Source: Spirochaetia bacterium (GTDB lineage Bacteria; Spirochaetota; Spirochaetia; SZUA-6; Bin103). From it: 64,000 bases of DNA. The position numbers and the translations under genes were made by a program. Shown piece by piece: positions 1 to 64,000 of this stretch. The stretch spans positions 1,664,001 to 1,728,000 of the forward strand of contig CBDBDQ010000005.1 in assembly GCA_965203905.1 (NCBI GenBank), written 5' to 3'. Numbering within the stretch: the stretch's first letter is position 1; every line of letters starts with the position of its first letter. Under the pieces are notes generated by a model. That model was given only the letters and a program-made list of their open reading frames with translations, was not told the origin of the DNA and made no database searches.

Positions 1-1
1 G

Positions 2-1573
<1,572 letters not shown>

Positions 1574-1577
1574 TCCC

Positions 1578-2165
1578 ATGGGTGACCGCTGGCTGCAGCA
1601 TGTCAACGTGAAGTTCCCGGCCGCGGCGGCAAGCGCCGCCGCGGTGGACCTGGCGTTGGCGATTCCGGTGTTCCACCGCTGGATCCAGGAGCAGGCCCTG
1701 CCCGGGCTGCTGGTCGACGTCGCCGACTACCGCCACGTGCCGGAGGGTCCGGGCGTGGTGCTGGTGGCGCACGAGGCGATCTACGGCCTGGACCTCGGAG
1801 GCGGCAGGCTGGGGCTGCTGTACAACCGCCGCACGCGGTTGGACGCGGCGCCGGCCGAGGCGTTGCCGCAGGCGTTCCGGGCGGCCCTGGAGGCGTGCCG
1901 CAAGCTGGAGCAGGAGCCCGAGTTCGGCGGCGCCCTGCGCTTCGAAGGCGGCGCCTGCGAGGTGGTGGTCAACGACCGTGCCCTGGCGCCCAACGACGCC
2001 GCCACCGGCGCCCGCCTGCGCGCCGAGCTGGAGCCACTGCTGGACCGTCTCTGGGGCGGCGCCAGATATACCGTCGAGCCGCTCGGTGAGTCCCGCGACC
2101 GCCTGGGCCTGAGCGCGCGCAGCAGCGCCGCGCACACTGCCGGCGACCTTCTCGAACGCATATAG
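1578..2165 (+). CDS. Conserved hypothetical protein
   Basis: ATG at 1578, 4 nt after the reductase stop. Globular-looking sequence (IPVFHRWIQ, DVADYRHVPEGPGVVLVAHE). Confidence 0.7.
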   Translation: MGDRWLQHVNVKFPAAAASAAAVDLALAIPVFHRWIQEQALPGLLVDVADYRHVPEGPGVVLVAHEAIYGLDLGGGRLGLLYNRRTRLDAAPAEALPQAFRAALEACRKLEQEPEFGGALRFEGGACEVVVNDRALAPNDAATGARLRAELEPLLDRLWGGARYTVEPLGESRDRLGLSARSSAAHTAGDLLERI

Positions 2166-2188
2166 CACTTTCCCAAAAGGAGTAAACC

Positions 2189-3382
2189 ATGGACCTCGTC
2201 GATACCGGATTCGTCCTCATATGTTCTGCCCTCGTCTTCCTGATGACGCCGGGACTCGCCTTCTTCTACGGCGGCCTGGTGGGCCGCCACAACACGCTGA
2301 CCATCATGGCCCAGAACCTGATTGCGCTGGGGCTGGTGAGCGCCGTGTGGATCGTCATCGGTTTCTCGCTCGCCTTCGGGGACACCGTCGGCGGCATCAT
2401 CGGCGACCTCAAGTACTGGCTGTTCCGGATCCCGGTCGACGAGGTGTTCAGCGGGACCACGATCCCGACCTGGACCTTCTTCCTGTTCCAGATGATGTTC
2501 GCGGTGATCACGCCGGCGCTGATCACCGGCGCGTTCGTCGACCGCTTCCGCTTCAGCAGCTACCTGATCTTCATCTGCATCTGGAGCGTGCTGGTGTACT
2601 CGGTGCTGGCGCACTGGGTATGGGGCGGCGGGCTGCTGGCCAAGCTGGGTGCCATCGACTTCGCCGGCGGCACCGTGGTCCACATCTCTGCCGGCATGGC
2701 CGCGCTGGCCACCGTCTCCGTGCTGGGAGCGCGCCACACCCACACCGCCCCGCACGACATTCGCTTCGTGGCGCTGGGCGCCGCGCTGCTGTGGTTCGGC
2801 TGGTTCGGCTTCAACGGCGGCAGCGCGCTGTCGCCCAACGAGATCGCGTCAGTCGCCTTCATCAACACCGACATCTCCGCCTCGACCGCGATGGTCACCT
2901 GGATGCTGCTGTCGTGGCGCCACAAGGGCAAGCCGAGCATCATCGGCGCGCTCACCGGCGCGATCGCGGGCCTCATTGCCGTCACCCCGGCCGCCGGCTT
3001 CGTGACTCCCGGCTGGGCGGCGCTGATCGGCGTGCTGTCCGGCGCGGTGTGCTACGGCGCGGTGATTTTCAAGGAGAAGATGGGCTGGGACGACGCCCTC
3101 GACGTGTGGGCGGTGCATGGCGTGGGCGGCATCCTCGGCTCTATCCTCACCGGCATGTTCGCAACCCCGGAGACGGGCGCCACGGGCCTGGTGTACGGCG
3201 GCGTGGGGCTGTTCTTCGCCAATCTGGCCGCCACGGTGATCAGCGCGGCGTATGCCTTCGGCATGACCTGGCTCATCCTCAAGGTGCTCGGTGCCATCAC
3301 GCGCCTGAAGCCGGAAACCGACGAGCTGGAAGCGGGCCTCGACCTCACCTTCCACGGCGAACGCGCCCTCGACCACGGCTGA
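2189..3382 (+). CDS. amtB: Ammonium transporter (Amt family)
   Basis: AAGGAG RBS; MTPGLAFFYGG, FQMMFA, DFAGGTVVH, WFGWFGFNGGS, DDALDVWAVHGVGG with both conserved His; multiple TM helices. Confidence 0.97.
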   Translation: MDLVDTGFVLICSALVFLMTPGLAFFYGGLVGRHNTLTIMAQNLIALGLVSAVWIVIGFSLAFGDTVGGIIGDLKYWLFRIPVDEVFSGTTIPTWTFFLFQMMFAVITPALITGAFVDRFRFSSYLIFICIWSVLVYSVLAHWVWGGGLLAKLGAIDFAGGTVVHISAGMAALATVSVLGARHTHTAPHDIRFVALGAALLWFGWFGFNGGSALSPNEIASVAFINTDISASTAMVTWMLLSWRHKGKPSIIGALTGAIAGLIAVTPAAGFVTPGWAALIGVLSGAVCYGAVIFKEKMGWDDALDVWAVHGVGGILGSILTGMFATPETGATGLVYGGVGLFFANLAATVISAAYAFGMTWLILKVLGAITRLKPETDELEAGLDLTFHGERALDHG

Positions 3383-3483
3383 CCTGACGTAATGGCGCGA
3401 CCCGGACACGGCCGCGCCATTATGTCGCCGGCAGCGCGCGAGGGGCAGGCGCGCCGCCGGCGTGGGCGTAGTTGGAGCGTAAC

Positions 3484-3783
3484 TCAGCGTCCGGCGTCTC
3501 GAGAACGCGTGCGCCGCGCCTCCTTGATCTCCTGATCGATGTCTGAGTTGGTCAACCCTACCGTGCCGGCAGCGCGAGACTGTGACCGAATCTCTCGCAC
3601 TGCCCGGGGCGCTCGCGCGAACACCAGTTCCTGAATGTCCTCCAGCAACGTGGCGTCGCTCGTCGGGATCATGATGCTGCGCGGCAGTCCGTCCTCGGTG
3701 ATCACGACGACGCCTTCCCGCTCAAGGTCCTCCCAGACCCTTCCAGGTCGGGCGGCGAGTGTGCGCCAAGCGATCATCCTCAT
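3484..3783 (-). CDS. Phd/YefM-like antitoxin (orphan)
   Basis: MRMIAWRTL...VVITEDGLPRSIM resembles the Phd N-terminal domain. No toxin ORF follows. Confidence 0.6.
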   Translation of the reverse strand: MRMIAWRTLAARPGRVWEDLEREGVVVITEDGLPRSIMIPTSDATLLEDIQELVFARAPRAVREIRSQSRAAGTVGLTNSDIDQEIKEARRTRSRDAGR

Positions 3784-3973
3784 GTGCTCTACCACTAAGC
3801 AACGAGTCGTCGAGCGTCAAGCAGTTCTGCTGTAACCGCGACGTTGAGCCCTGGGCACTCGGGTTCGGACAACTTCGAGGCTGGGCATGTTTCGTTCTTG
3901 GCGGTCACAGATCAACAGTTGACTACAAATGGGTTGGCAACTAAATTGTAGCCAACAGAACTGTGTGGAGGAA

Positions 3974-5233
3974 GTGTTGAGGAAGGCCGGAGGCAACTGG
4001 GTCGACGGAGAACGGTTCTTCGATCGAGAGGCAGAGGTGGAGGCGCTCATTGAGCGTGTCCATGACGGTCTGCACACGCTGCTGACCGCGCAGCGCAGGA
4101 TGGGCAAGACCAGCCTCGTGCGCGAGACGCTGCGCCGGCTCGGGGAGAAAGGCGAGATTGAACCGCTGTTCGTCGATCTGGAGGACGCCATGGTCCCCGA
4201 GGACGCCGTTGCCGAGATCGCGGCGCGCACTCTCTCGGCCCAGGGAGGTTGGCTCCCTATCAAGCGCTCGTTCGCCAACTTCCTGGAGCAGGCTGGGCGT
4301 CAAATCGAAGAACTGGGATTCGCCGACCTGAAGGTGAGGTTACGGGGCGGAGTCGACGGCGGCAACTGGAAGCAGCGAGGCGACGCGGTGTTCGCGGCGC
4401 TGGCTGACCATGACAAACCTGTCGTGCTCGCTATTGATGAGCTGCCAATCCTGATCAATCGCGTGCTCAAGGGTCCGGACTATCGGCTCACCCCGGAGCG
4501 GAAGCTGGTGGCGGACGAGTTCCTGGGCTGGTTGCGCAAGGCGGCGCAGGCGCACCGCACCATATGCCTGATCATCTCGGGCAGCGTCAGCCTGGAGCCG
4601 ATCCTGCGGCAGGCGGGACTCAGCGCCCACGCCAACGTCTACTCACCCTTCGAGTTGAAGCCATGGACCGAGACAACTGCGGCGAGCTGTCTGGCGGAGC
4701 TGGCGACCAGTTACCAGATCGACCTGCCCGAGGGCGTACGGCGGCACATGTGCCGGATGCTGCGCTGCTGCATTCCGCATCACGTCCAGCAGTTCTTCGA
4801 CTATCTCCACGAAGAGCTGCGTCGACTCGGCAGACGTACCGCCACGTCGGCAGACGCGGACCGGGTGTATGAGGCCGACATGCTCGGGACTCGCGGGACG
4901 ATCGATCTCGATCACTACCAGAGCCGGCTGGCGATGGTGCTGGGGAGAGACGGTCAGCGGATCGCCATCGAGCTGCTGACCGAGGCCGCGGTCAACCGGG
5001 GCGTGCTCACCGCAGAGTCGATTGCCCAGTATGAACGGTACTTCCGGGTCTCGGGCGAAATCAACCTGACGCCTGTCTCGGATGTCCTGCGATTGCTGGA
5101 ACACGACGGCTACTTGGCCAGAACTCCGGACGGCTACGAGTTCGTGTCCCGCCTGGTGGGTGATTGGTGGCGCGCCCGTTTCGGTATGAACTTCGTGCCG
5201 ATTGGCCGTCGCAAGCTTGACGTCGAGGATTGA
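3974..5233 (+). CDS. P-loop ATPase (STAND/AAA-like)
   Basis: GGAGGA RBS before GTG; FFDRE N-terminal motif, Walker A AQRRMGKT, Walker B VLAIDE, ISGS sensor. Confidence 0.85.
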   Translation: MLRKAGGNWVDGERFFDREAEVEALIERVHDGLHTLLTAQRRMGKTSLVRETLRRLGEKGEIEPLFVDLEDAMVPEDAVAEIAARTLSAQGGWLPIKRSFANFLEQAGRQIEELGFADLKVRLRGGVDGGNWKQRGDAVFAALADHDKPVVLAIDELPILINRVLKGPDYRLTPERKLVADEFLGWLRKAAQAHRTICLIISGSVSLEPILRQAGLSAHANVYSPFELKPWTETTAASCLAELATSYQIDLPEGVRRHMCRMLRCCIPHHVQQFFDYLHEELRRLGRRTATSADADRVYEADMLGTRGTIDLDHYQSRLAMVLGRDGQRIAIELLTEAAVNRGVLTAESIAQYERYFRVSGEINLTPVSDVLRLLEHDGYLARTPDGYEFVSRLVGDWWRARFGMNFVPIGRRKLDVED

Positions 5234-5237
5234 TAGC

Positions 5238-7667
5238 GTGCCTGCCAGGAAGTATAACCCGGGATTTCTGACCGACGACGAGCTGGTCACAACATTCTGT
5301 GTCCGTACCAGCGAGTTCGAGTCTATTGCCGAGACGCTGCGGGAGAACATCGGTAGCTCGAATCAACATCTCCTCGTTATCGGTCCGCGTGGTAGTGGCA
5401 AAACCAGTCTGCTGCTGCGAGTGGCTGTCGAGGTGCGCCGCAACAGAGCCCTTTCATCCCGCCTGTTCCCGATCACGTTTGCAGAGGAAAGCTATGAGGT
5501 CGGCACGTGCGGAGAGTTCTGGCTGGAATCCCTTTATCGTCTCGCTCGGCAAGCCCCTCAAACAGAGTCGGCGGCCAACCTGTTTCGCACTTGGAAAGAT
5601 CTACGCGCAGTGCAGGATGACCAGTCCCTCGCCGCGCGCTGTCTCGGAGCGTTGCTCGATTTTTCGGACCACATTAGCAAGCGGCTCGTGATCCTGGTGG
5701 AGAATCTTAACATGATGCTGGGAGACATGATGGACCGCGATGCAGGCTGGCGGCTCAGAAAAACGCTCCAGACCGAACCCAGGATCATCCTGCTGGGAAG
5801 TGCGACCAGCCGATTCGCCGAGATCGACCGCCCCGACCAAGCCTTGTATGACCTCTTCCGCGTGATCACCCTGCGTCCTCTGAACACGACCGAATGCGGG
5901 CTGCTCTGGAAGTCCATTTCCGGAGATAGTACACCAGATGGGAAGATACGGTCTCTTGAGATCCTTACCGGTGGGAGCCCGCGTCTCATCGCGATCGTCG
6001 CTCAATTCGGTGCAGGGCGCCCGTTCCATGAGCTCATGGACGACCTGCTTGAGCTCATCGACGAACACACCGAGTACTTCAAGAGCCATCTCGACTCCCT
6101 GCCGCACCAGGAGCGGCGCATTTACCTGGCACTTGCCGACCTCTGGAAGCCAGCAACTACCCGAGAAATCGCTGACCGTACGCGTCTGAGTTCAAGCACC
6201 TGCAGCGCGCAACTAAAGAGGCTGATCTATCGCGGGGTGGTCACCGAGGAGGGCGGGACTCCCCGGCGCAAGCAGTACTACCTCGTCGAGCGTCTGTACA
6301 ATATCTACTACCTGCTCCGGCGAGGAGGGACTGATGGCGTCGTCCGCGCGCTCATCCGGTTCATGGCTTCACTCTACTCGCAGTCTGATCTAATGAGACT
6401 GGATGACAGGCTCTCGGCCGAAGCTAGGCAAGCTGACCAGAGCCTTAAGGCACTATATCAGAGGGCGCTCGCTCAGTTGAGACTACTGCCGGAGATCCAC
6501 GCAGGGTTTCTCCACGATGCTACTAAACTTGCGGATCATGTACTCGATTACGCGACCATGTATGACGAACTCTTCGAACGCGGCCGTTTTCAAGCCTCTC
6601 TTGAAGCGTGTGACGATATTCTGAATCGAGTAGGCCCTGGGGAATTTTTTCCCCTCCGTGACTTCGTCGCTACCGTACTCTTGATAAAGGGCTACTCGCT
6701 ACGGCTACTGAACCGCCCGCTTGATGCATTGGAGGTTTATGACGAGGCGATCAGGCGGTTTGAGAAGTCCGAGATGCCGAGGACTGTCGCATCGATTGCC
6801 AACGCTATGGTTAACAAAGGGGCCGCGCTCAATCAGTTGAATAGGCCGAGAGATGCGATGAAGCTGTATGACGATATGCTGCTACGGTTCGGCGCCATTC
6901 GCGATCGAGCAGTCCAAGGGAGCGTCGAAACGGCACTGGTGAACAAGGGCATTACACTAGGCCGATTGGGTCGCCCGGAGGACGCAGTGGTAGTATTCGA
7001 TGAAGTGGCGAGCAGGTTCGGGGACAGTGCGCAGGCTGCGAAGGCAATGGCGAACAAAGGTGTCGCACTCACACGCTTGCGACGAGAATCGGATGCTCTG
7101 GTGACATATGATGACATGATCAAGCGTTTCGGGTGGCGCACAGATTCGGAGACGGTCGAGTACGTAGCGCTGGGATTGTTGAACAAGGCCATGACACTGA
7201 GCGAACTGAATCGAACCAGGGAGTCGCTTGAGATCTACGATGGACTAGCTAGACAGTTCCGGAGTAGCCCCATAGTCGAATTGAGGAATACTGCAACGAA
7301 GGCGATCGTGAATAGGGCGGTGCTCAACACCGGGTATGGTCTGGTGACCGACAAGGCTGTCTACGAACGTGATCTAAAGACGATTCTCCCGACTCTTCCA
7401 ACGATTGATAGTCTGCCGGACTCTGCCATACGAGCTCTGGCGGTGTTCAGCGTCCACCTCGGGCCGGCGCGCACCCTGGAGTTGATTCAGCACTCGCCGG
7501 CGGCGGAGTCGCTGCTTCCACTAGTCACGGCATTGGAGCAGGAAGTGGGGCTCAAGCCTCGAGTTGCGCGGGAAGTGAACGAGGTCGCCAAGGACATCCG
7601 TAAGGAGTTGGCCAATTTGAGAACGCTCGTGCCGCTGCCCAACACGGAACCGACTGTCCATACTTGA
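5238..7667 (+). CDS. ATPase + winged-helix + TPR-repeat protein
   Basis: Walker A GPRGSGKT, atypical Walker B ILVEN, TGGSPRL, wHTH (TREIADRTRLSSSTCSAQLKRL), then repeated A..NKG..L..L.R..DA...YD....RF TPR units. Confidence 0.85.
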   Translation: MPARKYNPGFLTDDELVTTFCVRTSEFESIAETLRENIGSSNQHLLVIGPRGSGKTSLLLRVAVEVRRNRALSSRLFPITFAEESYEVGTCGEFWLESLYRLARQAPQTESAANLFRTWKDLRAVQDDQSLAARCLGALLDFSDHISKRLVILVENLNMMLGDMMDRDAGWRLRKTLQTEPRIILLGSATSRFAEIDRPDQALYDLFRVITLRPLNTTECGLLWKSISGDSTPDGKIRSLEILTGGSPRLIAIVAQFGAGRPFHELMDDLLELIDEHTEYFKSHLDSLPHQERRIYLALADLWKPATTREIADRTRLSSSTCSAQLKRLIYRGVVTEEGGTPRRKQYYLVERLYNIYYLLRRGGTDGVVRALIRFMASLYSQSDLMRLDDRLSAEARQADQSLKALYQRALAQLRLLPEIHAGFLHDATKLADHVLDYATMYDELFERGRFQASLEACDDILNRVGPGEFFPLRDFVATVLLIKGYSLRLLNRPLDALEVYDEAIRRFEKSEMPRTVASIANAMVNKGAALNQLNRPRDAMKLYDDMLLRFGAIRDRAVQGSVETALVNKGITLGRLGRPEDAVVVFDEVASRFGDSAQAAKAMANKGVALTRLRRESDALVTYDDMIKRFGWRTDSETVEYVALGLLNKAMTLSELNRTRESLEIYDGLARQFRSSPIVELRNTATKAIVNRAVLNTGYGLVTDKAVYERDLKTILPTLPTIDSLPDSAIRALAVFSVHLGPARTLELIQHSPAAESLLPLVTALEQEVGLKPRVAREVNEVAKDIRKELANLRTLVPLPNTEPTVHT

Positions 7668-7740
7668 TCCGGAGTGCAGAGGAAGACGACCTCTGCGATG
7701 CCGTCAACGGCGGCGCCCCTTCTCACTCACGTCATGATCA

Positions 7741-8967
7741 TCAGGGGATCGTGAGGAGCAGTTCGGTGAGGCCGCGGATGACGAAGGTGGGGTGGTAGAC
7801 GGGATCGGCGGCCAGTTCGATGTCGGGGAAGCTGGTTACCAGGTCGGCCAGGGCGACGGCGAGCTCGTGGCGGGCGAGGGGGGCGCCGACGCAGAAGTGG
7901 ATGCCGCCGCCGAAGCCAATGTGGGTCGGGTCACCGCGCGCCACGTCGAAGCGGTCGGGGTGGTCGAAGCGGCGCGGGTCGCGCTGGGCGGAGCCGAACA
8001 GCATGGCCACCTGCTCGCCCGCGGCCAGCGGCTGACCGGCGATCTCCACGCCGGGCTCCAGCACCCAGCGAGCGAACATCTGCAGCGGGGAGTCCCAGCG
8101 CAGCAGTTCCTCGACCGCGGTGGCGGCATCCATCTCGCCGGCGACCAAGCGCCGCCACTGGTCGCGGTGGGTCAGCAGCGCCTTCATCCCGTTGCCCATG
8201 GTGTTGACGGTCGCCTCGTGGCCCGCCTCCAGCAGCACCATCGTGGTGGACACGATCTCGTCGTCGCTGAGCCGCTCGTCATCCTCGGAGACCTCGGCGA
8301 GTCGCGAGACCAGCCGCTCGTCCGGTGAGCGCCGCTTGTCGGCGATCAGCTCCCGCGTGTAGTCGATGAACTCACCGGCCGCCGCATTGGCCCGTGACTT
8401 CAACTCGTCGGACGCCGACAGCTCGTACATCTTGACGATGGCGTGCGACCAGTCCAGCAGACGCGGCGTGTCGGCGCGCGGCACGCCCAGCACCTCGCCG
8501 ACCACCGCCACCGAGTAGCGCTGGGCGTAGTCGGCGAGCAGGTCGAACGTGCCCATCTCGCGGCAGCGCTCGATCAGCTCCCGGGACAGCTCGGCGATCA
8601 CCGGACCGATCCGGGTCACCGAACGGGAAGTAAACACCTTGGAGACCAGCTTGCGGATGCGGGTGTGGTCGGGCGGTTCCAGGCTCAGCAGCGACCAGCG
8701 CTCGTGCTGGTGGAACGAGGCCCAGCGCGGGTCGGGCTCCGGTTGGCCCAGATCGGCATGGCGGAACCGGTGGTGGTAGATGCGGCCCAGGCGGCGGTCG
8801 CGCAGCGTCTCGTCCACGTCGGCGAAGCGCGTCAGCATCCACTGCCCGGTCTGCTCGTTGCGAAAGATCGGCGTCGCCTCCCGCACCCGCCCCAGCGCCG
8901 GATAGGGATCGGCCAGGAACCCGGGATCATAGAAGTCCAGCTCCGACGCCGGATCCGTCATCGCCAT
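7741..8967 (-). CDS. Cytochrome P450
   Basis: I-helix AGHEAT, ExxR (EELLR), heme ligand FGGGIHFCVG; GGAG RBS upstream of the 8967 start. Confidence 0.95.
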   Translation of the reverse strand: MAMTDPASELDFYDPGFLADPYPALGRVREATPIFRNEQTGQWMLTRFADVDETLRDRRLGRIYHHRFRHADLGQPEPDPRWASFHQHERWSLLSLEPPDHTRIRKLVSKVFTSRSVTRIGPVIAELSRELIERCREMGTFDLLADYAQRYSVAVVGEVLGVPRADTPRLLDWSHAIVKMYELSASDELKSRANAAAGEFIDYTRELIADKRRSPDERLVSRLAEVSEDDERLSDDEIVSTTMVLLEAGHEATVNTMGNGMKALLTHRDQWRRLVAGEMDAATAVEELLRWDSPLQMFARWVLEPGVEIAGQPLAAGEQVAMLFGSAQRDPRRFDHPDRFDVARGDPTHIGFGGGIHFCVGAPLARHELAVALADLVTSFPDIELAADPVYHPTFVIRGLTELLLTIP

Positions 8968-9000
8968 CAACCGACTCCTGTGGTATCGTAGCCATCGTCG

Positions 9001-9285
9001 ATGCTGGTCTACAAGGCGATGTACAAGTTCCTGGACCAGGGAGTCCATGCGGAGGTCCTGGACTTTCCGGGAGTCATCAGTTGGGGGCCTGACCTGAACG
9101 AAGCGCGTCAATTGCTGTCGAGTGCCCTGGTAGACATGGCTGAACTCAACCTCGAACGGGGTGAACCGTTGCCGCAGGCGAATGCCGCCGCCACCGATCC
9201 CGACTCAGACCTGGAAGAACCGATCTACCTCCTGCTGCAAGCTACGTCACGGGTGACCGTGGTTGCTCAGAACGCTTCGTCTTGA
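9001..9285 (+). CDS. hicB: HicB-family antitoxin
   Basis: DFPGVISWGPDLNEARQLL...GEPLP is the HicB RNase-H-like signature. Confidence 0.8.
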   Translation: MLVYKAMYKFLDQGVHAEVLDFPGVISWGPDLNEARQLLSSALVDMAELNLERGEPLPQANAAATDPDSDLEEPIYLLLQATSRVTVVAQNASS

Positions 9286-9354
9286 AGCGGAGGGACCTTC
9301 TTCGGCATCTGCGCCCTTCACGACTGTCAATTCGTTCGTGAGGGTAGTGCCCGC
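9282..9354 (+). pseudogene. hicA: HicA toxin remnant (frameshifted, truncated)
   Basis: TTG overlaps the hicB stop and reads MKRRDLLRHLR; after a 1-nt shift it reads LHDCQFVREGSAR. Similarity ends where the catalytic His should be; compare the intact HicA at 53152-53349 (MKRRDLIRE...VRHGAKH). Confidence 0.7.
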
Positions 9355-9501
9355 TTCGGCGGCGGCGAACCGTTGCGCGGCGCGGTCGCAGAGTTGCAGC
9401 GCCGCCTGTACGTCGCCTGAAACCGACGACCGGCACCGGCACTTGTGCCGCGCCTAGCTCCGTGCTATATATAGAGAGTATAGAGCGGTAAGGGGAGGAT
9501 C

Positions 9502-9741
9502 ATGGCGACTGGGTCGGTGTTCGAGAACAATCGCACCCAGGCGGTGCGTATTCCCGCTGAGATGCGGTTTGCCGCCGGGGTCAGGAAGGTGACCGTGCGT
9601 GCGGTAGGTCCCGACCGCGTGTTGTCACCGATCGGCCACTCCTGGGATACCTTCTTCCTGGGAGGCACGGCGGCAACCGATGACGTGCGCATTCGACGCG
9701 GCGACCAGGGACCGCCGGAGGAGCGTGAGCCGCTCGCATGA
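9502..9741 (+). CDS. vapB: VapB antitoxin (AbrB/MazE fold)
   Basis: SVFENNRTQAVRIP motif; GGGGAGG RBS; ATGA overlap with the toxin gene. Confidence 0.9.
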   Translation: MATGSVFENNRTQAVRIPAEMRFAAGVRKVTVRAVGPDRVLSPIGHSWDTFFLGGTAATDDVRIRRGDQGPPEEREPLA

Positions 9742-10136
9742 ACCGCTTCATGCTCGATACCGACCTGTCGATCTACGTCATCAACCGCCGGCCGCGGGAG
9801 GCGCTCGATACGTTCAACGCTCATGCGGGAGCGATCTGCATCAGCGCGATCACCCTCGCCGAACTGCTGCATGGCGCGGAGAAGAGCGGAAACCCGGTCA
9901 GGACGCGGCGGCGGGTGGAGGACTTCACGTCCCGGCTCAGCGTCGTGGAGTACGGCGCGCGCGCGGCCGCCCACTACGGGGAGATCAAGACCGATCTCGA
10001 ACGCCGAGGCTCGGTAATCGGTCCCAACGACCTGCACATCGCGGCTCACGCCCGCAGCGAAGCGTTGACGCTGGTGACCAGCAACCAGCGCGAGTTCGAC
10101 CGCGTCGACGGCCTGCGCACCGCCCGTTGGGTGTGA
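9738..10136 (+). CDS. vapC: VapC PIN-domain toxin
   Basis: MLDTD, ISAITLAEL, IGPNDLHIAAHA, LVTSNQREF. Confidence 0.93.
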   Translation: MNRFMLDTDLSIYVINRRPREALDTFNAHAGAICISAITLAELLHGAEKSGNPVRTRRRVEDFTSRLSVVEYGARAAAHYGEIKTDLERRGSVIGPNDLHIAAHARSEALTLVTSNQREFDRVDGLRTARWV

Positions 10137-10158
10137 GCGCGTTTCGTGAGGGAGTAGC

Positions 10159-10227
10159 GTGGCAATCAGATACGTTACGGGCGATCTGTTGGCGGCGGAC
10201 ATCGAGGCGTTGGTCACCGGTGGCTGA
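10159..10227 (+). pseudogene. Macrodomain (DarG-like) N-terminal remnant
   Basis: GGGAG RBS, then GTG-AIRYVTGDLLAADIEALV, matching the start of DarG/macro domains (I.Y..GDLL.AD.EALVN); ends after 22 residues. Confidence 0.55.
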
Positions 10228-11428
10228 TCCCATCCTGCGCCGCCTGGTGTTGCAGCGCTTTCGCAGTCTGGCCAAGGAGCAGGTAGAGTTTGACAACCCG
10301 GCGTTCCTGGTCGGTCAGAACGGCTCCGGAAAGAGCAACTTCGCCGATGCAATCGCGTTCCTTGCGGAAGCGATGGCGTCCCCGCTGCAAGCCGTACTTG
10401 AGCATCGTGGGGGATTCTCTGCGGTCAGTCATCGAGGCTCCGCGAGAGGCCGCCCGTCCAACCTGGGCTTGGGGGTAGTCCTCGACCATCCGGACGCCGA
10501 CTCGACCTGTGCTCGATATGGCGTCGAGTTGCGCCCGGTTTCCGGCTATGGCTTCCAGGTCGTACGAGAGCAGTGCGTGGTGATGCGGCCGGATGGAGCG
10601 AGCGACTGGTTCGACCGGCGTACCATCAACGGCTCGATTGGGTGGAACACCAGCGCTCGGTCTCTTGATCCGGTCGTGGAACCGAATGCGCTGGCGCTTC
10701 CACTGGTAGGTGGAGACGCGCGCTTTCGCCCGGTTCTGCGCTTTCTGGCGGATATGCGCACGTGTCGGATCGAACCGGCAGCGGTACGCGCCCTGCAGGA
10801 TCCGGACGGTGGCGTGCGGCTGCAAGCCGACGGCAGCAACGCCGCCAGCGTTCTCCGCGAGATCCAACGCAAGTCGGCTGCAGATTGGGAACGAATCGGC
10901 GAGCTACTCGAGAGTGTCGTCCCCGGGACCGTCGGCATCCGCCTCAAGCGGCACGGCAACAAGCTTACGCTGGCGTTCAGTCAGGACTGGGGGAAGCCGG
11001 CTCCGGTGACGTTCGAGGCATTCAACATGTCCGACGGCACGCTCCGGGTGCTGGGGATGCTGGCAGCAGTCTTTCAACGGCCGGCTCCGTCGTTGATCGT
11101 AATCGAGGAACCGGATGCCACCGTCCATCCGGGAGCCATAGGCGCGATTCTCGACGTATTGCGGCATGCGAGGCGCTTCATGCAGGTCGTAGCGACCACC
11201 CACAGTCCCGATGTGCTCGATGCCAAGTGGCTGCAGGATCGACACCTCCGCATCGCGAGTTGGGAGAACGGCACGACACGGATTCGCGCCGTCTCACCGT
11301 CAGTAACTGTAGCCCTGCGCGAACACCTGATGGGGCCTGGGGAGTTGCTCCGGGCCAATGCCATGATCGCAGCCGAAGCGTCCGAGCCGAGCAAGAGACC
11401 GTTCGCGTTATTCGCCGAGGTCACTTGA
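10220..11428 (+). CDS. ABC-type (AAA_21/AAA_15-like) ATPase
   Basis: LQRFRSL, Walker A GQNGSGKS, signature MSDGTLR, Walker B IEEPD, TTHSP. Confidence 0.88.
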   Translation: MADPILRRLVLQRFRSLAKEQVEFDNPAFLVGQNGSGKSNFADAIAFLAEAMASPLQAVLEHRGGFSAVSHRGSARGRPSNLGLGVVLDHPDADSTCARYGVELRPVSGYGFQVVREQCVVMRPDGASDWFDRRTINGSIGWNTSARSLDPVVEPNALALPLVGGDARFRPVLRFLADMRTCRIEPAAVRALQDPDGGVRLQADGSNAASVLREIQRKSAADWERIGELLESVVPGTVGIRLKRHGNKLTLAFSQDWGKPAPVTFEAFNMSDGTLRVLGMLAAVFQRPAPSLIVIEEPDATVHPGAIGAILDVLRHARRFMQVVATTHSPDVLDAKWLQDRHLRIASWENGTTRIRAVSPSVTVALREHLMGPGELLRANAMIAAEASEPSKRPFALFAEVT

Positions 11429-11462
11429 GAGCTTACGTCGCAATGCGATACCGGAGGATCGG

Positions 11463-11744
11463 ATGAAGGCACAGAGTTCGATACTGCACGTCCGGATGGA
11501 CACCGAGATGAAGCGGAAGGCGACCACGGCGCTCGCGGCAGTGGGCCTGACGCCCTCGGAGGCCGTGCGGTTGCTCTTCCATCGCATCGCGGTCGATCAG
11601 GCCTTCCCGCTTGAACTCAAGGTGCCGAACGCGCAGACCCGTGCGGCCATGGCCGAGGTAGATGAGATGGTGAAGACGCGCAAGGCGCGATTCGCGAGCG
11701 CGGACGGGATGTTTGCGGACCTTGAAGAAGCCAGCCGCCAGTAA
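11463..11744 (+). CDS. dinJ: RelB/DinJ-family antitoxin
   Basis: LHVRMD.EMK..A...L..VGLT.SEAVRL...FPLELKVPNAQT.AAM; GGAGG RBS. Confidence 0.85.
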   Translation: MKAQSSILHVRMDTEMKRKATTALAAVGLTPSEAVRLLFHRIAVDQAFPLELKVPNAQTRAAMAEVDEMVKTRKARFASADGMFADLEEASRQ

Positions 11745-11760
11745 ACGGGCCGCCGAGTGA
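11722..11760 (+). pseudogene. YafQ-type toxin N-terminal stub
   Basis: Overlapping frame reads LKKPAASKRAAE then stop, resembling the start of YafQ-type partners of this DinJ subfamily. Very short, so weakly supported. Confidence 0.4.
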
Positions 11761-11834
11761 CTCGTGGCTGATCCGCCAAATGGGGGTCAACATGGTCGGC
11801 TTCCCGGTTCAGGCCGCGAAAAGCGGTGATGCGC

Positions 11835-12188
11835 CTACCGATTTGGTCCGACGCTGCTCGGCGGCGCAGTGTCGGCCTGGACGCGGCGGCGCTGCTCCTT
11901 TGCTTCCCGTTTGCGCGCCTTTTTTTCGGCATCACGGCGTGCGATCTCCTCGATCGAACGAACAACCTCGGGAGCGCCTCTGCCGAATCGTTTGCGGTAC
12001 AGGTGTTCGACGTATTGGCGCAGCGGCAGCTTCCACGGCTCCTGATCGTGGTTGTCCAAGCGCCCCAGCTTGCGCGGATTCATTCCCAGCTCGCGCGCCA
12101 TCTGCACCTGGGCGTGGGACAGGTGATGTCGCTTGCGTGCGTCGATCCACTCCTGCAGCTTCGGGCTCGGCCTTCGACTCCTGGTCAC
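11835..12188 (-). CDS. Conserved hypothetical protein
   Basis: EWIDARKRHHLSHAQVQMARELGMNPRKLGRLDNH.QEPWK.PL..Y.EHLY.KRF looks like a conserved small-protein family. Confidence 0.7.
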   Translation of the reverse strand: MTRSRRPSPKLQEWIDARKRHHLSHAQVQMARELGMNPRKLGRLDNHDQEPWKLPLRQYVEHLYRKRFGRGAPEVVRSIEEIARRDAEKKARKREAKEQRRRVQADTAPPSSVGPNR

Positions 12189-12323
12189 GGGCTCATCTCA
12201 CCGCTCGGCGTCGAAAGCGCCGGAGAGCGCGGCAGAAATGAGCACGCTCTCGGAGGCCGTGGCGAACGCCGCCGGGGCGGCGGGGAGCCGTTCGGATGAT
12301 AGGGGGCTGGCAGCGGGTTCAGG

Positions 12324-13166
12324 TCACAGCTCGGAGTCGTCATCGAACTCGTCGTCGAACGGGGCCGCGGCCATCATCATGGCGCTGCTGGCGGCGTCGG
12401 CAATCTCCGGGTCGTCGGAGTCGCTCAATTCGAGGAGTAGCGGTCTGGCCTCGTGCGGACGAATGTAGACCGCTGCTTCGACGGCAGCGAGCAGGAGCGC
12501 CTTGTCGGTGTCCTGCGCGGTAAGCAGGGCCGACACGTAGGGCCACGCGGCATCCACCTCCCAATTGCCGGCGGCGGCCACCGCGGCGCGCCGAATCTCG
12601 GCATCGGGATCGTCCAGCGCGGCGACGACTTCAGCATCGAACCCGCGCACGTAAGACATCGCGAACACTGCCGTCAGGCGCCAGTTTCGGTCCTTGCGGG
12701 AGTACGCCTCGCGGATCGCGTCCCGGTGCCATTCAGCCGGAGCGCGTACCGAGGCTTCCAGCACGTGACGCCGCACTTCCGGCGGAAGGTCGTCGTCCTG
12801 GTACCGGACACGCAGCGTCTCCTGGATCCGTCGGAAGGTGTGCTCGGAGATCGGCGGGGGACCCAATGTCTCTTCGTCGAGGCCCAGGAGGTCATCGTCG
12901 CTGTCCAGATCCATCTGCTCCAGGACCGGTCCGAGAGACAGCGCGGCCCGGCAGCGCAGCGGCTCGGATGCGGTGGGGTCGCCCACGAGGGACAGCAGGG
13001 CGGCGGCGAGTTGGTCGTCGATTGCCACGATCTCGCCGGCCAGTTCCGCGGCCAGGAGGCGGTCCGCTGCCGCCGCCTGCCGGTCGTCGAGAACCGCCAG
13101 CAGTGTGCCCCCGCCGTTCGGGGGCCATTCCCAGGGTGGGATGCGTGCAAGGAACTTCAGATCCAT
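12324..13166 (-). CDS. HEAT-repeat protein
   Basis: Repeated helical units (LRCRAALSLG, RLTAVFAM, DAEIRRAAVAAAG, DPEIADAA) and an acidic tail. Confidence 0.75.
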   Translation of the reverse strand: MDLKFLARIPPWEWPPNGGGTLLAVLDDRQAAAADRLLAAELAGEIVAIDDQLAAALLSLVGDPTASEPLRCRAALSLGPVLEQMDLDSDDDLLGLDEETLGPPPISEHTFRRIQETLRVRYQDDDLPPEVRRHVLEASVRAPAEWHRDAIREAYSRKDRNWRLTAVFAMSYVRGFDAEVVAALDDPDAEIRRAAVAAAGNWEVDAAWPYVSALLTAQDTDKALLLAAVEAAVYIRPHEARPLLLELSDSDDPEIADAASSAMMMAAAPFDDEFDDDSEL

Positions 13167-13176
13167 ACGGCGAGCC

Positions 13177-14202
13177 TCAGGATGTACCGATCGACAGGAG
13201 ATTGACCAGCGGCTCGTACAGCTCCTCGAGGGAGTCGACGTCTGCCGGGTCCAGGGTGAGGGCGGTGCCGGCGGCAAGGTCCTCGATCTGCGCCACCCGC
13301 GACACGCCGACCACGGGCGCGGCGACTCCCGGCTTGCCCAGCAGCCAGGCGATGCACACCTGGGCGCGCGAGGCGCCGTATTTGCGTGCTACCTCCGCGA
13401 CACGCTCGGCAATCTTGAAAGAGCGCGGGCTGCCGTACAGCCCTTCGGTGCGTTCCCGGTCCCGCCCGCGGGAGCGGTCGGTCGAACCCTGATCGAACCC
13501 GCCCCGGTAGGAGCCGGTCAGCACCCCGCGCGCCAGCGGCGACCAGGGGGTGAGGGCAACGTTGGTCTTGACGCAGTAGGGATTCATCTCCCGCTCTTCT
13601 TCCCGGTAGATCAGGTTGTAGTGGTTCTGCATGGCCACGAACCCGGTCCAGCCGTGCAGCCGGGTGGTGAGCTGCAGCTCCGCGAACTGCCAGGCGAACA
13701 TCGACGAGGCGCCCAGGTAGAGCGCCTTGCCCGCGCGCACCACGTCGTGCAGCGCCTCCAGCGTCTCCTCGATCGGCACCGCCGCCTGGCCGGGGACCGC
13801 ATGGGGATGGCGGTGGATCACCAGCACGTCGACGTAGTCGTGTCCCAGCCGGCGCAGACTGGCATCCACCCCCTCGATGATGTGCTTGCGCGACAGGCCG
13901 CCCTGATTGGCTCCTGGCCCCATCGGCATGGCGACCTTGGTCTGCAACACGTACTCGTCCCGCGGCAGCAGCTCCTTGAGGAGGCGGCCGACCACCGTTT
14001 CGCTGGCGCCTCGGCCGTAGGCGTCGGCACAGTCGAAATAGAACAGTCCGTGGTCGATCGCGCACCTGAATATCGGTCTGGCCTGATCCGTGTCGAGGGT
14101 CCAGTACCCCTGGGGCCCCTGGCCGGGCTGCCCAAAATTCATCGTGCCCAGGCACAACTGCGACACGCTCAGGCCGCTGCCAAGCGGAACACTCTTCAAC
14201 AT
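13177..14202 (-). CDS. Aldo/keto reductase
   Basis: SQLCLGTMNFG, FDCADAYG.G.SE, QTKV, SLRRLG.DYVD, QNHYNL, PWSPLARG. Confidence 0.95.
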   Translation of the reverse strand: MLKSVPLGSGLSVSQLCLGTMNFGQPGQGPQGYWTLDTDQARPIFRCAIDHGLFYFDCADAYGRGASETVVGRLLKELLPRDEYVLQTKVAMPMGPGANQGGLSRKHIIEGVDASLRRLGHDYVDVLVIHRHPHAVPGQAAVPIEETLEALHDVVRAGKALYLGASSMFAWQFAELQLTTRLHGWTGFVAMQNHYNLIYREEEREMNPYCVKTNVALTPWSPLARGVLTGSYRGGFDQGSTDRSRGRDRERTEGLYGSPRSFKIAERVAEVARKYGASRAQVCIAWLLGKPGVAAPVVGVSRVAQIEDLAAGTALTLDPADVDSLEELYEPLVNLLSIGTS

Positions 14203-14218
14203 CGTCCTCCGTCCTCCA

Positions 14219-14719
14219 TCAGCCGGCAGGGTCGCCGGCGGCGCCCGGCTCGACCTTGAGATCCGCCACCCGGGCCCCGCTCACGTCGCGCAGGCGGGCC
14301 GGCTCGATCGGGAACACGCTGAACGGGCTCCCCCCGGCCGCCCACACCTCCGCGAAGCGGAACAGGTCGGCATCCATGAACACGGCGACTGGCGTGGCAT
14401 ATCCCAGGGGAGGGACGCCGCCGATGGCAAACCCCGTAGTCGCGCGCACGAAGTCCGCGTCGGCGCGGCCCACCTCCGCGCCGAGCACCGCGGAAAGCTT
14501 GCCGGGATCGAGGCGGTTGTCGCCGCTCATGATGGCGATCACCGCGCGGTCGCCGGCCCGAAACACGAGCGTCTTGGCGATCTCGGCCACCGCGCACCCC
14601 ACCGCCGCCGCGGCCTCCACCGCGGTGCGGGTCGAGTCCGGCAAGGTGTGGATCCTGCATTCCAGCCCGGCCGCCTTGAGAGCGGCCCGTACGCGGTCGG
14701 GTCCTTTCATTCTCGCCAT
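14219..14719 (-). CDS. YbaK/EbsC family aminoacyl-tRNA deacylase
   Basis: TRTAVEAA..VG...EIAKTLVF, TGFAIGGVPPLG, WAAGG. Confidence 0.92.
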   Translation of the reverse strand: MARMKGPDRVRAALKAAGLECRIHTLPDSTRTAVEAAAAVGCAVAEIAKTLVFRAGDRAVIAIMSGDNRLDPGKLSAVLGAEVGRADADFVRATTGFAIGGVPPLGYATPVAVFMDADLFRFAEVWAAGGSPFSVFPIEPARLRDVSGARVADLKVEPGAAGDPAG

Positions 14720-14776
14720 GGGTACGGTGGATTCTACCACCACTCACCGCGGCTACTGGTACTATCGTTAGGACCG

Positions 14777-15586
14777 ATGGACGACCTGACCGACATACGC
14801 GAGATGTACAACGCCGCCTGGGACGTGGAGACATCCAGACTAGATCGGCATCAGCTCGAGGCTGACATCACCTGGCGCTACCTGGACCGCTACCTGCCAC
14901 CGGACGGTCATATCCTCGATATCGGATGCGGCACCGGAGCCTACACCTTTTCATTGGCGGAGCGCGGCTACCGGATCACCGCCGTCGACCTTGCCGAGGA
15001 GCTCGTTGCCCGTTGCCAGGCGATGACCGATGAGGCGGGCGTAAATCGAATCGACTTCCGGGTCGGCGATGCACGCAGTCTGGAAGGTATCCGCCGTGGC
15101 GAGTTCGACGCGGTCCTGCTCATGGGTCCGCTCTACCATCTTGTGATCGAAGCCGACCGTACGGCGGCTCTGACGGCAGCCCGGGAATGCCTGAGACCGG
15201 GGGGAGTGATCTTCTCCGCGCTGATTTCGAGATTCGGAATCCTGGGCGACCTCATCAAGAAAAACCCCGCGTGGATCGAAGACCAGGAGTGGGTGCGGTC
15301 GACCATGGAGATCGGTCATCGGCCGGATGACGCCCCCAGGGGCGGCTTCCGAGGATACTTTGTGCGACCGGAAGAGATCGCCCCCATGCATGAGGCCGTG
15401 GGATTCCGAACGCTGCAGATCGCCGGTGTCGAGCCGGCCATCTCTGCCGACGACGAGAGCTACAATGCCCTCGACGGGAAGCAAAGAGAGCTGTGGCTGA
15501 ATCTCCTTTTCGAAGTGAGCACGGAGCGAAGCATGGTGGCATCATCTCGACACCTGCTCTACGTCGGTCGCAGAGAGGATGGCTGA
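14777..15586 (+). CDS. Class I SAM-dependent methyltransferase
   Basis: ILDIGCGTG, VGDAR, FDAVLLMGPLYHL, LRPGG. Confidence 0.92.
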   Translation: MDDLTDIREMYNAAWDVETSRLDRHQLEADITWRYLDRYLPPDGHILDIGCGTGAYTFSLAERGYRITAVDLAEELVARCQAMTDEAGVNRIDFRVGDARSLEGIRRGEFDAVLLMGPLYHLVIEADRTAALTAARECLRPGGVIFSALISRFGILGDLIKKNPAWIEDQEWVRSTMEIGHRPDDAPRGGFRGYFVRPEEIAPMHEAVGFRTLQIAGVEPAISADDESYNALDGKQRELWLNLLFEVSTERSMVASSRHLLYVGRREDG

Positions 15587-16955
15587 CCCCTCCCCGCCGC
15601 GAATGACGGCGACGACTACGGTGCGGCTGCCCTGCCTGCCGCTGTTGTGGCGCTACCACGTGCGCCCGGGGCTGCGCGACCTGCGGCGCTCCTTCGAGCC
15701 GCGCATGCTGGTCACCCTGGTGCCGCTGGCGCTGCTGCTCTGGCTCGCCTACGCGGGGTACTTCCTGGCGGTGTACGGCGGGCAGATCGCGCTGCCGTTG
15801 GCCGCGCTGCGCTGGAGCCTGCCGGGCTCCTTCGCGGTGGCGTTCGCTCTGCGCACGCGGAGGCCGCGGTCGGCGGTGATGTTCCACGCCACCACGCCGG
15901 CGGACCTCGCCACCAGCCTGCGGCTGCAGGCGCTGGCGAACGGCGGCGCGCCGCTGGCGTACGCCGTCTTGTTCCTGGCCGGTGCGGTGCCGGGGGTGCT
16001 GCACGCACATCCGCCGCCCGCGGCCGCGCGCTATCTCGCCGCCGACGCCTCCATGCTGGCGCTGATCGTCTCGAACCTGTCGCTGGCGCCGGTGCTGGCC
16101 GGCCTGCGCTCGCGCGCGCGGCTGGCCTGGGCGGGCGTGGTGCTGGCCTTCCTCGGGGCGGAGGCCGCGGCGAGCCTGCGCTGGGAGGCGGCCAACCTGG
16201 TGGTCGTGGCCGTGAACGTGGTGGTCCTGGCCGCGTTCTGGGGCTACGGGGCGCGCACCTGGAATCCGGTAACCCTGTACGGTGCCGTCGTCCGCCGCCT
16301 CGCCCGCTCACAGCGCCAGGCGCTGGCTGCCCGCGTCACCCGCCGCATGCCGATCGAGGTTGCGGTCTACTCCCGCGAGTTCCTGCTCACCCCGGAGGGC
16401 TTGGTCACCTGCGCAGCCGGGTACGGCTTTGCCATCGCGGCGGCGGCCGATCTCTCCGCCAGCATGCCGGCCTCGGGAGTGCCTGCGAACCTGATCTTCG
16501 CGTACCTGGCGACGGCCGCGGCCTCCGGGGTGTATCTGACCGGCCTGCGTGGCCTCCCCATCGCCTTCTACAAGCTCACGCCGGTCTCCTTTGCGCGCCT
16601 GACCGCGTTCCTGGTGCTGCCGCACCTGGCCGTGTTGGCGCCTATCACCCTGGCGGCGCTGGCCCTGGAGCTGGCAGCGGGCGGCGCGCCGGCGACGCTC
16701 GGCCTGTTGCCGCTGCAGATGGCCATGCTGCCGCTGCTGGCGTGGCTGGTCGCCGTGCGCCACCTGCACCGCGTCCTGCTGCCGACCCTGTTCTATGCGC
16801 TGCTGGCGGTGAGCGGGCTGGTTGCCGCGGTGGTCAGGCCGCTGTTGTTCGTGGGCCTGGGCGCGGCCGTTCTGGTATTCCTGTACCGCGGCGCCTCCGC
16901 CCGCTACCTGGCGGCCACGGCGGACGAGTGGCCGGAGCCCGATGATCCAGTTTGA
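15579..16955 (+). CDS. Multi-pass membrane protein, probable ABC exporter permease
   Basis: Many hydrophobic helices; overlaps the start of the downstream ABC ATPase. Confidence 0.7.
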   Translation: MADPSPPRMTATTTVRLPCLPLLWRYHVRPGLRDLRRSFEPRMLVTLVPLALLLWLAYAGYFLAVYGGQIALPLAALRWSLPGSFAVAFALRTRRPRSAVMFHATTPADLATSLRLQALANGGAPLAYAVLFLAGAVPGVLHAHPPPAAARYLAADASMLALIVSNLSLAPVLAGLRSRARLAWAGVVLAFLGAEAAASLRWEAANLVVVAVNVVVLAAFWGYGARTWNPVTLYGAVVRRLARSQRQALAARVTRRMPIEVAVYSREFLLTPEGLVTCAAGYGFAIAAAADLSASMPASGVPANLIFAYLATAAASGVYLTGLRGLPIAFYKLTPVSFARLTAFLVLPHLAVLAPITLAALALELAAGGAPATLGLLPLQMAMLPLLAWLVAVRHLHRVLLPTLFYALLAVSGLVAAVVRPLLFVGLGAAVLVFLYRGASARYLAATADEWPEPDDPV

Positions 16956-17658
16956 CCGCGTCACCAAGATCTACGCCGCCAGCGACCGCGGGGTGACCGA
17001 TCTTGACTTCCACCTGAGCCCAGGCGTGACCGGCTTCCTGGGGCGCAACGGCTCCGGCAAGACCACCACCATGCGGCTGCTGGTCGGGCTGCTGATGCCC
17101 GACCGCGGGCGCGTCCTGATCGACGGCAAGGACCTGTGGCAGTACCCGCACGTGCTGGAGCTGAAGCGCTGCCTGGGGTTCCTGCCCAATGAGCACTACT
17201 TCTTCGCCAAGCTCAGCGGGCGCGAGAACCTCGAATACCTGAGCCTGCTCAAGACCGGCGAGCGGGACGCCTGGGGTGCCCTGGAGACCATCGCCGCAAG
17301 CCTCGGCATGGAGGAGCCGCTGGGGCGGCCGTTCGCCGACTACTCCACCGGCATGCGCAAGAAGGTGCAGCTCCTGGGTGCGCTGATCGGCGATCCGGCG
17401 GTGCTGGTGCTGGACGAGCCGATGAGCGGCCTCGACGTGCTGGCCAACATCGTGCTTCGCCGCCTGCTGCTGGAGCTGCGCGAGCGCGGCAAGACGCTGT
17501 TCGTGAGCAGCCACCTGGCGGAGGTGTTCGACGGCATGGCGGACCGGCTGCTGATCATCGAAGATGGCCGCATCGTGCGCGCCGAGAGCGCGCCGTTTCC
17601 CGGCAACGTCGTAGACCTGTACCTGGAGGCACTCGACTCGCCGGAATCGGGCGCGTAA
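16942..17658 (+). CDS. ABC transporter ATP-binding protein
   Basis: GRNGSGKTT, YSTGM signature, VLDEP, SSH. Confidence 0.93.
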   Translation: MIQFDRVTKIYAASDRGVTDLDFHLSPGVTGFLGRNGSGKTTTMRLLVGLLMPDRGRVLIDGKDLWQYPHVLELKRCLGFLPNEHYFFAKLSGRENLEYLSLLKTGERDAWGALETIAASLGMEEPLGRPFADYSTGMRKKVQLLGALIGDPAVLVLDEPMSGLDVLANIVLRRLLLELRERGKTLFVSSHLAEVFDGMADRLLIIEDGRIVRAESAPFPGNVVDLYLEALDSPESGA

Positions 17659-17739
17659 CGGGGTGAGGATCCCTCGGGCCCGCCCTCGGGCCCGATGCTG
17701 GTTTGCCGGCTCAGGGTTGCGCTGCTATAGTCGTCGGCT

Positions 17740-18765
17740 ATGGCACAGGCTGACTTGGCCGATCTGACCGGCAGAGACGAGCGCGGCAACTGGAAGCCGG
17801 TGGAGCGGATCGAGATGCCGGCCCACCTGCGCTGGCCGTTGCAGCCGGCGGCGCTGCTCAAGTGGCTGTTCGGGTTCCCCGGCTACCTGTGGCCGTTCCA
17901 CGCCATCTGGTTCGGGTTCGCCTGTCTCTCCTGGTTCCTGCTCACCCCGCCGCTGGAGACCATGGCCCGCCTGGCCCCCGGCTGGATGGCCGTGATCTTC
18001 CTGCGCAACCTCGCGTTGCTGCTGGTCTGGTTCGGTTTCTGGCACGTGCGCCTGCACCTGCAGCGCGCCCAGGGCATGCGCTACAAGTACAACGACCGCT
18101 GGCTGAGCACCGGCAATCGCAAGTTCCTGTTTCGCAACCAGACGCGCGACAACATGTTCTGGAGCGTGGTGAGCGGCGGCGGCATCTGGTCGGCGTACGA
18201 GGTCGTGACCCTGTGGGCCTACGCCAACGGCCTGCTGCCGTGGTTGGCGCTGCGCTCCAACCCGGTGTTCTTCGTGCTGCTGTTGCTGGCGATACCGCTG
18301 ATCCGCGACCTCCACTTCTACGCCATGCACCGGCTGCTGCACTGGAAGCCGCTGTACCGGGCCGCCCACTACGTGCATCACAAGAACGTAAACGTCGGCC
18401 CCTGGTCCGGCCTCGCGATGCACCCGATCGAGCACCTGCTGTACTTCAGCGGCGTGCTGCTGCACTGGGTGCTGCCGTCCCATCCGCTGCACGCGCTGTT
18501 CCACCTGCAGCACGCCGCGTTCAGCCCCGCCGCCGGCCACAGCGGCTTCGAGGCGACCGAGTTCGGCCACCAGTCGGCGCCCCTGGCCCACGGCAGCTAC
18601 TTCCACTACCTGCACCACCGCTACTTCGAGTGCAACTACGCCGGCGACAACGCCATGGTGCTGGACCGCTTCTTCGGCAGCCTGCACAACGGCACTCCCG
18701 AGGCGCACGCCCGGATGCGGTCCCGCGCCCACGCCCGCATGCGCACCCGCAAGGCGGCCGCCTAA
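17740..18765 (+). CDS. Sterol desaturase / fatty acid hydroxylase family protein
   Basis: His boxes HFYAMHRLLH, HYVHH, GH, HYLHHRYF; TM segments. Confidence 0.9.
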   Translation: MAQADLADLTGRDERGNWKPVERIEMPAHLRWPLQPAALLKWLFGFPGYLWPFHAIWFGFACLSWFLLTPPLETMARLAPGWMAVIFLRNLALLLVWFGFWHVRLHLQRAQGMRYKYNDRWLSTGNRKFLFRNQTRDNMFWSVVSGGGIWSAYEVVTLWAYANGLLPWLALRSNPVFFVLLLLAIPLIRDLHFYAMHRLLHWKPLYRAAHYVHHKNVNVGPWSGLAMHPIEHLLYFSGVLLHWVLPSHPLHALFHLQHAAFSPAAGHSGFEATEFGHQSAPLAHGSYFHYLHHRYFECNYAGDNAMVLDRFFGSLHNGTPEAHARMRSRAHARMRTRKAAA

Positions 18766-18836
18766 CCGTACGCCCCGGAACCGCCGCCAGCCGGCGCCGG
18801 TCACAATCCGACAGACTCGCGGCGCCCGCGCGCGGC

Positions 18837-19346
18837 CTACTCGCCCCAGGAATCGAAGGGATTGTGCGCCGTGTCCAGCGGCAGGCTGACGCGCGCGCCG
18901 GCCATGTGCGAGGCGTGCGCGGCCAGCGCCCACTCCACGTGGCGCCGGGCTACCCTCCCCTCCAGCAACTCGTACTCGGGCTCGCGTTCCTCGATGCGGT
19001 CGATCAGCGCCCGGGCCATGCGGTCGACCTCGGCCGGGGTGGCGGCGATCGGCTTCTCCAGGTAGACGTGGGTCGCGAACTCGCCGGCGGTGGTGACCAG
19101 CTCGCAATGGTCGCCGATCTCACGCGAGGCGAACACGGTGATGTCGGGCCGTTCCCGCTCCAGCATCTCCCGGTAGTCGGCGTAGCCCACCGCGGCGCCG
19201 GTCCTGGCCTGCACGGCGCCGCGTCCGGCGGCGTCCGGATCGGCCACGGCGACGATCCGTGCGCCGTCCACGCCGACGAACGCCATGTCCAGGAAGTGAC
19301 CGTAGTTGCCGCGACCGGTGTGACCGACGATTGCGACTCGCTGCAT
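18837..19346 (-). pseudogene. Gfo/Idh/MocA oxidoreductase, internally deleted
   Basis: Rossmann N-terminus through EKP is joined almost directly to a C-terminal helix. It is 169 aa, against 335 aa for the adjacent paralog. Confidence 0.6.
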
Positions 19347-19365
19347 GCTGATCCCGCCTCCTGCG

Positions 19366-20373
19366 TTACAGCGTCACCACGCTGCCACTCGCGGCCGACT
19401 CGTACACCGCGTCGATCACCCTCATCTGATCGACGCTGTTCTGCGCTGGGATGCGCGGTTCGGCGCTGCCGTCGAGGACCTCGCACAGGTGCTCCAACTG
19501 CAGTTGGAACTGATGCACCGGTTCGAAGTGGAACCGTTCGCTGTGCCCGGCGGTCGCGCACTCCAGCCATACCGGCCGGTTCTCGTTGTTCCAGGCGCGG
19601 TCGCTCCTCAGGCTTCCGCTGGTGCCCAGAATCTCGATCTCCTGGCTGTAGCAGGTGTCGAACGCCACGCTCACCTGCGCCACTCGTCCGCCGGGGAACA
19701 GCAGCTGGATGTGCGTGGCGTCGTCCACCTCGATGCCGCTCCGGGCGCTGGCGAACACGCTGACCGGCTCCGCGCCGAAAATCCAGCGCGCGTGGTGGAC
19801 GTTGTAGCAACCCAGATCGTAGACGCTGCCGCCGCCGCGCCCGCGGTTGTACCTCCAGTTCGACTCCGGCGTACGCGCGACCCGTGCGCGTCCGGTACAG
19901 AAGGTGCTGCGCACGACCCGCGGCTCGCCGATGCGGCCGGCGTCGATCAGCGCCCGCGCCTTGAGGTGCAGGGGGTGGTGGCGGAACTTGAACGCCTCGA
20001 CGATCAGTACGCCGCCGGCGCGCGCCGCGGCGACCAGGCGCTCCGCTTCGCGCGCGGTCTGGGTGAACGGTTTCTCGCACAGGATGGCGCGCACCTTCCC
20101 GGAGCGGGCCAGCCGCTCGCCGACCGCGGCGTGGTGCGCTCCCCAGGTACAGATGACGGCGATGTCGATACTCTCGCGCGCCAGCATCCGGTCCAGGTCG
20201 AGGTAGGTGGCGGGGACTTCAGGAGAGCGTTCCCGGTAGCGGTCGAGCGCGGCCTGGGATACGTCGCACACGGCCACCAGGTCGGCCCGCCCGGTGAGTG
20301 CACAGGCCCTGGTGTGGGTTCCCGCGATGCCGCCGGCTCCCACCAGCGCCACGCGATAGATCGAGTTGGACAT
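19366..20373 (-). CDS. Gfo/Idh/MocA oxidoreductase
   Basis: VALVGAGGIA, LCEKPF, GGGSVYDLGCY. Confidence 0.93.
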   Translation of the reverse strand: MSNSIYRVALVGAGGIAGTHTRACALTGRADLVAVCDVSQAALDRYRERSPEVPATYLDLDRMLARESIDIAVICTWGAHHAAVGERLARSGKVRAILCEKPFTQTAREAERLVAAARAGGVLIVEAFKFRHHPLHLKARALIDAGRIGEPRVVRSTFCTGRARVARTPESNWRYNRGRGGGSVYDLGCYNVHHARWIFGAEPVSVFASARSGIEVDDATHIQLLFPGGRVAQVSVAFDTCYSQEIEILGTSGSLRSDRAWNNENRPVWLECATAGHSERFHFEPVHQFQLQLEHLCEVLDGSAEPRIPAQNSVDQMRVIDAVYESAASGSVVTL

Positions 20374-20547
20374 CGCTCGCCGAATCTTCTGGGTAGCATA
20401 AGTGGCGCGGGCAGCGCCGGCAAGCGCCCGGACGGTCCGGGACGGTCCAGTGGATGGACTGCGCTCCCTTGCTGCGAGCGGCCTTATCGTGCAAACTACA
20501 CAACTCGTACGGATTGCTGACCGTGATCGCGAACGAGGGGCCGCGGG

Positions 20548-21525
20548 ATGACTGGCAACAGCAGTACACTATCCACGTTGCAAAGAAACCGGTCGGCATA
20601 CCGTGGATTCCTCAGCCGCCGCACAAGCGTTTTGACGGCAGCCGTGTGCGTCGTCATTGTGGTCGCGTTCACGGTGGGCGGATCCCCCGCGCCGGGGGCA
20701 GTCGGCATCCCGCCGTTGCTGCGATTGGCGTACTACGCGCTGTGCGCCGGCATCGGTAGTGCGGTCTGCTACTCCTCGATTGTCGCAGCGCTGTACCTGA
20801 CTCGCAATCGAACACCGTTCCACAACACGGTTGCCATTGCCGGAGCGATGCTGGTCGCGGCCGTGCCCTGCACGGCGATTGCGCACGGCGCGCAGTTTCA
20901 CATGTTTTCCGTTCGCACCGATCTTGCCGAGCTGTACTTCACCGTCGTAGCTCATGGATTGCCGATCGCCTTGCTCGTCTACTACGTTGCGTACCAGCTG
21001 GCGTCACCCTCTGCTCCCGCCACTGCTACGCCTCCCGAGGAGGCCCCTCATCGGGATACCGGCCGCGAGCAGGCTGGCGCGGACGCCCACATCGATCAGC
21101 CACCGCGCGGCGCTGCACACTCCGATCAGCAAGCACGCTTTTTCAGGCGGCTAGCGCAGAGGCCGGACGGCGATGTCGTCTATCTGAAGACGCGCGGGCA
21201 CTATCTCGATATCTACACCACTACCGGCTCATGCTCGGCTCTGATGCGCTTCGCGGACGCCATCGACGATCTCGACGCCATCGGGCTGCGAGTACATCGC
21301 GGTTACTGGGTAGCTCACTCCCACGTGACAGGCCTGGCGAGACACGGCCAAAGGCGGTATCTGCAACTTACCGACGGCTCGGAGATACCGATCAGTCGCA
21401 CCTACCTGTCGGCAGTTCAGGCTGCGTTTCCGAACCTGTTTGGTCGAAACAGAGGCTCTCGCGCACAAGACTCGCCTGCAGTCGACCGTCCTGCGGCCCC
21501 GGCACCGGCATCACGCACTGAGTGA
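20548..21525 (+). CDS. Membrane-anchored LytTR DNA-binding protein
   Basis: About four N-terminal TM helices; C-terminal LytTR domain (GHYL.IYT, RVHRGYWVA, IPISRTY). Confidence 0.85.
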   Translation: MTGNSSTLSTLQRNRSAYRGFLSRRTSVLTAAVCVVIVVAFTVGGSPAPGAVGIPPLLRLAYYALCAGIGSAVCYSSIVAALYLTRNRTPFHNTVAIAGAMLVAAVPCTAIAHGAQFHMFSVRTDLAELYFTVVAHGLPIALLVYYVAYQLASPSAPATATPPEEAPHRDTGREQAGADAHIDQPPRGAAHSDQQARFFRRLAQRPDGDVVYLKTRGHYLDIYTTTGSCSALMRFADAIDDLDAIGLRVHRGYWVAHSHVTGLARHGQRRYLQLTDGSEIPISRTYLSAVQAAFPNLFGRNRGSRAQDSPAVDRPAAPAPASRTE

Positions 21526-21699
21526 GCATTCGGAACCGGCGCCGATTTCACGGAGCAAGTCGAGCGCGCGGGAGTCAGCGCCCGGCCGGCGCGCTACAAT
21601 CGTAGGAGTTGGCGCCGTGCCCGCGTCCGAACGCGCTCGCGGCGAGCGATTGAACCACCGGTGGCCACGTGCCATCCTGGAGCCCGAGGTCACGCCATC

Positions 21700-22908
21700 A
21701 TGAACCAGCCCTGCACGGTCCGCGCCGCGCGTTGCGACCATCGCGCCTCCGCCGAGGAGATCTATCGCACCCTGGAGCGGATCACCGCCCCGCTGACGCG
21801 AAGTTGGGAGCGCCTGGAGCGCGCCCGCCGCATCGTGCTCAAGTTCAACATGACGCAGCCGGACACCGCCTGCTTCGCCGGCCGGCGCCAGGAGCTGGTC
21901 GACGAGGACGTGATACGGGCGGTGTTGCGGCTGCTGCGCGCGCGCACCGGCGCCACCCTGGTCGCCACCGACACCTGCCTGCACACGCCCGACAAGACGG
22001 TCCCGGCCGACTACGAGTCGGCGCCGGTGCTGCGCGAGTTCGGCGTGGAGCTGGTGGACGCCGGGGCGCCGCCGCTGCGCCTCTACGAGGTGCCCGGCGG
22101 TGGCAACATGTTCGACCGCTACCTGCTCACCTCCTGCATCGGCGAGGCGGACGAGTTCGTGTCGGTGGCCAAGATGAAGAATCACCTGTTCATGGGCGTC
22201 ACTCTGTGCATGAAGAACCTGTTCGGACTGCCGCCGCCGAACCGTCCCGAGGGGCGCATCCGGCATTACTTCCATCATGCCATCCGGCTCTCCTACGTGC
22301 TGCCCGACCTGGCGCTGATCACCGATCCCTGCCTCAACATCATCGACGGACTGACCGGCCAGCAGGGTGCCGAGTGGGGCGGGCGCCCGGTGCTGCCCAA
22401 CGCCCTGATCGCGGGCGACCAGACCACCGCCACCGACGCCTGCGCCACCCACTTGATGGGCCACGATCCCGCCGCCGACTGGCCGACGCCGCCGTTCCGC
22501 CGCGACCGCAATCACCTGCTGGTGGCCGCCGAACGCGGCTACGGCACCGTCGATCTGCGCCAGATCGACTTCCAGAGCGAGCTGCAGGCGCCGCTGGCGG
22601 CGTTCGACTCCGACCAGCAGGATACGCCCGCGATCGTCGCCAGCATCCGCCGCACGGCGTGTGAGCAGGCGCTGTTCTACCGCGCCGAGCGCGAGCGGCT
22701 GGTGCGGCGCTACGCCGGCGAGCTGGTGGTGCTGCGCGCCGGCGAGGTGGTGTGGCACGGCGCCGACCAGCCGGCGTTCGCCAGCCATGCCGACTTGGGC
22801 GGCGCCGATCCCGGGCAGGCGTCGTTCCTGAAGGTGGCCGATCCCGAGGAGCGCGAGGGCGAGGTGATGGCCGTCTACGAGAACCTGCTGCCGGCGCTGG
22901 CGAGCTGA
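21700..22908 (+). CDS. DUF362 domain protein
   Basis: IVLKFN, SVAKMKNH...GVTLCMKNLFG, IIDGL, ATDA. Confidence 0.85.
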   Translation: MNQPCTVRAARCDHRASAEEIYRTLERITAPLTRSWERLERARRIVLKFNMTQPDTACFAGRRQELVDEDVIRAVLRLLRARTGATLVATDTCLHTPDKTVPADYESAPVLREFGVELVDAGAPPLRLYEVPGGGNMFDRYLLTSCIGEADEFVSVAKMKNHLFMGVTLCMKNLFGLPPPNRPEGRIRHYFHHAIRLSYVLPDLALITDPCLNIIDGLTGQQGAEWGGRPVLPNALIAGDQTTATDACATHLMGHDPAADWPTPPFRRDRNHLLVAAERGYGTVDLRQIDFQSELQAPLAAFDSDQQDTPAIVASIRRTACEQALFYRAERERLVRRYAGELVVLRAGEVVWHGADQPAFASHADLGGADPGQASFLKVADPEEREGEVMAVYENLLPALAS

Positions 22909-22950
22909 CCGCAGGCGGTCACGAGGCACTGCCTCGGTGCCACCGCTCGA

Positions 22951-25425
22951 TCACAGCGCCTTGACCGCGGCTTCGATGCGGCTGGTGGCGTCGAGGTAGG
23001 AGGTGCCGGGGGGGAAGCGCAGCGCCGGCCCGAAGCGCACCTCCACCTGGGGGCGCAGCCCGCCGTCCGGCGCGCTGACGAGGTGCACCGGCACCACGGG
23101 CGTGTGCGACTCCACCGCCAGCATCCCGGTGCCGCTCTGGAACGGCAGCATCGGCTGGCCGATGCGCTGCTCCCCCTCGGGGAAGATCACCACGTTCCAG
23201 CCCTCGTCCATCATCCGTCCCATGTGCTCCAGGCTGGCGCGGATCGCGCTCTCCCGCGACAGCGGAAAGGCGTTCGCCACCAGCGCCGCCACGATCCCCG
23301 TCAGCCGCTTCTCGAAGGTGATCTCGGCCGCCGCCGCGAACGACAGGTGGCGCCGCCAGGCGCGCGGCGTGGCCCTGGTCAGCACCATGCTGTCGCCGAG
23401 CACCGCGTTGTGGTTGGCGGCGAACAGCACCGGGCCGTCCAGCCCTTCGAGATGCTCCAGACCCGTGGCGCGGATCCGGTAGCGGGCGCTCAGCAGCGGG
23501 AACACCACGACCTGGTGCAACACCTCGCGCAGCAGCGAGAACCAGAAACTGAGCGGCCAGGTGTAGAACGGCGGCAACGCCGCCTTGGCCTCCTCCTGCG
23601 ACGCCAGCAGCCCCTGGAGCTGCTCCAGGGTGGTGCCCGAGTCGACCAGCGACTCGTCGATGTAGACCCCGAGCTCCTGCTCGATGATCGACAGCATCTC
23701 CACCCGCTTGAGGGAGTCCATGTTGAGGTCGCCGCCGACGGTGTGCTCCGGCAGCACCTGCTCCTGGGCCACCCCGCTCACCTCCGAGACCAAGTGGACC
23801 AGCCGTTCCTTGGGATCCGCGGCCGCCGCCGCCTGCGCGCGCCCGGCGCCGGCAGCCGCCGCTGCCTCCGGCGGGCCGCTCTGCAGGGCGTCCACCAGCA
23901 CGCCCTTCTTGACCTTCAGCGTGTGGGTGCGGGGGAAGTCGGCCTCGGGCCAGATGGTGAAGCCGCGGATCTGCTGGTGCTCGGCCAGCTCGCCGTTGGC
24001 GCGTGCGACGATGGCCGGCGCCTGCTCCGGGTCCTCCAGCAGGAACACCGCGTGCACCTGCGTGTCCTGGCCGCGGCGCAGCCCCACCACGGTGGCGTCG
24101 GTCAGCGCCGGATCGTTCTTCAGCACCCCCTCGATGTCCTCGGGGAACACGTTCTGGCCGTTGGCCAGCACGATCATCTCCTTGATGCGGCCGCGGACGT
24201 GCAGGAAGCCGGCGTCGTCCAGGAACCCCATGTCGCCGGTCTTGTACCAGTCGCCGTCGAACGCCGCCGCGGTCTGCTCCGGCGCGTTCCAGTAGCCCTG
24301 GGTGACGTTGGCGCCGCGCACCTGGATCTCGCCGGCGTCGGTGATGCGCACCTCCACGCCGGGCAGCGGGCGGCCCACCGAGTCGAAGCGGGCGTCGGTC
24401 AGGGCATGACAACTGATCACCGGCGATGCCTCGGTGGCGCCGTAGCCCTGCAGCACGTTGATGCCGAGCAGGTTCCACTTCTCACCCAGCTGCTGGTCCA
24501 GGGCGGCGCCGCCGGAGACCACGATCTCCAGGTGGCCGCCGAAGCGGGAGTGCACCTTGTGGAACACCAGCCGGCGCAACCGCAGTGGCAGGCGCTGCGC
24601 CAGCTTCAGCGACAGCTCCCACAGCCGCTGCTTGCCCTGGTTCGCCACCTCCCGTTCGATGCCCTTCATGAACAGATCCAGCGCCTGCGGCACCAGCAGC
24701 ATCATGGTGATCTTGCGCTCGCGCATCAGCTTGAGCAGCAGCGCCGGCTGGCGGCTGGTGACGTAGGTGATGCTGGCGCCGCAGCCCAGGCCGATGAACA
24801 GCGACCCCATCTGCTCGAACATGTGGCTCAGGGGCAGCAGCGACAGCATCCGGAACGAGGCGCTGCCGGGGATCACCTGCCGCACCGACTCCAGGTTGGC
24901 CAGCAGGTTGCGGTGGGTGAGCAGCACGCCCTTGGCGTCGCCGGTGGTGCCGGAGGTGAACATGATCTCGGCCAGGTCGTCGCCGGTGAGCGACTCGTCG
25001 CGCGGCGGCGCCAGGTCGTAGATGAGCTGCTCCAGGTCCTCGAACAGCAGCCTAGGGACCTCGAGACGGACGTCGTCCTGCGGCGTGACCCGGGAGACGA
25101 TCGCCAGCACCGGTGCGGTCTTGGAGGTGACCTGGCGCACGAAGTCGGGCGTCGAGCGCAGGTCGAGCGGCACCACGACGGCGCCGATGCGCAGGCAGCC
25201 GAAGTAGGCCAGCACCCAGTGCGGGGCATTCGGTCCCCACAGGACGACGCGGTCGCCCTTGCCGATGCCGCGACTCTGCAGCAGCGTCGCTACCCGCTGC
25301 ACGTCCTCGAACAGGGCGCGGTAGCTCCAGGTGCGGAAGCGGAACCCCGGCTTGAACAGCAGCGCCGGCCGTTCGCCGAAACGGTCCGCGGCATCTTCCA
25401 AGAACTGATTAATCGTCTGCAGCAT
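22951..25425 (-). CDS. Long-chain acyl-AMP ligase fused to ACP and a PlsC-type acyltransferase
   Basis: FTSGTTGDAKG, GYGATE, YKTGD; ACP motif MDSL; acyltransferase motifs ANH and FPEG. Confidence 0.92.
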   Translation of the reverse strand: MLQTINQFLEDAADRFGERPALLFKPGFRFRTWSYRALFEDVQRVATLLQSRGIGKGDRVVLWGPNAPHWVLAYFGCLRIGAVVVPLDLRSTPDFVRQVTSKTAPVLAIVSRVTPQDDVRLEVPRLLFEDLEQLIYDLAPPRDESLTGDDLAEIMFTSGTTGDAKGVLLTHRNLLANLESVRQVIPGSASFRMLSLLPLSHMFEQMGSLFIGLGCGASITYVTSRQPALLLKLMRERKITMMLLVPQALDLFMKGIEREVANQGKQRLWELSLKLAQRLPLRLRRLVFHKVHSRFGGHLEIVVSGGAALDQQLGEKWNLLGINVLQGYGATEASPVISCHALTDARFDSVGRPLPGVEVRITDAGEIQVRGANVTQGYWNAPEQTAAAFDGDWYKTGDMGFLDDAGFLHVRGRIKEMIVLANGQNVFPEDIEGVLKNDPALTDATVVGLRRGQDTQVHAVFLLEDPEQAPAIVARANGELAEHQQIRGFTIWPEADFPRTHTLKVKKGVLVDALQSGPPEAAAAAGAGRAQAAAAADPKERLVHLVSEVSGVAQEQVLPEHTVGGDLNMDSLKRVEMLSIIEQELGVYIDESLVDSGTTLEQLQGLLASQEEAKAALPPFYTWPLSFWFSLLREVLHQVVVFPLLSARYRIRATGLEHLEGLDGPVLFAANHNAVLGDSMVLTRATPRAWRRHLSFAAAAEITFEKRLTGIVAALVANAFPLSRESAIRASLEHMGRMMDEGWNVVIFPEGEQRIGQPMLPFQSGTGMLAVESHTPVVPVHLVSAPDGGLRPQVEVRFGPALRFPPGTSYLDATSRIEAAVKAL

Positions 25426-25771
25426 CGGTCATCAAGGCCACCACCGACGCCACGGCGTAGCCGTCGGCGTGGGTGATGCTCAGATCGCAACTCACGATGT
25501 GAACGCTATCATACCCCGAATCGAACCGAATCCAAGGCCGGCCGGCCGCGGTATGCCGGATCTCCAGCAGCAGCCAGTTGCCCGCCGGCAGATCCAGCGC
25601 CTTGTATGCCGCCTCCTTGGCGGCGAAGATCGCGGCCAGCCGTTCCGTGGAGGCGCCCTCCGCCTCCGGCGGATGGAACAGCCGGCGGCGGAACGCCTCG
25701 CCGCCGCGTTGCAGCGAGCCGGCGAACTGCTCTATCGCCACCAGGTCGATGCCGGTCCTGACCCGGAGCAT
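25409..25771 (-). CDS. acpS: Holo-ACP synthase (4'-phosphopantetheinyl transferase)
   Basis: GIDLV, FAAKEAAYKAL, G.P, LSITH; overlaps the ligase start. Confidence 0.9.
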   Translation of the reverse strand: MLRVRTGIDLVAIEQFAGSLQRGGEAFRRRLFHPPEAEGASTERLAAIFAAKEAAYKALDLPAGNWLLLEIRHTAAGRPWIRFDSGYDSVHIVSCDLSITHADGYAVASVVALMTDAADD

Positions 25772-25850
25772 GGGCCATGTTACCCCGGTCGCCGCCCCGC
25801 CGGCCAGCCACCGCGGGCCGGTCGGGCCTTGTACCGCCTGCCTGGCGGCG

Positions 25851-26894
25851 CTACGCCGGAGCCGGCTCGGGTCGAAGTTGACCGGCGCGCCGCAGCCCTT
25901 CACGGAAGCTGACCATCTGGCCCGTGGTCTCGTCGTACAGCCTCATGGACAGACAGCGTACGGTGTCGCGCAGCCGCAGGACCGGAACCTGGTGCAGCAG
26001 CGGCTGCTCCCGGTGGGCACGTTCCAGGTGATAGTTGGGGATGCGCGGATCCAGGTGATGGATGTGGTGAAAGCCGATGTTGCCGGTGAACCACTGCAGC
26101 ACCCGCGGCAGCGCCAGGTAGGAGGACCCGCTCAACGCCGCGGCGGTGAAGTCCCAGCCCTCATGGCGGCGCCAGTACACGCCCTCGAATTGATGCTGGA
26201 CGTAGAACAGCCAGGTTCCGACCGTGGACGCGACCAGAAACACCGGCGTGAACACCAGGGCGAAGTTGACGAACCCGAACGGCTGCGACATGGCCACCAC
26301 GAACAGCGCCACGCCGATGTTGGTCCACACGATCGCCCACCTGGCGCGGTTGCTGGTGCGCTTGCGCGGAATGCGGTGGTTGAACAGGAAGCCGATCGGA
26401 GCCACCAGGAAGAACAGCACGAAGGGGTTGCGGAACACCCGGTACGCCAGCCGCAGGCGCCGCGGCGCGGCCACGAATTCCTGCACCGTCATGGTCCACA
26501 CGTCGCCCAGGTCGCGCCGGTCCAGGTCGCCGGCGGTGGCATGGTGCATGGCATGCTCGTGGGTCCAGTGCTGGAACGGCGTGAAGGTGAGGATGCCCGC
26601 CAGGTAGCCGAGCACCCGGTTCCAGCGGCTGCGGCGAAAGAACGAACCGTGCCCGGCGTCGTGAAAGATGATGAACACGCGGATCAGGAATCCGGCCGTC
26701 GGCAGCGCGAGGATCAGGCTGAGCAGGTAGGAGACCTGGGCGATGGCACCCATGGCGAACAGGCCCACGAGATAGGGGATGAAGGAGGTGACGATCTGGC
26801 CGACGCTCCTGGGCACCGATGGCGCCCGATACCGACGCAGCTCCCGCTGCAGCGCGCGTGACTCCCCCCGCGCCGTACTCAATCTGTCGTTCAC
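25851..26894 (-). CDS. Membrane fatty acid desaturase
   Basis: His boxes HDAGH, HAMHH, HHIHH; FYVQH. The start (GTG 26894) is inferred. Confidence 0.92.
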   Translation of the reverse strand: MNDRLSTARGESRALQRELRRYRAPSVPRSVGQIVTSFIPYLVGLFAMGAIAQVSYLLSLILALPTAGFLIRVFIIFHDAGHGSFFRRSRWNRVLGYLAGILTFTPFQHWTHEHAMHHATAGDLDRRDLGDVWTMTVQEFVAAPRRLRLAYRVFRNPFVLFFLVAPIGFLFNHRIPRKRTSNRARWAIVWTNIGVALFVVAMSQPFGFVNFALVFTPVFLVASTVGTWLFYVQHQFEGVYWRRHEGWDFTAAALSGSSYLALPRVLQWFTGNIGFHHIHHLDPRIPNYHLERAHREQPLLHQVPVLRLRDTVRCLSMRLYDETTGQMVSFREGLRRAGQLRPEPAPA

Positions 26895-27155
26895 TTGCCT
26901 CTCGCCCTCCCGGACTCGGTGCTTTGCCACTTTACGCCGATGCCTGGAGGGCTTTCCGTCGGTCTGCGCCCGGACGTTCAGCGAATAGGTCGTGTCGACC
27001 ACAAACATAACGCATCCCTCGCTCCGGTTCCAGCCGCCGCCCGTACACCGCCCGGAACCGCCCGTGGCCACTGATTGACGACGGCGGCCCGGATGCCGTA
27101 AATTCGGCGCTTCGCGCATGAGCCCGCCGCCGTCGCTCCGTTTCTGCCCGACACC

Positions 27156-28199
27156 ATGACTGCGCCTCCCGAGTCAGAACCCCGCGGGCCGGCCTCCGGG
27201 GACGGCCCACCCCTGATCGAAGTTGCCGGCCTGACCAAGCGCTTCCGCGTTGCCGCCGGAGATTCGGCTTCCGGCCGCGGCCGCGCGCTGGGCGGGCTGC
27301 TGGCCCGGCGCAAGCTGGTGACCGCCCTCGACGCAGTGTCGTTCCGCATCGGCGCCGGCGAGCTGGTGGGCTACATCGGCCCCAACGGCGCCGGCAAGAG
27401 CACCACCGTCAAGATCCTGTCCGGCATCCTGGTGCCCGACGCCGGCCGCTGCCTGGTGGCCGGGCGCGTGCCGTGGCGCCAGCGGGTGGAGCACGTGGCC
27501 GAGATCGGGGTGGTGTTCGGCCAGCGCAGCCAGCTCTGGTGGGACCTGCCGGTGTTCGAGTCGTTCGACCTGCTGCGCGACATCTACCGGCTGCAGCCCG
27601 CCGCCTACCGCACGACGCGCGACGAGCTGGTGGAGCTGCTGGACATCGCCCCGCTGCTGGCGGTGCCGGTGCGCCAGCTCAGCCTGGGGCAGCGCATGCG
27701 CTGCGAGCTGGCCGCCGCGCTGCTGCACCGCCCGCGGCTGCTGTTCCTGGACGAACCCACCATCGGCCTGGACGCGGTGGCCAAGCTGGCGGTGCGCGAC
27801 ATCATCCGTCGGCTGCACCGCCGCGGCGTCACCACCATCCTCACCACCCACGACCTGGACGACGTGGAGGCGCTGTGCCCGCGGGTGCTGGTGATCGGTG
27901 CCGGCTCGATCCTGTTCGACGGCTCGGTGGCCGAGCTGCGCGCCGGCGTCGACCGCGAGCGCATCCTCACCGTGGACCTGGAGCACGAGGTGCGCGACTT
28001 CGCCAGCTCCGCGGCCACGGTGGTGTCCGCCGCGGGGCGGCGGGTGGTGCTGCGCTACGACCCGGCGCGCATTCCCACGCCGCGCCTGGTCGAGGAGGTG
28101 GCGCGCGACAACGACGTGCGCGACCTGTACATCGAGCCGCAGCCGATCGACGAGCTGGTGGCGCGCCTGTACCGCGACCTGAAGCTGGAGGAGCGGTGA
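27156..28199 (+). CDS. ABC transporter ATP-binding protein
   Basis: GPNGAGKST, LSLGQ, FLDEPTIGLD, TTH. Confidence 0.95.
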   Translation: MTAPPESEPRGPASGDGPPLIEVAGLTKRFRVAAGDSASGRGRALGGLLARRKLVTALDAVSFRIGAGELVGYIGPNGAGKSTTVKILSGILVPDAGRCLVAGRVPWRQRVEHVAEIGVVFGQRSQLWWDLPVFESFDLLRDIYRLQPAAYRTTRDELVELLDIAPLLAVPVRQLSLGQRMRCELAAALLHRPRLLFLDEPTIGLDAVAKLAVRDIIRRLHRRGVTTILTTHDLDDVEALCPRVLVIGAGSILFDGSVAELRAGVDRERILTVDLEHEVRDFASSAATVVSAAGRRVVLRYDPARIPTPRLVEEVARDNDVRDLYIEPQPIDELVARLYRDLKLEER

Positions 28200-29032
28200 C
28201 CCTCGCGGCGCGCCTGGCGCCCTACCGCGGCGTGCTGCGGGCGCGCTGGCGCGAGACCCTGCAGTACCGGGTAGCGGCGGTCGCCGGTTTCGGCACCCAG
28301 CTCTACTGGGGCCTGATCCGGCTCATGGTGCTGGCCGCGTTCTACGAGTCGGGACCCGCGGACGCCACCGACTTCAGCTTCGCCCACGTGGTCGCGTACG
28401 CGTGGCTGGGCCAGGCACTGCTGGGGCTGTTCCCGTTCCGTCTCGACCACGAACTGGCGGACAGCGTGCGCACCGGTACCGTGGCCGGCGAGCTGCTGCG
28501 GCCCATCGACCTGTACTCCTACTGGTTCTGGCGCATGGTGGCGTGGCGGCTGGCGATGACGGCTCCGCGCTGCCTGCTGATGCTGGTGGTGGCGGTGGGG
28601 ATTCTGCCGCTGGTGGGGCTGGGGGAGTGGGCGCTGGGCGCCCCGGCCGGGGTGGAGGCGGCCGGTCTCTACCTGCTGGCAACCGCGCTGGCCTTGCTGT
28701 TAGGGGTGGCCGTGACCGCGGTGATGGTGAGCCTGATGTTCTGGACCGTCTCCTCCGAGGGCGCGCGCTACATCCTGCCGTCGATCATCTGGTTGGGCGG
28801 CGGCATGGTGGTGCCGCTGCCGCTGCTGCCGGACGGCCTGGCGGCGGTGCTCGGCTACCTGCCGTTCGCCGGCCTGATGGACATCCCGTTCCGCATCTAC
28901 GTGGGCCACCTCGCGGGCACGGAGGCGCTGCTGCGCCTGGGCCTGCAACTGGGCTGGCTGGTGGCGCTGGTGCTGCTGGGCCGGCTGCTGCTGGCGCGCG
29001 GCCTGCGCCGGGTGGTGATCCTTGGCGGCTGA
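28196..29032 (+). CDS. ABC-2 family permease
   Basis: GTGA overlap; LQYR, RTG.VA.ELLRPID; multiple TM helices. Confidence 0.88.
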   Translation: MTLAARLAPYRGVLRARWRETLQYRVAAVAGFGTQLYWGLIRLMVLAAFYESGPADATDFSFAHVVAYAWLGQALLGLFPFRLDHELADSVRTGTVAGELLRPIDLYSYWFWRMVAWRLAMTAPRCLLMLVVAVGILPLVGLGEWALGAPAGVEAAGLYLLATALALLLGVAVTAVMVSLMFWTVSSEGARYILPSIIWLGGGMVVPLPLLPDGLAAVLGYLPFAGLMDIPFRIYVGHLAGTEALLRLGLQLGWLVALVLLGRLLLARGLRRVVILGG

Positions 29033-29870
29033 CCGCTCCCGGCAGCAGCACGCGGCCGGCTGGTCACCGCGCAACGGCCTCCGGCTGTACCTGCGCTACG
29101 TCTCCGCCCACGTGCGTGCGCAGCTGCAGTATCCCGGGGCGTTCGTACTGCAGATGGTCGGCACCCTGCTGATCACCGCGGTCGAGTTCGTGGGCGTCTG
29201 GGCGCTGCTGAGCCGCTTCGGCAACGTCCGCGGCTGGGAGTTGCCGGAAGTCGCCATCCTCTACGGACTGGCCATGGTCGGTTTCTCGACGGCAGAGATC
29301 GTGGGGCGCGGCTTCGACCTGTTCTCGCACCAGATCCGCCGCGGAGATTTCGACCGCCTGCTGCTGCGGCCGCGCCACACCGTGCTGCAGGTGGCGGGTG
29401 CGGAGTTTGCCTTCGCCCGGCTGGGCCGCTGGTTGCAGGCGGCCGTGATCCTGGTCTGGGGCCTGGCCAGCGCGGGAATCCCCTGGACTCCGCTACGGGT
29501 GCTGCTGCTGGCGGAAACGATGGCCGGCGTCACCGTGCTGTTCCTGGGCGTGTTCGTCGCCACCGCCGCGATCACCTTCTGGACCGTGCAGTCGCTGGAG
29601 CTGTTCGCCATCGTCACCAACGGCGCGGTGGACGCCGGCAGCTACCCGGTCACGGTCTACCGCCGCTTCCTGCGCCGCTTCCTGTTCTTCATCGTGCCGA
29701 TCGGCACCATCACCTACTTCCCGGTGGTGGCCCTCCTGGGCCGCCCCGACCCCTTGGGCACGCCCCCCTGGCTCGGCTGGGCCGCCCCCGCCGCCGCCCC
29801 CCTGTTCCTGGCCGCCACCCTCCTCCTCTGGCACCTCGGCGTCCGCCACTACAACTCCACAGGTAGTTGA
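29022..29870 (+). CDS. ABC-2 family permease
   Basis: QLQY, GW...EV, IRRGDFDRLLLRP, YP..VY, and a Y.STGS C-terminus. Confidence 0.9.
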   Translation: MAADRSRQQHAAGWSPRNGLRLYLRYVSAHVRAQLQYPGAFVLQMVGTLLITAVEFVGVWALLSRFGNVRGWELPEVAILYGLAMVGFSTAEIVGRGFDLFSHQIRRGDFDRLLLRPRHTVLQVAGAEFAFARLGRWLQAAVILVWGLASAGIPWTPLRVLLLAETMAGVTVLFLGVFVATAAITFWTVQSLELFAIVTNGAVDAGSYPVTVYRRFLRRFLFFIVPIGTITYFPVVALLGRPDPLGTPPWLGWAAPAAAPLFLAATLLLWHLGVRHYNSTGS

Positions 29871-29953
29871 ATCGAGGCGAGGTGCATACCTCGCTCCGTC
29901 TGACCGATTCGCCAACGGTAATGGCGGCGCGCCACTACTCCACCGGCAGTTGA
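29844..29953 (+). repeat. Diverged direct repeat of the permease 3' end flanking a hairpin
   Basis: CGCCACTACAACTCCACAGGTAGTTGA (29844-29870) versus CGCCACTACTCCACCGGCAGTTGA (29930-29953); GCGAGGT-gcat-ACCTCGC stem-loop lies between them. Confidence 0.55.
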
Positions 29954-29987
29954 TTCGGGTAGCGGCGCCGGGAAGCCTCGCGTCCGG

Positions 29988-32384
29988 TCATGGCGCGGGC
30001 GCCGCGGCGGCGCTGCGTGCCAGCGCCGCCTGCACCTGCTGCAGATCGGCGGCGCAGGCGTCGGCAGCGACACCGCTGGAAGGCACGGCCTCCGCGAGCA
30101 GCCGCAGGTGGGCAACGTCATCGGCGTACTGGGCGCAACGCCGCTGCCAGGCGCCGCGGGTCTTGGTGCACACCAGCGTGTACGGGCTACCCTTGCGCTC
30201 CGTCTGGTGGCGAATGTCGAGCCCGAGGCGGTCGATGACGCCATGGAGGTGGCGGCGCAACTCCTTGCGCAACGGGAGCCGCAGCGTGGTGGCCGCCGGG
30301 TCGTCGCAGAACGCTTGCAGGCGCTGACATTGGGGACAATTGCATGGGATTCTGGTCGCTATCACCCAGTCGACGGGTTCCTCCGGCGGCTGTGCGCTGC
30401 GCGCCAGAAGGCTCGACGCGGCATGCCGCCACAGCGCGGCGAACCCGGCGGGCGCCGCGGCGCCGCCGGCCATGCCGCAGATCTCCGCCGTCTCCGCCAA
30501 GGCTCTTGGCAGCGCCCGCTGCGGGGCCGCCGCCTCCGGGCATTCCATCAGCAGCCGGGCGGTCGCCTCCGCCTCCGCGGCCAGCCCGAGGCGCCAGGTG
30601 ACCAACAGCAGAGAGCGGATGGCCCGCGCGCTCAGCGGTCGGGCCTTGCCACGCCGCGCCCCCGGCTCGGCGCCTGCAGCGGATGCCACCGCCGCCGGGA
30701 ACACGGCGCTGGCGGCACGCGCTGCGGCCTCCAGTGAGGAACGCCGTGGCGCCTCCCCGTCAGCCGGCGACTGCTCCCGCTCGCACAGCAGCCATAACAG
30801 GTCGAGTGCGGCCTCCGGCTGGCGCGGGACATTCGCCGCCACGAACTCCGGCAGCCAGGCGTCGAGCGTGGCCGGGTCGGTGGATGTCGCCGTCGCCAAC
30901 AGATCATCGTTGTCGCCGCTCCCGTAGTGCGGCGTGGCGACCTCGCGCAGGAAGCGCCGGGTCGTGGCATCGTCGTTCAGCCGGCGAAGCAGGAGCAGCG
31001 CGGCCCGGCACGCCGCCTTGCGCGCCCCTTTCCGCCCCGGCGCCGGCCAGGCGTCGATGAGTTGCGCGGCCAACTCGAGGAGGCGCCGGCCGTGGTGCGC
31101 CGCGGGTTCGGTGCGCTCAAGCTCCTCGGCGACGTAGGCGACCGCGCCGTCGATGCCGCCGCGGGCAAGCGTCGCCACGGTGCGTGCCGCGGGCCATAGT
31201 ACCAGTGCCGCGCGCCGATAGGAGCGGGACAGCTCCACGCCCTCGTTGCCGGTCACGGTCGACTGCTGGTCGTCCGGTTGCGCGCCTTCCAGCGCCCCCT
31301 CCGGCAGCAGTTCTCCCGGCAGCAGTGGGAGCTCGCCGTAGTCGGGCCGCGTCCCGTTGGGAGCGACCCAGCCGTCCAGCGTCTGAGTGGAGGAGAACAC
31401 CTCCTCCATCTCCCAATCGTCGTCGTCATCATCCCAATCGGGAAAGCCGCCGGATTCGTCCGCGTAGCCGGATTCTTCGATACGCAGGACCGCCGCAACG
31501 AGCGCATGCTGCGTCCGTCGCGCCACCCGTGCCAGCACGCCGCCCACCGCGGCGTCGGTGTTCTTCAGCCCGTCGAAGGACAGCCCCGTCTCGCTGTAGT
31601 CGTGCTCCAGCAGCCACACCAGCTTGTCGCCGGCGGCGGAAGCCGCTTCCCAGTCGGCAAGGAGCGCGCCGATCTGCTCCTCCTGGGCGCCGAAGTCCGG
31701 GGCGGCCGGCAACGACGGACCGTTGCCCTGCAGCGTCAGACTGTAGACCAGGACGATTCGGTGGCCGGCGGTGACCTGCCGGACCTCGTGCACGCAGTCC
31801 GCGTAAAAGGCGGCAAAGGCGATTTCGGAAGGCTCCTCGGCGCGTAGGTCGACGACCGTCTCGCGCTGTCGATGGCGGATGATCAGTTCGCCTCCGGCGC
31901 CCGCCACCGGAAGGGACAGCACCAGGGTGGCGACCATTCCGTCCTCCTTCTCGGTGTCCCGGTGCGCGGCGAAGAACCCGCCTCGTTCGTAGATCAGCAG
32001 CTTGTACAGATGCGCACAGGTGCGTTCGGGCGGGCAGCCGAGTCCGGTGGCGGCGCGGACGACGATCTGCTCCAGGGTGTCGCGCCATGCGCCGCCCGCA
32101 ACGCGCAGCCGGGCCGCGTCGAACTGCCTGCAGGCGCGGACGGAAGGGTCCACCAGCGTCTGCTCGCCGCGGCCGTAGGGTGCCGGGGCCGCCGCGGCGT
32201 TCAGCGCGTGCGCCTGCTGCGCGGTGATGGGAAAGGAAAGCGGGCCGACTCCGTCGACTTCCACCAGCGGCATCGGTACGAATAGACGGCCCTGAGCGCA
32301 GTAATCGCCCGGCCGGTCGATCGCGCGCAGCAACGCTTCCAGCGGCGCCTGGTCCTCATTGTAGGCAACGTCCACGTCGGCCAT
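29988..32384 (-). CDS. Large 2OG-Fe(II) oxygenase domain protein
   Basis: YKLLIY..GGFF..HRD (HxD), GGEL, DCVHEV, R.VLVY; long helical C-terminal region with CNCPQC. Confidence 0.85.
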   Translation of the reverse strand: MADVDVAYNEDQAPLEALLRAIDRPGDYCAQGRLFVPMPLVEVDGVGPLSFPITAQQAHALNAAAAPAPYGRGEQTLVDPSVRACRQFDAARLRVAGGAWRDTLEQIVVRAATGLGCPPERTCAHLYKLLIYERGGFFAAHRDTEKEDGMVATLVLSLPVAGAGGELIIRHRQRETVVDLRAEEPSEIAFAAFYADCVHEVRQVTAGHRIVLVYSLTLQGNGPSLPAAPDFGAQEEQIGALLADWEAASAAGDKLVWLLEHDYSETGLSFDGLKNTDAAVGGVLARVARRTQHALVAAVLRIEESGYADESGGFPDWDDDDDDWEMEEVFSSTQTLDGWVAPNGTRPDYGELPLLPGELLPEGALEGAQPDDQQSTVTGNEGVELSRSYRRAALVLWPAARTVATLARGGIDGAVAYVAEELERTEPAAHHGRRLLELAAQLIDAWPAPGRKGARKAACRAALLLLRRLNDDATTRRFLREVATPHYGSGDNDDLLATATSTDPATLDAWLPEFVAANVPRQPEAALDLLWLLCEREQSPADGEAPRRSSLEAAARAASAVFPAAVASAAGAEPGARRGKARPLSARAIRSLLLVTWRLGLAAEAEATARLLMECPEAAAPQRALPRALAETAEICGMAGGAAAPAGFAALWRHAASSLLARSAQPPEEPVDWVIATRIPCNCPQCQRLQAFCDDPAATTLRLPLRKELRRHLHGVIDRLGLDIRHQTERKGSPYTLVCTKTRGAWQRRCAQYADDVAHLRLLAEAVPSSGVAADACAADLQQVQAALARSAAAAPAP

Positions 32385-32604
32385 CGTCAGACTCTCCTCG
32401 GATTTCGGATTATCAGTCGGGAACCCGAACGAGGGCAAACGGCGGCGGCCTGACGCCCCCTGACGCCCGCACGGTTCCCGGTGCCGAACGGACCGCCCTG
32501 CGAGACCACGGTCAGGCTCTGCGCCGCGCCGCCGCCCGCCACCGCCGCCGGCGCGGCAAAACGGCTCCGAGCGATCGCCGATTCATCGATGTGCATCGCC
32601 AACG

Positions 32605-34134
32605 TCACATGCCCCAGACCGTGACCGGTGCGCCGGCCCCGGGCGGCGCTTCGCGGCGGAAGATCTTCTGCTCCCAGCTTCGCTCCGGGGCGCGGTCGAA
32701 CACGATCAGTTGGCCCGCCTCCGCCGCGGACCGATCCACGTAGGCGCGCGTCTGGTCGATTCCCTCCGCGACGATCAGCAGGTCGTTCCGCCCCCGCCCT
32801 AGCGCGTACTCGCGCTCGATGCGCCCGCCGCCGTTCACGATGCGCTGCAGGTGCGCCTGCAGCAGCAACTGCGGGCCGGCCTCGTGGTACCGCTCGAAGC
32901 GCTGCACCCCCCGCTGCGCGGCCCTTCGGGGCTCGGAGTGCTCCCGGAAGAACGCCTGGAACGCCGCGATCAGCCCCGCCACGTCCAGACCGCCGTCCGC
33001 GTCCACGTACCACGCCATCCGCTGCGGCAGCGTCTCTTGCACCACGTAGTTCAGATGACGCGGCGCCACCTCCGCGTAGATCGGGTTGGCGACGCGCGGC
33101 GGGCCGTGCTGGGCCACCAGGCCCAGGTCGCGGACGTATGTCAGGTCTTCGTCCGAGCACGCGACCTCGTCCGCACCGGTCAGGATCGGTTCGATTACGC
33201 GCCGCACGCGTTCCTCGCGCAACTTGTTCCCCAGGTCGTCGATATGGGTGTCCCGGCGCAGGATCAGCCGCTCTTGCGCCTCCAGGATCGCGTCTGCAGT
33301 GATCGGGCGACCGCGGTCGCGGCCCGGCTTGTGGCGGAAGCAGGCGTCGTAGCACAGCGCGTTCACCAGCCACGGCTGGCCGCCGGTACGAGTCACGATC
33401 AGCTCCAGCGCCCCTTCAGTGAACGCCTGCCCGGTCTGCGCCGTGTGCTGCGCGATCAGGGCGCGGATCTCCTGCTCGGAGAAGTCGCCGAGTCGCAACG
33501 ACTCGGACTTGATGTTGAAGGCGCTGCCTCCGAGCACCAGGCGGTTCTCGGCGGTCGAATAGACGCGGTAGTCGCGCACGTCGCGCACGCCGCACAGGAC
33601 GATGCTGTGCGGGAAGCCGTCCGGGCGTTCGTCGTAGCCGGCGCGAAGCTGCCGCAGAACCGACAGCAGGGTGTCGCCGATCAACGTGTCGATCTCGTCG
33701 ATCAGCAGCACCAGCGGCCTGGGGTCGGCCTCGGCCCAGCGCGCGAGCACTTCGATCAGCGCGCCGTCCGCCCCCTCCTGTTCGAGCGCGGCATGGCGCA
33801 CCCGGTTCGGGGTCTCGTCACCCAACGCCCGGCGTGCCCGGCGCGCGAGTTCGCCGAGCATGGCGCGCATCGCCCGCGTCGTATCCTCGCGTCCGGCCGG
33901 GCCCACCTCGAAGTTGGCGTACACGCAACGCCAGTCGCCCACCTCGCCGGAGTTCAGCAGATCGCGCAGTGCAAGCAGCGCCGACGTCTTGCCGGTCTGG
34001 CGCGGCGCGTGCAGCACGAAGTACCGCTTGTCCCTTACGAGGCCGAACGTCTCGTCGAGATCGATTCGCTCCAGAGGCGGGATGTGGTAGTGGTCCGCCG
34101 CAACGATGGGACCGGCGGTGGCGAACGTGCGCAT
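32605..34134 (-). CDS. AAA-like ATPase with a degenerate C-terminal PD-(D/E)XK-like domain
   Basis: HAPRQTGKTS, LLIDEID, TGGQPWLVN; C-terminal EREYALGRGRNDLLI lacks a following ExK strand. Confidence 0.85.
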   Translation of the reverse strand: MRTFATAGPIVAADHYHIPPLERIDLDETFGLVRDKRYFVLHAPRQTGKTSALLALRDLLNSGEVGDWRCVYANFEVGPAGREDTTRAMRAMLGELARRARRALGDETPNRVRHAALEQEGADGALIEVLARWAEADPRPLVLLIDEIDTLIGDTLLSVLRQLRAGYDERPDGFPHSIVLCGVRDVRDYRVYSTAENRLVLGGSAFNIKSESLRLGDFSEQEIRALIAQHTAQTGQAFTEGALELIVTRTGGQPWLVNALCYDACFRHKPGRDRGRPITADAILEAQERLILRRDTHIDDLGNKLREERVRRVIEPILTGADEVACSDEDLTYVRDLGLVAQHGPPRVANPIYAEVAPRHLNYVVQETLPQRMAWYVDADGGLDVAGLIAAFQAFFREHSEPRRAAQRGVQRFERYHEAGPQLLLQAHLQRIVNGGGRIEREYALGRGRNDLLIVAEGIDQTRAYVDRSAAEAGQLIVFDRAPERSWEQKIFRREAPPGAGAPVTVWGM

Positions 34135-34251
34135 GGCGGCTCATTGTCACACGGCGCGGCGCGCCTGTCATCGCGCCGCACAGCACGTAGACTCCCGCGG
34201 TACGGCGACTGCACTCGCGTTGCTCACGGCGCCGGACCGCGCGTCGGACAG

Positions 34252-35785
34252 CTACTCCCGTTCGAACCCCTGGTCCGTGAAGTTGAGCGTACGGCTGTTC
34301 TCGGTGACGGTGCGCACGACGTGATCGGGAGCGCCGTCCGGGATCTCCGCCTGGATCTCCAGCGTGACGGTGACCTGGGCGCCTACCAGCCCGGCGAGAT
34401 GGGCGATCACTTCGTCGGCGATCTGGCTGGCGTCCCGGCCGACGCGGGTGGCGTCGAGGGCAACAGAACCGTGAAAGCGCTTTAGCAGGCGAGTTGGGCG
34501 ACGGACACGTGATCGCCGCGCCAGAGCGGCACACGGTCCAGCTCCATCCGCAAGAGTGTAGCGGCGTAAGCAGTCATGAGCCCGTCCTGCGCCCGCAGCC
34601 GGCGGGACGCGCGAACCGCAAGCGGGTCGGATCCCGTCAGGTTCAAGGGCTCCCACGACACCGCTCCATGCGTATCGGATTGTCCCGGTACCAGCAACCA
34701 CCGGTAGGTCTCGGGAATCCGCGTCGTCACCTCCGTTGCAGCCACATCGCGCTGCGTTTCCGCCTGACGCACCTGTTGCGGGGCGAGATTGAGATGCTCC
34801 TGCTCGCCGATGATCGACTCCCAGGCCAGAAAACGCCTCACCGCCTCGTCGAGCTCCTGGAGGCGGGTGGCGTCGGCGGCGAGAAACAGCAGCGTGTTGC
34901 GGTAGATGCGCGGTGAAGTACCGCGCGACTCCAGAATCGCCTGCGCCTGTTGGAGTGCGGAGCTCTCTCCGCCTCGGCTGTGAGGATACTCGATTCCGAT
35001 TACGACAAGCCGTGCGTCCATGTCGTCGGGCACGTCCTGGCCTGAGTGCGGCAAGGGGTGCACACGGCTGAAGTCTCCTCTCTGGCGCAGGTCGGACCGT
35101 ACCCGTTTGGCGATTTCGAGCACTACGCGGTCCGGATTGCGCCGCATCTGCTCGGCTCGATCTTCCGCCAGCTTGGTGACCGTGGGCTGGGTGGCGAACC
35201 AGTAGCGGGCGTTGTCCTCGTAGAGGTAGGTAGCGCCGGTCGCCAGCCGTCGGAGCGCATCCCCGAACACGGCCGGGGGCTCGGCCGGCATCACACGCAT
35301 CACACAGCCTAGCTTGACACGCCGGTCGTCGATCCCCCGCTGGGCAGCTCCGGTAGTGGGAGCGGAACCGAGGAAAATCGCCCGCGCAACGCGGCGACTG
35401 GCGGCGAACTTTCCCAGGTTCGGCTGGTCGCTGTCGACCCGCAGCGGCAGCGAGTCAGCGCCGTCGACATCTTTTCGATGATCGGCGTCCAGTTGTCGTC
35501 GAGGTACCGGGTCAGCTCCGACTGGATGCGCGCGTCTTCGAGCGCGATGCTGCCCGGCAGGATGAGCGGACTGCGGTCTCCTCGCTCCCATAGGTGATGA
35601 ATCACCGCCGCCATCAGACGCAGCACGCCGCGGGTGCGCTGGAACTTGCCCAGTGCCGACCAGTCGGTGTAGAGCCGATCGAATACCTCGGGATGGATCG
35701 GATAGGCGTCCTTGATCCGTTTTTCGTAGTCGGCCTCACGGCACTCGGCTGGGAACTCCTGCTGCTGCGCGCGGTACAGGTGCAG
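34252..35785 (-). pseudogene. DUF499-family ATPase remnant
   Basis: YPIHPEVFDRLYTDWS..GKFQRTRGVLRLMA and the C-terminal RFHGSV.LD..RVGRDA..IADEVI are split over three frames. The N-terminus and Walker A are missing. Confidence 0.8.
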
Positions 35786-35931
35786 CGCGGCAACATCGCC
35801 CCCGTCGACCTCGCTCAGGCCGCCATCGGTCCTGGGATGGCGGTATACAACCGCTACGCCAGGGTGCCCCATGATGCGAGTAAGACGTGCCGGTTTGTTG
35901 GTCAGTTATGCGCCGCCTGATGCCCATGCGG

Positions 35932-36456
35932 TCAACAAGCACGACGCGGCCGCCAGCGTGCCAGCCGTTTGTTCACCTCTGCTCCCGGCAGCCTGCACCG
36001 TGGATGATCGCTGATCGCTTTGAGCGCTGAATATAGCGTATCGTGATCGGTCACCTTGGCCGCCATCATCTCGTCGAGCAGCCACAGGACACCATGACAG
36101 ACGACACCCTCGGACACTGCCAGATTTCGAAGCACACGGTCTCCCGTAAGCAGCATCCAGCGGTTCCCCGTGGCGAGAGCAAGAGCAAAGGTGTCGACGA
36201 GGGACAGCGAGGGTCGCATGCGGCGATACTCGAGCGCGCGGGCAACTCCCTCTCCATCAAGTTCCGCCACCCGGAGCCCCCGCTTGCGCAACTCGGCTCC
36301 GCCGTACGGCCTCAGCTCGCGTTCGTACAGCAGATCGGGGACGATGAACACGATTGGAAGATCGAATACTGCCTCCAGGAGAGAACCGCGGGCCAAGTCC
36401 GTCAGCACGGAAGTATCGGAGACGGAGAGACGGGATTCGTGGTGTTCGGACTGCAA
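35932..36456 (-). CDS. PIN-domain protein
   Basis: SDTSVLTDL, PDLLYEREL, LSLVDTFAL.LA, LLTGDRVLR, HGVLWLLD. Start codon uncertain. Confidence 0.8.
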   Translation of the reverse strand: MQSEHHESRLSVSDTSVLTDLARGSLLEAVFDLPIVFIVPDLLYERELRPYGGAELRKRGLRVAELDGEGVARALEYRRMRPSLSLVDTFALALATGNRWMLLTGDRVLRNLAVSEGVVCHGVLWLLDEMMAAKVTDHDTLYSALKAISDHPRCRLPGAEVNKRLARWRPRRAC

Positions 36457-36471
36457 TCGATTGGTTGCCTG

Positions 36472-37536
36472 TTACTGCTGTGGGGGTTGCTCCATCCACT
36501 GGTGCAAGTCGCGTACGGACATACCCAGCAGTTCCGCAGCCTTCGCTTCGGAGATCACGTTCTCGGCCAACGCACGAGAGCAGAGGCGTTCAAAGCGTGA
36601 AGGCGACTCCGGTTTGATCGGCTGAGGCTCCCGGTATGGCGGGCTGCGCCAGCCAAACCTCGATATGTCACGAAACAGCCGCGTGTAGAGGACGTCGTTG
36701 ATGATACCGAGATCCCGGCAGCGATATACGATTGCCTGCACACTCACCCCGAACACCCGCTTCAGGTTGAACAGTTCGCTCCAGCCAATGGACGTGCGCC
36801 GTCTGCCGATCTCGGTGCGCACGGCATCCGCCGGCATGAGGAACGCTCCCGCGAACCGCTGAGCCGCCTTCTCCGAATCGACCTTGTCGTCAACCGTCAG
36901 AACCAAATGCCCCAGCTCGTGCGTGAGCGTGAACCGCTGGCGTTCTCCTGAGTGATTGCGGTTTACAACTATGACCGCATCGATCGCCTTGTTCCCGCGC
37001 CGTACGTATGCGGTCAACCCTCCGATATCGCTCAGCTCCAAAGCGAGCACCTTGATTCCGCACTCCTCCAGGAGTTCGACCACGCTCAGGATCGGCTTGC
37101 GTCCGAGATCCCAGTGGGTACGCAGGCTGATGGCCGCTTGCTCCACCTCAGACAGGTCGGCAACCACCGGATACGGCGCCTCACGTGGCTTGTCCCACTC
37201 CACGCTCGGCAGCGACAGGAGTCCCTCAACCGAGATATACCGCTCCAGGAGATCTATAACTCTCGCCTGAACAATAGTTTGCTCGCGCTTTCTCGTGATT
37301 GACTTCTTGCGGAACTCGACGGCCTCAAGCACCAAGTCCTGCTCGCTGGTCAGGTACTCGACGGACACTCCCAGGGCTTTGGCCAGCGCGATGAGCACGC
37401 CAGATCCCGGGATCGACTCGTTGCGCTCGTACTTGCCAATCGCTTGAGCCGTCACCCGACCGCCGATTCGCCCCTCCAGGGCGCGCAAGGACAGGCCGGC
37501 AGCAGACCGGGCCAGCTTCAGCCTAGTACCGATCAC
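36472..37536 (-). CDS. XRE-family HTH fused to an ImmA/IrrE (M78) metallopeptidase
   Basis: RLKLAR..AGLSL..L...VTAQAIGKYE HTH; RQRFTLTHELGH (HExxH); E..A.RFAGAFLMP; GGAGG RBS before GTG. Confidence 0.93.
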   Translation of the reverse strand: MIGTRLKLARSAAGLSLRALEGRIGGRVTAQAIGKYERNESIPGSGVLIALAKALGVSVEYLTSEQDLVLEAVEFRKKSITRKREQTIVQARVIDLLERYISVEGLLSLPSVEWDKPREAPYPVVADLSEVEQAAISLRTHWDLGRKPILSVVELLEECGIKVLALELSDIGGLTAYVRRGNKAIDAVIVVNRNHSGERQRFTLTHELGHLVLTVDDKVDSEKAAQRFAGAFLMPADAVRTEIGRRRTSIGWSELFNLKRVFGVSVQAIVYRCRDLGIINDVLYTRLFRDISRFGWRSPPYREPQPIKPESPSRFERLCSRALAENVISEAKAAELLGMSVRDLHQWMEQPPQQ

Positions 37537-37573
37537 GACTGCACCCTCCCCATCTCGGACGCGGTTGTATTGC

Positions 37574-37603
37574 TTGACAAGAATCACGCATGCATGATAG
37601 TAT
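37574..37603 (+). promoter_or_regulatory. Sigma-70-type promoter for the CBASS operon
   Basis: TTGACA (37574-37579), 18-nt spacer, extended -10 TGnTAGTAT (37595-37603) in the AT-rich divergent intergenic region. Confidence 0.7.
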
Positions 37604-37684
37604 GTAAACCAAATTAAATCGCCGTCCAGGGCAACGGCACACCGCATGCTGCGGGACGGGAGTCATTTGAAGAGAGGTACACAG

Positions 37685-39025
37685 ATGCGACTACACATGA
37701 ATGCCCCAGGGGCGCGCACCCCGCTGGCGACGCCGCCCGCGACAAGGGTAAACCACAACCCGCAGAATATCGACAGCAACGCACGGTACCAAGCGAATCC
37801 GCTTGACCTCCTGCTCGCCGACATCGCAATCCGCATCCAGCTTAGCCGCACGGACTACGCCAGGGCCGTCCAGCGGTACGAGAGCGTCAGTCAGTGGATC
37901 GAACGGGACAGGAGCCTGCTGCACGGCCTTGTCGAGCTGTTCTGCGCACAAGGGTCGATGGCCATCGGTGCGACGATTGCGGCGAGGGGCACCGACGAGT
38001 TCGACATCGACGTCGTGGTGCAGTTGCTATTGGCGGGCAACGTCTCGCCAGAGACTCCCCTGGACGTGCTGTATGAGGCGATCAGGGGAGAGCCGGGATC
38101 CCGGTACTATCGGATGACAAAGCGACGAACTCGTTGCGTGACTGTCGAATACGAGGATGGCATGCACATCGACTTCACACCGGCGGTTCGCCGCTGGGGC
38201 ACGCCGGACCGCGAAAGCTGGATCTTCCATCATCGGCCAGAAGCGCCTGACGAGCCATCAAGGCGGCTCGTCGCCAACCCGTACGGCTTCGCCGAATGGT
38301 ACACCGAGTGCACACCGCCGGATGGCCCATTTGTCGACTTTTACATGCAACGGGCCGACTCGTACGAACGAGCCTTGCTGAAAATCGAGGCGGATGCTGA
38401 GCCGGTGCCGCCTCAGCAACCAGCGCTCAAGAAGTCGAATGCCACTATTGCCTTGCAGCTCGTGAAGCGTTGGCGCAACGTACAATACGAATCGCGGTCA
38501 GGCCGACGCCCGCCGTCGATCATGATTGCGAAACTCGTTGCCGATGCAGCGAATCGAACGGATGGACTTGGAGAGGAACTGCTGATTCAGGCTGAGCACC
38601 TGTTAGCGAAGTTCCAAGCGGCCCAAAACCGAAACACCCTTGTCAGCATCGTCAATCCTGTGTGTCATCAAGATGTTCTGACCGATCGCTGGCCAGCAAC
38701 TCTTGCCGAGCAAGCAATATTCGTCAAGGATCTGACCGATTTGGTCGCCAAGCTCAAGAGACTGCATAGCGGGTGTGATCTCGGTGAGATGAAGAAGATA
38801 ATGGCAGGGCTATTCGGCGAGGCCCCCACGGAGCGCGTGTTCTCAGACTTCAACGATCGTATCGGCTCTACCGTAATCGATGGAAGTCGCCATATCCGAA
38901 GGACAGGCGGTCTGGCCGTACCGCTGAGACCAGCAAACGGAACTGGAGCTGCTGCGGCCGTAGCTGTTGCGTCCGCAAGAACCCCCAAACACACGTTCTA
39001 TGGTAATGAGGCTAACCACTTCTGA
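37685..39025 (+). CDS. CBASS cyclic oligonucleotide synthase (CD-NTase/SMODS)
   Basis: QGS..IGATI, DEFDIDVV (DxD), HIDFTP, ANPYGFAEW, LVKRWRN, PPSIM, NPV...D..TDRW, C-terminal HTFYG; GAGG RBS before ATG 37685. Confidence 0.92.
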   Translation: MRLHMNAPGARTPLATPPATRVNHNPQNIDSNARYQANPLDLLLADIAIRIQLSRTDYARAVQRYESVSQWIERDRSLLHGLVELFCAQGSMAIGATIAARGTDEFDIDVVVQLLLAGNVSPETPLDVLYEAIRGEPGSRYYRMTKRRTRCVTVEYEDGMHIDFTPAVRRWGTPDRESWIFHHRPEAPDEPSRRLVANPYGFAEWYTECTPPDGPFVDFYMQRADSYERALLKIEADAEPVPPQQPALKKSNATIALQLVKRWRNVQYESRSGRRPPSIMIAKLVADAANRTDGLGEELLIQAEHLLAKFQAAQNRNTLVSIVNPVCHQDVLTDRWPATLAEQAIFVKDLTDLVAKLKRLHSGCDLGEMKKIMAGLFGEAPTERVFSDFNDRIGSTVIDGSRHIRRTGGLAVPLRPANGTGAAAAVAVASARTPKHTFYGNEANHF

Positions 39026-39029
39026 TGCC

Positions 39030-39461
39030 ATGAATGTTCACCGCGACAAAAAGCTGATGCTCAGAACGTGGCCCGGTTTTCGGGTCTTGACCAGTACGAG
39101 CAGGCTCGTCCACTGGCGCGGCGAGCTTCAACCACTATGCCAGATCTACTCCGTTGAGATACGTCACCGCATTGGACGGCGACCTGGGTCTGCGTCTACC
39201 ACTCCGCAAGTGACGGTCGTGCAGCCACAATTGCGTCGTAGGGAAGAAGAACCGCACAAACCAATTCCCCATCACTACGCAAACAAGGAGAGTCCAGAAC
39301 TACCGTTTCTCTGTCTCTTTGATCCGGACACAACAGAGTGGAATCCGAGTATGCCGATCGCGACTACGATCGTACCTTGGACGATTGATTGGCTGGCTTG
39401 CTATGAGGGGTGGCTCGCTACTGGTGTTTGGACGGGGGGCGGTCGAGCACATGATGCGTAG
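39030..39461 (+). CDS. Stand-alone prokaryotic E2 (ubiquitin-conjugating fold) CBASS ancillary protein
   Basis: W.G.LQP....Y, IPHHY, LCLFDP (catalytic Cys), EW, TIVPWTIDWLACYEGWLATG.W.GGG. The start could instead be 39000 or 39006. Confidence 0.85.
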   Translation: MNVHRDKKLMLRTWPGFRVLTSTSRLVHWRGELQPLCQIYSVEIRHRIGRRPGSASTTPQVTVVQPQLRRREEEPHKPIPHHYANKESPELPFLCLFDPDTTEWNPSMPIATTIVPWTIDWLACYEGWLATGVWTGGGRAHDA

Positions 39462-40536
39462 CCTTGGACCGGTAGCCAATAGCAGCGACGAACACATACC
39501 GAGGAAGCGTTCTTCAGGTACGCTTCAACGTCGACGTATCCTCCTTTCTTGGCCTGAGGGGCGTGCATTCCGAATTCTGTCCATCGACGGAGGCGGCATC
39601 CGCGGCATCTTTCCTGCCGCGTTTCTCGCTGGATTGGAGCGGCGATGGCTGGGATCCGACTCAATATCGAGATATTTCGATCTGATCGTAGGGACCTCTA
39701 CAGGCGGTATAATTGCTCTGGGACTCGCGTCAGGCTATACGGCTGCGGAACTCTGTCGTCTATATGTCGAACGCGGATGTGAGATATTTCCACCGATTCC
39801 CAACAATTGGTTCGGTGACCTGACGCGGGACTGGCGGAGGTTCTTCCAGTTATTCAAGGTCCGCTATGACCGAAAGTCGCTTGTCCGCATTCTGCGTGAG
39901 CTGTTCGGAACGCGGAAGTTCGGAGACACCAATACGCGTCTTTGCATACCATCCTTCGACGGCCGCCACGGCGAGCCGTACATATTCAAGACACCGCATC
40001 ACCCCGATTACCGCCTGGATCGCCATGAATCAACGGTGAAGGTAGCCGCAGCCACGGCCGCCGCCCCGACCTACTATGCCCCTATGGAAGACCGAGGCTA
40101 CAGGTTCATTGATGGAGGGGTCTGGGCCAATAACCCCGTCATGATAGCGCTTGTGGACGCACTGTCGTGCTTCGACGTTCCGCGCGAGCGGGTCCGCATA
40201 CTCAGTTTGGGCTGCGGCAACCGCCCTTATACCGTCGGCAAGGTAAAGGCCAAGATGGGGGGGGCTTTCGCTTGGTATGACATCATGTACGGAGCGATGC
40301 GCCTGCAGTCGCACAACGCGATAGGACAAGCAGGCCTACTGGTTAGCCGAGACGGGATTATTCGTGTGGACGCACCAGCAGACGCGCATCGAATCGCACT
40401 CGACGACTGGTCTCGCGCAGTTACGACGCTCCCGCACGCTGCCGAGGAGTCGCTGGAGAAGTACGGAAGCCAGGTCGAATCCGGGTTTCTGCAGGGACCG
40501 GCTGCTGATTACCGACCGGTTCCCGTGGCAGTGTAA
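39451..40536 (+). CDS. capV: Patatin-like phospholipase CBASS effector (CapV-like)
   Basis: ILSIDGGGIRG, GTSTGG (catalytic Ser), IDGGVWANNP (catalytic Asp), FKTPHH; overlaps the E2 stop. Confidence 0.9.
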   Translation: MMRSLGPVANSSDEHIPRKRSSGTLQRRRILLSWPEGRAFRILSIDGGGIRGIFPAAFLAGLERRWLGSDSISRYFDLIVGTSTGGIIALGLASGYTAAELCRLYVERGCEIFPPIPNNWFGDLTRDWRRFFQLFKVRYDRKSLVRILRELFGTRKFGDTNTRLCIPSFDGRHGEPYIFKTPHHPDYRLDRHESTVKVAAATAAAPTYYAPMEDRGYRFIDGGVWANNPVMIALVDALSCFDVPRERVRILSLGCGNRPYTVGKVKAKMGGAFAWYDIMYGAMRLQSHNAIGQAGLLVSRDGIIRVDAPADAHRIALDDWSRAVTTLPHAAEESLEKYGSQVESGFLQGPAADYRPVPVAV

Positions 40537-40683
40537 ACGTGCTGCCGGCCCGCACGCCCGCCGTTGGCTGAATCTCCCCGACCACCGAGCGACTCATCCG
40601 TTGTCAATGCCACGTCTACCGGTGTAGGTTACAATCTGTGCGTTACAACTATGGCGTAAAGCGGCACGTCAGGGACGGTTCAT

Positions 40684-41454
40684 ATGGGCTACAAATCCGA
40701 CATTGAGTGGACTGATGCTACCTGGAACCCCGTAACGGGTTGCACCAAAGTATCACGTGGATGTGACAATTGTTACGCAGAGCGCTTGGCAGAACGATTC
40801 CGTGGTACACGCGGACATCCATACGAGTATGGGTTCGATCTGAAGTTGCGTCCGGAACGGTTGTCCCAACCACTTTCATGGAAACGCTCTCGGAGAATAT
40901 TCGTAAATTCGATGAGCGATCTGTTTCACAAAGAGATACCACCAGAATTCCTCGATCGCATTTTCGAGGTCATGGAGGCGGCCGACTGGCACACGTTCCA
41001 AGTGCTCACAAAGCGCAGCTCAATCATGAGGCGCTATCTGACACGGCGATACAAGGGAATGGTAGCTCCACGACACATCTGGTTCGGTGTCTCCGTCGAA
41101 GAACACTTGGTAACCACAAGAATCAAACACCTTCAGGCGACACCTGCCACAATTCGTTTCCTTTCCATTGAGCCGCTTATCGGTCCCGTCGGAGATATTG
41201 AACTTGACGGAATCTCATGGGTCATTGTCGGTGGCGAAAGCGGTCCTAATGCGCGACCAATGAAAGAGCAATGGGTTCTCGACATAAAGGACAACTGTGA
41301 ACGGAATGGGGTTCATTTCTTCTTCAAACAGTGGGGTGGATCCACACCGAAGTCCGGTGGACGCCGACTTCAGGACACGGAATATAACGCCATGCCAGTT
41401 CTTGAGACGAACCTGCCCAAACGGAGGGTTCATGCAATTCAGTTGGCATCCTGA
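40684..41454 (+). CDS. DUF5131 / phage Gp37-Gp68 family protein
   Basis: SDIEWTDATWNPVTGCTKVS.GCDNCYA, FVNSMSDLFH, LTKR, FLSIEPL, WVIVGGESG, FFFKQWGG. Confidence 0.95.
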   Translation: MGYKSDIEWTDATWNPVTGCTKVSRGCDNCYAERLAERFRGTRGHPYEYGFDLKLRPERLSQPLSWKRSRRIFVNSMSDLFHKEIPPEFLDRIFEVMEAADWHTFQVLTKRSSIMRRYLTRRYKGMVAPRHIWFGVSVEEHLVTTRIKHLQATPATIRFLSIEPLIGPVGDIELDGISWVIVGGESGPNARPMKEQWVLDIKDNCERNGVHFFFKQWGGSTPKSGGRRLQDTEYNAMPVLETNLPKRRVHAIQLAS

Positions 41455-41566
41455 CGAGCCACCGCCGCAGATCGAAGCACATAGCAAGGCAAAGCTGGGT
41501 CGTTATCGCGACTGCTTGCGGCGGAAGGCGGTCGACCGAATCGTTGTGTGCAGCGGGAGGGATTAA
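41432..41566 (+). pseudogene. Truncated three-Cys-motif partner (TcmP-like) gene
   Basis: GGAGG RBS; MQFSW...PPQIEAHSKAKL resembles the N-terminus of the methyltransferase-like partner of DUF5131, then stops within about 45 codons. Confidence 0.6.
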
Positions 41567-42071
41567 CAGGGTGGCTCGGCGCGGGCGAGGAGGTCCTTGA
41601 AGGAGTAGTTGACGCTGTTGGCGCCGAAGTCCGGTTCTCGGCGGAAGGGCCAGCGAATGTAGTGGACCCGGTGGCTGTCGCCGTCAAGGAATTCGACGAT
41701 CGCCAGGCGGTAGTCGTCCGGCTTGTTCAGCGAGTAGAGGATCTCGTTGCGGGTGACGGTGATGGTGTCGGCGTCGTGGACGCGGCCCTTGACCTCGATG
41801 AAACGCAGGCGGCCGGTGCCGGGGACGCCTCGGACACCAGCCGAAACAGCTCCCCGTCGCCGTCGAAGCTCCAAGGCCGCCCCTGCTCGACCACCTCCAG
41901 GCGCGCTTCGTCGTCGCGGTAGAGGATCTCGCTGCCCAACTCGCCGCCCGCCCCGCGGTAGGTGAGTTCCAGCGCGTCGGACCCGAACCAGTGCACACTC
42001 ACCACCGTGACCAGGGCGTCGGTCAGAATGCGACGGACGGACGCGGTAGCTTGCAGGTCTTCCAGCTTCAC
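41563..42071 (-). pseudogene. SNF2 helicase-DUF3883 gene with its core deleted
   Basis: N-terminus (KLEDLQ...VSVHWFGSDALELTYR...PWSFDGDGELFRLVSEA) is fused out of frame at about 41826 to the DUF3883 C-terminus (RFIEVKGR...VTRNEILYSLNKPDDY.LAIV...PDFG..SVNY). Confidence 0.8.
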
Positions 42072-42133
42072 GCCGGCGATGATAACAGACCCCCGCAGCG
42101 ACACATGTCGGTGTCGAGTACGAACGAGGTCAG
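42068..42133 (-). pseudogene. PIN/VapC toxin N-terminal stub
   Basis: AAGGAG, then a frame overlapping the upstream stop that reads (L)TSFVLDTDM; similarity is lost after about 10 codons. Confidence 0.45.
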
Positions 42134-42429
42134 GCTCCTTCTTGGCTATTGTCGACGATCCGTCTGTTGTCGCTGATCGCCTGCTGCCACTCGTCGAAGA
42201 GCGGGTCGTCTCGGAACATCCCGAATATCTGATGCCAGGGATTGGAGCCGCCGGGCAGGTCGAGTGCTGCTATGCGCCCCCCCTGTGCCATCCGTTCGAG
42301 TATCCCGTGCCTCATCTTGGCCAATGCGGCTTCCGGCGTGTCGGCTTCCACGGCGGTCGCGAACGGTTCGCCACCCGTGGCACGGAATCGATGGTCGTCG
42401 GTGGCCTCTATCAGAATAGGAATCTTCAC
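42130..42429 (-). CDS. Small hypothetical protein, probable antitoxin
   Basis: KIPILIE...FRA...AVEADTPEAAL (HicB-like fold), NPW..IFGMFRDDPLFDEW; overlaps the PIN stub. Confidence 0.6.
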   Translation of the reverse strand: MKIPILIEATDDHRFRATGGEPFATAVEADTPEAALAKMRHGILERMAQGGRIAALDLPGGSNPWHQIFGMFRDDPLFDEWQQAISDNRRIVDNSQEGA

Positions 42430-42612
42430 CGGCTCATCTCCGCGGCTCGTGACCCTCGTTGAGATTGTGCGATTATTCGTAACAGGTACAGGAGTGTGGC
42501 CACCGGTGCCACCGGTGCCGCCGGGCCGGCGCCAGTGATTCCAGTGCGCCGCGCATGTCGTGGGGCGACCCTGGCACGAAGCGTACGCGGGACCAAACGG
42601 AGGCACCTCGGC

Positions 42613-44121
42613 TCATGGGTGCGCGGCGGGTTCCGGGGGCTGGGGCAGGGCGCCCCGCGGGGGTTGATAGTTGGAGGACGGGGCTTCGCATACCGGGCAG
42701 CGCCAGCCGGAGGGCAGGGCTGCGAACGGGGTGCCGGGTGCCACCTGCCCCAACGGGTCACCGTACGCGGGGTCGTACTCGTTGCCGCAGGCGGCGCACG
42801 ACCGGGTTCCGGAGCGCTCCTCGACCGGCGCCTCCGGCGGCGCCGCGGGGGGCGGCGGCTCATCGTCGTCGCGGTAGAAGCGGCGCGTCAGGGCTGCAAG
42901 GGAGGCCGCCAGATCGCGCTCGCGCAGCCGGCGGGCGAAGGTCAGCCAACCGGGATTGCGCCGGTCGAAACCCTCCCGATGGCGCACGGCGTAACGGCGG
43001 CGCAGGCGGGCGAAGGGCAACCGCTCGTCGATGAGGGGCTGGATCGCCACCGCCACCTCGTGCCGGGTCGGGTCGTCGGTCACCGCGAAACTGAGGCCCG
43101 AGGTCACGATGGAGCGGCGCGACAGACGGGCGATCATGGTGCCGGCCAAGTCCCGTGCCTCGGGCAGGCGATCGCAGACCTGCCAGTGGAGGGCGGCGTC
43201 CACGTGGCGCACCCGCACCCCGTGGCGGCCGAGCAGCATACGCCACTCCGCGAGGTGCTCCGGTGCCACGTTCTTCAATACCAACGAGCGCCAGCAGGTG
43301 GTGAACACCGCGCCGATGCCCTGCTGCGCGGCGCGCATGCACAACTGCTCCAGGAACCGGTGCCGGAACGGCTGCGTGCCGGCGCTCAAGCCGATCCAGT
43401 ACCCGGAACCGGAGTGCATCGGATGTACGCCTTCGTAGTCGCCGTACTCCGACGGCGGCAGGCGTTGACCCGCCTCCGCCGGCACCAGCCTGCTCCCCAG
43501 GCGGCCGCGGATCGCGTGCGCCAGGTCCTCCGAAGAGTGCGATGCCTCGGCTCCGGCGGCGGCGAGCGTGTCCTCGGCCGCCCGTACCGCCTCGGCCACG
43601 TACTCCGACGGCACCAGGTAGGGAAGCGTTACGCGGTCGTGGCGGCCGGGCGCACGGGGGCCGCGCCGCGGGTGGTGGTCGGCGGCGATGGCGATACGCC
43701 ACGAGTCGATCTCGTCCGCCGCCAGGAAGTTGAGCAGGCCCGAGGTCAGCGGCAGCAGATCCTGGTGCGGATCGGCGACGTTGATCGCGAATGACGGGCG
43801 GGACCGGAGGCCGCTCAGGATCGACTGGATGATGCCGGCGTCCAGCCAGGGCACGCCGCGGGTGATGCCGCACGCCGCGGCTGAACTGGTGACGTTGGGA
43901 TGGCCGGATGCGTCCGCCCGCTCCACCGCCAGCGGCGCCACGGCGGCACGGAAGCGGGTGACGTACGAATCCGGGATGCCGGCTACGAGCAGGTCTTGCC
44001 GATGGCCGATGGTCAGCCGGTCGCTGCCCCAGGCGCCGGAGAGTTCCGCGACCGTGCGCAGCGCCCCGGTGCCGATGATCCCGCCGGGGCACGCCACGCG
44101 CAGATCCACGCGCCCGTTCAT
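42613..44121 (-). CDS. Rubredoxin-domain protein with degenerate nitrite/sulfite reductase ferredoxin-like domains
   Basis: PGGII....L, IGHRQDL, TTCWRSLVLK; C-terminal CAAC..EYDP..GD....PGT.F..LP..W.CPVC; ATGA overlap with the nitrate reductase stop. Confidence 0.85.
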   Translation of the reverse strand: MNGRVDLRVACPGGIIGTGALRTVAELSGAWGSDRLTIGHRQDLLVAGIPDSYVTRFRAAVAPLAVERADASGHPNVTSSAAACGITRGVPWLDAGIIQSILSGLRSRPSFAINVADPHQDLLPLTSGLLNFLAADEIDSWRIAIAADHHPRRGPRAPGRHDRVTLPYLVPSEYVAEAVRAAEDTLAAAGAEASHSSEDLAHAIRGRLGSRLVPAEAGQRLPPSEYGDYEGVHPMHSGSGYWIGLSAGTQPFRHRFLEQLCMRAAQQGIGAVFTTCWRSLVLKNVAPEHLAEWRMLLGRHGVRVRHVDAALHWQVCDRLPEARDLAGTMIARLSRRSIVTSGLSFAVTDDPTRHEVAVAIQPLIDERLPFARLRRRYAVRHREGFDRRNPGWLTFARRLRERDLAASLAALTRRFYRDDDEPPPPAAPPEAPVEERSGTRSCAACGNEYDPAYGDPLGQVAPGTPFAALPSGWRCPVCEAPSSNYQPPRGALPQPPEPAAHP

Positions 44122-47100
44122 GCCAGGGCCTCCTCGTGCCGCGCCACCGGCGCCCCCCGCGGCTGCTCGTCGAGCGTGGACACCGTCTCTGCCGTCGCAG
44201 CCGGCTCGGCACACGATGAATCGGGCGACTCAGGCGCGGCAGCGCCGGCGCTTCCCGGTGGCCCGGTCAGCGCCGGTAGCGTGGCGGTCGGGCTCACCGC
44301 CGCCGCCGCCGGTCCACCCAGCTTCGGCGGCGAAGTTCCCGTGTCGGCGGATTCTGCGAGGACCGCGGCCACCTCGGGACGGCAGGTGCCGCAGCCGGTG
44401 CCGGCGCGGGTGGCGGCGCACAGTTCCGGCAGGGTGGCGCTGCCGGCCGCCACCGCCGCGCGCAGGTCGCCGGCGCCGACGCCGTGGCAGGAGCACACCA
44501 GGCGGCCGCGCGGGGTGCCGGGCAGCCCCGCCGCCGCGGGCCGCAGGAGCTGTTCGCGCTGCTCGTCCAGTTCGGAGCCGGTCTCGATCAGCCGCCGGAA
44601 CGCGGCGAACTCCGCGTTGTCGCCGATCAGCACCGCTCCCACCAGGCGGTCGTGGCGCACCACGCACTTCTTGTAGTAGCCCATGCGCCGGTCGAGCAGA
44701 GTCACCTCCTCGAAGCCGTCACCCGCGCCCTCCCCCGCGCCGGGGGCGGTGAGGCCGACCGTGGATACGGAGGTGCCGGGAATCTTCAGCACGTTGTAGG
44801 GGGGCGCATCGGCATACGCCGCCCACTCGTCGCCGGTGACGTGGCGGGCGGCCACCCGCGCCTGTTCCTGCGCGTGCTCGGTGGTGCCGTAGAGACGGCC
44901 GTTGTGCTCGGCGACATCGCCCAGGGCGTAGATCTTCGGATCGCTGGTCTGCAGGTGGGAGTTGACCACCAGTGCACGCCGCGTGTGCAGCCCGGCGGCG
45001 GTGCCGAGTTCACGGTTCGGAGCCGTGCCGACGGCTACCAGCAACAGGTCGCAGTCCAGGAGCAGGCCGCCCTCGGTGCGCACGCCGCTGACGCGCGGGG
45101 TGCCCGTGAAACTGGCCACGCGGTCGTTGAACACCAGCCGTACGCCGCGTTCGATCAGGGCGTCGCGCAGCACCTCGCTGCCGGTGGCGTCGAGCTGCCG
45201 GCCGAGCAGCAGGGACCGGTTCTGCATCACCGTCACCGCCGCCACCTGCCCGGCCAGGGCGGCGGCGAGCTCCAGCCCGAGCAGCCCGCCGCCCACGATC
45301 AGCACCCGCGAGCCGGCGCTCACCAGAGCCATCGCCGCGTGCGCGTCCTCCCGGTTGCGCAGGGTCACCACGCCCTCGCGTTGCGCCGGCAGGTCGGGCA
45401 GGCGGCGGGCGCGGCTGCCGGTGGCCAGCACCAGCCGGTCGTAGCGGTATTCCCGGCCGTTCGCGGCCCGCACGCAGTGCCGGTCGCGGTCGATGGCCGT
45501 CACCGGGGTGCCGGGATGCAGGTCCAGGTCCAGGTCGGCGAGTTCCTCGGGCGTGGTCAACTGCAGCTCCGGCCAGCGCCGCCGGCCGGCCAGGTACTCG
45601 ACCAGCAGCACGCGGTTGTAGAACAGCTCGCGCTCGGCGCTGAACACCCGGATCCGGTCGTGCCGGTTGTGCGCGCGATACTCGCGCACGAACGCCAGCG
45701 CCGCCGGTCCCGCGCCCACCACGCACACCTGCCGCGGCGTCGTGGCCAGCGGCCGGACCGCGACGGCGGTGTACTTGAAGTCGGGCTCCATGGAACGGGG
45801 ATCGACGCGCGGGCTGGTCACGTTGTTGGCGCGCCCCGAGTCCCCGCGCGGGGTATCGGTGCGGCCCCAGTGCATCGGCACGAACACCACCCCCGGCTTG
45901 ATCGCGTCCGACAGCCGCGCCGGCACCCGTATCGCCCCGTACCGGCTGGCGATCTCCACGGTACGGCCTTCCCGCACGCCCAGGCGGGCGGCGTCGTCCG
46001 GGTGCAGTTCGGCGAACGGGCGCCGCTCGTGCTGGCCGAGCCTGGCCACCTTGCCGGTGCGGGTCATGGTGTGCCACTGGTCGCGCAGGCGGCCGGTGGT
46101 GAGCACGAACGGAAAGTCCGCGCACGGCGGCTCGCCGGGATCCTGCTCCGCAACCGCGTGCAGCCGGGCGCGGCCGCTGGCGGTGGCGAAGCGCCGATCG
46201 GTGAACAGCCGCTCGGTACCGGGATGGTCGGCGGCGGGACACGGCCACTGGATGCTGCCGAGCTGCAGCCGGGGGTAGTCGATCCCCGTCATGTCGAGCG
46301 CCGTGCCGGCGGTGAGCCGGGTGTGCTCGGCGAAGATCTCCGCTTCCGAACGGTAGGCGAACGCCTCCTCCCAACCCATGCGGCGGGCAAAGTCGCACAG
46401 GATCCACACGTCGGGCCGCGCCTCGCCCGGCGGCTCCACCACCTTGGGCAGGTGGGTCACGCGGCGCTCCGAGTTGGTCATGGTGCCCTGCTTCTCCAGC
46501 CAGCCGGCGGCCGGCAGCACCACGTCGGCCCAGGGCAGCGAGTGAGAGCGGGAGGAGATGTCCTGCACCACCACGAAGCGGGCGCGTCCGAGCGCCGCCT
46601 CGGCGCGGCGCACGTCGGGCATGCTTACCACCGGGTTGGTGCATATGATCCAGATCGCCTTGAGCGTGCCCGCCTCCAGGGCGCTGAACATCTCGGTGGC
46701 GGTCAGACCCGGCCTGGCCGGCACCTGCTCCACCCCCCACAGCGCAGCCACCGCGCGCCGGTGCGCCGGGTTGGCGAGGTCGCGGTGCGCCGGCAGCATG
46801 GTGGCCAGCCCGCCTACCTCGCGCCCGCCCATGGCATTGGGCTGGCCGGTGAGGGAGAAGGGACCGGAGCCGGGCTTGCCGATCTGGCCAGTCAGCAGCG
46901 ACAGGTTCAGCAGCGCCAGGTTCTTGTCGACGCCGGCGGCGCTCTGGTTCAGGCCCATCGCCCACAGCGACAGGAAGGTGGGCGCGGAGCCGATCATCTC
47001 TGCGGCCCGCTCCAGGTCGGCGCGTGCCACCCCGCACGTCGCCGCGGCCAGGTCCAGGTCGACGCCGGCGAGCTGGCGCGCCACCTCGTCCCAGCCCTCG

Positions 47101-47846
47101 GTGTGGCGCTCCAGGAACGGGCGGTCGACGAAGCCCCCGTCCAGCAGGCAGCGGGCCAGCGCCAGGTAGCAGGCGACATCGCTGCCGGGATTGATCTGCA
47201 GGTGCAGGTCGGCTATGGAGCAGCTCTGGGTGCGGCGCGGGTCGACTACGATCACCCGTGTCTCCGGGTCGCTCTGCCGGCGCGCCTCGATGCGCTGGAA
47301 CAGGATCGGGTGGCACCAGGCCGGGTTGGCGCCGGCGATCAGGAAGCAGCTCGCGCGCTCGATGTCGGCGTAGGCGATCGGCACGCTGTCCTCGCCCAGG
47401 GCCAGCTTGTAGGCGGTGACCGCGGTGCTCATGCACAGCCGCGAGTTGGTGTCGATGTTGTTGCTGCCGATGAAGCCCTTCATCAGCTTGTTGGCGACGT
47501 AGTACTCCTCGGTGAGGAGCTGGCCGGAGACGTAGAACGCCACCGACTCGGGGCCGTGGCGGTCGATCAGGGCGCGAAAGGTGGCGGCGACCCGGTCCAG
47601 GGCGCGGTCCCAGGTGGTGCGCGTCAGCGGTTGCGCGCGGCTGCCGCGCAGCAGCGGATACCGCAGGCGGTCGTCGGTGTCGGCGACCGTGTGATGCAGG
47701 TTGAGTCCCTTGGCGCACAGCCGGCCCCGGTTGGCCGGGTGCGCGGCGTCGCCGCGCAGGGTCAGGCGGCCGTTGCCGTGGCGGGTGACCTCGATGCCGC
47801 AGCCCACGCCGCAGTACGAGCAGGTGGTCTTGAAGCTGCGATCCAC
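44118..47846 (-). CDS. Assimilatory nitrate reductase (Mo-bisPGD) fused to an NAD(P)H/FAD oxidoreductase and a BFD-like [2Fe-2S] domain
   Basis: CSYCGVGC...LCAKG, SGQLLTEEYY, DTNSRLCM, SLTGQPNAMGGRE, TTGRLRDQWHTMTRTG; then VVGAGPA, LATGS, GGGLLGLE, YALGD; CSCHGV...GTGCGTC. Confidence 0.93.
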   Translation of the reverse strand: MDRSFKTTCSYCGVGCGIEVTRHGNGRLTLRGDAAHPANRGRLCAKGLNLHHTVADTDDRLRYPLLRGSRAQPLTRTTWDRALDRVAATFRALIDRHGPESVAFYVSGQLLTEEYYVANKLMKGFIGSNNIDTNSRLCMSTAVTAYKLALGEDSVPIAYADIERASCFLIAGANPAWCHPILFQRIEARRQSDPETRVIVVDPRRTQSCSIADLHLQINPGSDVACYLALARCLLDGGFVDRPFLERHTEGWDEVARQLAGVDLDLAAATCGVARADLERAAEMIGSAPTFLSLWAMGLNQSAAGVDKNLALLNLSLLTGQIGKPGSGPFSLTGQPNAMGGREVGGLATMLPAHRDLANPAHRRAVAALWGVEQVPARPGLTATEMFSALEAGTLKAIWIICTNPVVSMPDVRRAEAALGRARFVVVQDISSRSHSLPWADVVLPAAGWLEKQGTMTNSERRVTHLPKVVEPPGEARPDVWILCDFARRMGWEEAFAYRSEAEIFAEHTRLTAGTALDMTGIDYPRLQLGSIQWPCPAADHPGTERLFTDRRFATASGRARLHAVAEQDPGEPPCADFPFVLTTGRLRDQWHTMTRTGKVARLGQHERRPFAELHPDDAARLGVREGRTVEIASRYGAIRVPARLSDAIKPGVVFVPMHWGRTDTPRGDSGRANNVTSPRVDPRSMEPDFKYTAVAVRPLATTPRQVCVVGAGPAALAFVREYRAHNRHDRIRVFSAERELFYNRVLLVEYLAGRRRWPELQLTTPEELADLDLDLHPGTPVTAIDRDRHCVRAANGREYRYDRLVLATGSRARRLPDLPAQREGVVTLRNREDAHAAMALVSAGSRVLIVGGGLLGLELAAALAGQVAAVTVMQNRSLLLGRQLDATGSEVLRDALIERGVRLVFNDRVASFTGTPRVSGVRTEGGLLLDCDLLLVAVGTAPNRELGTAAGLHTRRALVVNSHLQTSDPKIYALGDVAEHNGRLYGTTEHAQEQARVAARHVTGDEWAAYADAPPYNVLKIPGTSVSTVGLTAPGAGEGAGDGFEEVTLLDRRMGYYKKCVVRHDRLVGAVLIGDNAEFAAFRRLIETGSELDEQREQLLRPAAAGLPGTPRGRLVCSCHGVGAGDLRAAVAAGSATLPELCAATRAGTGCGTCRPEVAAVLAESADTGTSPPKLGGPAAAAVSPTATLPALTGPPGSAGAAAPESPDSSCAEPAATAETVSTLDEQPRGAPVARHEEALA

Positions 47847-47854
47847 GGCTGCCT

Positions 47855-49702
47855 TCAGTACACGTCGCGCTGATAGCGGCGCGCCCGCTTCAGGCTCATC
47901 AGGTAGTTGGCGGCAGCGTCCGCGGAGCGGCCGCCGTGGATGGCGATCACCTGCCGCAACGCCTCGTCGACGGCCGGCGCCATCCGCTCGGCGTCCCCGC
48001 ACACGTACAGGTGGGCGCCCTCCTCCAGCCAGCGGAACAACTCGGCGCCCTGTTCGGAGATTCGGTGCTGGACATACACCTTGTGCCCCTGATCGCGCGA
48101 GAAGGCGGTGGTGAGGCGGGTGAGGGTGCCGTCGCCCAACCACGCCTCCAGCTCGTCGCGATAGAGAAAATCGGTGGCGCGGTTCGGGTTGCCGAAGAAC
48201 AGCCAGCTCCGCGCCCCGGCGCCGGCACGCGCCTGCCGCTCCTGCAGGAAGCCACGGAACGGCGCGATGCCGGTGCCGGGGCCGATCATCACGATGGGAG
48301 CCAGATCGTCGTCCGGCAGGCGGAAGTTGCGGTTGACGTGCAGGTACACCTGGACGGCCGCACCCGGGTGGGTACGCAGGCCGAGGAAGGTGGAACACAC
48401 GCCGTCGCGCGCACGCCCGGCGGCGACCCAGTGCACCATGGCGACGGTCAGGTGAATGGCATCCGCGGCGGCCAGCGGGCTGGAGGCGATCGAGTAGAGC
48501 CGCGGCCGCAGCGGAGCCAGTGCCGCCACCAGCTCCTGCGCGTTCAGCACGCCGGTGGCGGCGTCGCGCAGCAGGTCGAGCACGTCCACGCCGCCGCCGG
48601 CGCGCTCGGCCGGCATGCCCAGCCGCTCGGCCAGGGCGGCCCGCGGCCGGGTCAGGTCACAGCAGCGCAGCAGCGCCTCGCGCAGCGGTTGCCGGCTGCC
48701 GCCGTGCTCGACCGGCTCATCGGCGGCGCAACCGGCGGCGGCGAGTACCGCCTCCACCAGTGCCGGGTGGTTGCACGGCAGCACCCCGAGCGCGTCGCCC
48801 GGCCGATAGGCGATCTGCGAGCCGCCGATATCGAGAGCGACGTGGCGGATGTCCTTCACCGAGTCCGCTCCGGTGAGCGTGCGGCACTCCCGCAGCGACG
48901 CCCGGAATGGCTGGGCAGCGTCGTAGCCGGCGCCGGGATCGGGCTGCGCGGCGTCCGCCTCCGGCTCGGACAGCGCCCCGGCGAGCCCGGCGACCTGCGC
49001 GCTCCCGTTCCCGGTGCCACCGGGTGCGCCGGTGGCGCCCGCGGCCGCCGGCCAGCGTTCCTGCCAGCCGGCGAACGAGTCCAGATCCACGTCGCAGTCG
49101 GTGCACTCGCACAGACGGGTGCCGCCGAGGGCGGCCAGACGTTGATCCAATACGTGGCCGAATGCGCAGAAGTGCTGGTAGCTGGAATCGCCGAGCGCCA
49201 GCACCGCGAAGCTCACCTCGGCGAAGCTCGGCGCCTCCTCGCGGTTCAGTTCCGCCCAGAGCGGCTGGGCCGCATCCGGGGGTTCACCGTCGCCGTAGGT
49301 GCTGGCGATCACCAGCAGCGTGCCGGCGCCGGCCAGCGCCTCCGGCGACGCCTCGGCGGCGTCGATCACGCGCGCCGCGAAGCCGCGCGTGCGCGCCTGC
49401 TTGGCGGTCTTGCGCGCCAGCGACTCCGCGGTGCCGGTCTGGCTTGCGTACAGCACCGCCAGGGGCAGGGTCGGCGCCGCCACGGCCGGCGTTCGCCCGG
49501 CGCCGGCGAGGTCGGCACCGCTGAGCATTCCCGCCAGGTAGCCGTCCAGCCAGATCCGCTGCGCGACACTGAACGGCGCCTGCTCCGACACCAGGCCGAG
49601 CGCCGGGTCCTGGTTCGAAACTGCCGGCCGGCGGGCGACCCCGGTGCGTCGATTTTCATCGTTTTCGGTGTCACGGAGTGGCCGTGCTGCCTCAACTGCC
49701 AT
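47855..49702 (-). CDS. cysJ: Diflavin reductase, sulfite reductase flavoprotein alpha-like
   Basis: YASQTGTA, STYGDGEPP, LGDSSY..FC, RLYSIASS, GVCS, GPGTGIAPFR, YVCGDA, YQRDVY. Confidence 0.9.
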   Translation of the reverse strand: MAVEAARPLRDTENDENRRTGVARRPAVSNQDPALGLVSEQAPFSVAQRIWLDGYLAGMLSGADLAGAGRTPAVAAPTLPLAVLYASQTGTAESLARKTAKQARTRGFAARVIDAAEASPEALAGAGTLLVIASTYGDGEPPDAAQPLWAELNREEAPSFAEVSFAVLALGDSSYQHFCAFGHVLDQRLAALGGTRLCECTDCDVDLDSFAGWQERWPAAAGATGAPGGTGNGSAQVAGLAGALSEPEADAAQPDPGAGYDAAQPFRASLRECRTLTGADSVKDIRHVALDIGGSQIAYRPGDALGVLPCNHPALVEAVLAAAGCAADEPVEHGGSRQPLREALLRCCDLTRPRAALAERLGMPAERAGGGVDVLDLLRDAATGVLNAQELVAALAPLRPRLYSIASSPLAAADAIHLTVAMVHWVAAGRARDGVCSTFLGLRTHPGAAVQVYLHVNRNFRLPDDDLAPIVMIGPGTGIAPFRGFLQERQARAGAGARSWLFFGNPNRATDFLYRDELEAWLGDGTLTRLTTAFSRDQGHKVYVQHRISEQGAELFRWLEEGAHLYVCGDAERMAPAVDEALRQVIAIHGGRSADAAANYLMSLKRARRYQRDVY

Positions 49703-51500
49703 GGATCGGCGCTCCTGCCGGGACTCCCGGCGCCGCGGCCGTGCGGGTAGCATCTGCCTCGCCGGCAAGGTGCGTCACGGCGGCGACGCCCTGGCGGCGA
49801 ATGAACTCGTTGAAACTCTCCCCGGCCCGCCGGTGAGCCTGGTAGGCGCGCATCACCCGGGTCAGGAGCGCCGGCAGTTGTGCCACCGGGACCGCCCGGT
49901 ACGCCTCTTCGGCGAGCGCCTGCTCCTGATCCATGCCGCCGCCGAACAAGACGTTGTAGGCCTCCACCGGCTCGCCGTCATGGGTCGTTCCGACACCGAG
50001 CAGGCCGATGTCGCCGCAGTAGTGCTGGGCGCAGGAGTTGGGGCAGCCGGTCAGGTGGATGTTGATCGGGCCGTCGAGCGGCACGTTGCGTTCCAGGTGG
50101 CGGGCCAGGGCGACGGCGGCGCCCTTGGTGTCGGTCATGGCGTACTTGCAGCCGGCGTTGCCGGTGCACGCCACGGTACCGGCCGCGTAGCTCGACGGCG
50201 ACGCGCTCAGCCCGATCTGCTCCAGCGCCGCCGCCAGCGCGGTGGTGTCACGGTCGGCCACGTGCGGAATCAGCGGATTCTGGAACACGGTAAGGCGCAG
50301 CTCGCCCGCCCCGAACCGGTCCGCCAGGTCCGCCAGCGCCGCCATCCGGTCACCGGACAGCCGGCCGCCCGGTACGCCAGCCCCCACCCAGTTGCGACCG
50401 GGCTGGCACTGGCGGTGCACGCCGACGTGCGCGCCGCGCAGCACCGGTTTCGGTTCGGCGCACTGCTCGAGCGGCAGGCGCCGCAGCGCCGCGCCGAGCA
50501 GCGCCTCGGTCTCCGCTACGAACCGCTCGATTCCCCAGCGCTCCAGCACGTACTTGAGGCGTGCGCGCTTGCGGTTGGTGCGGTCGCCGGCGGCCGCAAA
50601 CACGCGCAGCATCGCCGCGACCACCGCGACGCACTCCTCCGGCGGCACCACGATTCCGGCGTCGTGGCCGAAGCTGCCGTGCCCGGTGATGCCGCCGAGC
50701 AACACGCGGAAGTACACGCCGGGCGCCAGTTCCGCGCCCGGCTCCGCGGCCTGTTCCGGGACCCGCACCGCGCGCAGGGCGATGTCATTGGTGGCCCCGG
50801 CCACGCTCACCTGGCCGCCGCTGTCGAATGCCACGTTGAACTTGCGCGGCAGCCCGTACAGGTCGCGGCTGTGGAGGATGTAGTGATGCAATGCGCGCGC
50901 CTGCGGGCGCACGTCGCACAGCTCCTGCGGGTCGAAGCCGGAGGTGGGCGTGGCGGTGACGTTGCGGATGTTGTCGGCTCCCGCCCCGCGCGAGGTGAGG
51001 CCGAGATCGTACAGGCCCATCAGCAGGTCGGGGGCATGGCCGGCGGCCACCTCGCGCAGCTGCAGATTGCCGCGCGTGGTCAGGTCGGCATAGCCCCCGG
51101 CGTACTCGGCGGCGAGTGCGGCCAGGCCGCGCAGTTGGCGCGAGCTGATCTGATTTGCCGGGATGCGCAGCCGGCACATGTACCCATCCTGCGCCGGGGC
51201 GGTGTGGAACAGGCCGTGAAACTTGTAGCGGAACACGTCATCCGCTTCCGGGAACCGCTCGTGCGCCGCATTGGCCACCACGGTGTCCCAGATGTCGAGC
51301 GGGTTGCGCTCGTGCTTGATCCGTTCCTCCCGCGACAGCTCGTCGACCGGTACGCCGTGTACCAGCGCCGCGTCCTGCGCCCCCGGCGACTCCCGCCGCC
51401 GCAGGGCGCCGGCAAACAGCTCTTCGAGATAGCGGCGCTGTTCGTCGGTGAACGGTGCCGCCGCGGGCGTTCCGGGAGCGGCGCCGTCGATCGAGGCCAC
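49692..51500 (-). CDS. nirA: Ferredoxin-type nitrite reductase (NirA family)
   Basis: KFHGLF, YMCRLRIP, LTTRGNLQLR, GADNIRN, LPRKFN, CTGNAGC, TGCPNSCAQH. The start (GTG 51500) is inferred. Confidence 0.9.
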   Translation of the reverse strand: MASIDGAAPGTPAAAPFTDEQRRYLEELFAGALRRRESPGAQDAALVHGVPVDELSREERIKHERNPLDIWDTVVANAAHERFPEADDVFRYKFHGLFHTAPAQDGYMCRLRIPANQISSRQLRGLAALAAEYAGGYADLTTRGNLQLREVAAGHAPDLLMGLYDLGLTSRGAGADNIRNVTATPTSGFDPQELCDVRPQARALHHYILHSRDLYGLPRKFNVAFDSGGQVSVAGATNDIALRAVRVPEQAAEPGAELAPGVYFRVLLGGITGHGSFGHDAGIVVPPEECVAVVAAMLRVFAAAGDRTNRKRARLKYVLERWGIERFVAETEALLGAALRRLPLEQCAEPKPVLRGAHVGVHRQCQPGRNWVGAGVPGGRLSGDRMAALADLADRFGAGELRLTVFQNPLIPHVADRDTTALAAALEQIGLSASPSSYAAGTVACTGNAGCKYAMTDTKGAAVALARHLERNVPLDGPINIHLTGCPNSCAQHYCGDIGLLGVGTTHDGEPVEAYNVLFGGGMDQEQALAEEAYRAVPVAQLPALLTRVMRAYQAHRRAGESFNEFIRRQGVAAVTHLAGEADATRTAAAPGVPAGAPIHGS

Positions 51501-51502
51501 GG

Positions 51503-52861
51503 TTACGCGGCGCTCGGGGCGACTTCGAGCCGTGCCCGGCGCAGCCGCTCTTCCATCTCTGCGCGCGCCTCCACCTCGGCCGCCGGGGAGAAGCGCACCA
51601 GCAGCGTCAGCGAAGAGGCGCAGACCACGACGACCCCCAAGAGCAGCAGCGCCTGGGGCCATGGCAATCCCTCCATTCGGAACAGCAAGCCCGCGGCCAC
51701 CGCACCGGCGTTGCCGCCCGCACCGACGATGCCGGCCACCGAGCCGAGCGCCTTGCGGTTGATGAACGGCACCACCGAGTAGGACGCTCCCTCCGACATC
51801 TGCACGAACATGCTGAACGCCACCAGGGTGACGATCGCCACCGGGAGCACCGCCATGCGCGAGAACAGGATCAGGGCCAGCCCCTCGCCTGCCAGCACCA
51901 CGCCGAGAAAGGCCACCCGGCCCTTCAGGCCCCACTTCCTGCCGGCGCGGTCGCCGAACACGCCGCCCAGGGTGCGGGCGAAGATGTTCATCAGCCCGAA
52001 CAGCCCGGCGACGATCCCGGCCGCCTTCAGTCCCAGGTCGAAGTAATCCCTGAAGTACAGGGCGGCGATGTTGTTGACCGTGAGCTCGATGCCGAAGCAC
52101 GCGCCGTAGATCACGAACAGCACCCATACCCGCCGGTCGCGCGCCGCCAGCAGGAACGACCCCTTGGCCTGGCCGGCGCTCGCCATGCGCCGCGCGGCGC
52201 GCAGCTCGCGGTAGTTGCCGTCCACCGTGTCGGTGGTCAGGAACCAGTACAGCACCCCGGTAACGAGCATGGCGATGCCGGGCACCACCATCGCCAGGCG
52301 CCAGCTGATGGCGTCGGTGAATCCCAAGGCAACGAACAGGGCGAAGATCAGCGGCATCGCCATCTGCGTGACGCCGCCGCCGAGGTTGCCCCAGCCGGCC
52401 GTGGTGGCGTTCGCCGTGCCGACCACGTTGGGTGCGAAGGTCATCGAGGTGTGGTACTGGGTGATGACGAAGCTGGCCCCGACCGCGCCGATCGCCAGCC
52501 GGAACAGCAGGAACGAGGTGTAGCTGTTCGCCAAGCCGATGCCCATGACGGGAAGCGCGCCAAGCAGCAGCAGCCAGGTATAGGTGATGCGCGGCCCGAA
52601 ACGGTCGCACACCCAGCCGATCACCAGCCGTGCGACGACCGTGATCGCCACCGAGGCGATGATGGTGTTGCCGATCTGGGCCTGGGTGAGCGCCAGTTCC
52701 TCGCGCACCACCGCCATCAGCGGCGCGATCCCGAACCAGCCGAAGAAGCACAGGAAGAACGCGAACCAGGTCGTATGGAAGATGCGCATGGCCGGTTTCC
52801 GGTAGTTGAACAGGTCGATGCGCGTGGCCTTCGCGATCGCCAGAGAGGGGGAGTCGGACAA
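51503..52861 (-). CDS. narK: MFS nitrate/nitrite transporter (NarK/Nrt2 family)
   Basis: Nitrate signatures G.AN..TAGWGNLGGG and G.VAGIVGAGGN.G; FH.TWFAFF.CF; multiple TM helices. Confidence 0.93.
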   Translation of the reverse strand: MSDSPSLAIAKATRIDLFNYRKPAMRIFHTTWFAFFLCFFGWFGIAPLMAVVREELALTQAQIGNTIIASVAITVVARLVIGWVCDRFGPRITYTWLLLLGALPVMGIGLANSYTSFLLFRLAIGAVGASFVITQYHTSMTFAPNVVGTANATTAGWGNLGGGVTQMAMPLIFALFVALGFTDAISWRLAMVVPGIAMLVTGVLYWFLTTDTVDGNYRELRAARRMASAGQAKGSFLLAARDRRVWVLFVIYGACFGIELTVNNIAALYFRDYFDLGLKAAGIVAGLFGLMNIFARTLGGVFGDRAGRKWGLKGRVAFLGVVLAGEGLALILFSRMAVLPVAIVTLVAFSMFVQMSEGASYSVVPFINRKALGSVAGIVGAGGNAGAVAAGLLFRMEGLPWPQALLLLGVVVVCASSLTLLVRFSPAAEVEARAEMEERLRRARLEVAPSAA

Positions 52862-52900
52862 CGGGGACCTCCGAGGAGCCGTTTTGTTGCCTACCCATAG

Positions 52901-52915
52901 GCAAGACCCGTGCCA
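52901..52915 (-). promoter_or_regulatory. Sigma-54 (-24/-12) promoter of the nitrate assimilation operon
   Basis: Minus strand reads TGGCACGGGTCTTGC (TGGCAC-N5-TTGC), 40 nt upstream of the transporter start. Confidence 0.85.
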
Positions 52916-53151
52916 TTGCCCTTGCAGCGCCCCATCGGCCTCAGGCGGCCTTTTGAGAAATACAAAAACGTATGTTAGCGGATTATCAGATACCTATTTG
53001 TAGTTTTTGATGTATCACGTTACTCAAGTGTAGGTTTTGGTTCACTGTGCAACCAGGCCGACCCGGTGGATGCGACCAGAGCGTTGAGAGAAGCCGTCAA
53101 GGCGATACAGGAACGACAGTCGGCGGCGCGCCGGTCGCGCGGCGCCGTGTC

Positions 53152-53349
53152 TCACGTGGTTGATGTGTTTTGAGGATTGCTCAACATGCTGATGATATGC
53201 TTGGCCAAATGGTCGGAGATTTCGCGGTGTCGGGGTACTGGTTGGGGAACGCCGGTCTTCGGGTTACGGTACCAATCGTGCTTGGCGCCGTGTCTCACGA
53301 GTATGCAGCCCGCCTGCTCTATCTCTCGGATCAGGTCGCGTCGTTTCAC
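53152..53349 (-). CDS. hicA: HicA toxin
   Basis: MKRRDLI...GC.LVRHGAKHDWY.NP....QPVPRH.EI...LA..I. Confidence 0.92.
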   Translation of the reverse strand: MKRRDLIREIEQAGCILVRHGAKHDWYRNPKTGVPQPVPRHREISDHLAKHIISMLSNPQNTSTT

Positions 53350-53537
53350 GACACAACGAGTTCGTCCACCTTGCGAACACCAGCAACAACGCCGACGCTC
53401 AAGTCGCGATAGAGGTCCCGCAGGTGCTCCTTGAGGTCGGCCAAGGTCTCACCCTGACTCCAGTAATCGGGGTAGTCTTGGAGATAGCCGATCCAGATGC
53501 CGTCCGCTTGCCAGTACACGAATTTCACTGTTGTCAT
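53346..53537 (-). CDS. hicB: HicB antitoxin (short)
   Basis: W.GYL.DYPDYWSQGETL.DLKEHL.DLY; GTGA overlap with hicA. Confidence 0.88.
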   Translation of the reverse strand: MTTVKFVYWQADGIWIGYLQDYPDYWSQGETLADLKEHLRDLYRDLSVGVVAGVRKVDELVVS

Positions 53538-53758
53538 CGCCGGAGTCCTTGCACACTGCTCAGTTGGATACGCTCGGGGCTGTCCCTCACTAGGGATCTT
53601 GGAAACGTCTCTCCGTCGTCGGTCAATAGCATCACAGGACTATCGTCCGATCATAGCACACGGACGCGGAATCCGTTGCGCGGCGCAAGCAGCAGGGAGG
53701 TCGGCGAGATACGGGGTCGGCGTGACGGTGGTGACCGGCGTACCGGAGACGTGAGGCG

Positions 53759-54058
53759 TCAGTCGTCGCGGAGGGCGTGGTGTTCGGACCAGAGGCGCAG
53801 CGCCAGGGCGAAGTCGCGCTCGCGCAGCGCTACCAGGGCGCGCACCGCGAGCGACTCGGGACAGCGGTGCAGGGAGCAGGCGCGCTCGGCGGCGGCGCGC
53901 GCCGGTGCGGTGTGTCCGGCGCTGAGCGCCGCGCGCGCCCGCTGCCGCAGGCCGGCCGCGCAGCGTTCGATGAGCAGGACCTGCCGCAGGTCGGTGTGGC
54001 ACCGGTGGCACTCGGGCCCGCCGCGATGGCGGACGCCGCAGGTGGGGCATCGCTGCAC
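53759..54058 (-). CDS. Zn-ribbon + TPR-like small protein
   Basis: CPTC...CHRC.TDL followed by Ala/Leu-rich helical hairpins; starts 3 nt after the Hsp70 stop. Confidence 0.75.
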   Translation of the reverse strand: MQRCPTCGVRHRGGPECHRCHTDLRQVLLIERCAAGLRQRARAALSAGHTAPARAAAERACSLHRCPESLAVRALVALRERDFALALRLWSEHHALRDD

Positions 54059-54061
54059 GCG

Positions 54062-55828
54062 CTACTCCAGGTAGAACAGGATTTCTTCCAGGTCCCGCGT
54101 GGCTACGGCGGCGCGCTCGGTATCGCCGGCATTCGCAGCATCGCGAAGATCCTCCATCAGGTTGACGATCTCCTCCTTGTCTTCATCCGGGGCTTTTGCC
54201 AGGACCGCTTCCGCCCGCCTCAGCAGGTCGCGGATCTCGGGCGGTAGTTCCGGTGCGCCCGCCAGTTGCGGGGCATCGGCTGCGTCCGGCTCCGTTTCCG
54301 CGCCCCAGCGGGCGCTGATCCGCTCTTGCGAGGCGTCGAGCGCCTCCTCCGTGGAGCGGCCGATCGCCTGCTCGATCACGCCGCGGATCTCGCGGCCGGT
54401 GGCCCGCTCCACGGCGTGCACGCTCAGGATGCCGTCCAGGTCCAGGTGGTAGGTGAACAGCAGGCCGCGGTCGCGAGCTCCCTGCTGGCTGTTCAACCCC
54501 TCGAACAGGAAGGTGCCGATCTCGACGTTCTGCAACGCGTCCGCGTCCTCCCCCTGATACACCTTGATCTCGGCGGACGGCTGATTCTCGTACACCGTGT
54601 AGAACGCCTCGGTGTGGGTGGCAGGCAGCTTCGCGTTGCGCCGGATCAGCGGCACGAACTGATGCGCGTAGGGACGCCCGTCGAGTTCACCCAGGATGCT
54701 GGTGCCGAACGTGTAAGGCGTGATGTCGACCAGCACGGCCGGCATGTCCAGACCCATTTCGATGCCCGCCTGCACGCCGGCCCCCAGCGCCACGCACAGC
54801 TCCGGGTTCACTTCCCCGTGCGGCTCCTGTCCCAGGCGCTCGGCCAGCAGTTGGGAGACGCGCGGAATGCGGGTCGATCCGCCGACCAGCAGAATCCGGT
54901 CCAGCTCGTTCGGGCGCACCGCCGCGTCATTGAGTGCGGTGGTGACGGCGCGCATGGTGCCGGCCAGCAGCTCCTCGATGGCGCCCTCGAAGTCGGTGCG
55001 GCTCCACTCCCATGACAGGTGCTTCACGGCGCCGTCCACCGTGGCCACGTGATCTTCCTCGACCAGCACGTACGGCTGCCGGGAGAGTTCGACCTTCGCC
55101 TGTTCCGCGGCCCTGCGCAGCCGCGCCTGCAGCACGCGGTCGTCGCGTGCGCCGTCGAGCCCGGCATCCGTCTCCAGGTGGTCGTTGATGCGATCCAGGA
55201 TCAGCGCGTCGAAGTCGTCGCCGCCGAGGTGATTGTCGCCGCTCGTAGCCAGCACTTCGACCACCCCGCTCTCGATCTTCACCACCGACACGTCGAACGT
55301 GCCGCCGCCAAGGTCGTACACCAGAATCTTGCGTTCCCCGTCGTCGCCGCCGTGGTAGGCGAGGGCGGCCGCGGTGGGTTCGTTGATGATCCGCACCACC
55401 TCCAGGCCGGCGATCCGGCCCGCCTCGCGGGTCGCCTGCCGCTGGGCGTCGGTAAAGTAGGCGGGCACGGTGATCACCGCCTTGCGCACCGGACGTCCGA
55501 GCGCACCGGCCGCCCGCTCCTTGAGCGCCTTCAGGATGAACGCCGATATCTCCTGCGGGCTGTACGCTTCCGATCCCATGCGCACGCGCGTGTCGGAGCC
55601 CATCAGCCGCTTGATCGAGCGTACCGTCCGTTCCGGGGCTACCGCATACTGGTTGCGCGCCTGGTGTCCCACCACGATCGCTCCCGCGTCGTCCAGGCCC
55701 ACGCACGAGGGCAGGATCGCGTCGTCATCCGTGCCGACGATCCGTGGCGCGGCGCCGGCGATGATCGCCACCTCCGAGTTGGTGGTGCCCAGGTCGATGC
55801 CGATCACCGGCTCACGATCGGCTGCCAT
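54062..55828 (-). CDS. Hsp70-family chaperone (specialised DnaK paralog)
   Basis: GIDLGTTNS, TVPAYF, IINEPTAAA, YDLGGGTFDVS, LGGDDFD, LVGGSTRIP; divergent linker VLVDITPYTFG; short lid and no disordered tail. Confidence 0.95.
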   Translation of the reverse strand: MAADREPVIGIDLGTTNSEVAIIAGAAPRIVGTDDDAILPSCVGLDDAGAIVVGHQARNQYAVAPERTVRSIKRLMGSDTRVRMGSEAYSPQEISAFILKALKERAAGALGRPVRKAVITVPAYFTDAQRQATREAGRIAGLEVVRIINEPTAAALAYHGGDDGERKILVYDLGGGTFDVSVVKIESGVVEVLATSGDNHLGGDDFDALILDRINDHLETDAGLDGARDDRVLQARLRRAAEQAKVELSRQPYVLVEEDHVATVDGAVKHLSWEWSRTDFEGAIEELLAGTMRAVTTALNDAAVRPNELDRILLVGGSTRIPRVSQLLAERLGQEPHGEVNPELCVALGAGVQAGIEMGLDMPAVLVDITPYTFGTSILGELDGRPYAHQFVPLIRRNAKLPATHTEAFYTVYENQPSAEIKVYQGEDADALQNVEIGTFLFEGLNSQQGARDRGLLFTYHLDLDGILSVHAVERATGREIRGVIEQAIGRSTEEALDASQERISARWGAETEPDAADAPQLAGAPELPPEIRDLLRRAEAVLAKAPDEDKEEIVNLMEDLRDAANAGDTERAAVATRDLEEILFYLE

Positions 55829-56586
55829 CAACCCGCTCCCTCCGTTCCCTGCAGGCGGTTGACCGCCACTTCGGCCAGGCGCAGCACCGCGCCGTCGCGC
55901 ACGAAACCACTGACGAATTCCTCCACCACGACCCCCTCTTCCTGCTGCTTGGACCGGCGTGTCTCCACGGCGTGCATGGTGCGGGCATCGAACCGCGCTC
56001 CCACCGCGGACCCGCCGCGCACGCCGAACTGCGCCAACATGCGGTCGCAGCGCCTGATCGCAAGCTCGTAGCCCTCGATCACCCCGGCGATTCCGGGCTC
56101 CATGCGGCGCCACAGCTTGCGCGCGCCCTTGCGCCGCCGCTTCCTGCCCTTGCTGCCGGCGCTCCGCAGCCGCGCCGCAGCGTCGCGGCCGCGTACCAGG
56201 GCGTCTCGCAGCTCCAGAACCGGCAGCAGACAGCGATTCTCGGCCGCGCGGGCGACCCGCTGTTCGAAGGCCGCCAGTTCCTCGTCGCGGCGTTCCAGCA
56301 CGCGATCGATCGCTTCGTAGCGGGCCGCGGCGCTGGTCAGCTCGCGCCCCGCCCGTGACTGCTCCCGGTTCTGCAGCCGCACCTCCTGCCGCAGCGCGGC
56401 GAGCTCCGAGAACAGGGTGTGCAGGTCACAGGGCGGGGCGCCACGATCTGCCTCCTGCTCGGCCGCTTCCTCCGGCGCGGCGTCCAGTTCATCCAGCCAC
56501 TGCGTGAACTGTTCCAGCGCCTGCCGCTTCCAGTCGCCGTGGCTGCGCTCGGTCTGCGCCACCGCGTCCAACCGCACGCCGTTCAC
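55828..56586 (-). CDS. grpE: GrpE-family nucleotide exchange factor
   Basis: Coiled coil, then LLPVLELRDAL, G..FD..TMHAV, GVVVEE...GF...G.VLR.AEV.V; TGATG overlap with Hsp70. Confidence 0.88.
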   Translation of the reverse strand: MNGVRLDAVAQTERSHGDWKRQALEQFTQWLDELDAAPEEAAEQEADRGAPPCDLHTLFSELAALRQEVRLQNREQSRAGRELTSAAARYEAIDRVLERRDEELAAFEQRVARAAENRCLLPVLELRDALVRGRDAAARLRSAGSKGRKRRRKGARKLWRRMEPGIAGVIEGYELAIRRCDRMLAQFGVRGGSAVGARFDARTMHAVETRRSKQQEEGVVVEEFVSGFVRDGAVLRLAEVAVNRLQGTEGAG

Positions 56587-56891
56587 TGCGTCAGCCCTTC
56601 CGCCGCCAGCAGCGCCTGCAGGCCGGGCGCCTTGCGAGCCCCCGTGCGCGCCTGCACCAGGGCCTCCAGCGCCAGCTCCCAGTCGCTGTACGCCGCGATC
56701 CCGAACAGGGCGGTCCGCACCCGCGAGCGGTCATCCTGCAGCGCCTCGTAGGCGGCCGTGACGCGCTGGAAGCGCTCCGGATCGCGGCTCGGGGGGTGAC
56801 GGCGGATCAAGGCCAGGTAACGCTGCCGTATCTCCTCCTGGCTGGCGCCCGGGGCAAGATCCAGGGTCAGGTAGTGGGCCAACATCAACAT
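56583..56891 (-). CDS. Small J-domain protein (HPP variant)
   Basis: HYLTLDL...AS.EEIRQRY..L.RRHPP.RDPERFQ.V..AYEAL; GTGA overlap with grpE. Confidence 0.85.
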   Translation of the reverse strand: MLMLAHYLTLDLAPGASQEEIRQRYLALIRRHPPSRDPERFQRVTAAYEALQDDRSRVRTALFGIAAYSDWELALEALVQARTGARKAPGLQALLAAEGLTQ

Positions 56892-59722
56892 CGCTCCTTG
56901 CCGGCGCCGCCGGCGTCATCCCTGGTATACAGCAAGGCGTCCAACTCCGGCGACAGTGCCGCGCGCCGCGCGTGAGTCCCACACCAGGTGGCCAAGTCGT
57001 CGAGTATCCGTCCGACCGCTCCGTCGCCGCGTACGGCGTGCGCGGTCTCGGTCATGATCTCCGGCGCCGCGCCGCGCAGTCCCGCGCTGTCGATCATCGC
57101 TTCCAGGCGATCCAGTATCACCAGGGTCTCATCTTCCTCGAACAGCAGCCCCTGCCCGCGCCGATCCAACCGTCCATTGCGCGCGGCCCTGCTCAGCGCC
57201 GCCCGGAACTCCCGCGGCGACGGCCCGGTCTCCGTCTCCTCCGCGGGCTCGTCCAGGCCGGCATCCCCGGCATCTTCGGCGGCCTCGGGATCTTGCAGAC
57301 CTCCCAGGATCCGATCCAGCATCCCCGGCGCACCCAGATCTTCGATTATCTCCCGCAGATCCTCGAACGACGGAACCATCCGCTCCAGCGACTCGAAGTC
57401 GAACTGCTGCAAGGCCTGCCGCAGCGGCTGGTCCACCAGGGGGGCGAGGCGCTTCGCCGCCTCACGCAAGCGCCGGCGCCCGGGGGCATCGGCGTGCTCG
57501 ACGACCTCGAGCAAACGTGTCGCATCGTAGTCCTCGCGCTCTTCGTAGCGGATCACCGCGAGGTAGAACCGCAACAGGGGGTCGTGATCGGTCGCACGGC
57601 CACCGCGCAGACGGCGTTCCAGCTCGTCGCGAACGGTCTTGCGTCCCTCGCAGGCAAGCAGCGTGTCGAAGCAGGCGGTCAGGCGATCGCCGTCGAGGCG
57701 CGCCAGCAGCGCCTGCCACCACCGGGTCAGGACCGGAGCGACCCGCAGACTCCCGTACAGGATGCGGCAGTCGGCCGGCAGGTCGGCCACCAGCTCCAGC
57801 GCTTCATCCGGGTCGAGCCGGGCGATGGCACCGGCGGCCCGGGCCAGAACCTGGCGCAACGCGGAGGCGATGCCCGGATCGACGTTCTTGACGTTGCGAT
57901 TCTCCCCCAGGTCATGAATCGCCACCGCCAGCGTCCGGAGCCGCGCCGCCGGCGCCAGCGGCTCCAGGAGCGGGGCGGCTACCGCTTCGACACCCGCACC
58001 GGCCTCGGCATCGGCGCCGGCCCGGACCAGTTCCAGGAGCAGGCGCTTGACCCGCAGGATCGGCTCCAGCCGCGGCCGCCGCAGGTCGGCGGCGCGCGCC
58101 AGATCCCGCGCCGCGAGCGGGAATCTGCCGCGCTTGCGGCTCTGATCGGCGGACTTGAGAAAGCCGATCGCCTGCAGGTCGAGGATGCGGTCGTCGTAGG
58201 GGGCGCGCCGGAGCGCCTCGCCGAGCGCCGCCTCGGCACGCCGGTAGGCGTTGCGGGCGTAGTGCTGGGTCGCCAGCTCCAGCCACGGTTCGGGGGCGTC
58301 GGGGTAGCGTGCCGCCAGCTCCTGCAGGATGGCGCTCAGCCGGCCTTCGTCAGCCGTCGGGTTCCGGCGCAACAGGTCGAGCAGGAAGTGATAGCCGGTG
58401 GTGGATTGCGGATCGGCGGCCAGGCTGGCCAGCATCAGGTCAACCAGCACCAGGTCGGGGTCCTGGGGGGGCGTGCCGAGCAGAGAGGCGACGTGCCGGG
58501 TCTCGTCAGCGTCGAGGCCGTACCGGTGAATCCCCGCTTCGGCACCGCTCCGGGCGAGCGATTCGAGCACCCACCCGCGGGCCAGCGGCTGATCTTCCGG
58601 GCACGGGAACGGCACGGACAGGTTGTCGAGGTACATCACCGCGGCGCTCGGATCCCAGATTTCGCCGGGGTCGGCGTGCTGGAGCAGCAGGGTGGCCTGC
58701 GTCGTGATGCTGATGAAGTACTCCTCCGGCACCGTCTGCGCCGCGACGTCGAAGAAAACGGATACCGGCACCGAGCTCTCGAAACATGCCCGCGCCGCGA
58801 TCATCAGCAGGTCGATCCGCGCCGCGAGGGGATTCTCGGGGTAGACGACGTCCGCGAGGCTGACCAGGTGCCGCACGATCTGAGGCTCGGCGCCGCGGTG
58901 CAGCGCCTGGTGCAGCCTGGCGGCCATGGCCGCGACCAGCGCGTCATCGGTGCCGAGCGCCTGCTGGACCGCGGCCGGGCCCGTCACCTCGCCGCCGGCG
59001 GCGCAGCGCTTGAGCTCGGCCACCGTGCCGCTGAGCGCGAATCCCTCCGGCAGCAGGCGGGCGGCGCGCTCGAGGCCGCGGTCGTCGCCGGCGCAGAAGC
59101 TCGCCATCGCCTTGCAGAACGTCCGCCAGGGGGCATAGGGCGAACGCCGCGGAATGCCGTCCAGGAGACCTGCCGCGCATTCCCAGTCCCCGCGGTCCAT
59201 GGCTTCGACGCTGCGTTCCACCGGCGCCGCGTCGCGCCGCAACGGGTGGTCGGCCGGGAGAGATTGCAGCGGCTTCCAGCAACGGTCGATCACCACCCGG
59301 TCAGCCACTACCCGTGCGGCCGTGTCCAGCGGCGGCCGGGTGCCGAGATACTCGGCATAGACCGCCGCCGCCTCGCCCCCGTCCAGGCAGCGCAGATAGC
59401 GGACCAGGTCAGGCTCCGACAGGTCCTGAACCGCGATCGCCGCCTGCTGCTGACCGGCGCGGTCGCGCATGGCGGCCGCCTCCCCGGCCAGGCCCTTGCG
59501 GGCCAACTCGCGCGCGCGTTCGACGCAGGCGCAGAACAGCCACAGGGGCAGCTCACCGGAATCACTCCCCTGACGCGGCACGCGCCGGAGCAGCTCCAGC
59601 GCCTTGCGCGGGTTGCCCTCGTCCAGGTCTTGGCGGGCCTGCGCGAGCAGGCGCTCGGGCGGCAGACGCTGTTGCGGGGAACGCTTCTTCTTGCGGTGCT
59701 TCGCACGCCGCTTAGCGCGCAT
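56885..59722 (-). CDS. Large TPR/alpha-solenoid protein
   Basis: 945 aa, helical. TPR-like units such as PDAPEPWLELA..Y..NAYRRAEAALGEALRRAPYD; basic N-terminus; overlaps the J-domain start. Confidence 0.8.
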   Translation of the reverse strand: MRAKRRAKHRKKKRSPQQRLPPERLLAQARQDLDEGNPRKALELLRRVPRQGSDSGELPLWLFCACVERARELARKGLAGEAAAMRDRAGQQQAAIAVQDLSEPDLVRYLRCLDGGEAAAVYAEYLGTRPPLDTAARVVADRVVIDRCWKPLQSLPADHPLRRDAAPVERSVEAMDRGDWECAAGLLDGIPRRSPYAPWRTFCKAMASFCAGDDRGLERAARLLPEGFALSGTVAELKRCAAGGEVTGPAAVQQALGTDDALVAAMAARLHQALHRGAEPQIVRHLVSLADVVYPENPLAARIDLLMIAARACFESSVPVSVFFDVAAQTVPEEYFISITTQATLLLQHADPGEIWDPSAAVMYLDNLSVPFPCPEDQPLARGWVLESLARSGAEAGIHRYGLDADETRHVASLLGTPPQDPDLVLVDLMLASLAADPQSTTGYHFLLDLLRRNPTADEGRLSAILQELAARYPDAPEPWLELATQHYARNAYRRAEAALGEALRRAPYDDRILDLQAIGFLKSADQSRKRGRFPLAARDLARAADLRRPRLEPILRVKRLLLELVRAGADAEAGAGVEAVAAPLLEPLAPAARLRTLAVAIHDLGENRNVKNVDPGIASALRQVLARAAGAIARLDPDEALELVADLPADCRILYGSLRVAPVLTRWWQALLARLDGDRLTACFDTLLACEGRKTVRDELERRLRGGRATDHDPLLRFYLAVIRYEEREDYDATRLLEVVEHADAPGRRRLREAAKRLAPLVDQPLRQALQQFDFESLERMVPSFEDLREIIEDLGAPGMLDRILGGLQDPEAAEDAGDAGLDEPAEETETGPSPREFRAALSRAARNGRLDRRGQGLLFEEDETLVILDRLEAMIDSAGLRGAAPEIMTETAHAVRGDGAVGRILDDLATWCGTHARRAALSPELDALLYTRDDAGGAGKERC

Positions 59723-59809
59723 GCCGAAAGTGTCGCACCATTGCCCCGGCTCTGTCTCCGGCGGGCTCCGCCCCGCAAACCGCCCGCAACCGCCCGCACC
59801 GGCTGCCGA

Positions 59810-60988
59810 TCAGTACCTGCCGATGGCGGAGAAGTCGAGTTCGATGATCGGTTGCTCGGCCCCTTCCGGGGAGCTGAAGACGATGAAACCGAGGTCGGCG
59901 AGTCGGATGAGCTCGCGGCGGAAGGTGCGCGGGGTGACGGAGCGATACGCGGATCTGACGTAGGGCGACGCCATCAGGTGCGCCAGCGAGATCTGTTTCG
60001 ACGGCTTTTCGGCAAAGGGATCGTCCGGCTCTGTCTCACTGAGCAGGAAAGTCAGCAGGCGGTACTCCCGGTCGTTGAGGATCCGGCGTCGCTTACCCGC
60101 TCTCCGGTTGTACGCCCGCAACATGGTGGAGCGGTACACCAGCCGGTTCAGCTTGGTCTTGATGAAGTTGTTGATGCCGCCGAGTTCCGCGGCAAAGCCC
60201 TTGAGGGCGAAGTTCACGAACGGCGAGACGTGGAACGGCTGCGACGTGCGGCACTCCTGGAGACGCATCTTGTACTCGTCGCCGTTACGGTAGAAGTAGT
60301 TGGACAAGCCGTAGAAGCCATGCACGTTGTAGCCATCCTGGTACAGCATCGCGGCCTCCACCAGCCGCGAGACGCGGCCGTTGCCGTCGCCGAACGGATG
60401 GATGGTGACCAGGAAGAAGTGACCGAGGAGCGCGCGGATCACCGGGTGCTCGCGTAGCATCCTGGCGGAACTGACGAACGCCACGAACCCCTCCATCAAC
60501 TGCGGGATGTCCTCGGGTGGAGCACCACGATGCACCCCGCCGAGCGCGGGTGTTCCGGCGACCACACGGTGACGACGAAATCTACCGGGTACGTTGTCCT
60601 TCTCGTCGGAATCGCGAGTCATCAACCGATGCATCTGCAGGATGTCCTCCAGTTGCAATGGCCGCTTGCCGCTTTCGAATCTGGACCGGACCCAGTCCTG
60701 CGCGTTGCCCGCGTTCCTGATCTGCACCTGCTCGCGCGTCCGGCTCCGTACGGTGTCGCCGCCATCCAATGACTCCGCCACCTGCTCCTCGGATAGCGGA
60801 TTGCCCTCAAGAGCGGTGGTTCCGTGTACCGCACGCACGCGATTGAGCCGGTCGAGCTGGTCGCGCCAGTCCCGCGGCAACATGAGGTTGTAGGCCGTCC
60901 CTCGGTACGCTTCGATCGTGATCAACAGCGTGGGGTCATCGATCTCTAACCGGTAATCGAACTCGAACCGCTCCCAATCCATCGCCAC
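59810..60988 (-). CDS. Fic family protein (class II, N-terminal inhibitory helix)
   Basis: Canonical HPFGDGNGRVSR; inhibitory motif TTALEG; C-terminal wHTH-like region. Confidence 0.93.
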   Translation of the reverse strand: MAMDWERFEFDYRLEIDDPTLLITIEAYRGTAYNLMLPRDWRDQLDRLNRVRAVHGTTALEGNPLSEEQVAESLDGGDTVRSRTREQVQIRNAGNAQDWVRSRFESGKRPLQLEDILQMHRLMTRDSDEKDNVPGRFRRHRVVAGTPALGGVHRGAPPEDIPQLMEGFVAFVSSARMLREHPVIRALLGHFFLVTIHPFGDGNGRVSRLVEAAMLYQDGYNVHGFYGLSNYFYRNGDEYKMRLQECRTSQPFHVSPFVNFALKGFAAELGGINNFIKTKLNRLVYRSTMLRAYNRRAGKRRRILNDREYRLLTFLLSETEPDDPFAEKPSKQISLAHLMASPYVRSAYRSVTPRTFRRELIRLADLGFIVFSSPEGAEQPIIELDFSAIGRY

Positions 60989-60996
60989 TATGACCT

Positions 60997-61063
60997 ATTA
61001 TTTGACCGCGTTTTCGACCAGTCAATTATCTGTATAATATATAATTAATAGTAGTACCGTCAA
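60997..61063 (-). promoter_or_regulatory. AT-rich region with two candidate sigma-70 promoters for fic
   Basis: Minus strand: TTGACT-17-AATAAT (61025-60997) and TTGACG-18-TATTAT (61063-61034). Confidence 0.5.
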
Positions 61064-61066
61064 TTA

Positions 61067-61102
61067 CTTGACGACTTGCTTGACACCTTCCTTGACGTGT
61101 TC
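61067..61102. repeat. Three 12-bp imperfect tandem repeats
   Basis: CTTGACGACTTG / CTTGACACCTTC / CTTGACGTGTTC, with CTTGAC at 61067, 61079 and 61091. Confidence 0.6.
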
Positions 61103-61131
61103 GTGTCCGCATTCGAGGCGGTCCGGGGGCG

Positions 61132-62913
61132 TCAGCGGGACTGGTCGGCGGCCTGGGTGAACCGGGGGACCACCTCCAGCACCCGGTCCACGGCGGCCTC
61201 CCAGAAGGCGGGGCGGGTCAGATCCTCGCCCAGGTGCCGGTGCGCCAGCTCCTCGCAGGTCATGGAGCCGGTGTCCCGCAGCAGGCGGGCGTAGGCGGCG
61301 GCGAAGCCGGGGCCCTCGGCGCGGGCACGTGCCGAGAGGCCGTTGCTGAACAGGTACCCGAACACGTAGGGGAAGTTGTAGAAGGGCATGCCGGTGAGGT
61401 AGAAGTGCAGCTTCGAGGCCCAGAACAGCGGGTGATAGCCATCCGCGGCCAGCCCGTCGCAGTAGGCCTCGCGTTGCGCCTCCACCATCAGCTCGTTCAG
61501 CTCGTCGGCGGTCAGCGGCCCGCGCTCGCGGCGCTCGAAGAAGGCCACCTCGAACAGGAAGCGCGCGCGCAGGTTCATCATCATCGCCACCGCCTCGTCG
61601 CCGATGTTGCCGAGCAGCGCCAGCTCCTCCTCGCCGTCGGCGGCGTCCAGCGCGGCGTCCATGATCAGGGTCTCGCAGAAGGTGCTGGCGGTCTCGGCCA
61701 GGGCCATCGGGTAGCCGGTGGCGAAGTAGGGCCGCTCGCGCAGCAGCCAGGCGTGGTAGGCGTGGCCGAGCTCGTGGGCCAGCGTCGACACGCCGCCGAA
61801 GGTGCGGCCGAAGGTCATGAAGATGCGCGTCTGCCGGCTCAGCGGCAGGTCGGTGCAGAAGCCGCCGGCGGCCTTGCCGGGGCGATCCTCCACCTCGATC
61901 CAGCGTTCGCCGAAGGCATGCCGGGCGAACTCGCCGAGGTCACCGCCGAAGGCCGCGAAGCGCTCCACGATGTAGTCGGCGGCGGCGCCGTAGTCGAAGG
62001 GCCGCTCGTTGCGCGAGACCGGCGCCACCAGGTCGGCCCAGCGCATCCGGTCCACCTCCAGGAGCCGGGCCTTGGACTCGAGGTAGGGCAGCAGGCGGGC
62101 GCTGCGAGCCGCGATCGCCTCCCACATCGCATCCAGGGTCTCGCGCTGCAGGCGGTTGAGATGCAGCGGTTCCCACAGGATGGTGTCCCAGCCGCGGCCG
62201 GCGTAGAGGCTGAGGCGGAAGCCGGCCTGGCTGTTGAGCGTCATCGCGGCCAGGTCCTGCACCTCGCGCCAGGCCTCCTCCATGCCGGCGAACGCGACCG
62301 CGCGCACCGCCCGGTCGGGGTCTTCCAGCCGGTGCACCAGTTGCCCCATGGAGAGGCTGCGCCGCTCGCCGTCGTCACTCACCTCGGCGCGCAGCGAGCC
62401 GGCCAGCTTGTCGTACAGCCGGCTCCAGGCGTGGTAGCCGTTGGCGGCCAGGGTCTCGGCCAGGGACTCGCGCTCCGGGTCCATCTTGCGCCGCGCCAGG
62501 GTGCGCTGCCGTTCCAGGAAGAAGGCGATGGCGGCCGGCCCCGGCTGCTCGCCGACGCGGCGCCAGGCGGCGTCCGACAGGCGCAGCAGGCGCTTGTCGA
62601 TCTCCACCTCGACGGTCTTGAGGCGCGCCTCCATGGCGTCCAGGCGGCCGCCGAGCTGGGTGGCCACCGCATCCCCGGTATCTGCCGCCGCCAGGCACTC
62701 CACGAAGCTGTACGCCTCGCCCAGCTCCGCGGCGCGCTGCTGCCAGGCCGCGATCGCCTCGGCCCACTCCCCCGGATCCGCTCCGAGCGCCGCCACTTGC
62801 TCGGCCAGGGCATCTATGCCCTTGTCCAGCCGGCGCAGGAACTGCGCCAGCTCCGCAGAACCCGAGCCACCGGCGAAGATCGCCTCCATATCCCACGTTT
62901 CCTGCAATTGCAT
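61132..62913 (-). CDS. pepF: M3 family oligoendopeptidase F
   Basis: WD...IF, RPGK..GGFC, TLAHELGHAYH, AETAS.F.E, WASKLHFY, FYNFPY.FGYL. Confidence 0.93.
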   Translation of the reverse strand: MQLQETWDMEAIFAGGSGSAELAQFLRRLDKGIDALAEQVAALGADPGEWAEAIAAWQQRAAELGEAYSFVECLAAADTGDAVATQLGGRLDAMEARLKTVEVEIDKRLLRLSDAAWRRVGEQPGPAAIAFFLERQRTLARRKMDPERESLAETLAANGYHAWSRLYDKLAGSLRAEVSDDGERRSLSMGQLVHRLEDPDRAVRAVAFAGMEEAWREVQDLAAMTLNSQAGFRLSLYAGRGWDTILWEPLHLNRLQRETLDAMWEAIAARSARLLPYLESKARLLEVDRMRWADLVAPVSRNERPFDYGAAADYIVERFAAFGGDLGEFARHAFGERWIEVEDRPGKAAGGFCTDLPLSRQTRIFMTFGRTFGGVSTLAHELGHAYHAWLLRERPYFATGYPMALAETASTFCETLIMDAALDAADGEEELALLGNIGDEAVAMMMNLRARFLFEVAFFERRERGPLTADELNELMVEAQREAYCDGLAADGYHPLFWASKLHFYLTGMPFYNFPYVFGYLFSNGLSARARAEGPGFAAAYARLLRDTGSMTCEELAHRHLGEDLTRPAFWEAAVDRVLEVVPRFTQAADQSR

Positions 62914-62991
62914 CGCTCACTCCTTTGTATGTGAGGCTGTCGCAATCCGACAGCTTCATAGTGTATCGTAGCGCCGGCACCTCGGTTTTTC

Positions 62992-64000
62992 ATGGACTGG
63001 AAAGAATATCTTCAAGAGACACAGGGCAGCGTGGTCGACGAGCTGCTCGCCTTCATTCGCATACCCAGCGTCAGCGCCCTGCCGGCGCACGCGGCCGACG
63101 TGGCCGCCGCCGGCGCCTGGGTGCACGCGCGACTCGAAGCCGCCGGGCTGGAACACGTGCAGACCCTGGCGACCGGCGGCCACCCGGTGGTGTACGCCGA
63201 CTGGCTGCACGCGCCGGGCGCTCCCACCGTGCTGATCTACGGCCACTTCGACGTGCAGCCCGCGCTGGCGGAGGACGGCTGGAGCGGTCCTCCGTTCGAA
63301 CCGCGGCTGGCCGACGACCGCATCTACGCCCGCGGCGCCTCCGACGACAAGGGCAACATGTTCGCCCCCATCGTCGCGGTGGAGGCGCTGCTGCGAACCC
63401 GCGGCGTGCTGCCGGTCAACGTCAAGTTCCTGCTGGAGGGCCAGGAGGAGATCGGCAGCCCGCAGCTCGGCGCCTTCGTGAGCGCCAACCGGGAGTTGCT
63501 GGGGTGCGACCTGGCGCTGTCGGCGGACGGCTCGCAGTGGAGCGAGCGGGAGCCCACGCTGCTGCTGTCGCTGCGCGGCATCTGCGCCCTGCAGGTGGAC
63601 ATCGGCGGGCCGCGGAACGACATGCACTCCGGCATGTACGGCGGCACGATCCGGAACCCGTTGCATGCCCTGGCCGAGTTGATCGCCGGGCTGCACGACG
63701 GCGATGGCCGGGTGGCGGTGGCCGGGTTCTACGACGGCGTGGCGGACCCCACCCCGGAGCAGCGCGGGCAGTACGCCAGGGTACCGTTCGACGAGACCGC
63801 GTACCTGGCCGCCACCGGCGTCCCCGAGCTGTACGGCGAGCGCGGCTGGTCCACCTACGAGCGGGAGTGGATCCGGCCCACGCTGGAGGTGAACGGCATG
63901 TGGGGCGGCTTCCAGGGCGACGGCACCAAGACCGTGCTGCCGGCCACGGCCCACGCCAAGATCACCTGCCGGCTGGTCGCCGACCAGCAGCCGGCGCGCA
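62992..64000 (+). CDS. M20/M25/M40 family dipeptidase, runs off the window end
   Basis: Not in the ORF track because it has no stop. Translates MDWKEYL...IPSVSA...YGHFDVQP...ARGASDDKG...EGQEEIGS...DMHSG..GG...NP. Confidence 0.93.
   Translation, partial: MDWKEYLQETQGSVVDELLAFIRIPSVSALPAHAADVAAAGAWVHARLEAAGLEHVQTLATGGHPVVYADWLHAPGAPTVLIYGHFDVQPALAEDGWSGPPFEPRLADDRIYARGASDDKGNMFAPIVAVEALLRTRGVLPVNVKFLLEGQEEIGSPQLGAFVSANRELLGCDLALSADGSQWSEREPTLLLSLRGICALQVDIGGPRNDMHSGMYGGTIRNPLHALAELIAGLHDGDGRVAVAGFYDGVADPTPEQRGQYARVPFDETAYLAATGVPELYGERGWSTYEREWIRPTLEVNGMWGGFQGDGTKTVLPATAHAKITCRLVADQQPAR

Follow-up and report, generated by a model that had tools for sequence, protein, structure and literature searches.

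A Conserved Five-Gene Cassette with an HscC-like Hsp70, an HPD-less J-like Protein and a Large Helical Solenoid as a Possible Specialised Chaperone Machine

Results

Organisation of the Cassette

The window analysed here, a stretch of 64,000 nucleotides from a Spirochaetia bacterium, carries on its minus strand, between positions 53759 and 59722, five tightly coupled genes for a large solenoid protein (BIG), a J-like protein, a GrpE, an Hsp70 and a small Cys-rich protein. The BIG ORF (59722–56885, 945 aa) is followed by the J-like gene (56891 or 56885 to 56583, 102 or 100 aa, Pfam DnaJ), the GrpE gene (56586–55828, 252 aa, Pfam GrpE), the Hsp70 gene (ATG 55828 or TTG 55831 to 54062, 588 or 589 aa, Pfam HSP70) and the gene for the small protein (54058–53759, 99 aa), in which a zinc ribbon is combined with two TPR-like helix pairs. 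The J start is overlapped by the BIG stop (…TGTTGATGTTGG…), the J/GrpE junction is GTGA, the GrpE/Hsp70 junction is TTGATG, and a gap of 3 nt separates the Hsp70 gene from the small one (TAG-CGC-GTG). An earlier note on this DNA had described five genes overlapping or lying at most 3 nt apart, and both the junctions and the coordinates were borne out on the minus strand.

The same note had placed the cassette between hicBA and fic, and in the window Fic (60988–59810; Pfam 6.8e-17, PADLOC SoFic 1.5e-43) and HicA (53349–53152; Pfam 2.8e-9) were indeed matched by Pfam; the 63-aa upstream partner of HicA gave no Pfam match. A CBASS-like SMODS+patatin pair and STAND-like ATPases are encoded in the same window. 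When E. coli DnaK, DnaJ, HscC and DjlC served as tblastn queries, no further Hsp70 or DnaJ came up in the window, and neither HrcA, DnaJ nor a second GrpE was present among the 43 ORFs scanned out of the 54 predicted. Neither the window nor any of 61 upstream regions contains a site resembling the CIRCE or HAIR consensus. ORF scan, tblastn and site search agree with the reported lack of a visible hrcA, canonical dnaJ or CIRCE element.

Conservation and Spread

A pattern-limited search through 185,579 species genomes yielded 62 related loci, all of them from uncultured MAGs or single-cell genomes. The identical five-gene order was found in 52 of them; another eight are cut by contig ends, with the order intact as far as the sequence reaches, and two are exceptions. 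With the five genes in identical order in 52/62 loci, chance falls far short of explaining the arrangement. Of the two findings that the earlier note had named as refuting its reading, one, a lack of conservation of the TPR and zinc-ribbon genes with this Hsp70 clade, does not apply, as both are strictly kept with it. The J/GrpE and GrpE/Hsp70 junctions measure 10 nt or less in 49 and 48 of the 52 loci, respectively, and the GrpE gene is present in every complete locus. Only the five cassette genes are common to the loci, the next most widespread cluster among 873 ORFs being found in six of them.

The loci carry seven phylum labels, including Acidobacteriota, Latescibacterota, Spirochaetota, Binatota, Chloroflexota and Alpha- and Gammaproteobacteria, and in the cassette tree four phyla each form one single clade. 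Two copies (L044 and L047) lie on the chromosome of one Alphaproteobacteria MAG. In addition, a diverged form of the architecture was found on plasmids of the cultured cyanobacteria Nostoc sp. UHCC 0302 and Acaryochloris marina S15, free-living or epiphytic strains that came from the sediment of a lake and the surface of an alga; plasmid-borne copies in cyanobacteria are sometimes decayed, and the BIG of the cyanobacterial cassettes has no detectable homology to that of the window (hhalign probability 0.9%). BIG itself gave no match in 50,697 phage records and 72,556 plasmid records. The cassette has probably moved horizontally between unrelated bacterial lineages.

The Hsp70

The Hsp70 matches Pfam HSP70 at 1.4e-137 and stays under the NCBIfam cut-offs for DnaK equivalogs (NF001413, 490.6 bits vs 648; TIGR02350, 481.8 vs 822.55). 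In trees rooted on E. coli HscA and obtained by quick methods only, the cassette Hsp70 and E. coli HscC were grouped in one clade (99 rows with support 100 by FastTree; 36 rows with support 98 by IQ-TREE quick), with E. coli DnaK and its relatives outside. The window protein shows 32% identity to E. coli HscC and falls outside the E. coli HscC subclade.

Alignment to E. coli DnaK, HscA and HscC revealed that the region corresponding to DnaK 76–101, in lobe I of the NBD, is deleted in the window Hsp70 and five relatives as it is in HscC, that the D211-loop deletion is common to the cassette Hsp70 and HscC, and that loop L1,2 of the SBD-beta bears an 8-residue insertion (…ELDGRPYAHQ…) at the HscC position. 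In contrast, the cassette proteins have a GrpE-signature loop (DnaK 283–297) of full length, where both HscC and HscA of E. coli show a gap. The features listed for the HscC type in PMC8215388 are the 76–101 deletion, the D211-loop deletion, a 4–8-residue L1,2 insertion, the lack of the GrpE-signature loop, a length of 550–580 aa, a shortened helix B, a short acidic/aliphatic tail and a DjlC-type partner. The window Hsp70 has 588 aa and its relatives 580–619 aa; past the SBD-beta they contain a variable low-complexity stretch in which a helix B deletion is not placeable by alignment. The linker sequence is VLVDITPYTFG. A disordered C-terminal tail is missing, and the protein ends in a near-invariant, aliphatic/acidic ...LDEILFYLE, with F586 and Y587 present in 50/50 sequences. 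By alignment, the Hsp70 is HscC-like but keeps the GrpE-signature loop. A canonical housekeeping DnaK was considered and rejected on its sub-cut-off scores, its HscC-type clade and its HscC-type indels.

Residues D8, K70, E171, D194, T199, D201, P143, R151 and D393 were invariant in 50/50 Hsp70s, as were the residues with which DnaK contacts the HPD motif (R167, Q378, L391 and P419). Judged from its sequence, the protein should be an active enzyme, its ATPase and its allosteric core both being intact. The full ATPase domain, divergent linker and substrate loop and short lid noticed at first sight are thus all found again in these residues, the linker sequence, the L1,2 insertion and the missing disordered tail.

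GrpE and the J-like Protein

The GrpE matches Pfam PF01025 at 2.3e-16 (60.3 bits, cut-off 25.8), and its scores against the NCBIfam equivalogs are all far below cut-off (best 33.7 bits vs 184), for which reason its sequence is taken as that of a divergent member of the family. The length of 252 aa assumes a start at the GTG that overlaps the J stop; most relatives have 222 aa, and the true start may therefore be later.

The J-like protein was recognised by Pfam DnaJ (PF00226) at 6.5e-9, with 36.2 bits against a cut-off of 27.8, and a start at ATG 56885 (100 aa) agrees with the ‘MLAHY’ start of its relatives. It comprises a J-domain fold and a C-terminal anchor of ~45 aa, in keeping with its first description as a minimal J protein. 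Its score against the class A/B DnaJ equivalog TIGR02349 was 22.7 bits vs 377.2, and an assignment to this class was rejected, given its 100–102 aa and the lack of G/F region, zinc-finger and C-terminal client-binding domains.

None of 60 J-like sequences has D or E at the third position of the HPD motif, which reads HPPS in 30, HRPG in 17, HPPG in three, HRVG in two, NPPS in two and a single variant in each of six; the His is also missing in 5/60, and the cyanobacterial versions show FPAH at this place. According to PMC8215388, functional J-domain proteins need the HPD tripeptide, and E. coli DjlC, with HPE, still activates. Because the HPD-contacting residues of the Hsp70 are invariant, the J fold may still be activating in some non-canonical way.

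BIG and Its Predicted Pairing with the J-like Protein

The AF2 model of BIG (pLDDT 84.7) contains helices only. The sole Pfam signal was a sub-threshold TPR_19 (E 0.0092), so the TPR or solenoid assignment of BIG, like that of the small protein, stands on structure models. Foldseek recovered only generic TPR scaffolds (Ski3, Ctr9, IFT-A, TTC7B, Naa15) with TM 0.12–0.22, and no enzymatic domain was found in the AF2 model or by Foldseek, which leaves BIG as a pure helical scaffold. A basic disordered N-terminal tail, with a median of nine K/R in the first 20 residues (80 sequences) and no signal peptide-like hydrophobic stretch in the sequence, is complemented by an acidic disordered linker at 784–832. 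We collected 206 full-length relatives, none of them named.

Complex prediction of BIG with the J-like protein gave an ipSAE of 0.74 in three runs, the best of three controls scoring 0.00; the mark of 0.74 was reached by 116/157 solved complexes and by 2/215 mismatched pairs. Contacts agreed between runs by at least 96%, with a partner pLDDT of at least 85. In the predicted interface, residues 52–100 of the J-like protein lie on BIG residues 145–440, and the J fold is left free. The interface was not enriched in conserved BIG columns (22/70 interface vs 212/823 other residues, p=0.32). In addition, one metagenomic protein of 1031 aa appears as a BIG-J fusion, a single case that may be a sequencing or gene-calling artefact; two other ‘longer’ matches look frameshifted. 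BIG is predicted by modelling to be a docking platform for the J-like protein. The earlier note had tied the TPR protein to the chaperone as its client or sensor; the link itself gains support from this predicted complex (0.74 vs 0.00).

The Small Zinc-Ribbon Protein

The small protein carries a zinc ribbon of the form CPTC-x9-CxRC, whose four Cys (C4, C7, C17 and C20) are kept without exception across 49 sequences, and its AF2 model (pLDDT 94.2) shows this ribbon followed by four helices. Against Pfam, only a sub-threshold TPR_2 was obtained (E 0.0042), and neither zf-DNL nor Pam16 was matched. Foldseek gave no match at E<=0.001; the best matches were small TPR domains (TM ~0.6, rmsd 1.1–1.6 A over 64–74 columns), the top ones solved with Hsp70/Hsp90 tail peptides, a resemblance that is partly library bias, as the small TPR domains in the PDB come mostly from Hsp70/Hsp90 co-chaperones. 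The protein is homologous to the product of the 150-aa gene that follows the Hsp70 on the Nostoc plasmid (hhalign 97.3%, E 2.6e-11). In Nostoc, this small gene and an LYY Hsp70 tail are both present, and in Acaryochloris S15 neither is, a co-variation that comes from one contrasting lineage and from an incomplete PLSDB gene table. The small protein is a candidate co-chaperone.

Discussion

We consider that the five genes form a self-contained, specialised and horizontally mobile Hsp70 machine, apart from the housekeeping DnaK and with the solenoid/J-like pair as its targeting unit, a reading to which we give a probability of about 0.55. A private Hsp70 system had already been proposed in the earlier note, and the sub-cut-off DnaK scores and the conserved cassette speak in its favour; the HscC-like nature of the Hsp70, the missing HPD, the multi-phylum occurrence and the cyanobacterial plasmid copies are points absent from that note. 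In the machine that we propose, BIG and the J-like protein would pair stably: the N-terminal half of the solenoid would enclose the C-terminal half of the J-like protein and leave its J fold facing outward, which would amount to a split, TPR-type class-C J-protein acting as targeting unit. The exposed J fold would recruit the HscC-like Hsp70 and, because it lacks the HPD aspartate, would probably tether or regulate it rather than be a canonical trigger of ATP hydrolysis, for which client binding or another subunit might then be needed. The cassette GrpE would reset the Hsp70, as suggested by the retained GrpE-signature loop and by the strict co-occurrence of both genes. The zinc-ribbon/two-TPR protein would be a fourth co-factor, for which the most attractive role is that of a clamp on the invariant LFYLE tail, by analogy with eukaryotic EEVD-TPR co-chaperones.

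The closest parallel is E. coli HscC with DjlC/DjlB, where, as in the cassette, a specialised Hsp70 of the non-essential type has a J partner of its own. Likeness extends to the 76–101 and D211-loop deletions, the L1,2 insertion, a ‘PY’ linker, the short lid with its aliphatic/acidic tail and a common clade excluding DnaK; on the J side, to a short helix II–III loop and a departure from HPD, which in DjlC/DjlB is HPE; and at the locus, to the TPR-like Sel1-repeat proteins YbeQ/YbeT encoded with hscC. HscC has no GrpE-signature loop and is thought to work without GrpE (PMC8215388), whereas the cassette Hsp70 keeps the loop and brings its own GrpE; DjlC has 483 aa and HPE, against 100 aa and no carboxylate at the HPD position in the cassette J-like protein, and the cassette adds the 945-aa solenoid and the zinc-ribbon TPR protein. 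Myxococcus xanthus MxDnaK2 (SglK), compared here by description only, is also a second specialised DnaK-type protein without a disordered C-terminal tail and with its own GrpE paralogue, MXAN_6672, adjacent; it is not heat-induced, and a neighbouring J-protein, TPR solenoid or zinc-ribbon gene is not reported in the account of PMC11019930.

A TPR array and a J fold also make up the targeting unit of eukaryotic TPR-J proteins, which in the cassette would be split into two polypeptides predicted to bind. DNAJC3/p58IPK and DNAJC7 are proteins of this kind. As in the systems of TPR co-chaperones (Hop, CHIP, Tah1, Sec72, SGT), a small TPR module stands beside an Hsp70 with an invariant C-terminal motif, but the cassette tail is LFYLE instead of EEVD, its J fold lacks HPD, and the fold matches of the small protein are non-significant, a likeness without demonstrated sequence homology. 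In mitochondria, Pam16/Tim16 is an HPD-less J-like protein that regulates, and does not activate, an Hsp70, and Hep1/Zim17 is a small tetracysteine zinc-ribbon escort dedicated to one Hsp70. Their likeness to the J-like and small proteins of the cassette is a functional analogy only; the spacing of the Cys residues and the context are different, and no Pfam zf-DNL or Pam16 match was obtained.

Other explanations were weighed against this reading. That BIG is a ‘eukaryote-like’ symbiosis TPR protein, for instance an exported one kept folded or export-competent by its private Hsp70 set, is unlikely, even if several observations fit it: the 62 loci are without exception from uncultured MAGs or single-cell genomes, the mix of phyla is the one reported for sponge microbiomes, ankyrin-repeat genes adjoin the cassette in L004 and L006, and the spread across phyla fits gene exchange inside one habitat. 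For sponge-associated MAGs, an enrichment of TPR and ankyrin repeat proteins has been reported (PMC8163846). Against an export role, the N-terminus of BIG is not hydrophobic in the manner of a signal peptide and conserved secretion genes are missing near the cassette; against the reading as a whole, the architecture also occurs in the free-living or epiphytic cyanobacteria. Slightly less probable still is an anti-phage or abortive-infection module, the kind of reading offered in the earlier note, in which the Hsp70 would hold a TPR effector or sensor inactive until phage proteins or proteotoxic stress titrated the chaperone and released it. The SoFic-like Fic, the hicBA pair, the SMODS+patatin pair and the STAND-like ATPases of the window would suit such a role, as would the patchy, mobile character of the cassette and the participation of a host chaperone in phage sensing by bNACHT25, described in PMC12169576. 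Moreover, of 90 neighbour proteins, part of 137 unique clusters of at least 200 aa from related loci, 10 matched PADLOC at 1e-10, about seven of them credibly (AbiLi/PDC-M38A, Schlafen-like, PDC-S33, an MkoA-like helicase, a type IIG RM, PDC-S03 and DarG), a raw count and no measure of enrichment, and ~11/90 are transposases, integrases or Mu proteins. Yet the neighbours are mostly metabolic or housekeeping, hicBA recurs in 0/62 related loci and fic in 2/62, the two closest, none of the five cassette proteins has a PADLOC match (E<=0.01) or a nuclease, protease, NADase, pore or other effector domain, and BIG is without match in the phage and plasmid records; the suggestion is not supported.

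It is very improbable, finally, that the cassette is the plain DnaK-DnaJ-GrpE operon of the organism in an odd arrangement. All three canonical functions are encoded, the ATPase and allosteric residues are intact and no other Hsp70 was found in the scan, which covered the window only, but the equivalog scores, the HscC-type indels and tree placement, a 100-aa J protein devoid of HPD, G/F and zinc-finger client-binding domains, the recovery of only 62 loci among 185,579 species genomes by a pattern-limited search, the two copies in one genome and the plasmid-borne, sometimes decayed cyanobacterial copies all argue against it. According to reviews (PMC13580251), DnaK derivatives are accompanied by a canonical DnaK in the genomes analysed there.

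If the five genes do form a dedicated Hsp70 machine, its clients could be proteins that the solenoid holds, or else the basic N-terminal tail of BIG could make BIG the client. For E. coli HscC, a preference for positively charged peptides is reported.

Organization of the Five-Gene Cassette

The cassette comprises five minus-strand genes, coding for BIG (59722..56885, 945 aa), a J-like protein (56885, or 56891, to 56583; 100 or 102 aa), GrpE (56586..55828, 252 aa), Hsp70 (55828..54062, 588 aa), and a Cys-rich protein (54058..53759, 99 aa). All junctions consist of overlaps of 1–7 nt or a gap of 3 nt, and third-position GC was high in the five ORFs, as is typical of real genes (the window has about 70% GC). 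The J domain, GrpE, and HSP70 were matched above the Pfam cut-offs, and the TPR matches of BIG and of the 99-aa protein were both sub-threshold. On one side, the cassette is flanked by a gene for a Fic protein (PADLOC SoFic model, 1.5e-43) and on the opposite side by a HicA toxin gene and its small upstream partner, the latter without a Pfam match. As coordinates, junctions, Pfam matches, and flanks all agreed, the earlier note's observation of a five-gene region was correct in every detail that could be checked. Consensus sequences of the CIRCE and HAIR heat-shock operators matched nowhere in the window and in 0 of 61 upstream regions.

Conservation of the Cassette across Genomes

In the protein collection, BIG had 206 relatives of full length, with identities down to 46%, none of them named. 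An alignment of 18 of these relatives was used as the query against a collection of genomes from 185,579 species, from which 62 loci were recovered, all from MAGs or single-cell genomes. The locus scan relied on two peptide patterns and therefore missed divergent members. Record labels of these loci included Spirochaetia, Latescibacterota, Vicinamibacterales/Acidobacteria, Binatia, Alpha- and Gammaproteobacteria, Dehalococcoidia, and one Syntrophobacterales, the closest being Spirochaetia (76–77%).

When the five window proteins were used as tblastn queries, 52 of the 62 loci showed the complete set of five with order and strand unchanged, and another eight ended before the cassette did, with the order kept as far as the sequence ran. 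Only two exceptions were detected. Locus L062 contained an 85-residue fragment of BIG, and L033 (7944–13712) had an intact BIG with the other four genes absent. A DDE transposase is encoded upstream of this BIG and, downstream of it in the reverse orientation, a type IIG restriction-modification enzyme of the MmeI type (PADLOC, 1119.9 bits); an insertion may have broken up the cassette in L033. Identities to the window proteins ranged from 57 to 91% for Hsp70, 53 to 89% for the J-like protein, 46 to 78% for the 99-aa protein, 43 to 79% for GrpE, and 30 to 77% for BIG. Outside the cassette, the most widespread cluster among 873 predicted ORFs was present in six loci only. Genes hicBA were found in none of the 62 loci and fic only in the two closest ones, thus placing both flanks outside the conserved unit. 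The hicBA genes of the window (53152–53537) look like an insertion particular to its lineage; in the corresponding region of L001, the closest relative (13966–14107), a gene for an MFS transporter directly follows the cassette with no hicBA between them.

The Cassette Encodes an HscC-like Hsp70

The cassette Hsp70 scored below both NCBIfam DnaK equivalog cut-offs (490.6 versus 648 and 481.8 versus 822.55 bits). Trees were built with FastTree (129 rows) and IQ-TREE in quick mode (51 rows) from sequences retrieved among 1.84 billion cluster representatives, to which DnaK, HscA, and HscC from E. coli K-12 were added. In both of them, a clade containing E. coli HscC and the cassette Hsp70s excluded the canonical DnaKs (support 100 and 98). 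Within this clade, one branch comprised E. coli HscC with its relatives and the other a large group (support 99) including the cassette Hsp70s.

A DnaK-numbered alignment was then compared with the features of HscC listed in Mayer's review (PMC8215388). Like HscC, the cassette Hsp70s lack DnaK residues 76–101 as well as four residues around D211, carry eight extra residues in loop L1,2 of the substrate-binding domain, have a "PY" linker, and have lost the long disordered tail. In contrast to both HscC and HscA, the cassette Hsp70s keep DnaK positions 283–297, including the GrpE-signature loop, which is consistent with the presence of a GrpE encoded by the cassette itself. The catalytic and allosteric residues were invariant in 50 of 50 sequences, as were, among the cassette Hsp70s, the HPD-contacting residues R167, Q378, L391, and P419 of DnaK. 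Little is left of the acidic patch by which DnaJ is positioned on DnaK, with E206 variable, D211 deleted, and D477 replaced by S or H.

The C-terminus of these proteins follows the pattern ...L(D/E)E(I/L)(L/M)FY(L/V)(E/D/G/R), corresponding to LFYLE in the window, with F586 and Y587 invariant in the 50 aligned sequences; the Hsp70 of locus L028 has a differing, apparently disrupted C-terminus. LFYxE-like ends were also seen on many further members of the large Hsp70 clade that includes the cassette proteins. In our reading, the cassette encodes a dedicated, HscC-type Hsp70 machine, and we consider it very likely that it constitutes a specialised system distinct from the housekeeping DnaK.

An HPD-less J Fold and Its Predicted Docking on a TPR Solenoid

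At the position of HPD, the tripeptide between J-domain helices II and III, the J-like proteins of 59 loci and the window presented HPPS (30), HRPG (17), HPPG (3), HRVG (2), NPPS (2), and six single variants, with neither Asp nor Glu at the third position in any of the 60 sequences. DjlC and DjlB, the partners of HscC in E. coli, have HPE at this site, within a loop as short as that of the J-like protein. According to the same review (PMC8215388), replacement of the His or the Asp of HPD abolished ATPase stimulation in every system tested. Lacking HPD, the protein does not fit the definition of a functional J-domain protein; judged by its profile, it is a J-fold protein without the motif that defines that class.

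The AF2 model of BIG, based on an 80-sequence alignment, consisted of paired helices only (pLDDT 84.7), apart from residues 1–16 and 784–832, which were disordered. Foldseek searches against the PDB returned only long TPR scaffolds (Ski3, Ctr9, IFT-A subunits, TTC7B, and Naa15; TM 0.12–0.22), and no enzyme fold was found in BIG by this search. The first 20 residues contained a median of nine Lys/Arg in the 80 sequences, versus 14% overall, and the disordered linker was acidic, with 16 D/E among its 49 residues. A match of BIG in the Protein Atlas was discarded, as it involved generic TPR clusters only, with recognition below the reliable range.

Complex prediction with residues 25–917 of BIG and the J-like protein, using separate alignments, gave a score of 0.74 in three runs, against 0.00 for the best of three controls; 116 of 157 solved complexes but only 2 of 215 mismatched pairs attain the mark adopted for this score. 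At least 96% of the contacts agreed among the runs, with a pLDDT of at least 85 for the partner. The predicted interface involves residues 52–100 of the J-like protein, plus 1–3, 6, and 11–12, on residues 145–440 of BIG, and leaves helices II–III and the HPP loop outside. Interface residues of BIG were no more conserved than the rest of the protein when the predicted interface was compared with column conservation (p = 0.32), which counts against the pairing. A metagenomic protein of 1031 aa (P0272) showed a BIG homologue fused directly to a J-like protein (…FLRNFAMLAHYQTLGL…), either as a natural fusion or through a stop codon lost in assembly; because it is a single sequence and a possible error, it provides weak independent support for the pairing. 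On these predictions, BIG and the J-like protein probably form a pair. That the J fold acts as a tether rather than as a trigger is a more tentative proposal, for which we would put the odds somewhat short of even.

The Zinc-Ribbon TPR Protein

Residues C4, C7, C17, and C20 of the 99-aa protein were invariant in 49 sequences, and its AF2 model showed a zinc ribbon followed by four helices (pLDDT 94.2). Profile searches detected 122 clusters of this protein, all of them annotated as hypothetical. Foldseek yielded no matches at E ≤ 0.001, and the best sub-significant ones (TM about 0.6, rmsd 1.1–1.6 Å) corresponded to small TPR domains solved with C-terminal peptides of Hsp70 or Hsp90, namely those of Sec72, RPAP3, Tah1, Hip, SGT, Hop TPR1, and CHIP. 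As domains that bind such peptides dominate the small TPRs of the PDB, this resemblance is a lead only. Taken with the invariant Hsp70 tail, the modelled fold raises the possibility, which we still regard as doubtful, that the 99-aa protein could clamp that tail. A relationship with Hep1/zf-DNL was also considered; as Pfam gave no support to homology, it is retained as an analogy only.

Cyanobacterial Plasmid Versions

The best PLSDB matches of the Hsp70 by tblastn were on plasmids of Nostoc sp. UHCC 0302 (44%, a 40-kb plasmid) and Acaryochloris marina S15 (40%). In both, the annotated genes encode a tetratricopeptide repeat protein (846 or 837 aa), a DnaJ domain-containing protein (98 aa), GrpE, and an Hsp70 family protein, followed in the Nostoc plasmid by the gene for a 150-aa TPR protein. 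These cyanobacterial J proteins carry FPAH in place of HPD, which is also missing from the J-like protein of the window, and the large TPR proteins share with BIG a basic tail at the start. The small Nostoc protein, with CPVC...CRRC followed by TPR helices in a layout like that of the 99-aa protein, was homologous to the latter (hhalign 97.3%, E 2.6e-11). The BIG profile did not match the Nostoc TPR protein significantly (hhalign probability 0.9%, E 0.059), the sole aligned stretch covering a DxGDxxxAAxLLxxIxRRS motif. Homology between BIG and the large cyanobacterial TPR proteins was thus not detectable, and BIG itself had no match in the plasmid and phage collections.

This cyanobacterial version was found on five plasmids, three of them in Acaryochloris sp. 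"Moss Beach" (L069 on pMB02, L070 on pMB03, and L071 on pMB01). The three Moss Beach copies had split TPR and GrpE genes, no Hsp70 in the PLSDB gene table, which omits pseudogenes, and a common neighbourhood of CpXC, prohibitin, transglycosylase, and RNB ribonuclease genes; they look decayed. A Ralstonia megaplasmid match was discarded, as its record is unannotated and its ORF list did not resemble the cassette. Since the cyanobacterial Hsp70s share a 28-row clade with the cassette Hsp70s yet are not their nearest neighbours, the five-gene architecture may be ancestral to a much larger family.

Spread, Neighbourhood, and Possible Role

In a tree of concatenated BIG and Hsp70 from 49 loci plus the window, Acidobacteriota (16), Spirochaetota (7), Latescibacterota (7), and Chloroflexota (2) each formed a single clade, Pseudomonadota (12) occupied at least two places, and the branching between phyla matched no accepted species tree. 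Such a pattern would be expected if each lineage acquired the cassette once and then inherited it vertically; without a fixed root, the tree points to no particular donor. Two near-identical copies (L044 and L047) were located about 0.4 Mb apart on the chromosome of a single Alphaproteobacteria MAG (OZ243972.1); genes at their flanks encode IS1-like and DDE transposases, a phage-type integrase, and a Mu Gp27-like protein. By its phylum labels, the mix of the loci resembles that reported from sponge microbiomes (PMC8163846).

The earlier note put forward a stress or anti-phage module as plausible. A sample of 90 neighbouring proteins, drawn from 137 unique clusters of at least 200 aa encoded within 3.5 kb of the cassette, consisted mostly of metabolic and housekeeping functions, with about 11 transposases or integrases and about seven credible defence genes, as raw counts uncorrected for background. 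In two Latescibacterota loci, the cassette was followed within about 2.5 kb by ankyrin-repeat genes (L004, 16136–16912; L006, 13700–14737). Nothing observed here specifically supports an anti-phage role, which is possible but which we consider improbable.

The most far-reaching interpretation, to which we assign a probability of roughly 0.25 as a whole, is that the cassette represents a mobile bacterial counterpart of the eukaryotic network of Hsp70 and TPR co-chaperones. An HscC-like Hsp70 would carry its invariant C-terminal LFYLE as an "address" to be clamped by the zinc-ribbon TPR protein, and the giant TPR solenoid would hold the HPD-less J fold as a detachable subunit, which would serve as a tether or regulator and not as the ATPase trigger. 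The cassette would be exchanged as a portable service among unrelated, mostly uncultured and possibly host-associated lineages and cyanobacterial plasmids, this service being perhaps the folding or remodelling of a class of large repeat proteins or the sensing of a proteotoxic or phage insult.

No description of the five-gene architecture was found in open-access papers and preprints. Within this literature, no account was found that combines an HscC-like Hsp70 bearing an invariant tail with a dedicated GrpE, a zinc-ribbon TPR protein, and a J-fold subunit that lacks HPD and is predicted to dock on a giant TPR solenoid. Bacterial specialised Hsp70s other than HscA are almost unstudied, and the cassette offers a cleanly delimited and strongly conserved case with all partners encoded together, in which it could be tested how an HPD-less J fold cooperates with an Hsp70, whether TPR recognition of an Hsp70 tail is used in bacteria at all, and why an HscC-like Hsp70 would retain a nucleotide exchange factor. 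The lineage of the window is known from metagenomes only, whereas the plasmid copies of cultured Nostoc and Acaryochloris make experiments possible. In addition, the patchy distribution across phyla makes it a case study in the horizontal transfer of a complete chaperone system.

Other Genes in the Window

A CBASS-like set was detected at 36472–40536, including an IrrE/M78 peptidase with HTH (36472–37647, minus strand), a SMODS nucleotidyltransferase (37646–39025), and a patatin phospholipase (39319–40536), followed by a DUF5131 phage-type protein (40684–41454). STAND/AAA-type ATPases resembling defence genes were found in three other regions: an AAA_16 protein (3929–5233) and an AAA_16, ORC-CDC6-like, and TPR protein (5202–7667) in the first (3929–7667), an AAA_21/SMC_N (AbiEii/OLD-like) protein in the second (9680–11428), and an AAA_22/AAA_16 protein in the third (32605–34134).

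Adjoining hicBA, a nitrate/nitrite assimilation cluster (42613–52916) contains a 1426-aa fusion of molybdopterin oxidoreductase and pyridine-nucleotide-disulphide oxidoreductase, together with a flavodoxin/FAD/NAD reductase, NIR_SIR proteins (one with a rubredoxin domain), and an MFS transporter; some of its ORF calls overlap by hundreds of bases, and their starts are provisional. Finally, a lipid-type cluster (22951–27119) located beside ABC-2 transporter genes includes an 824-aa AMP-binding/PP-binding/acyltransferase fusion, a phosphopantetheinyl transferase, and a fatty-acid desaturase.
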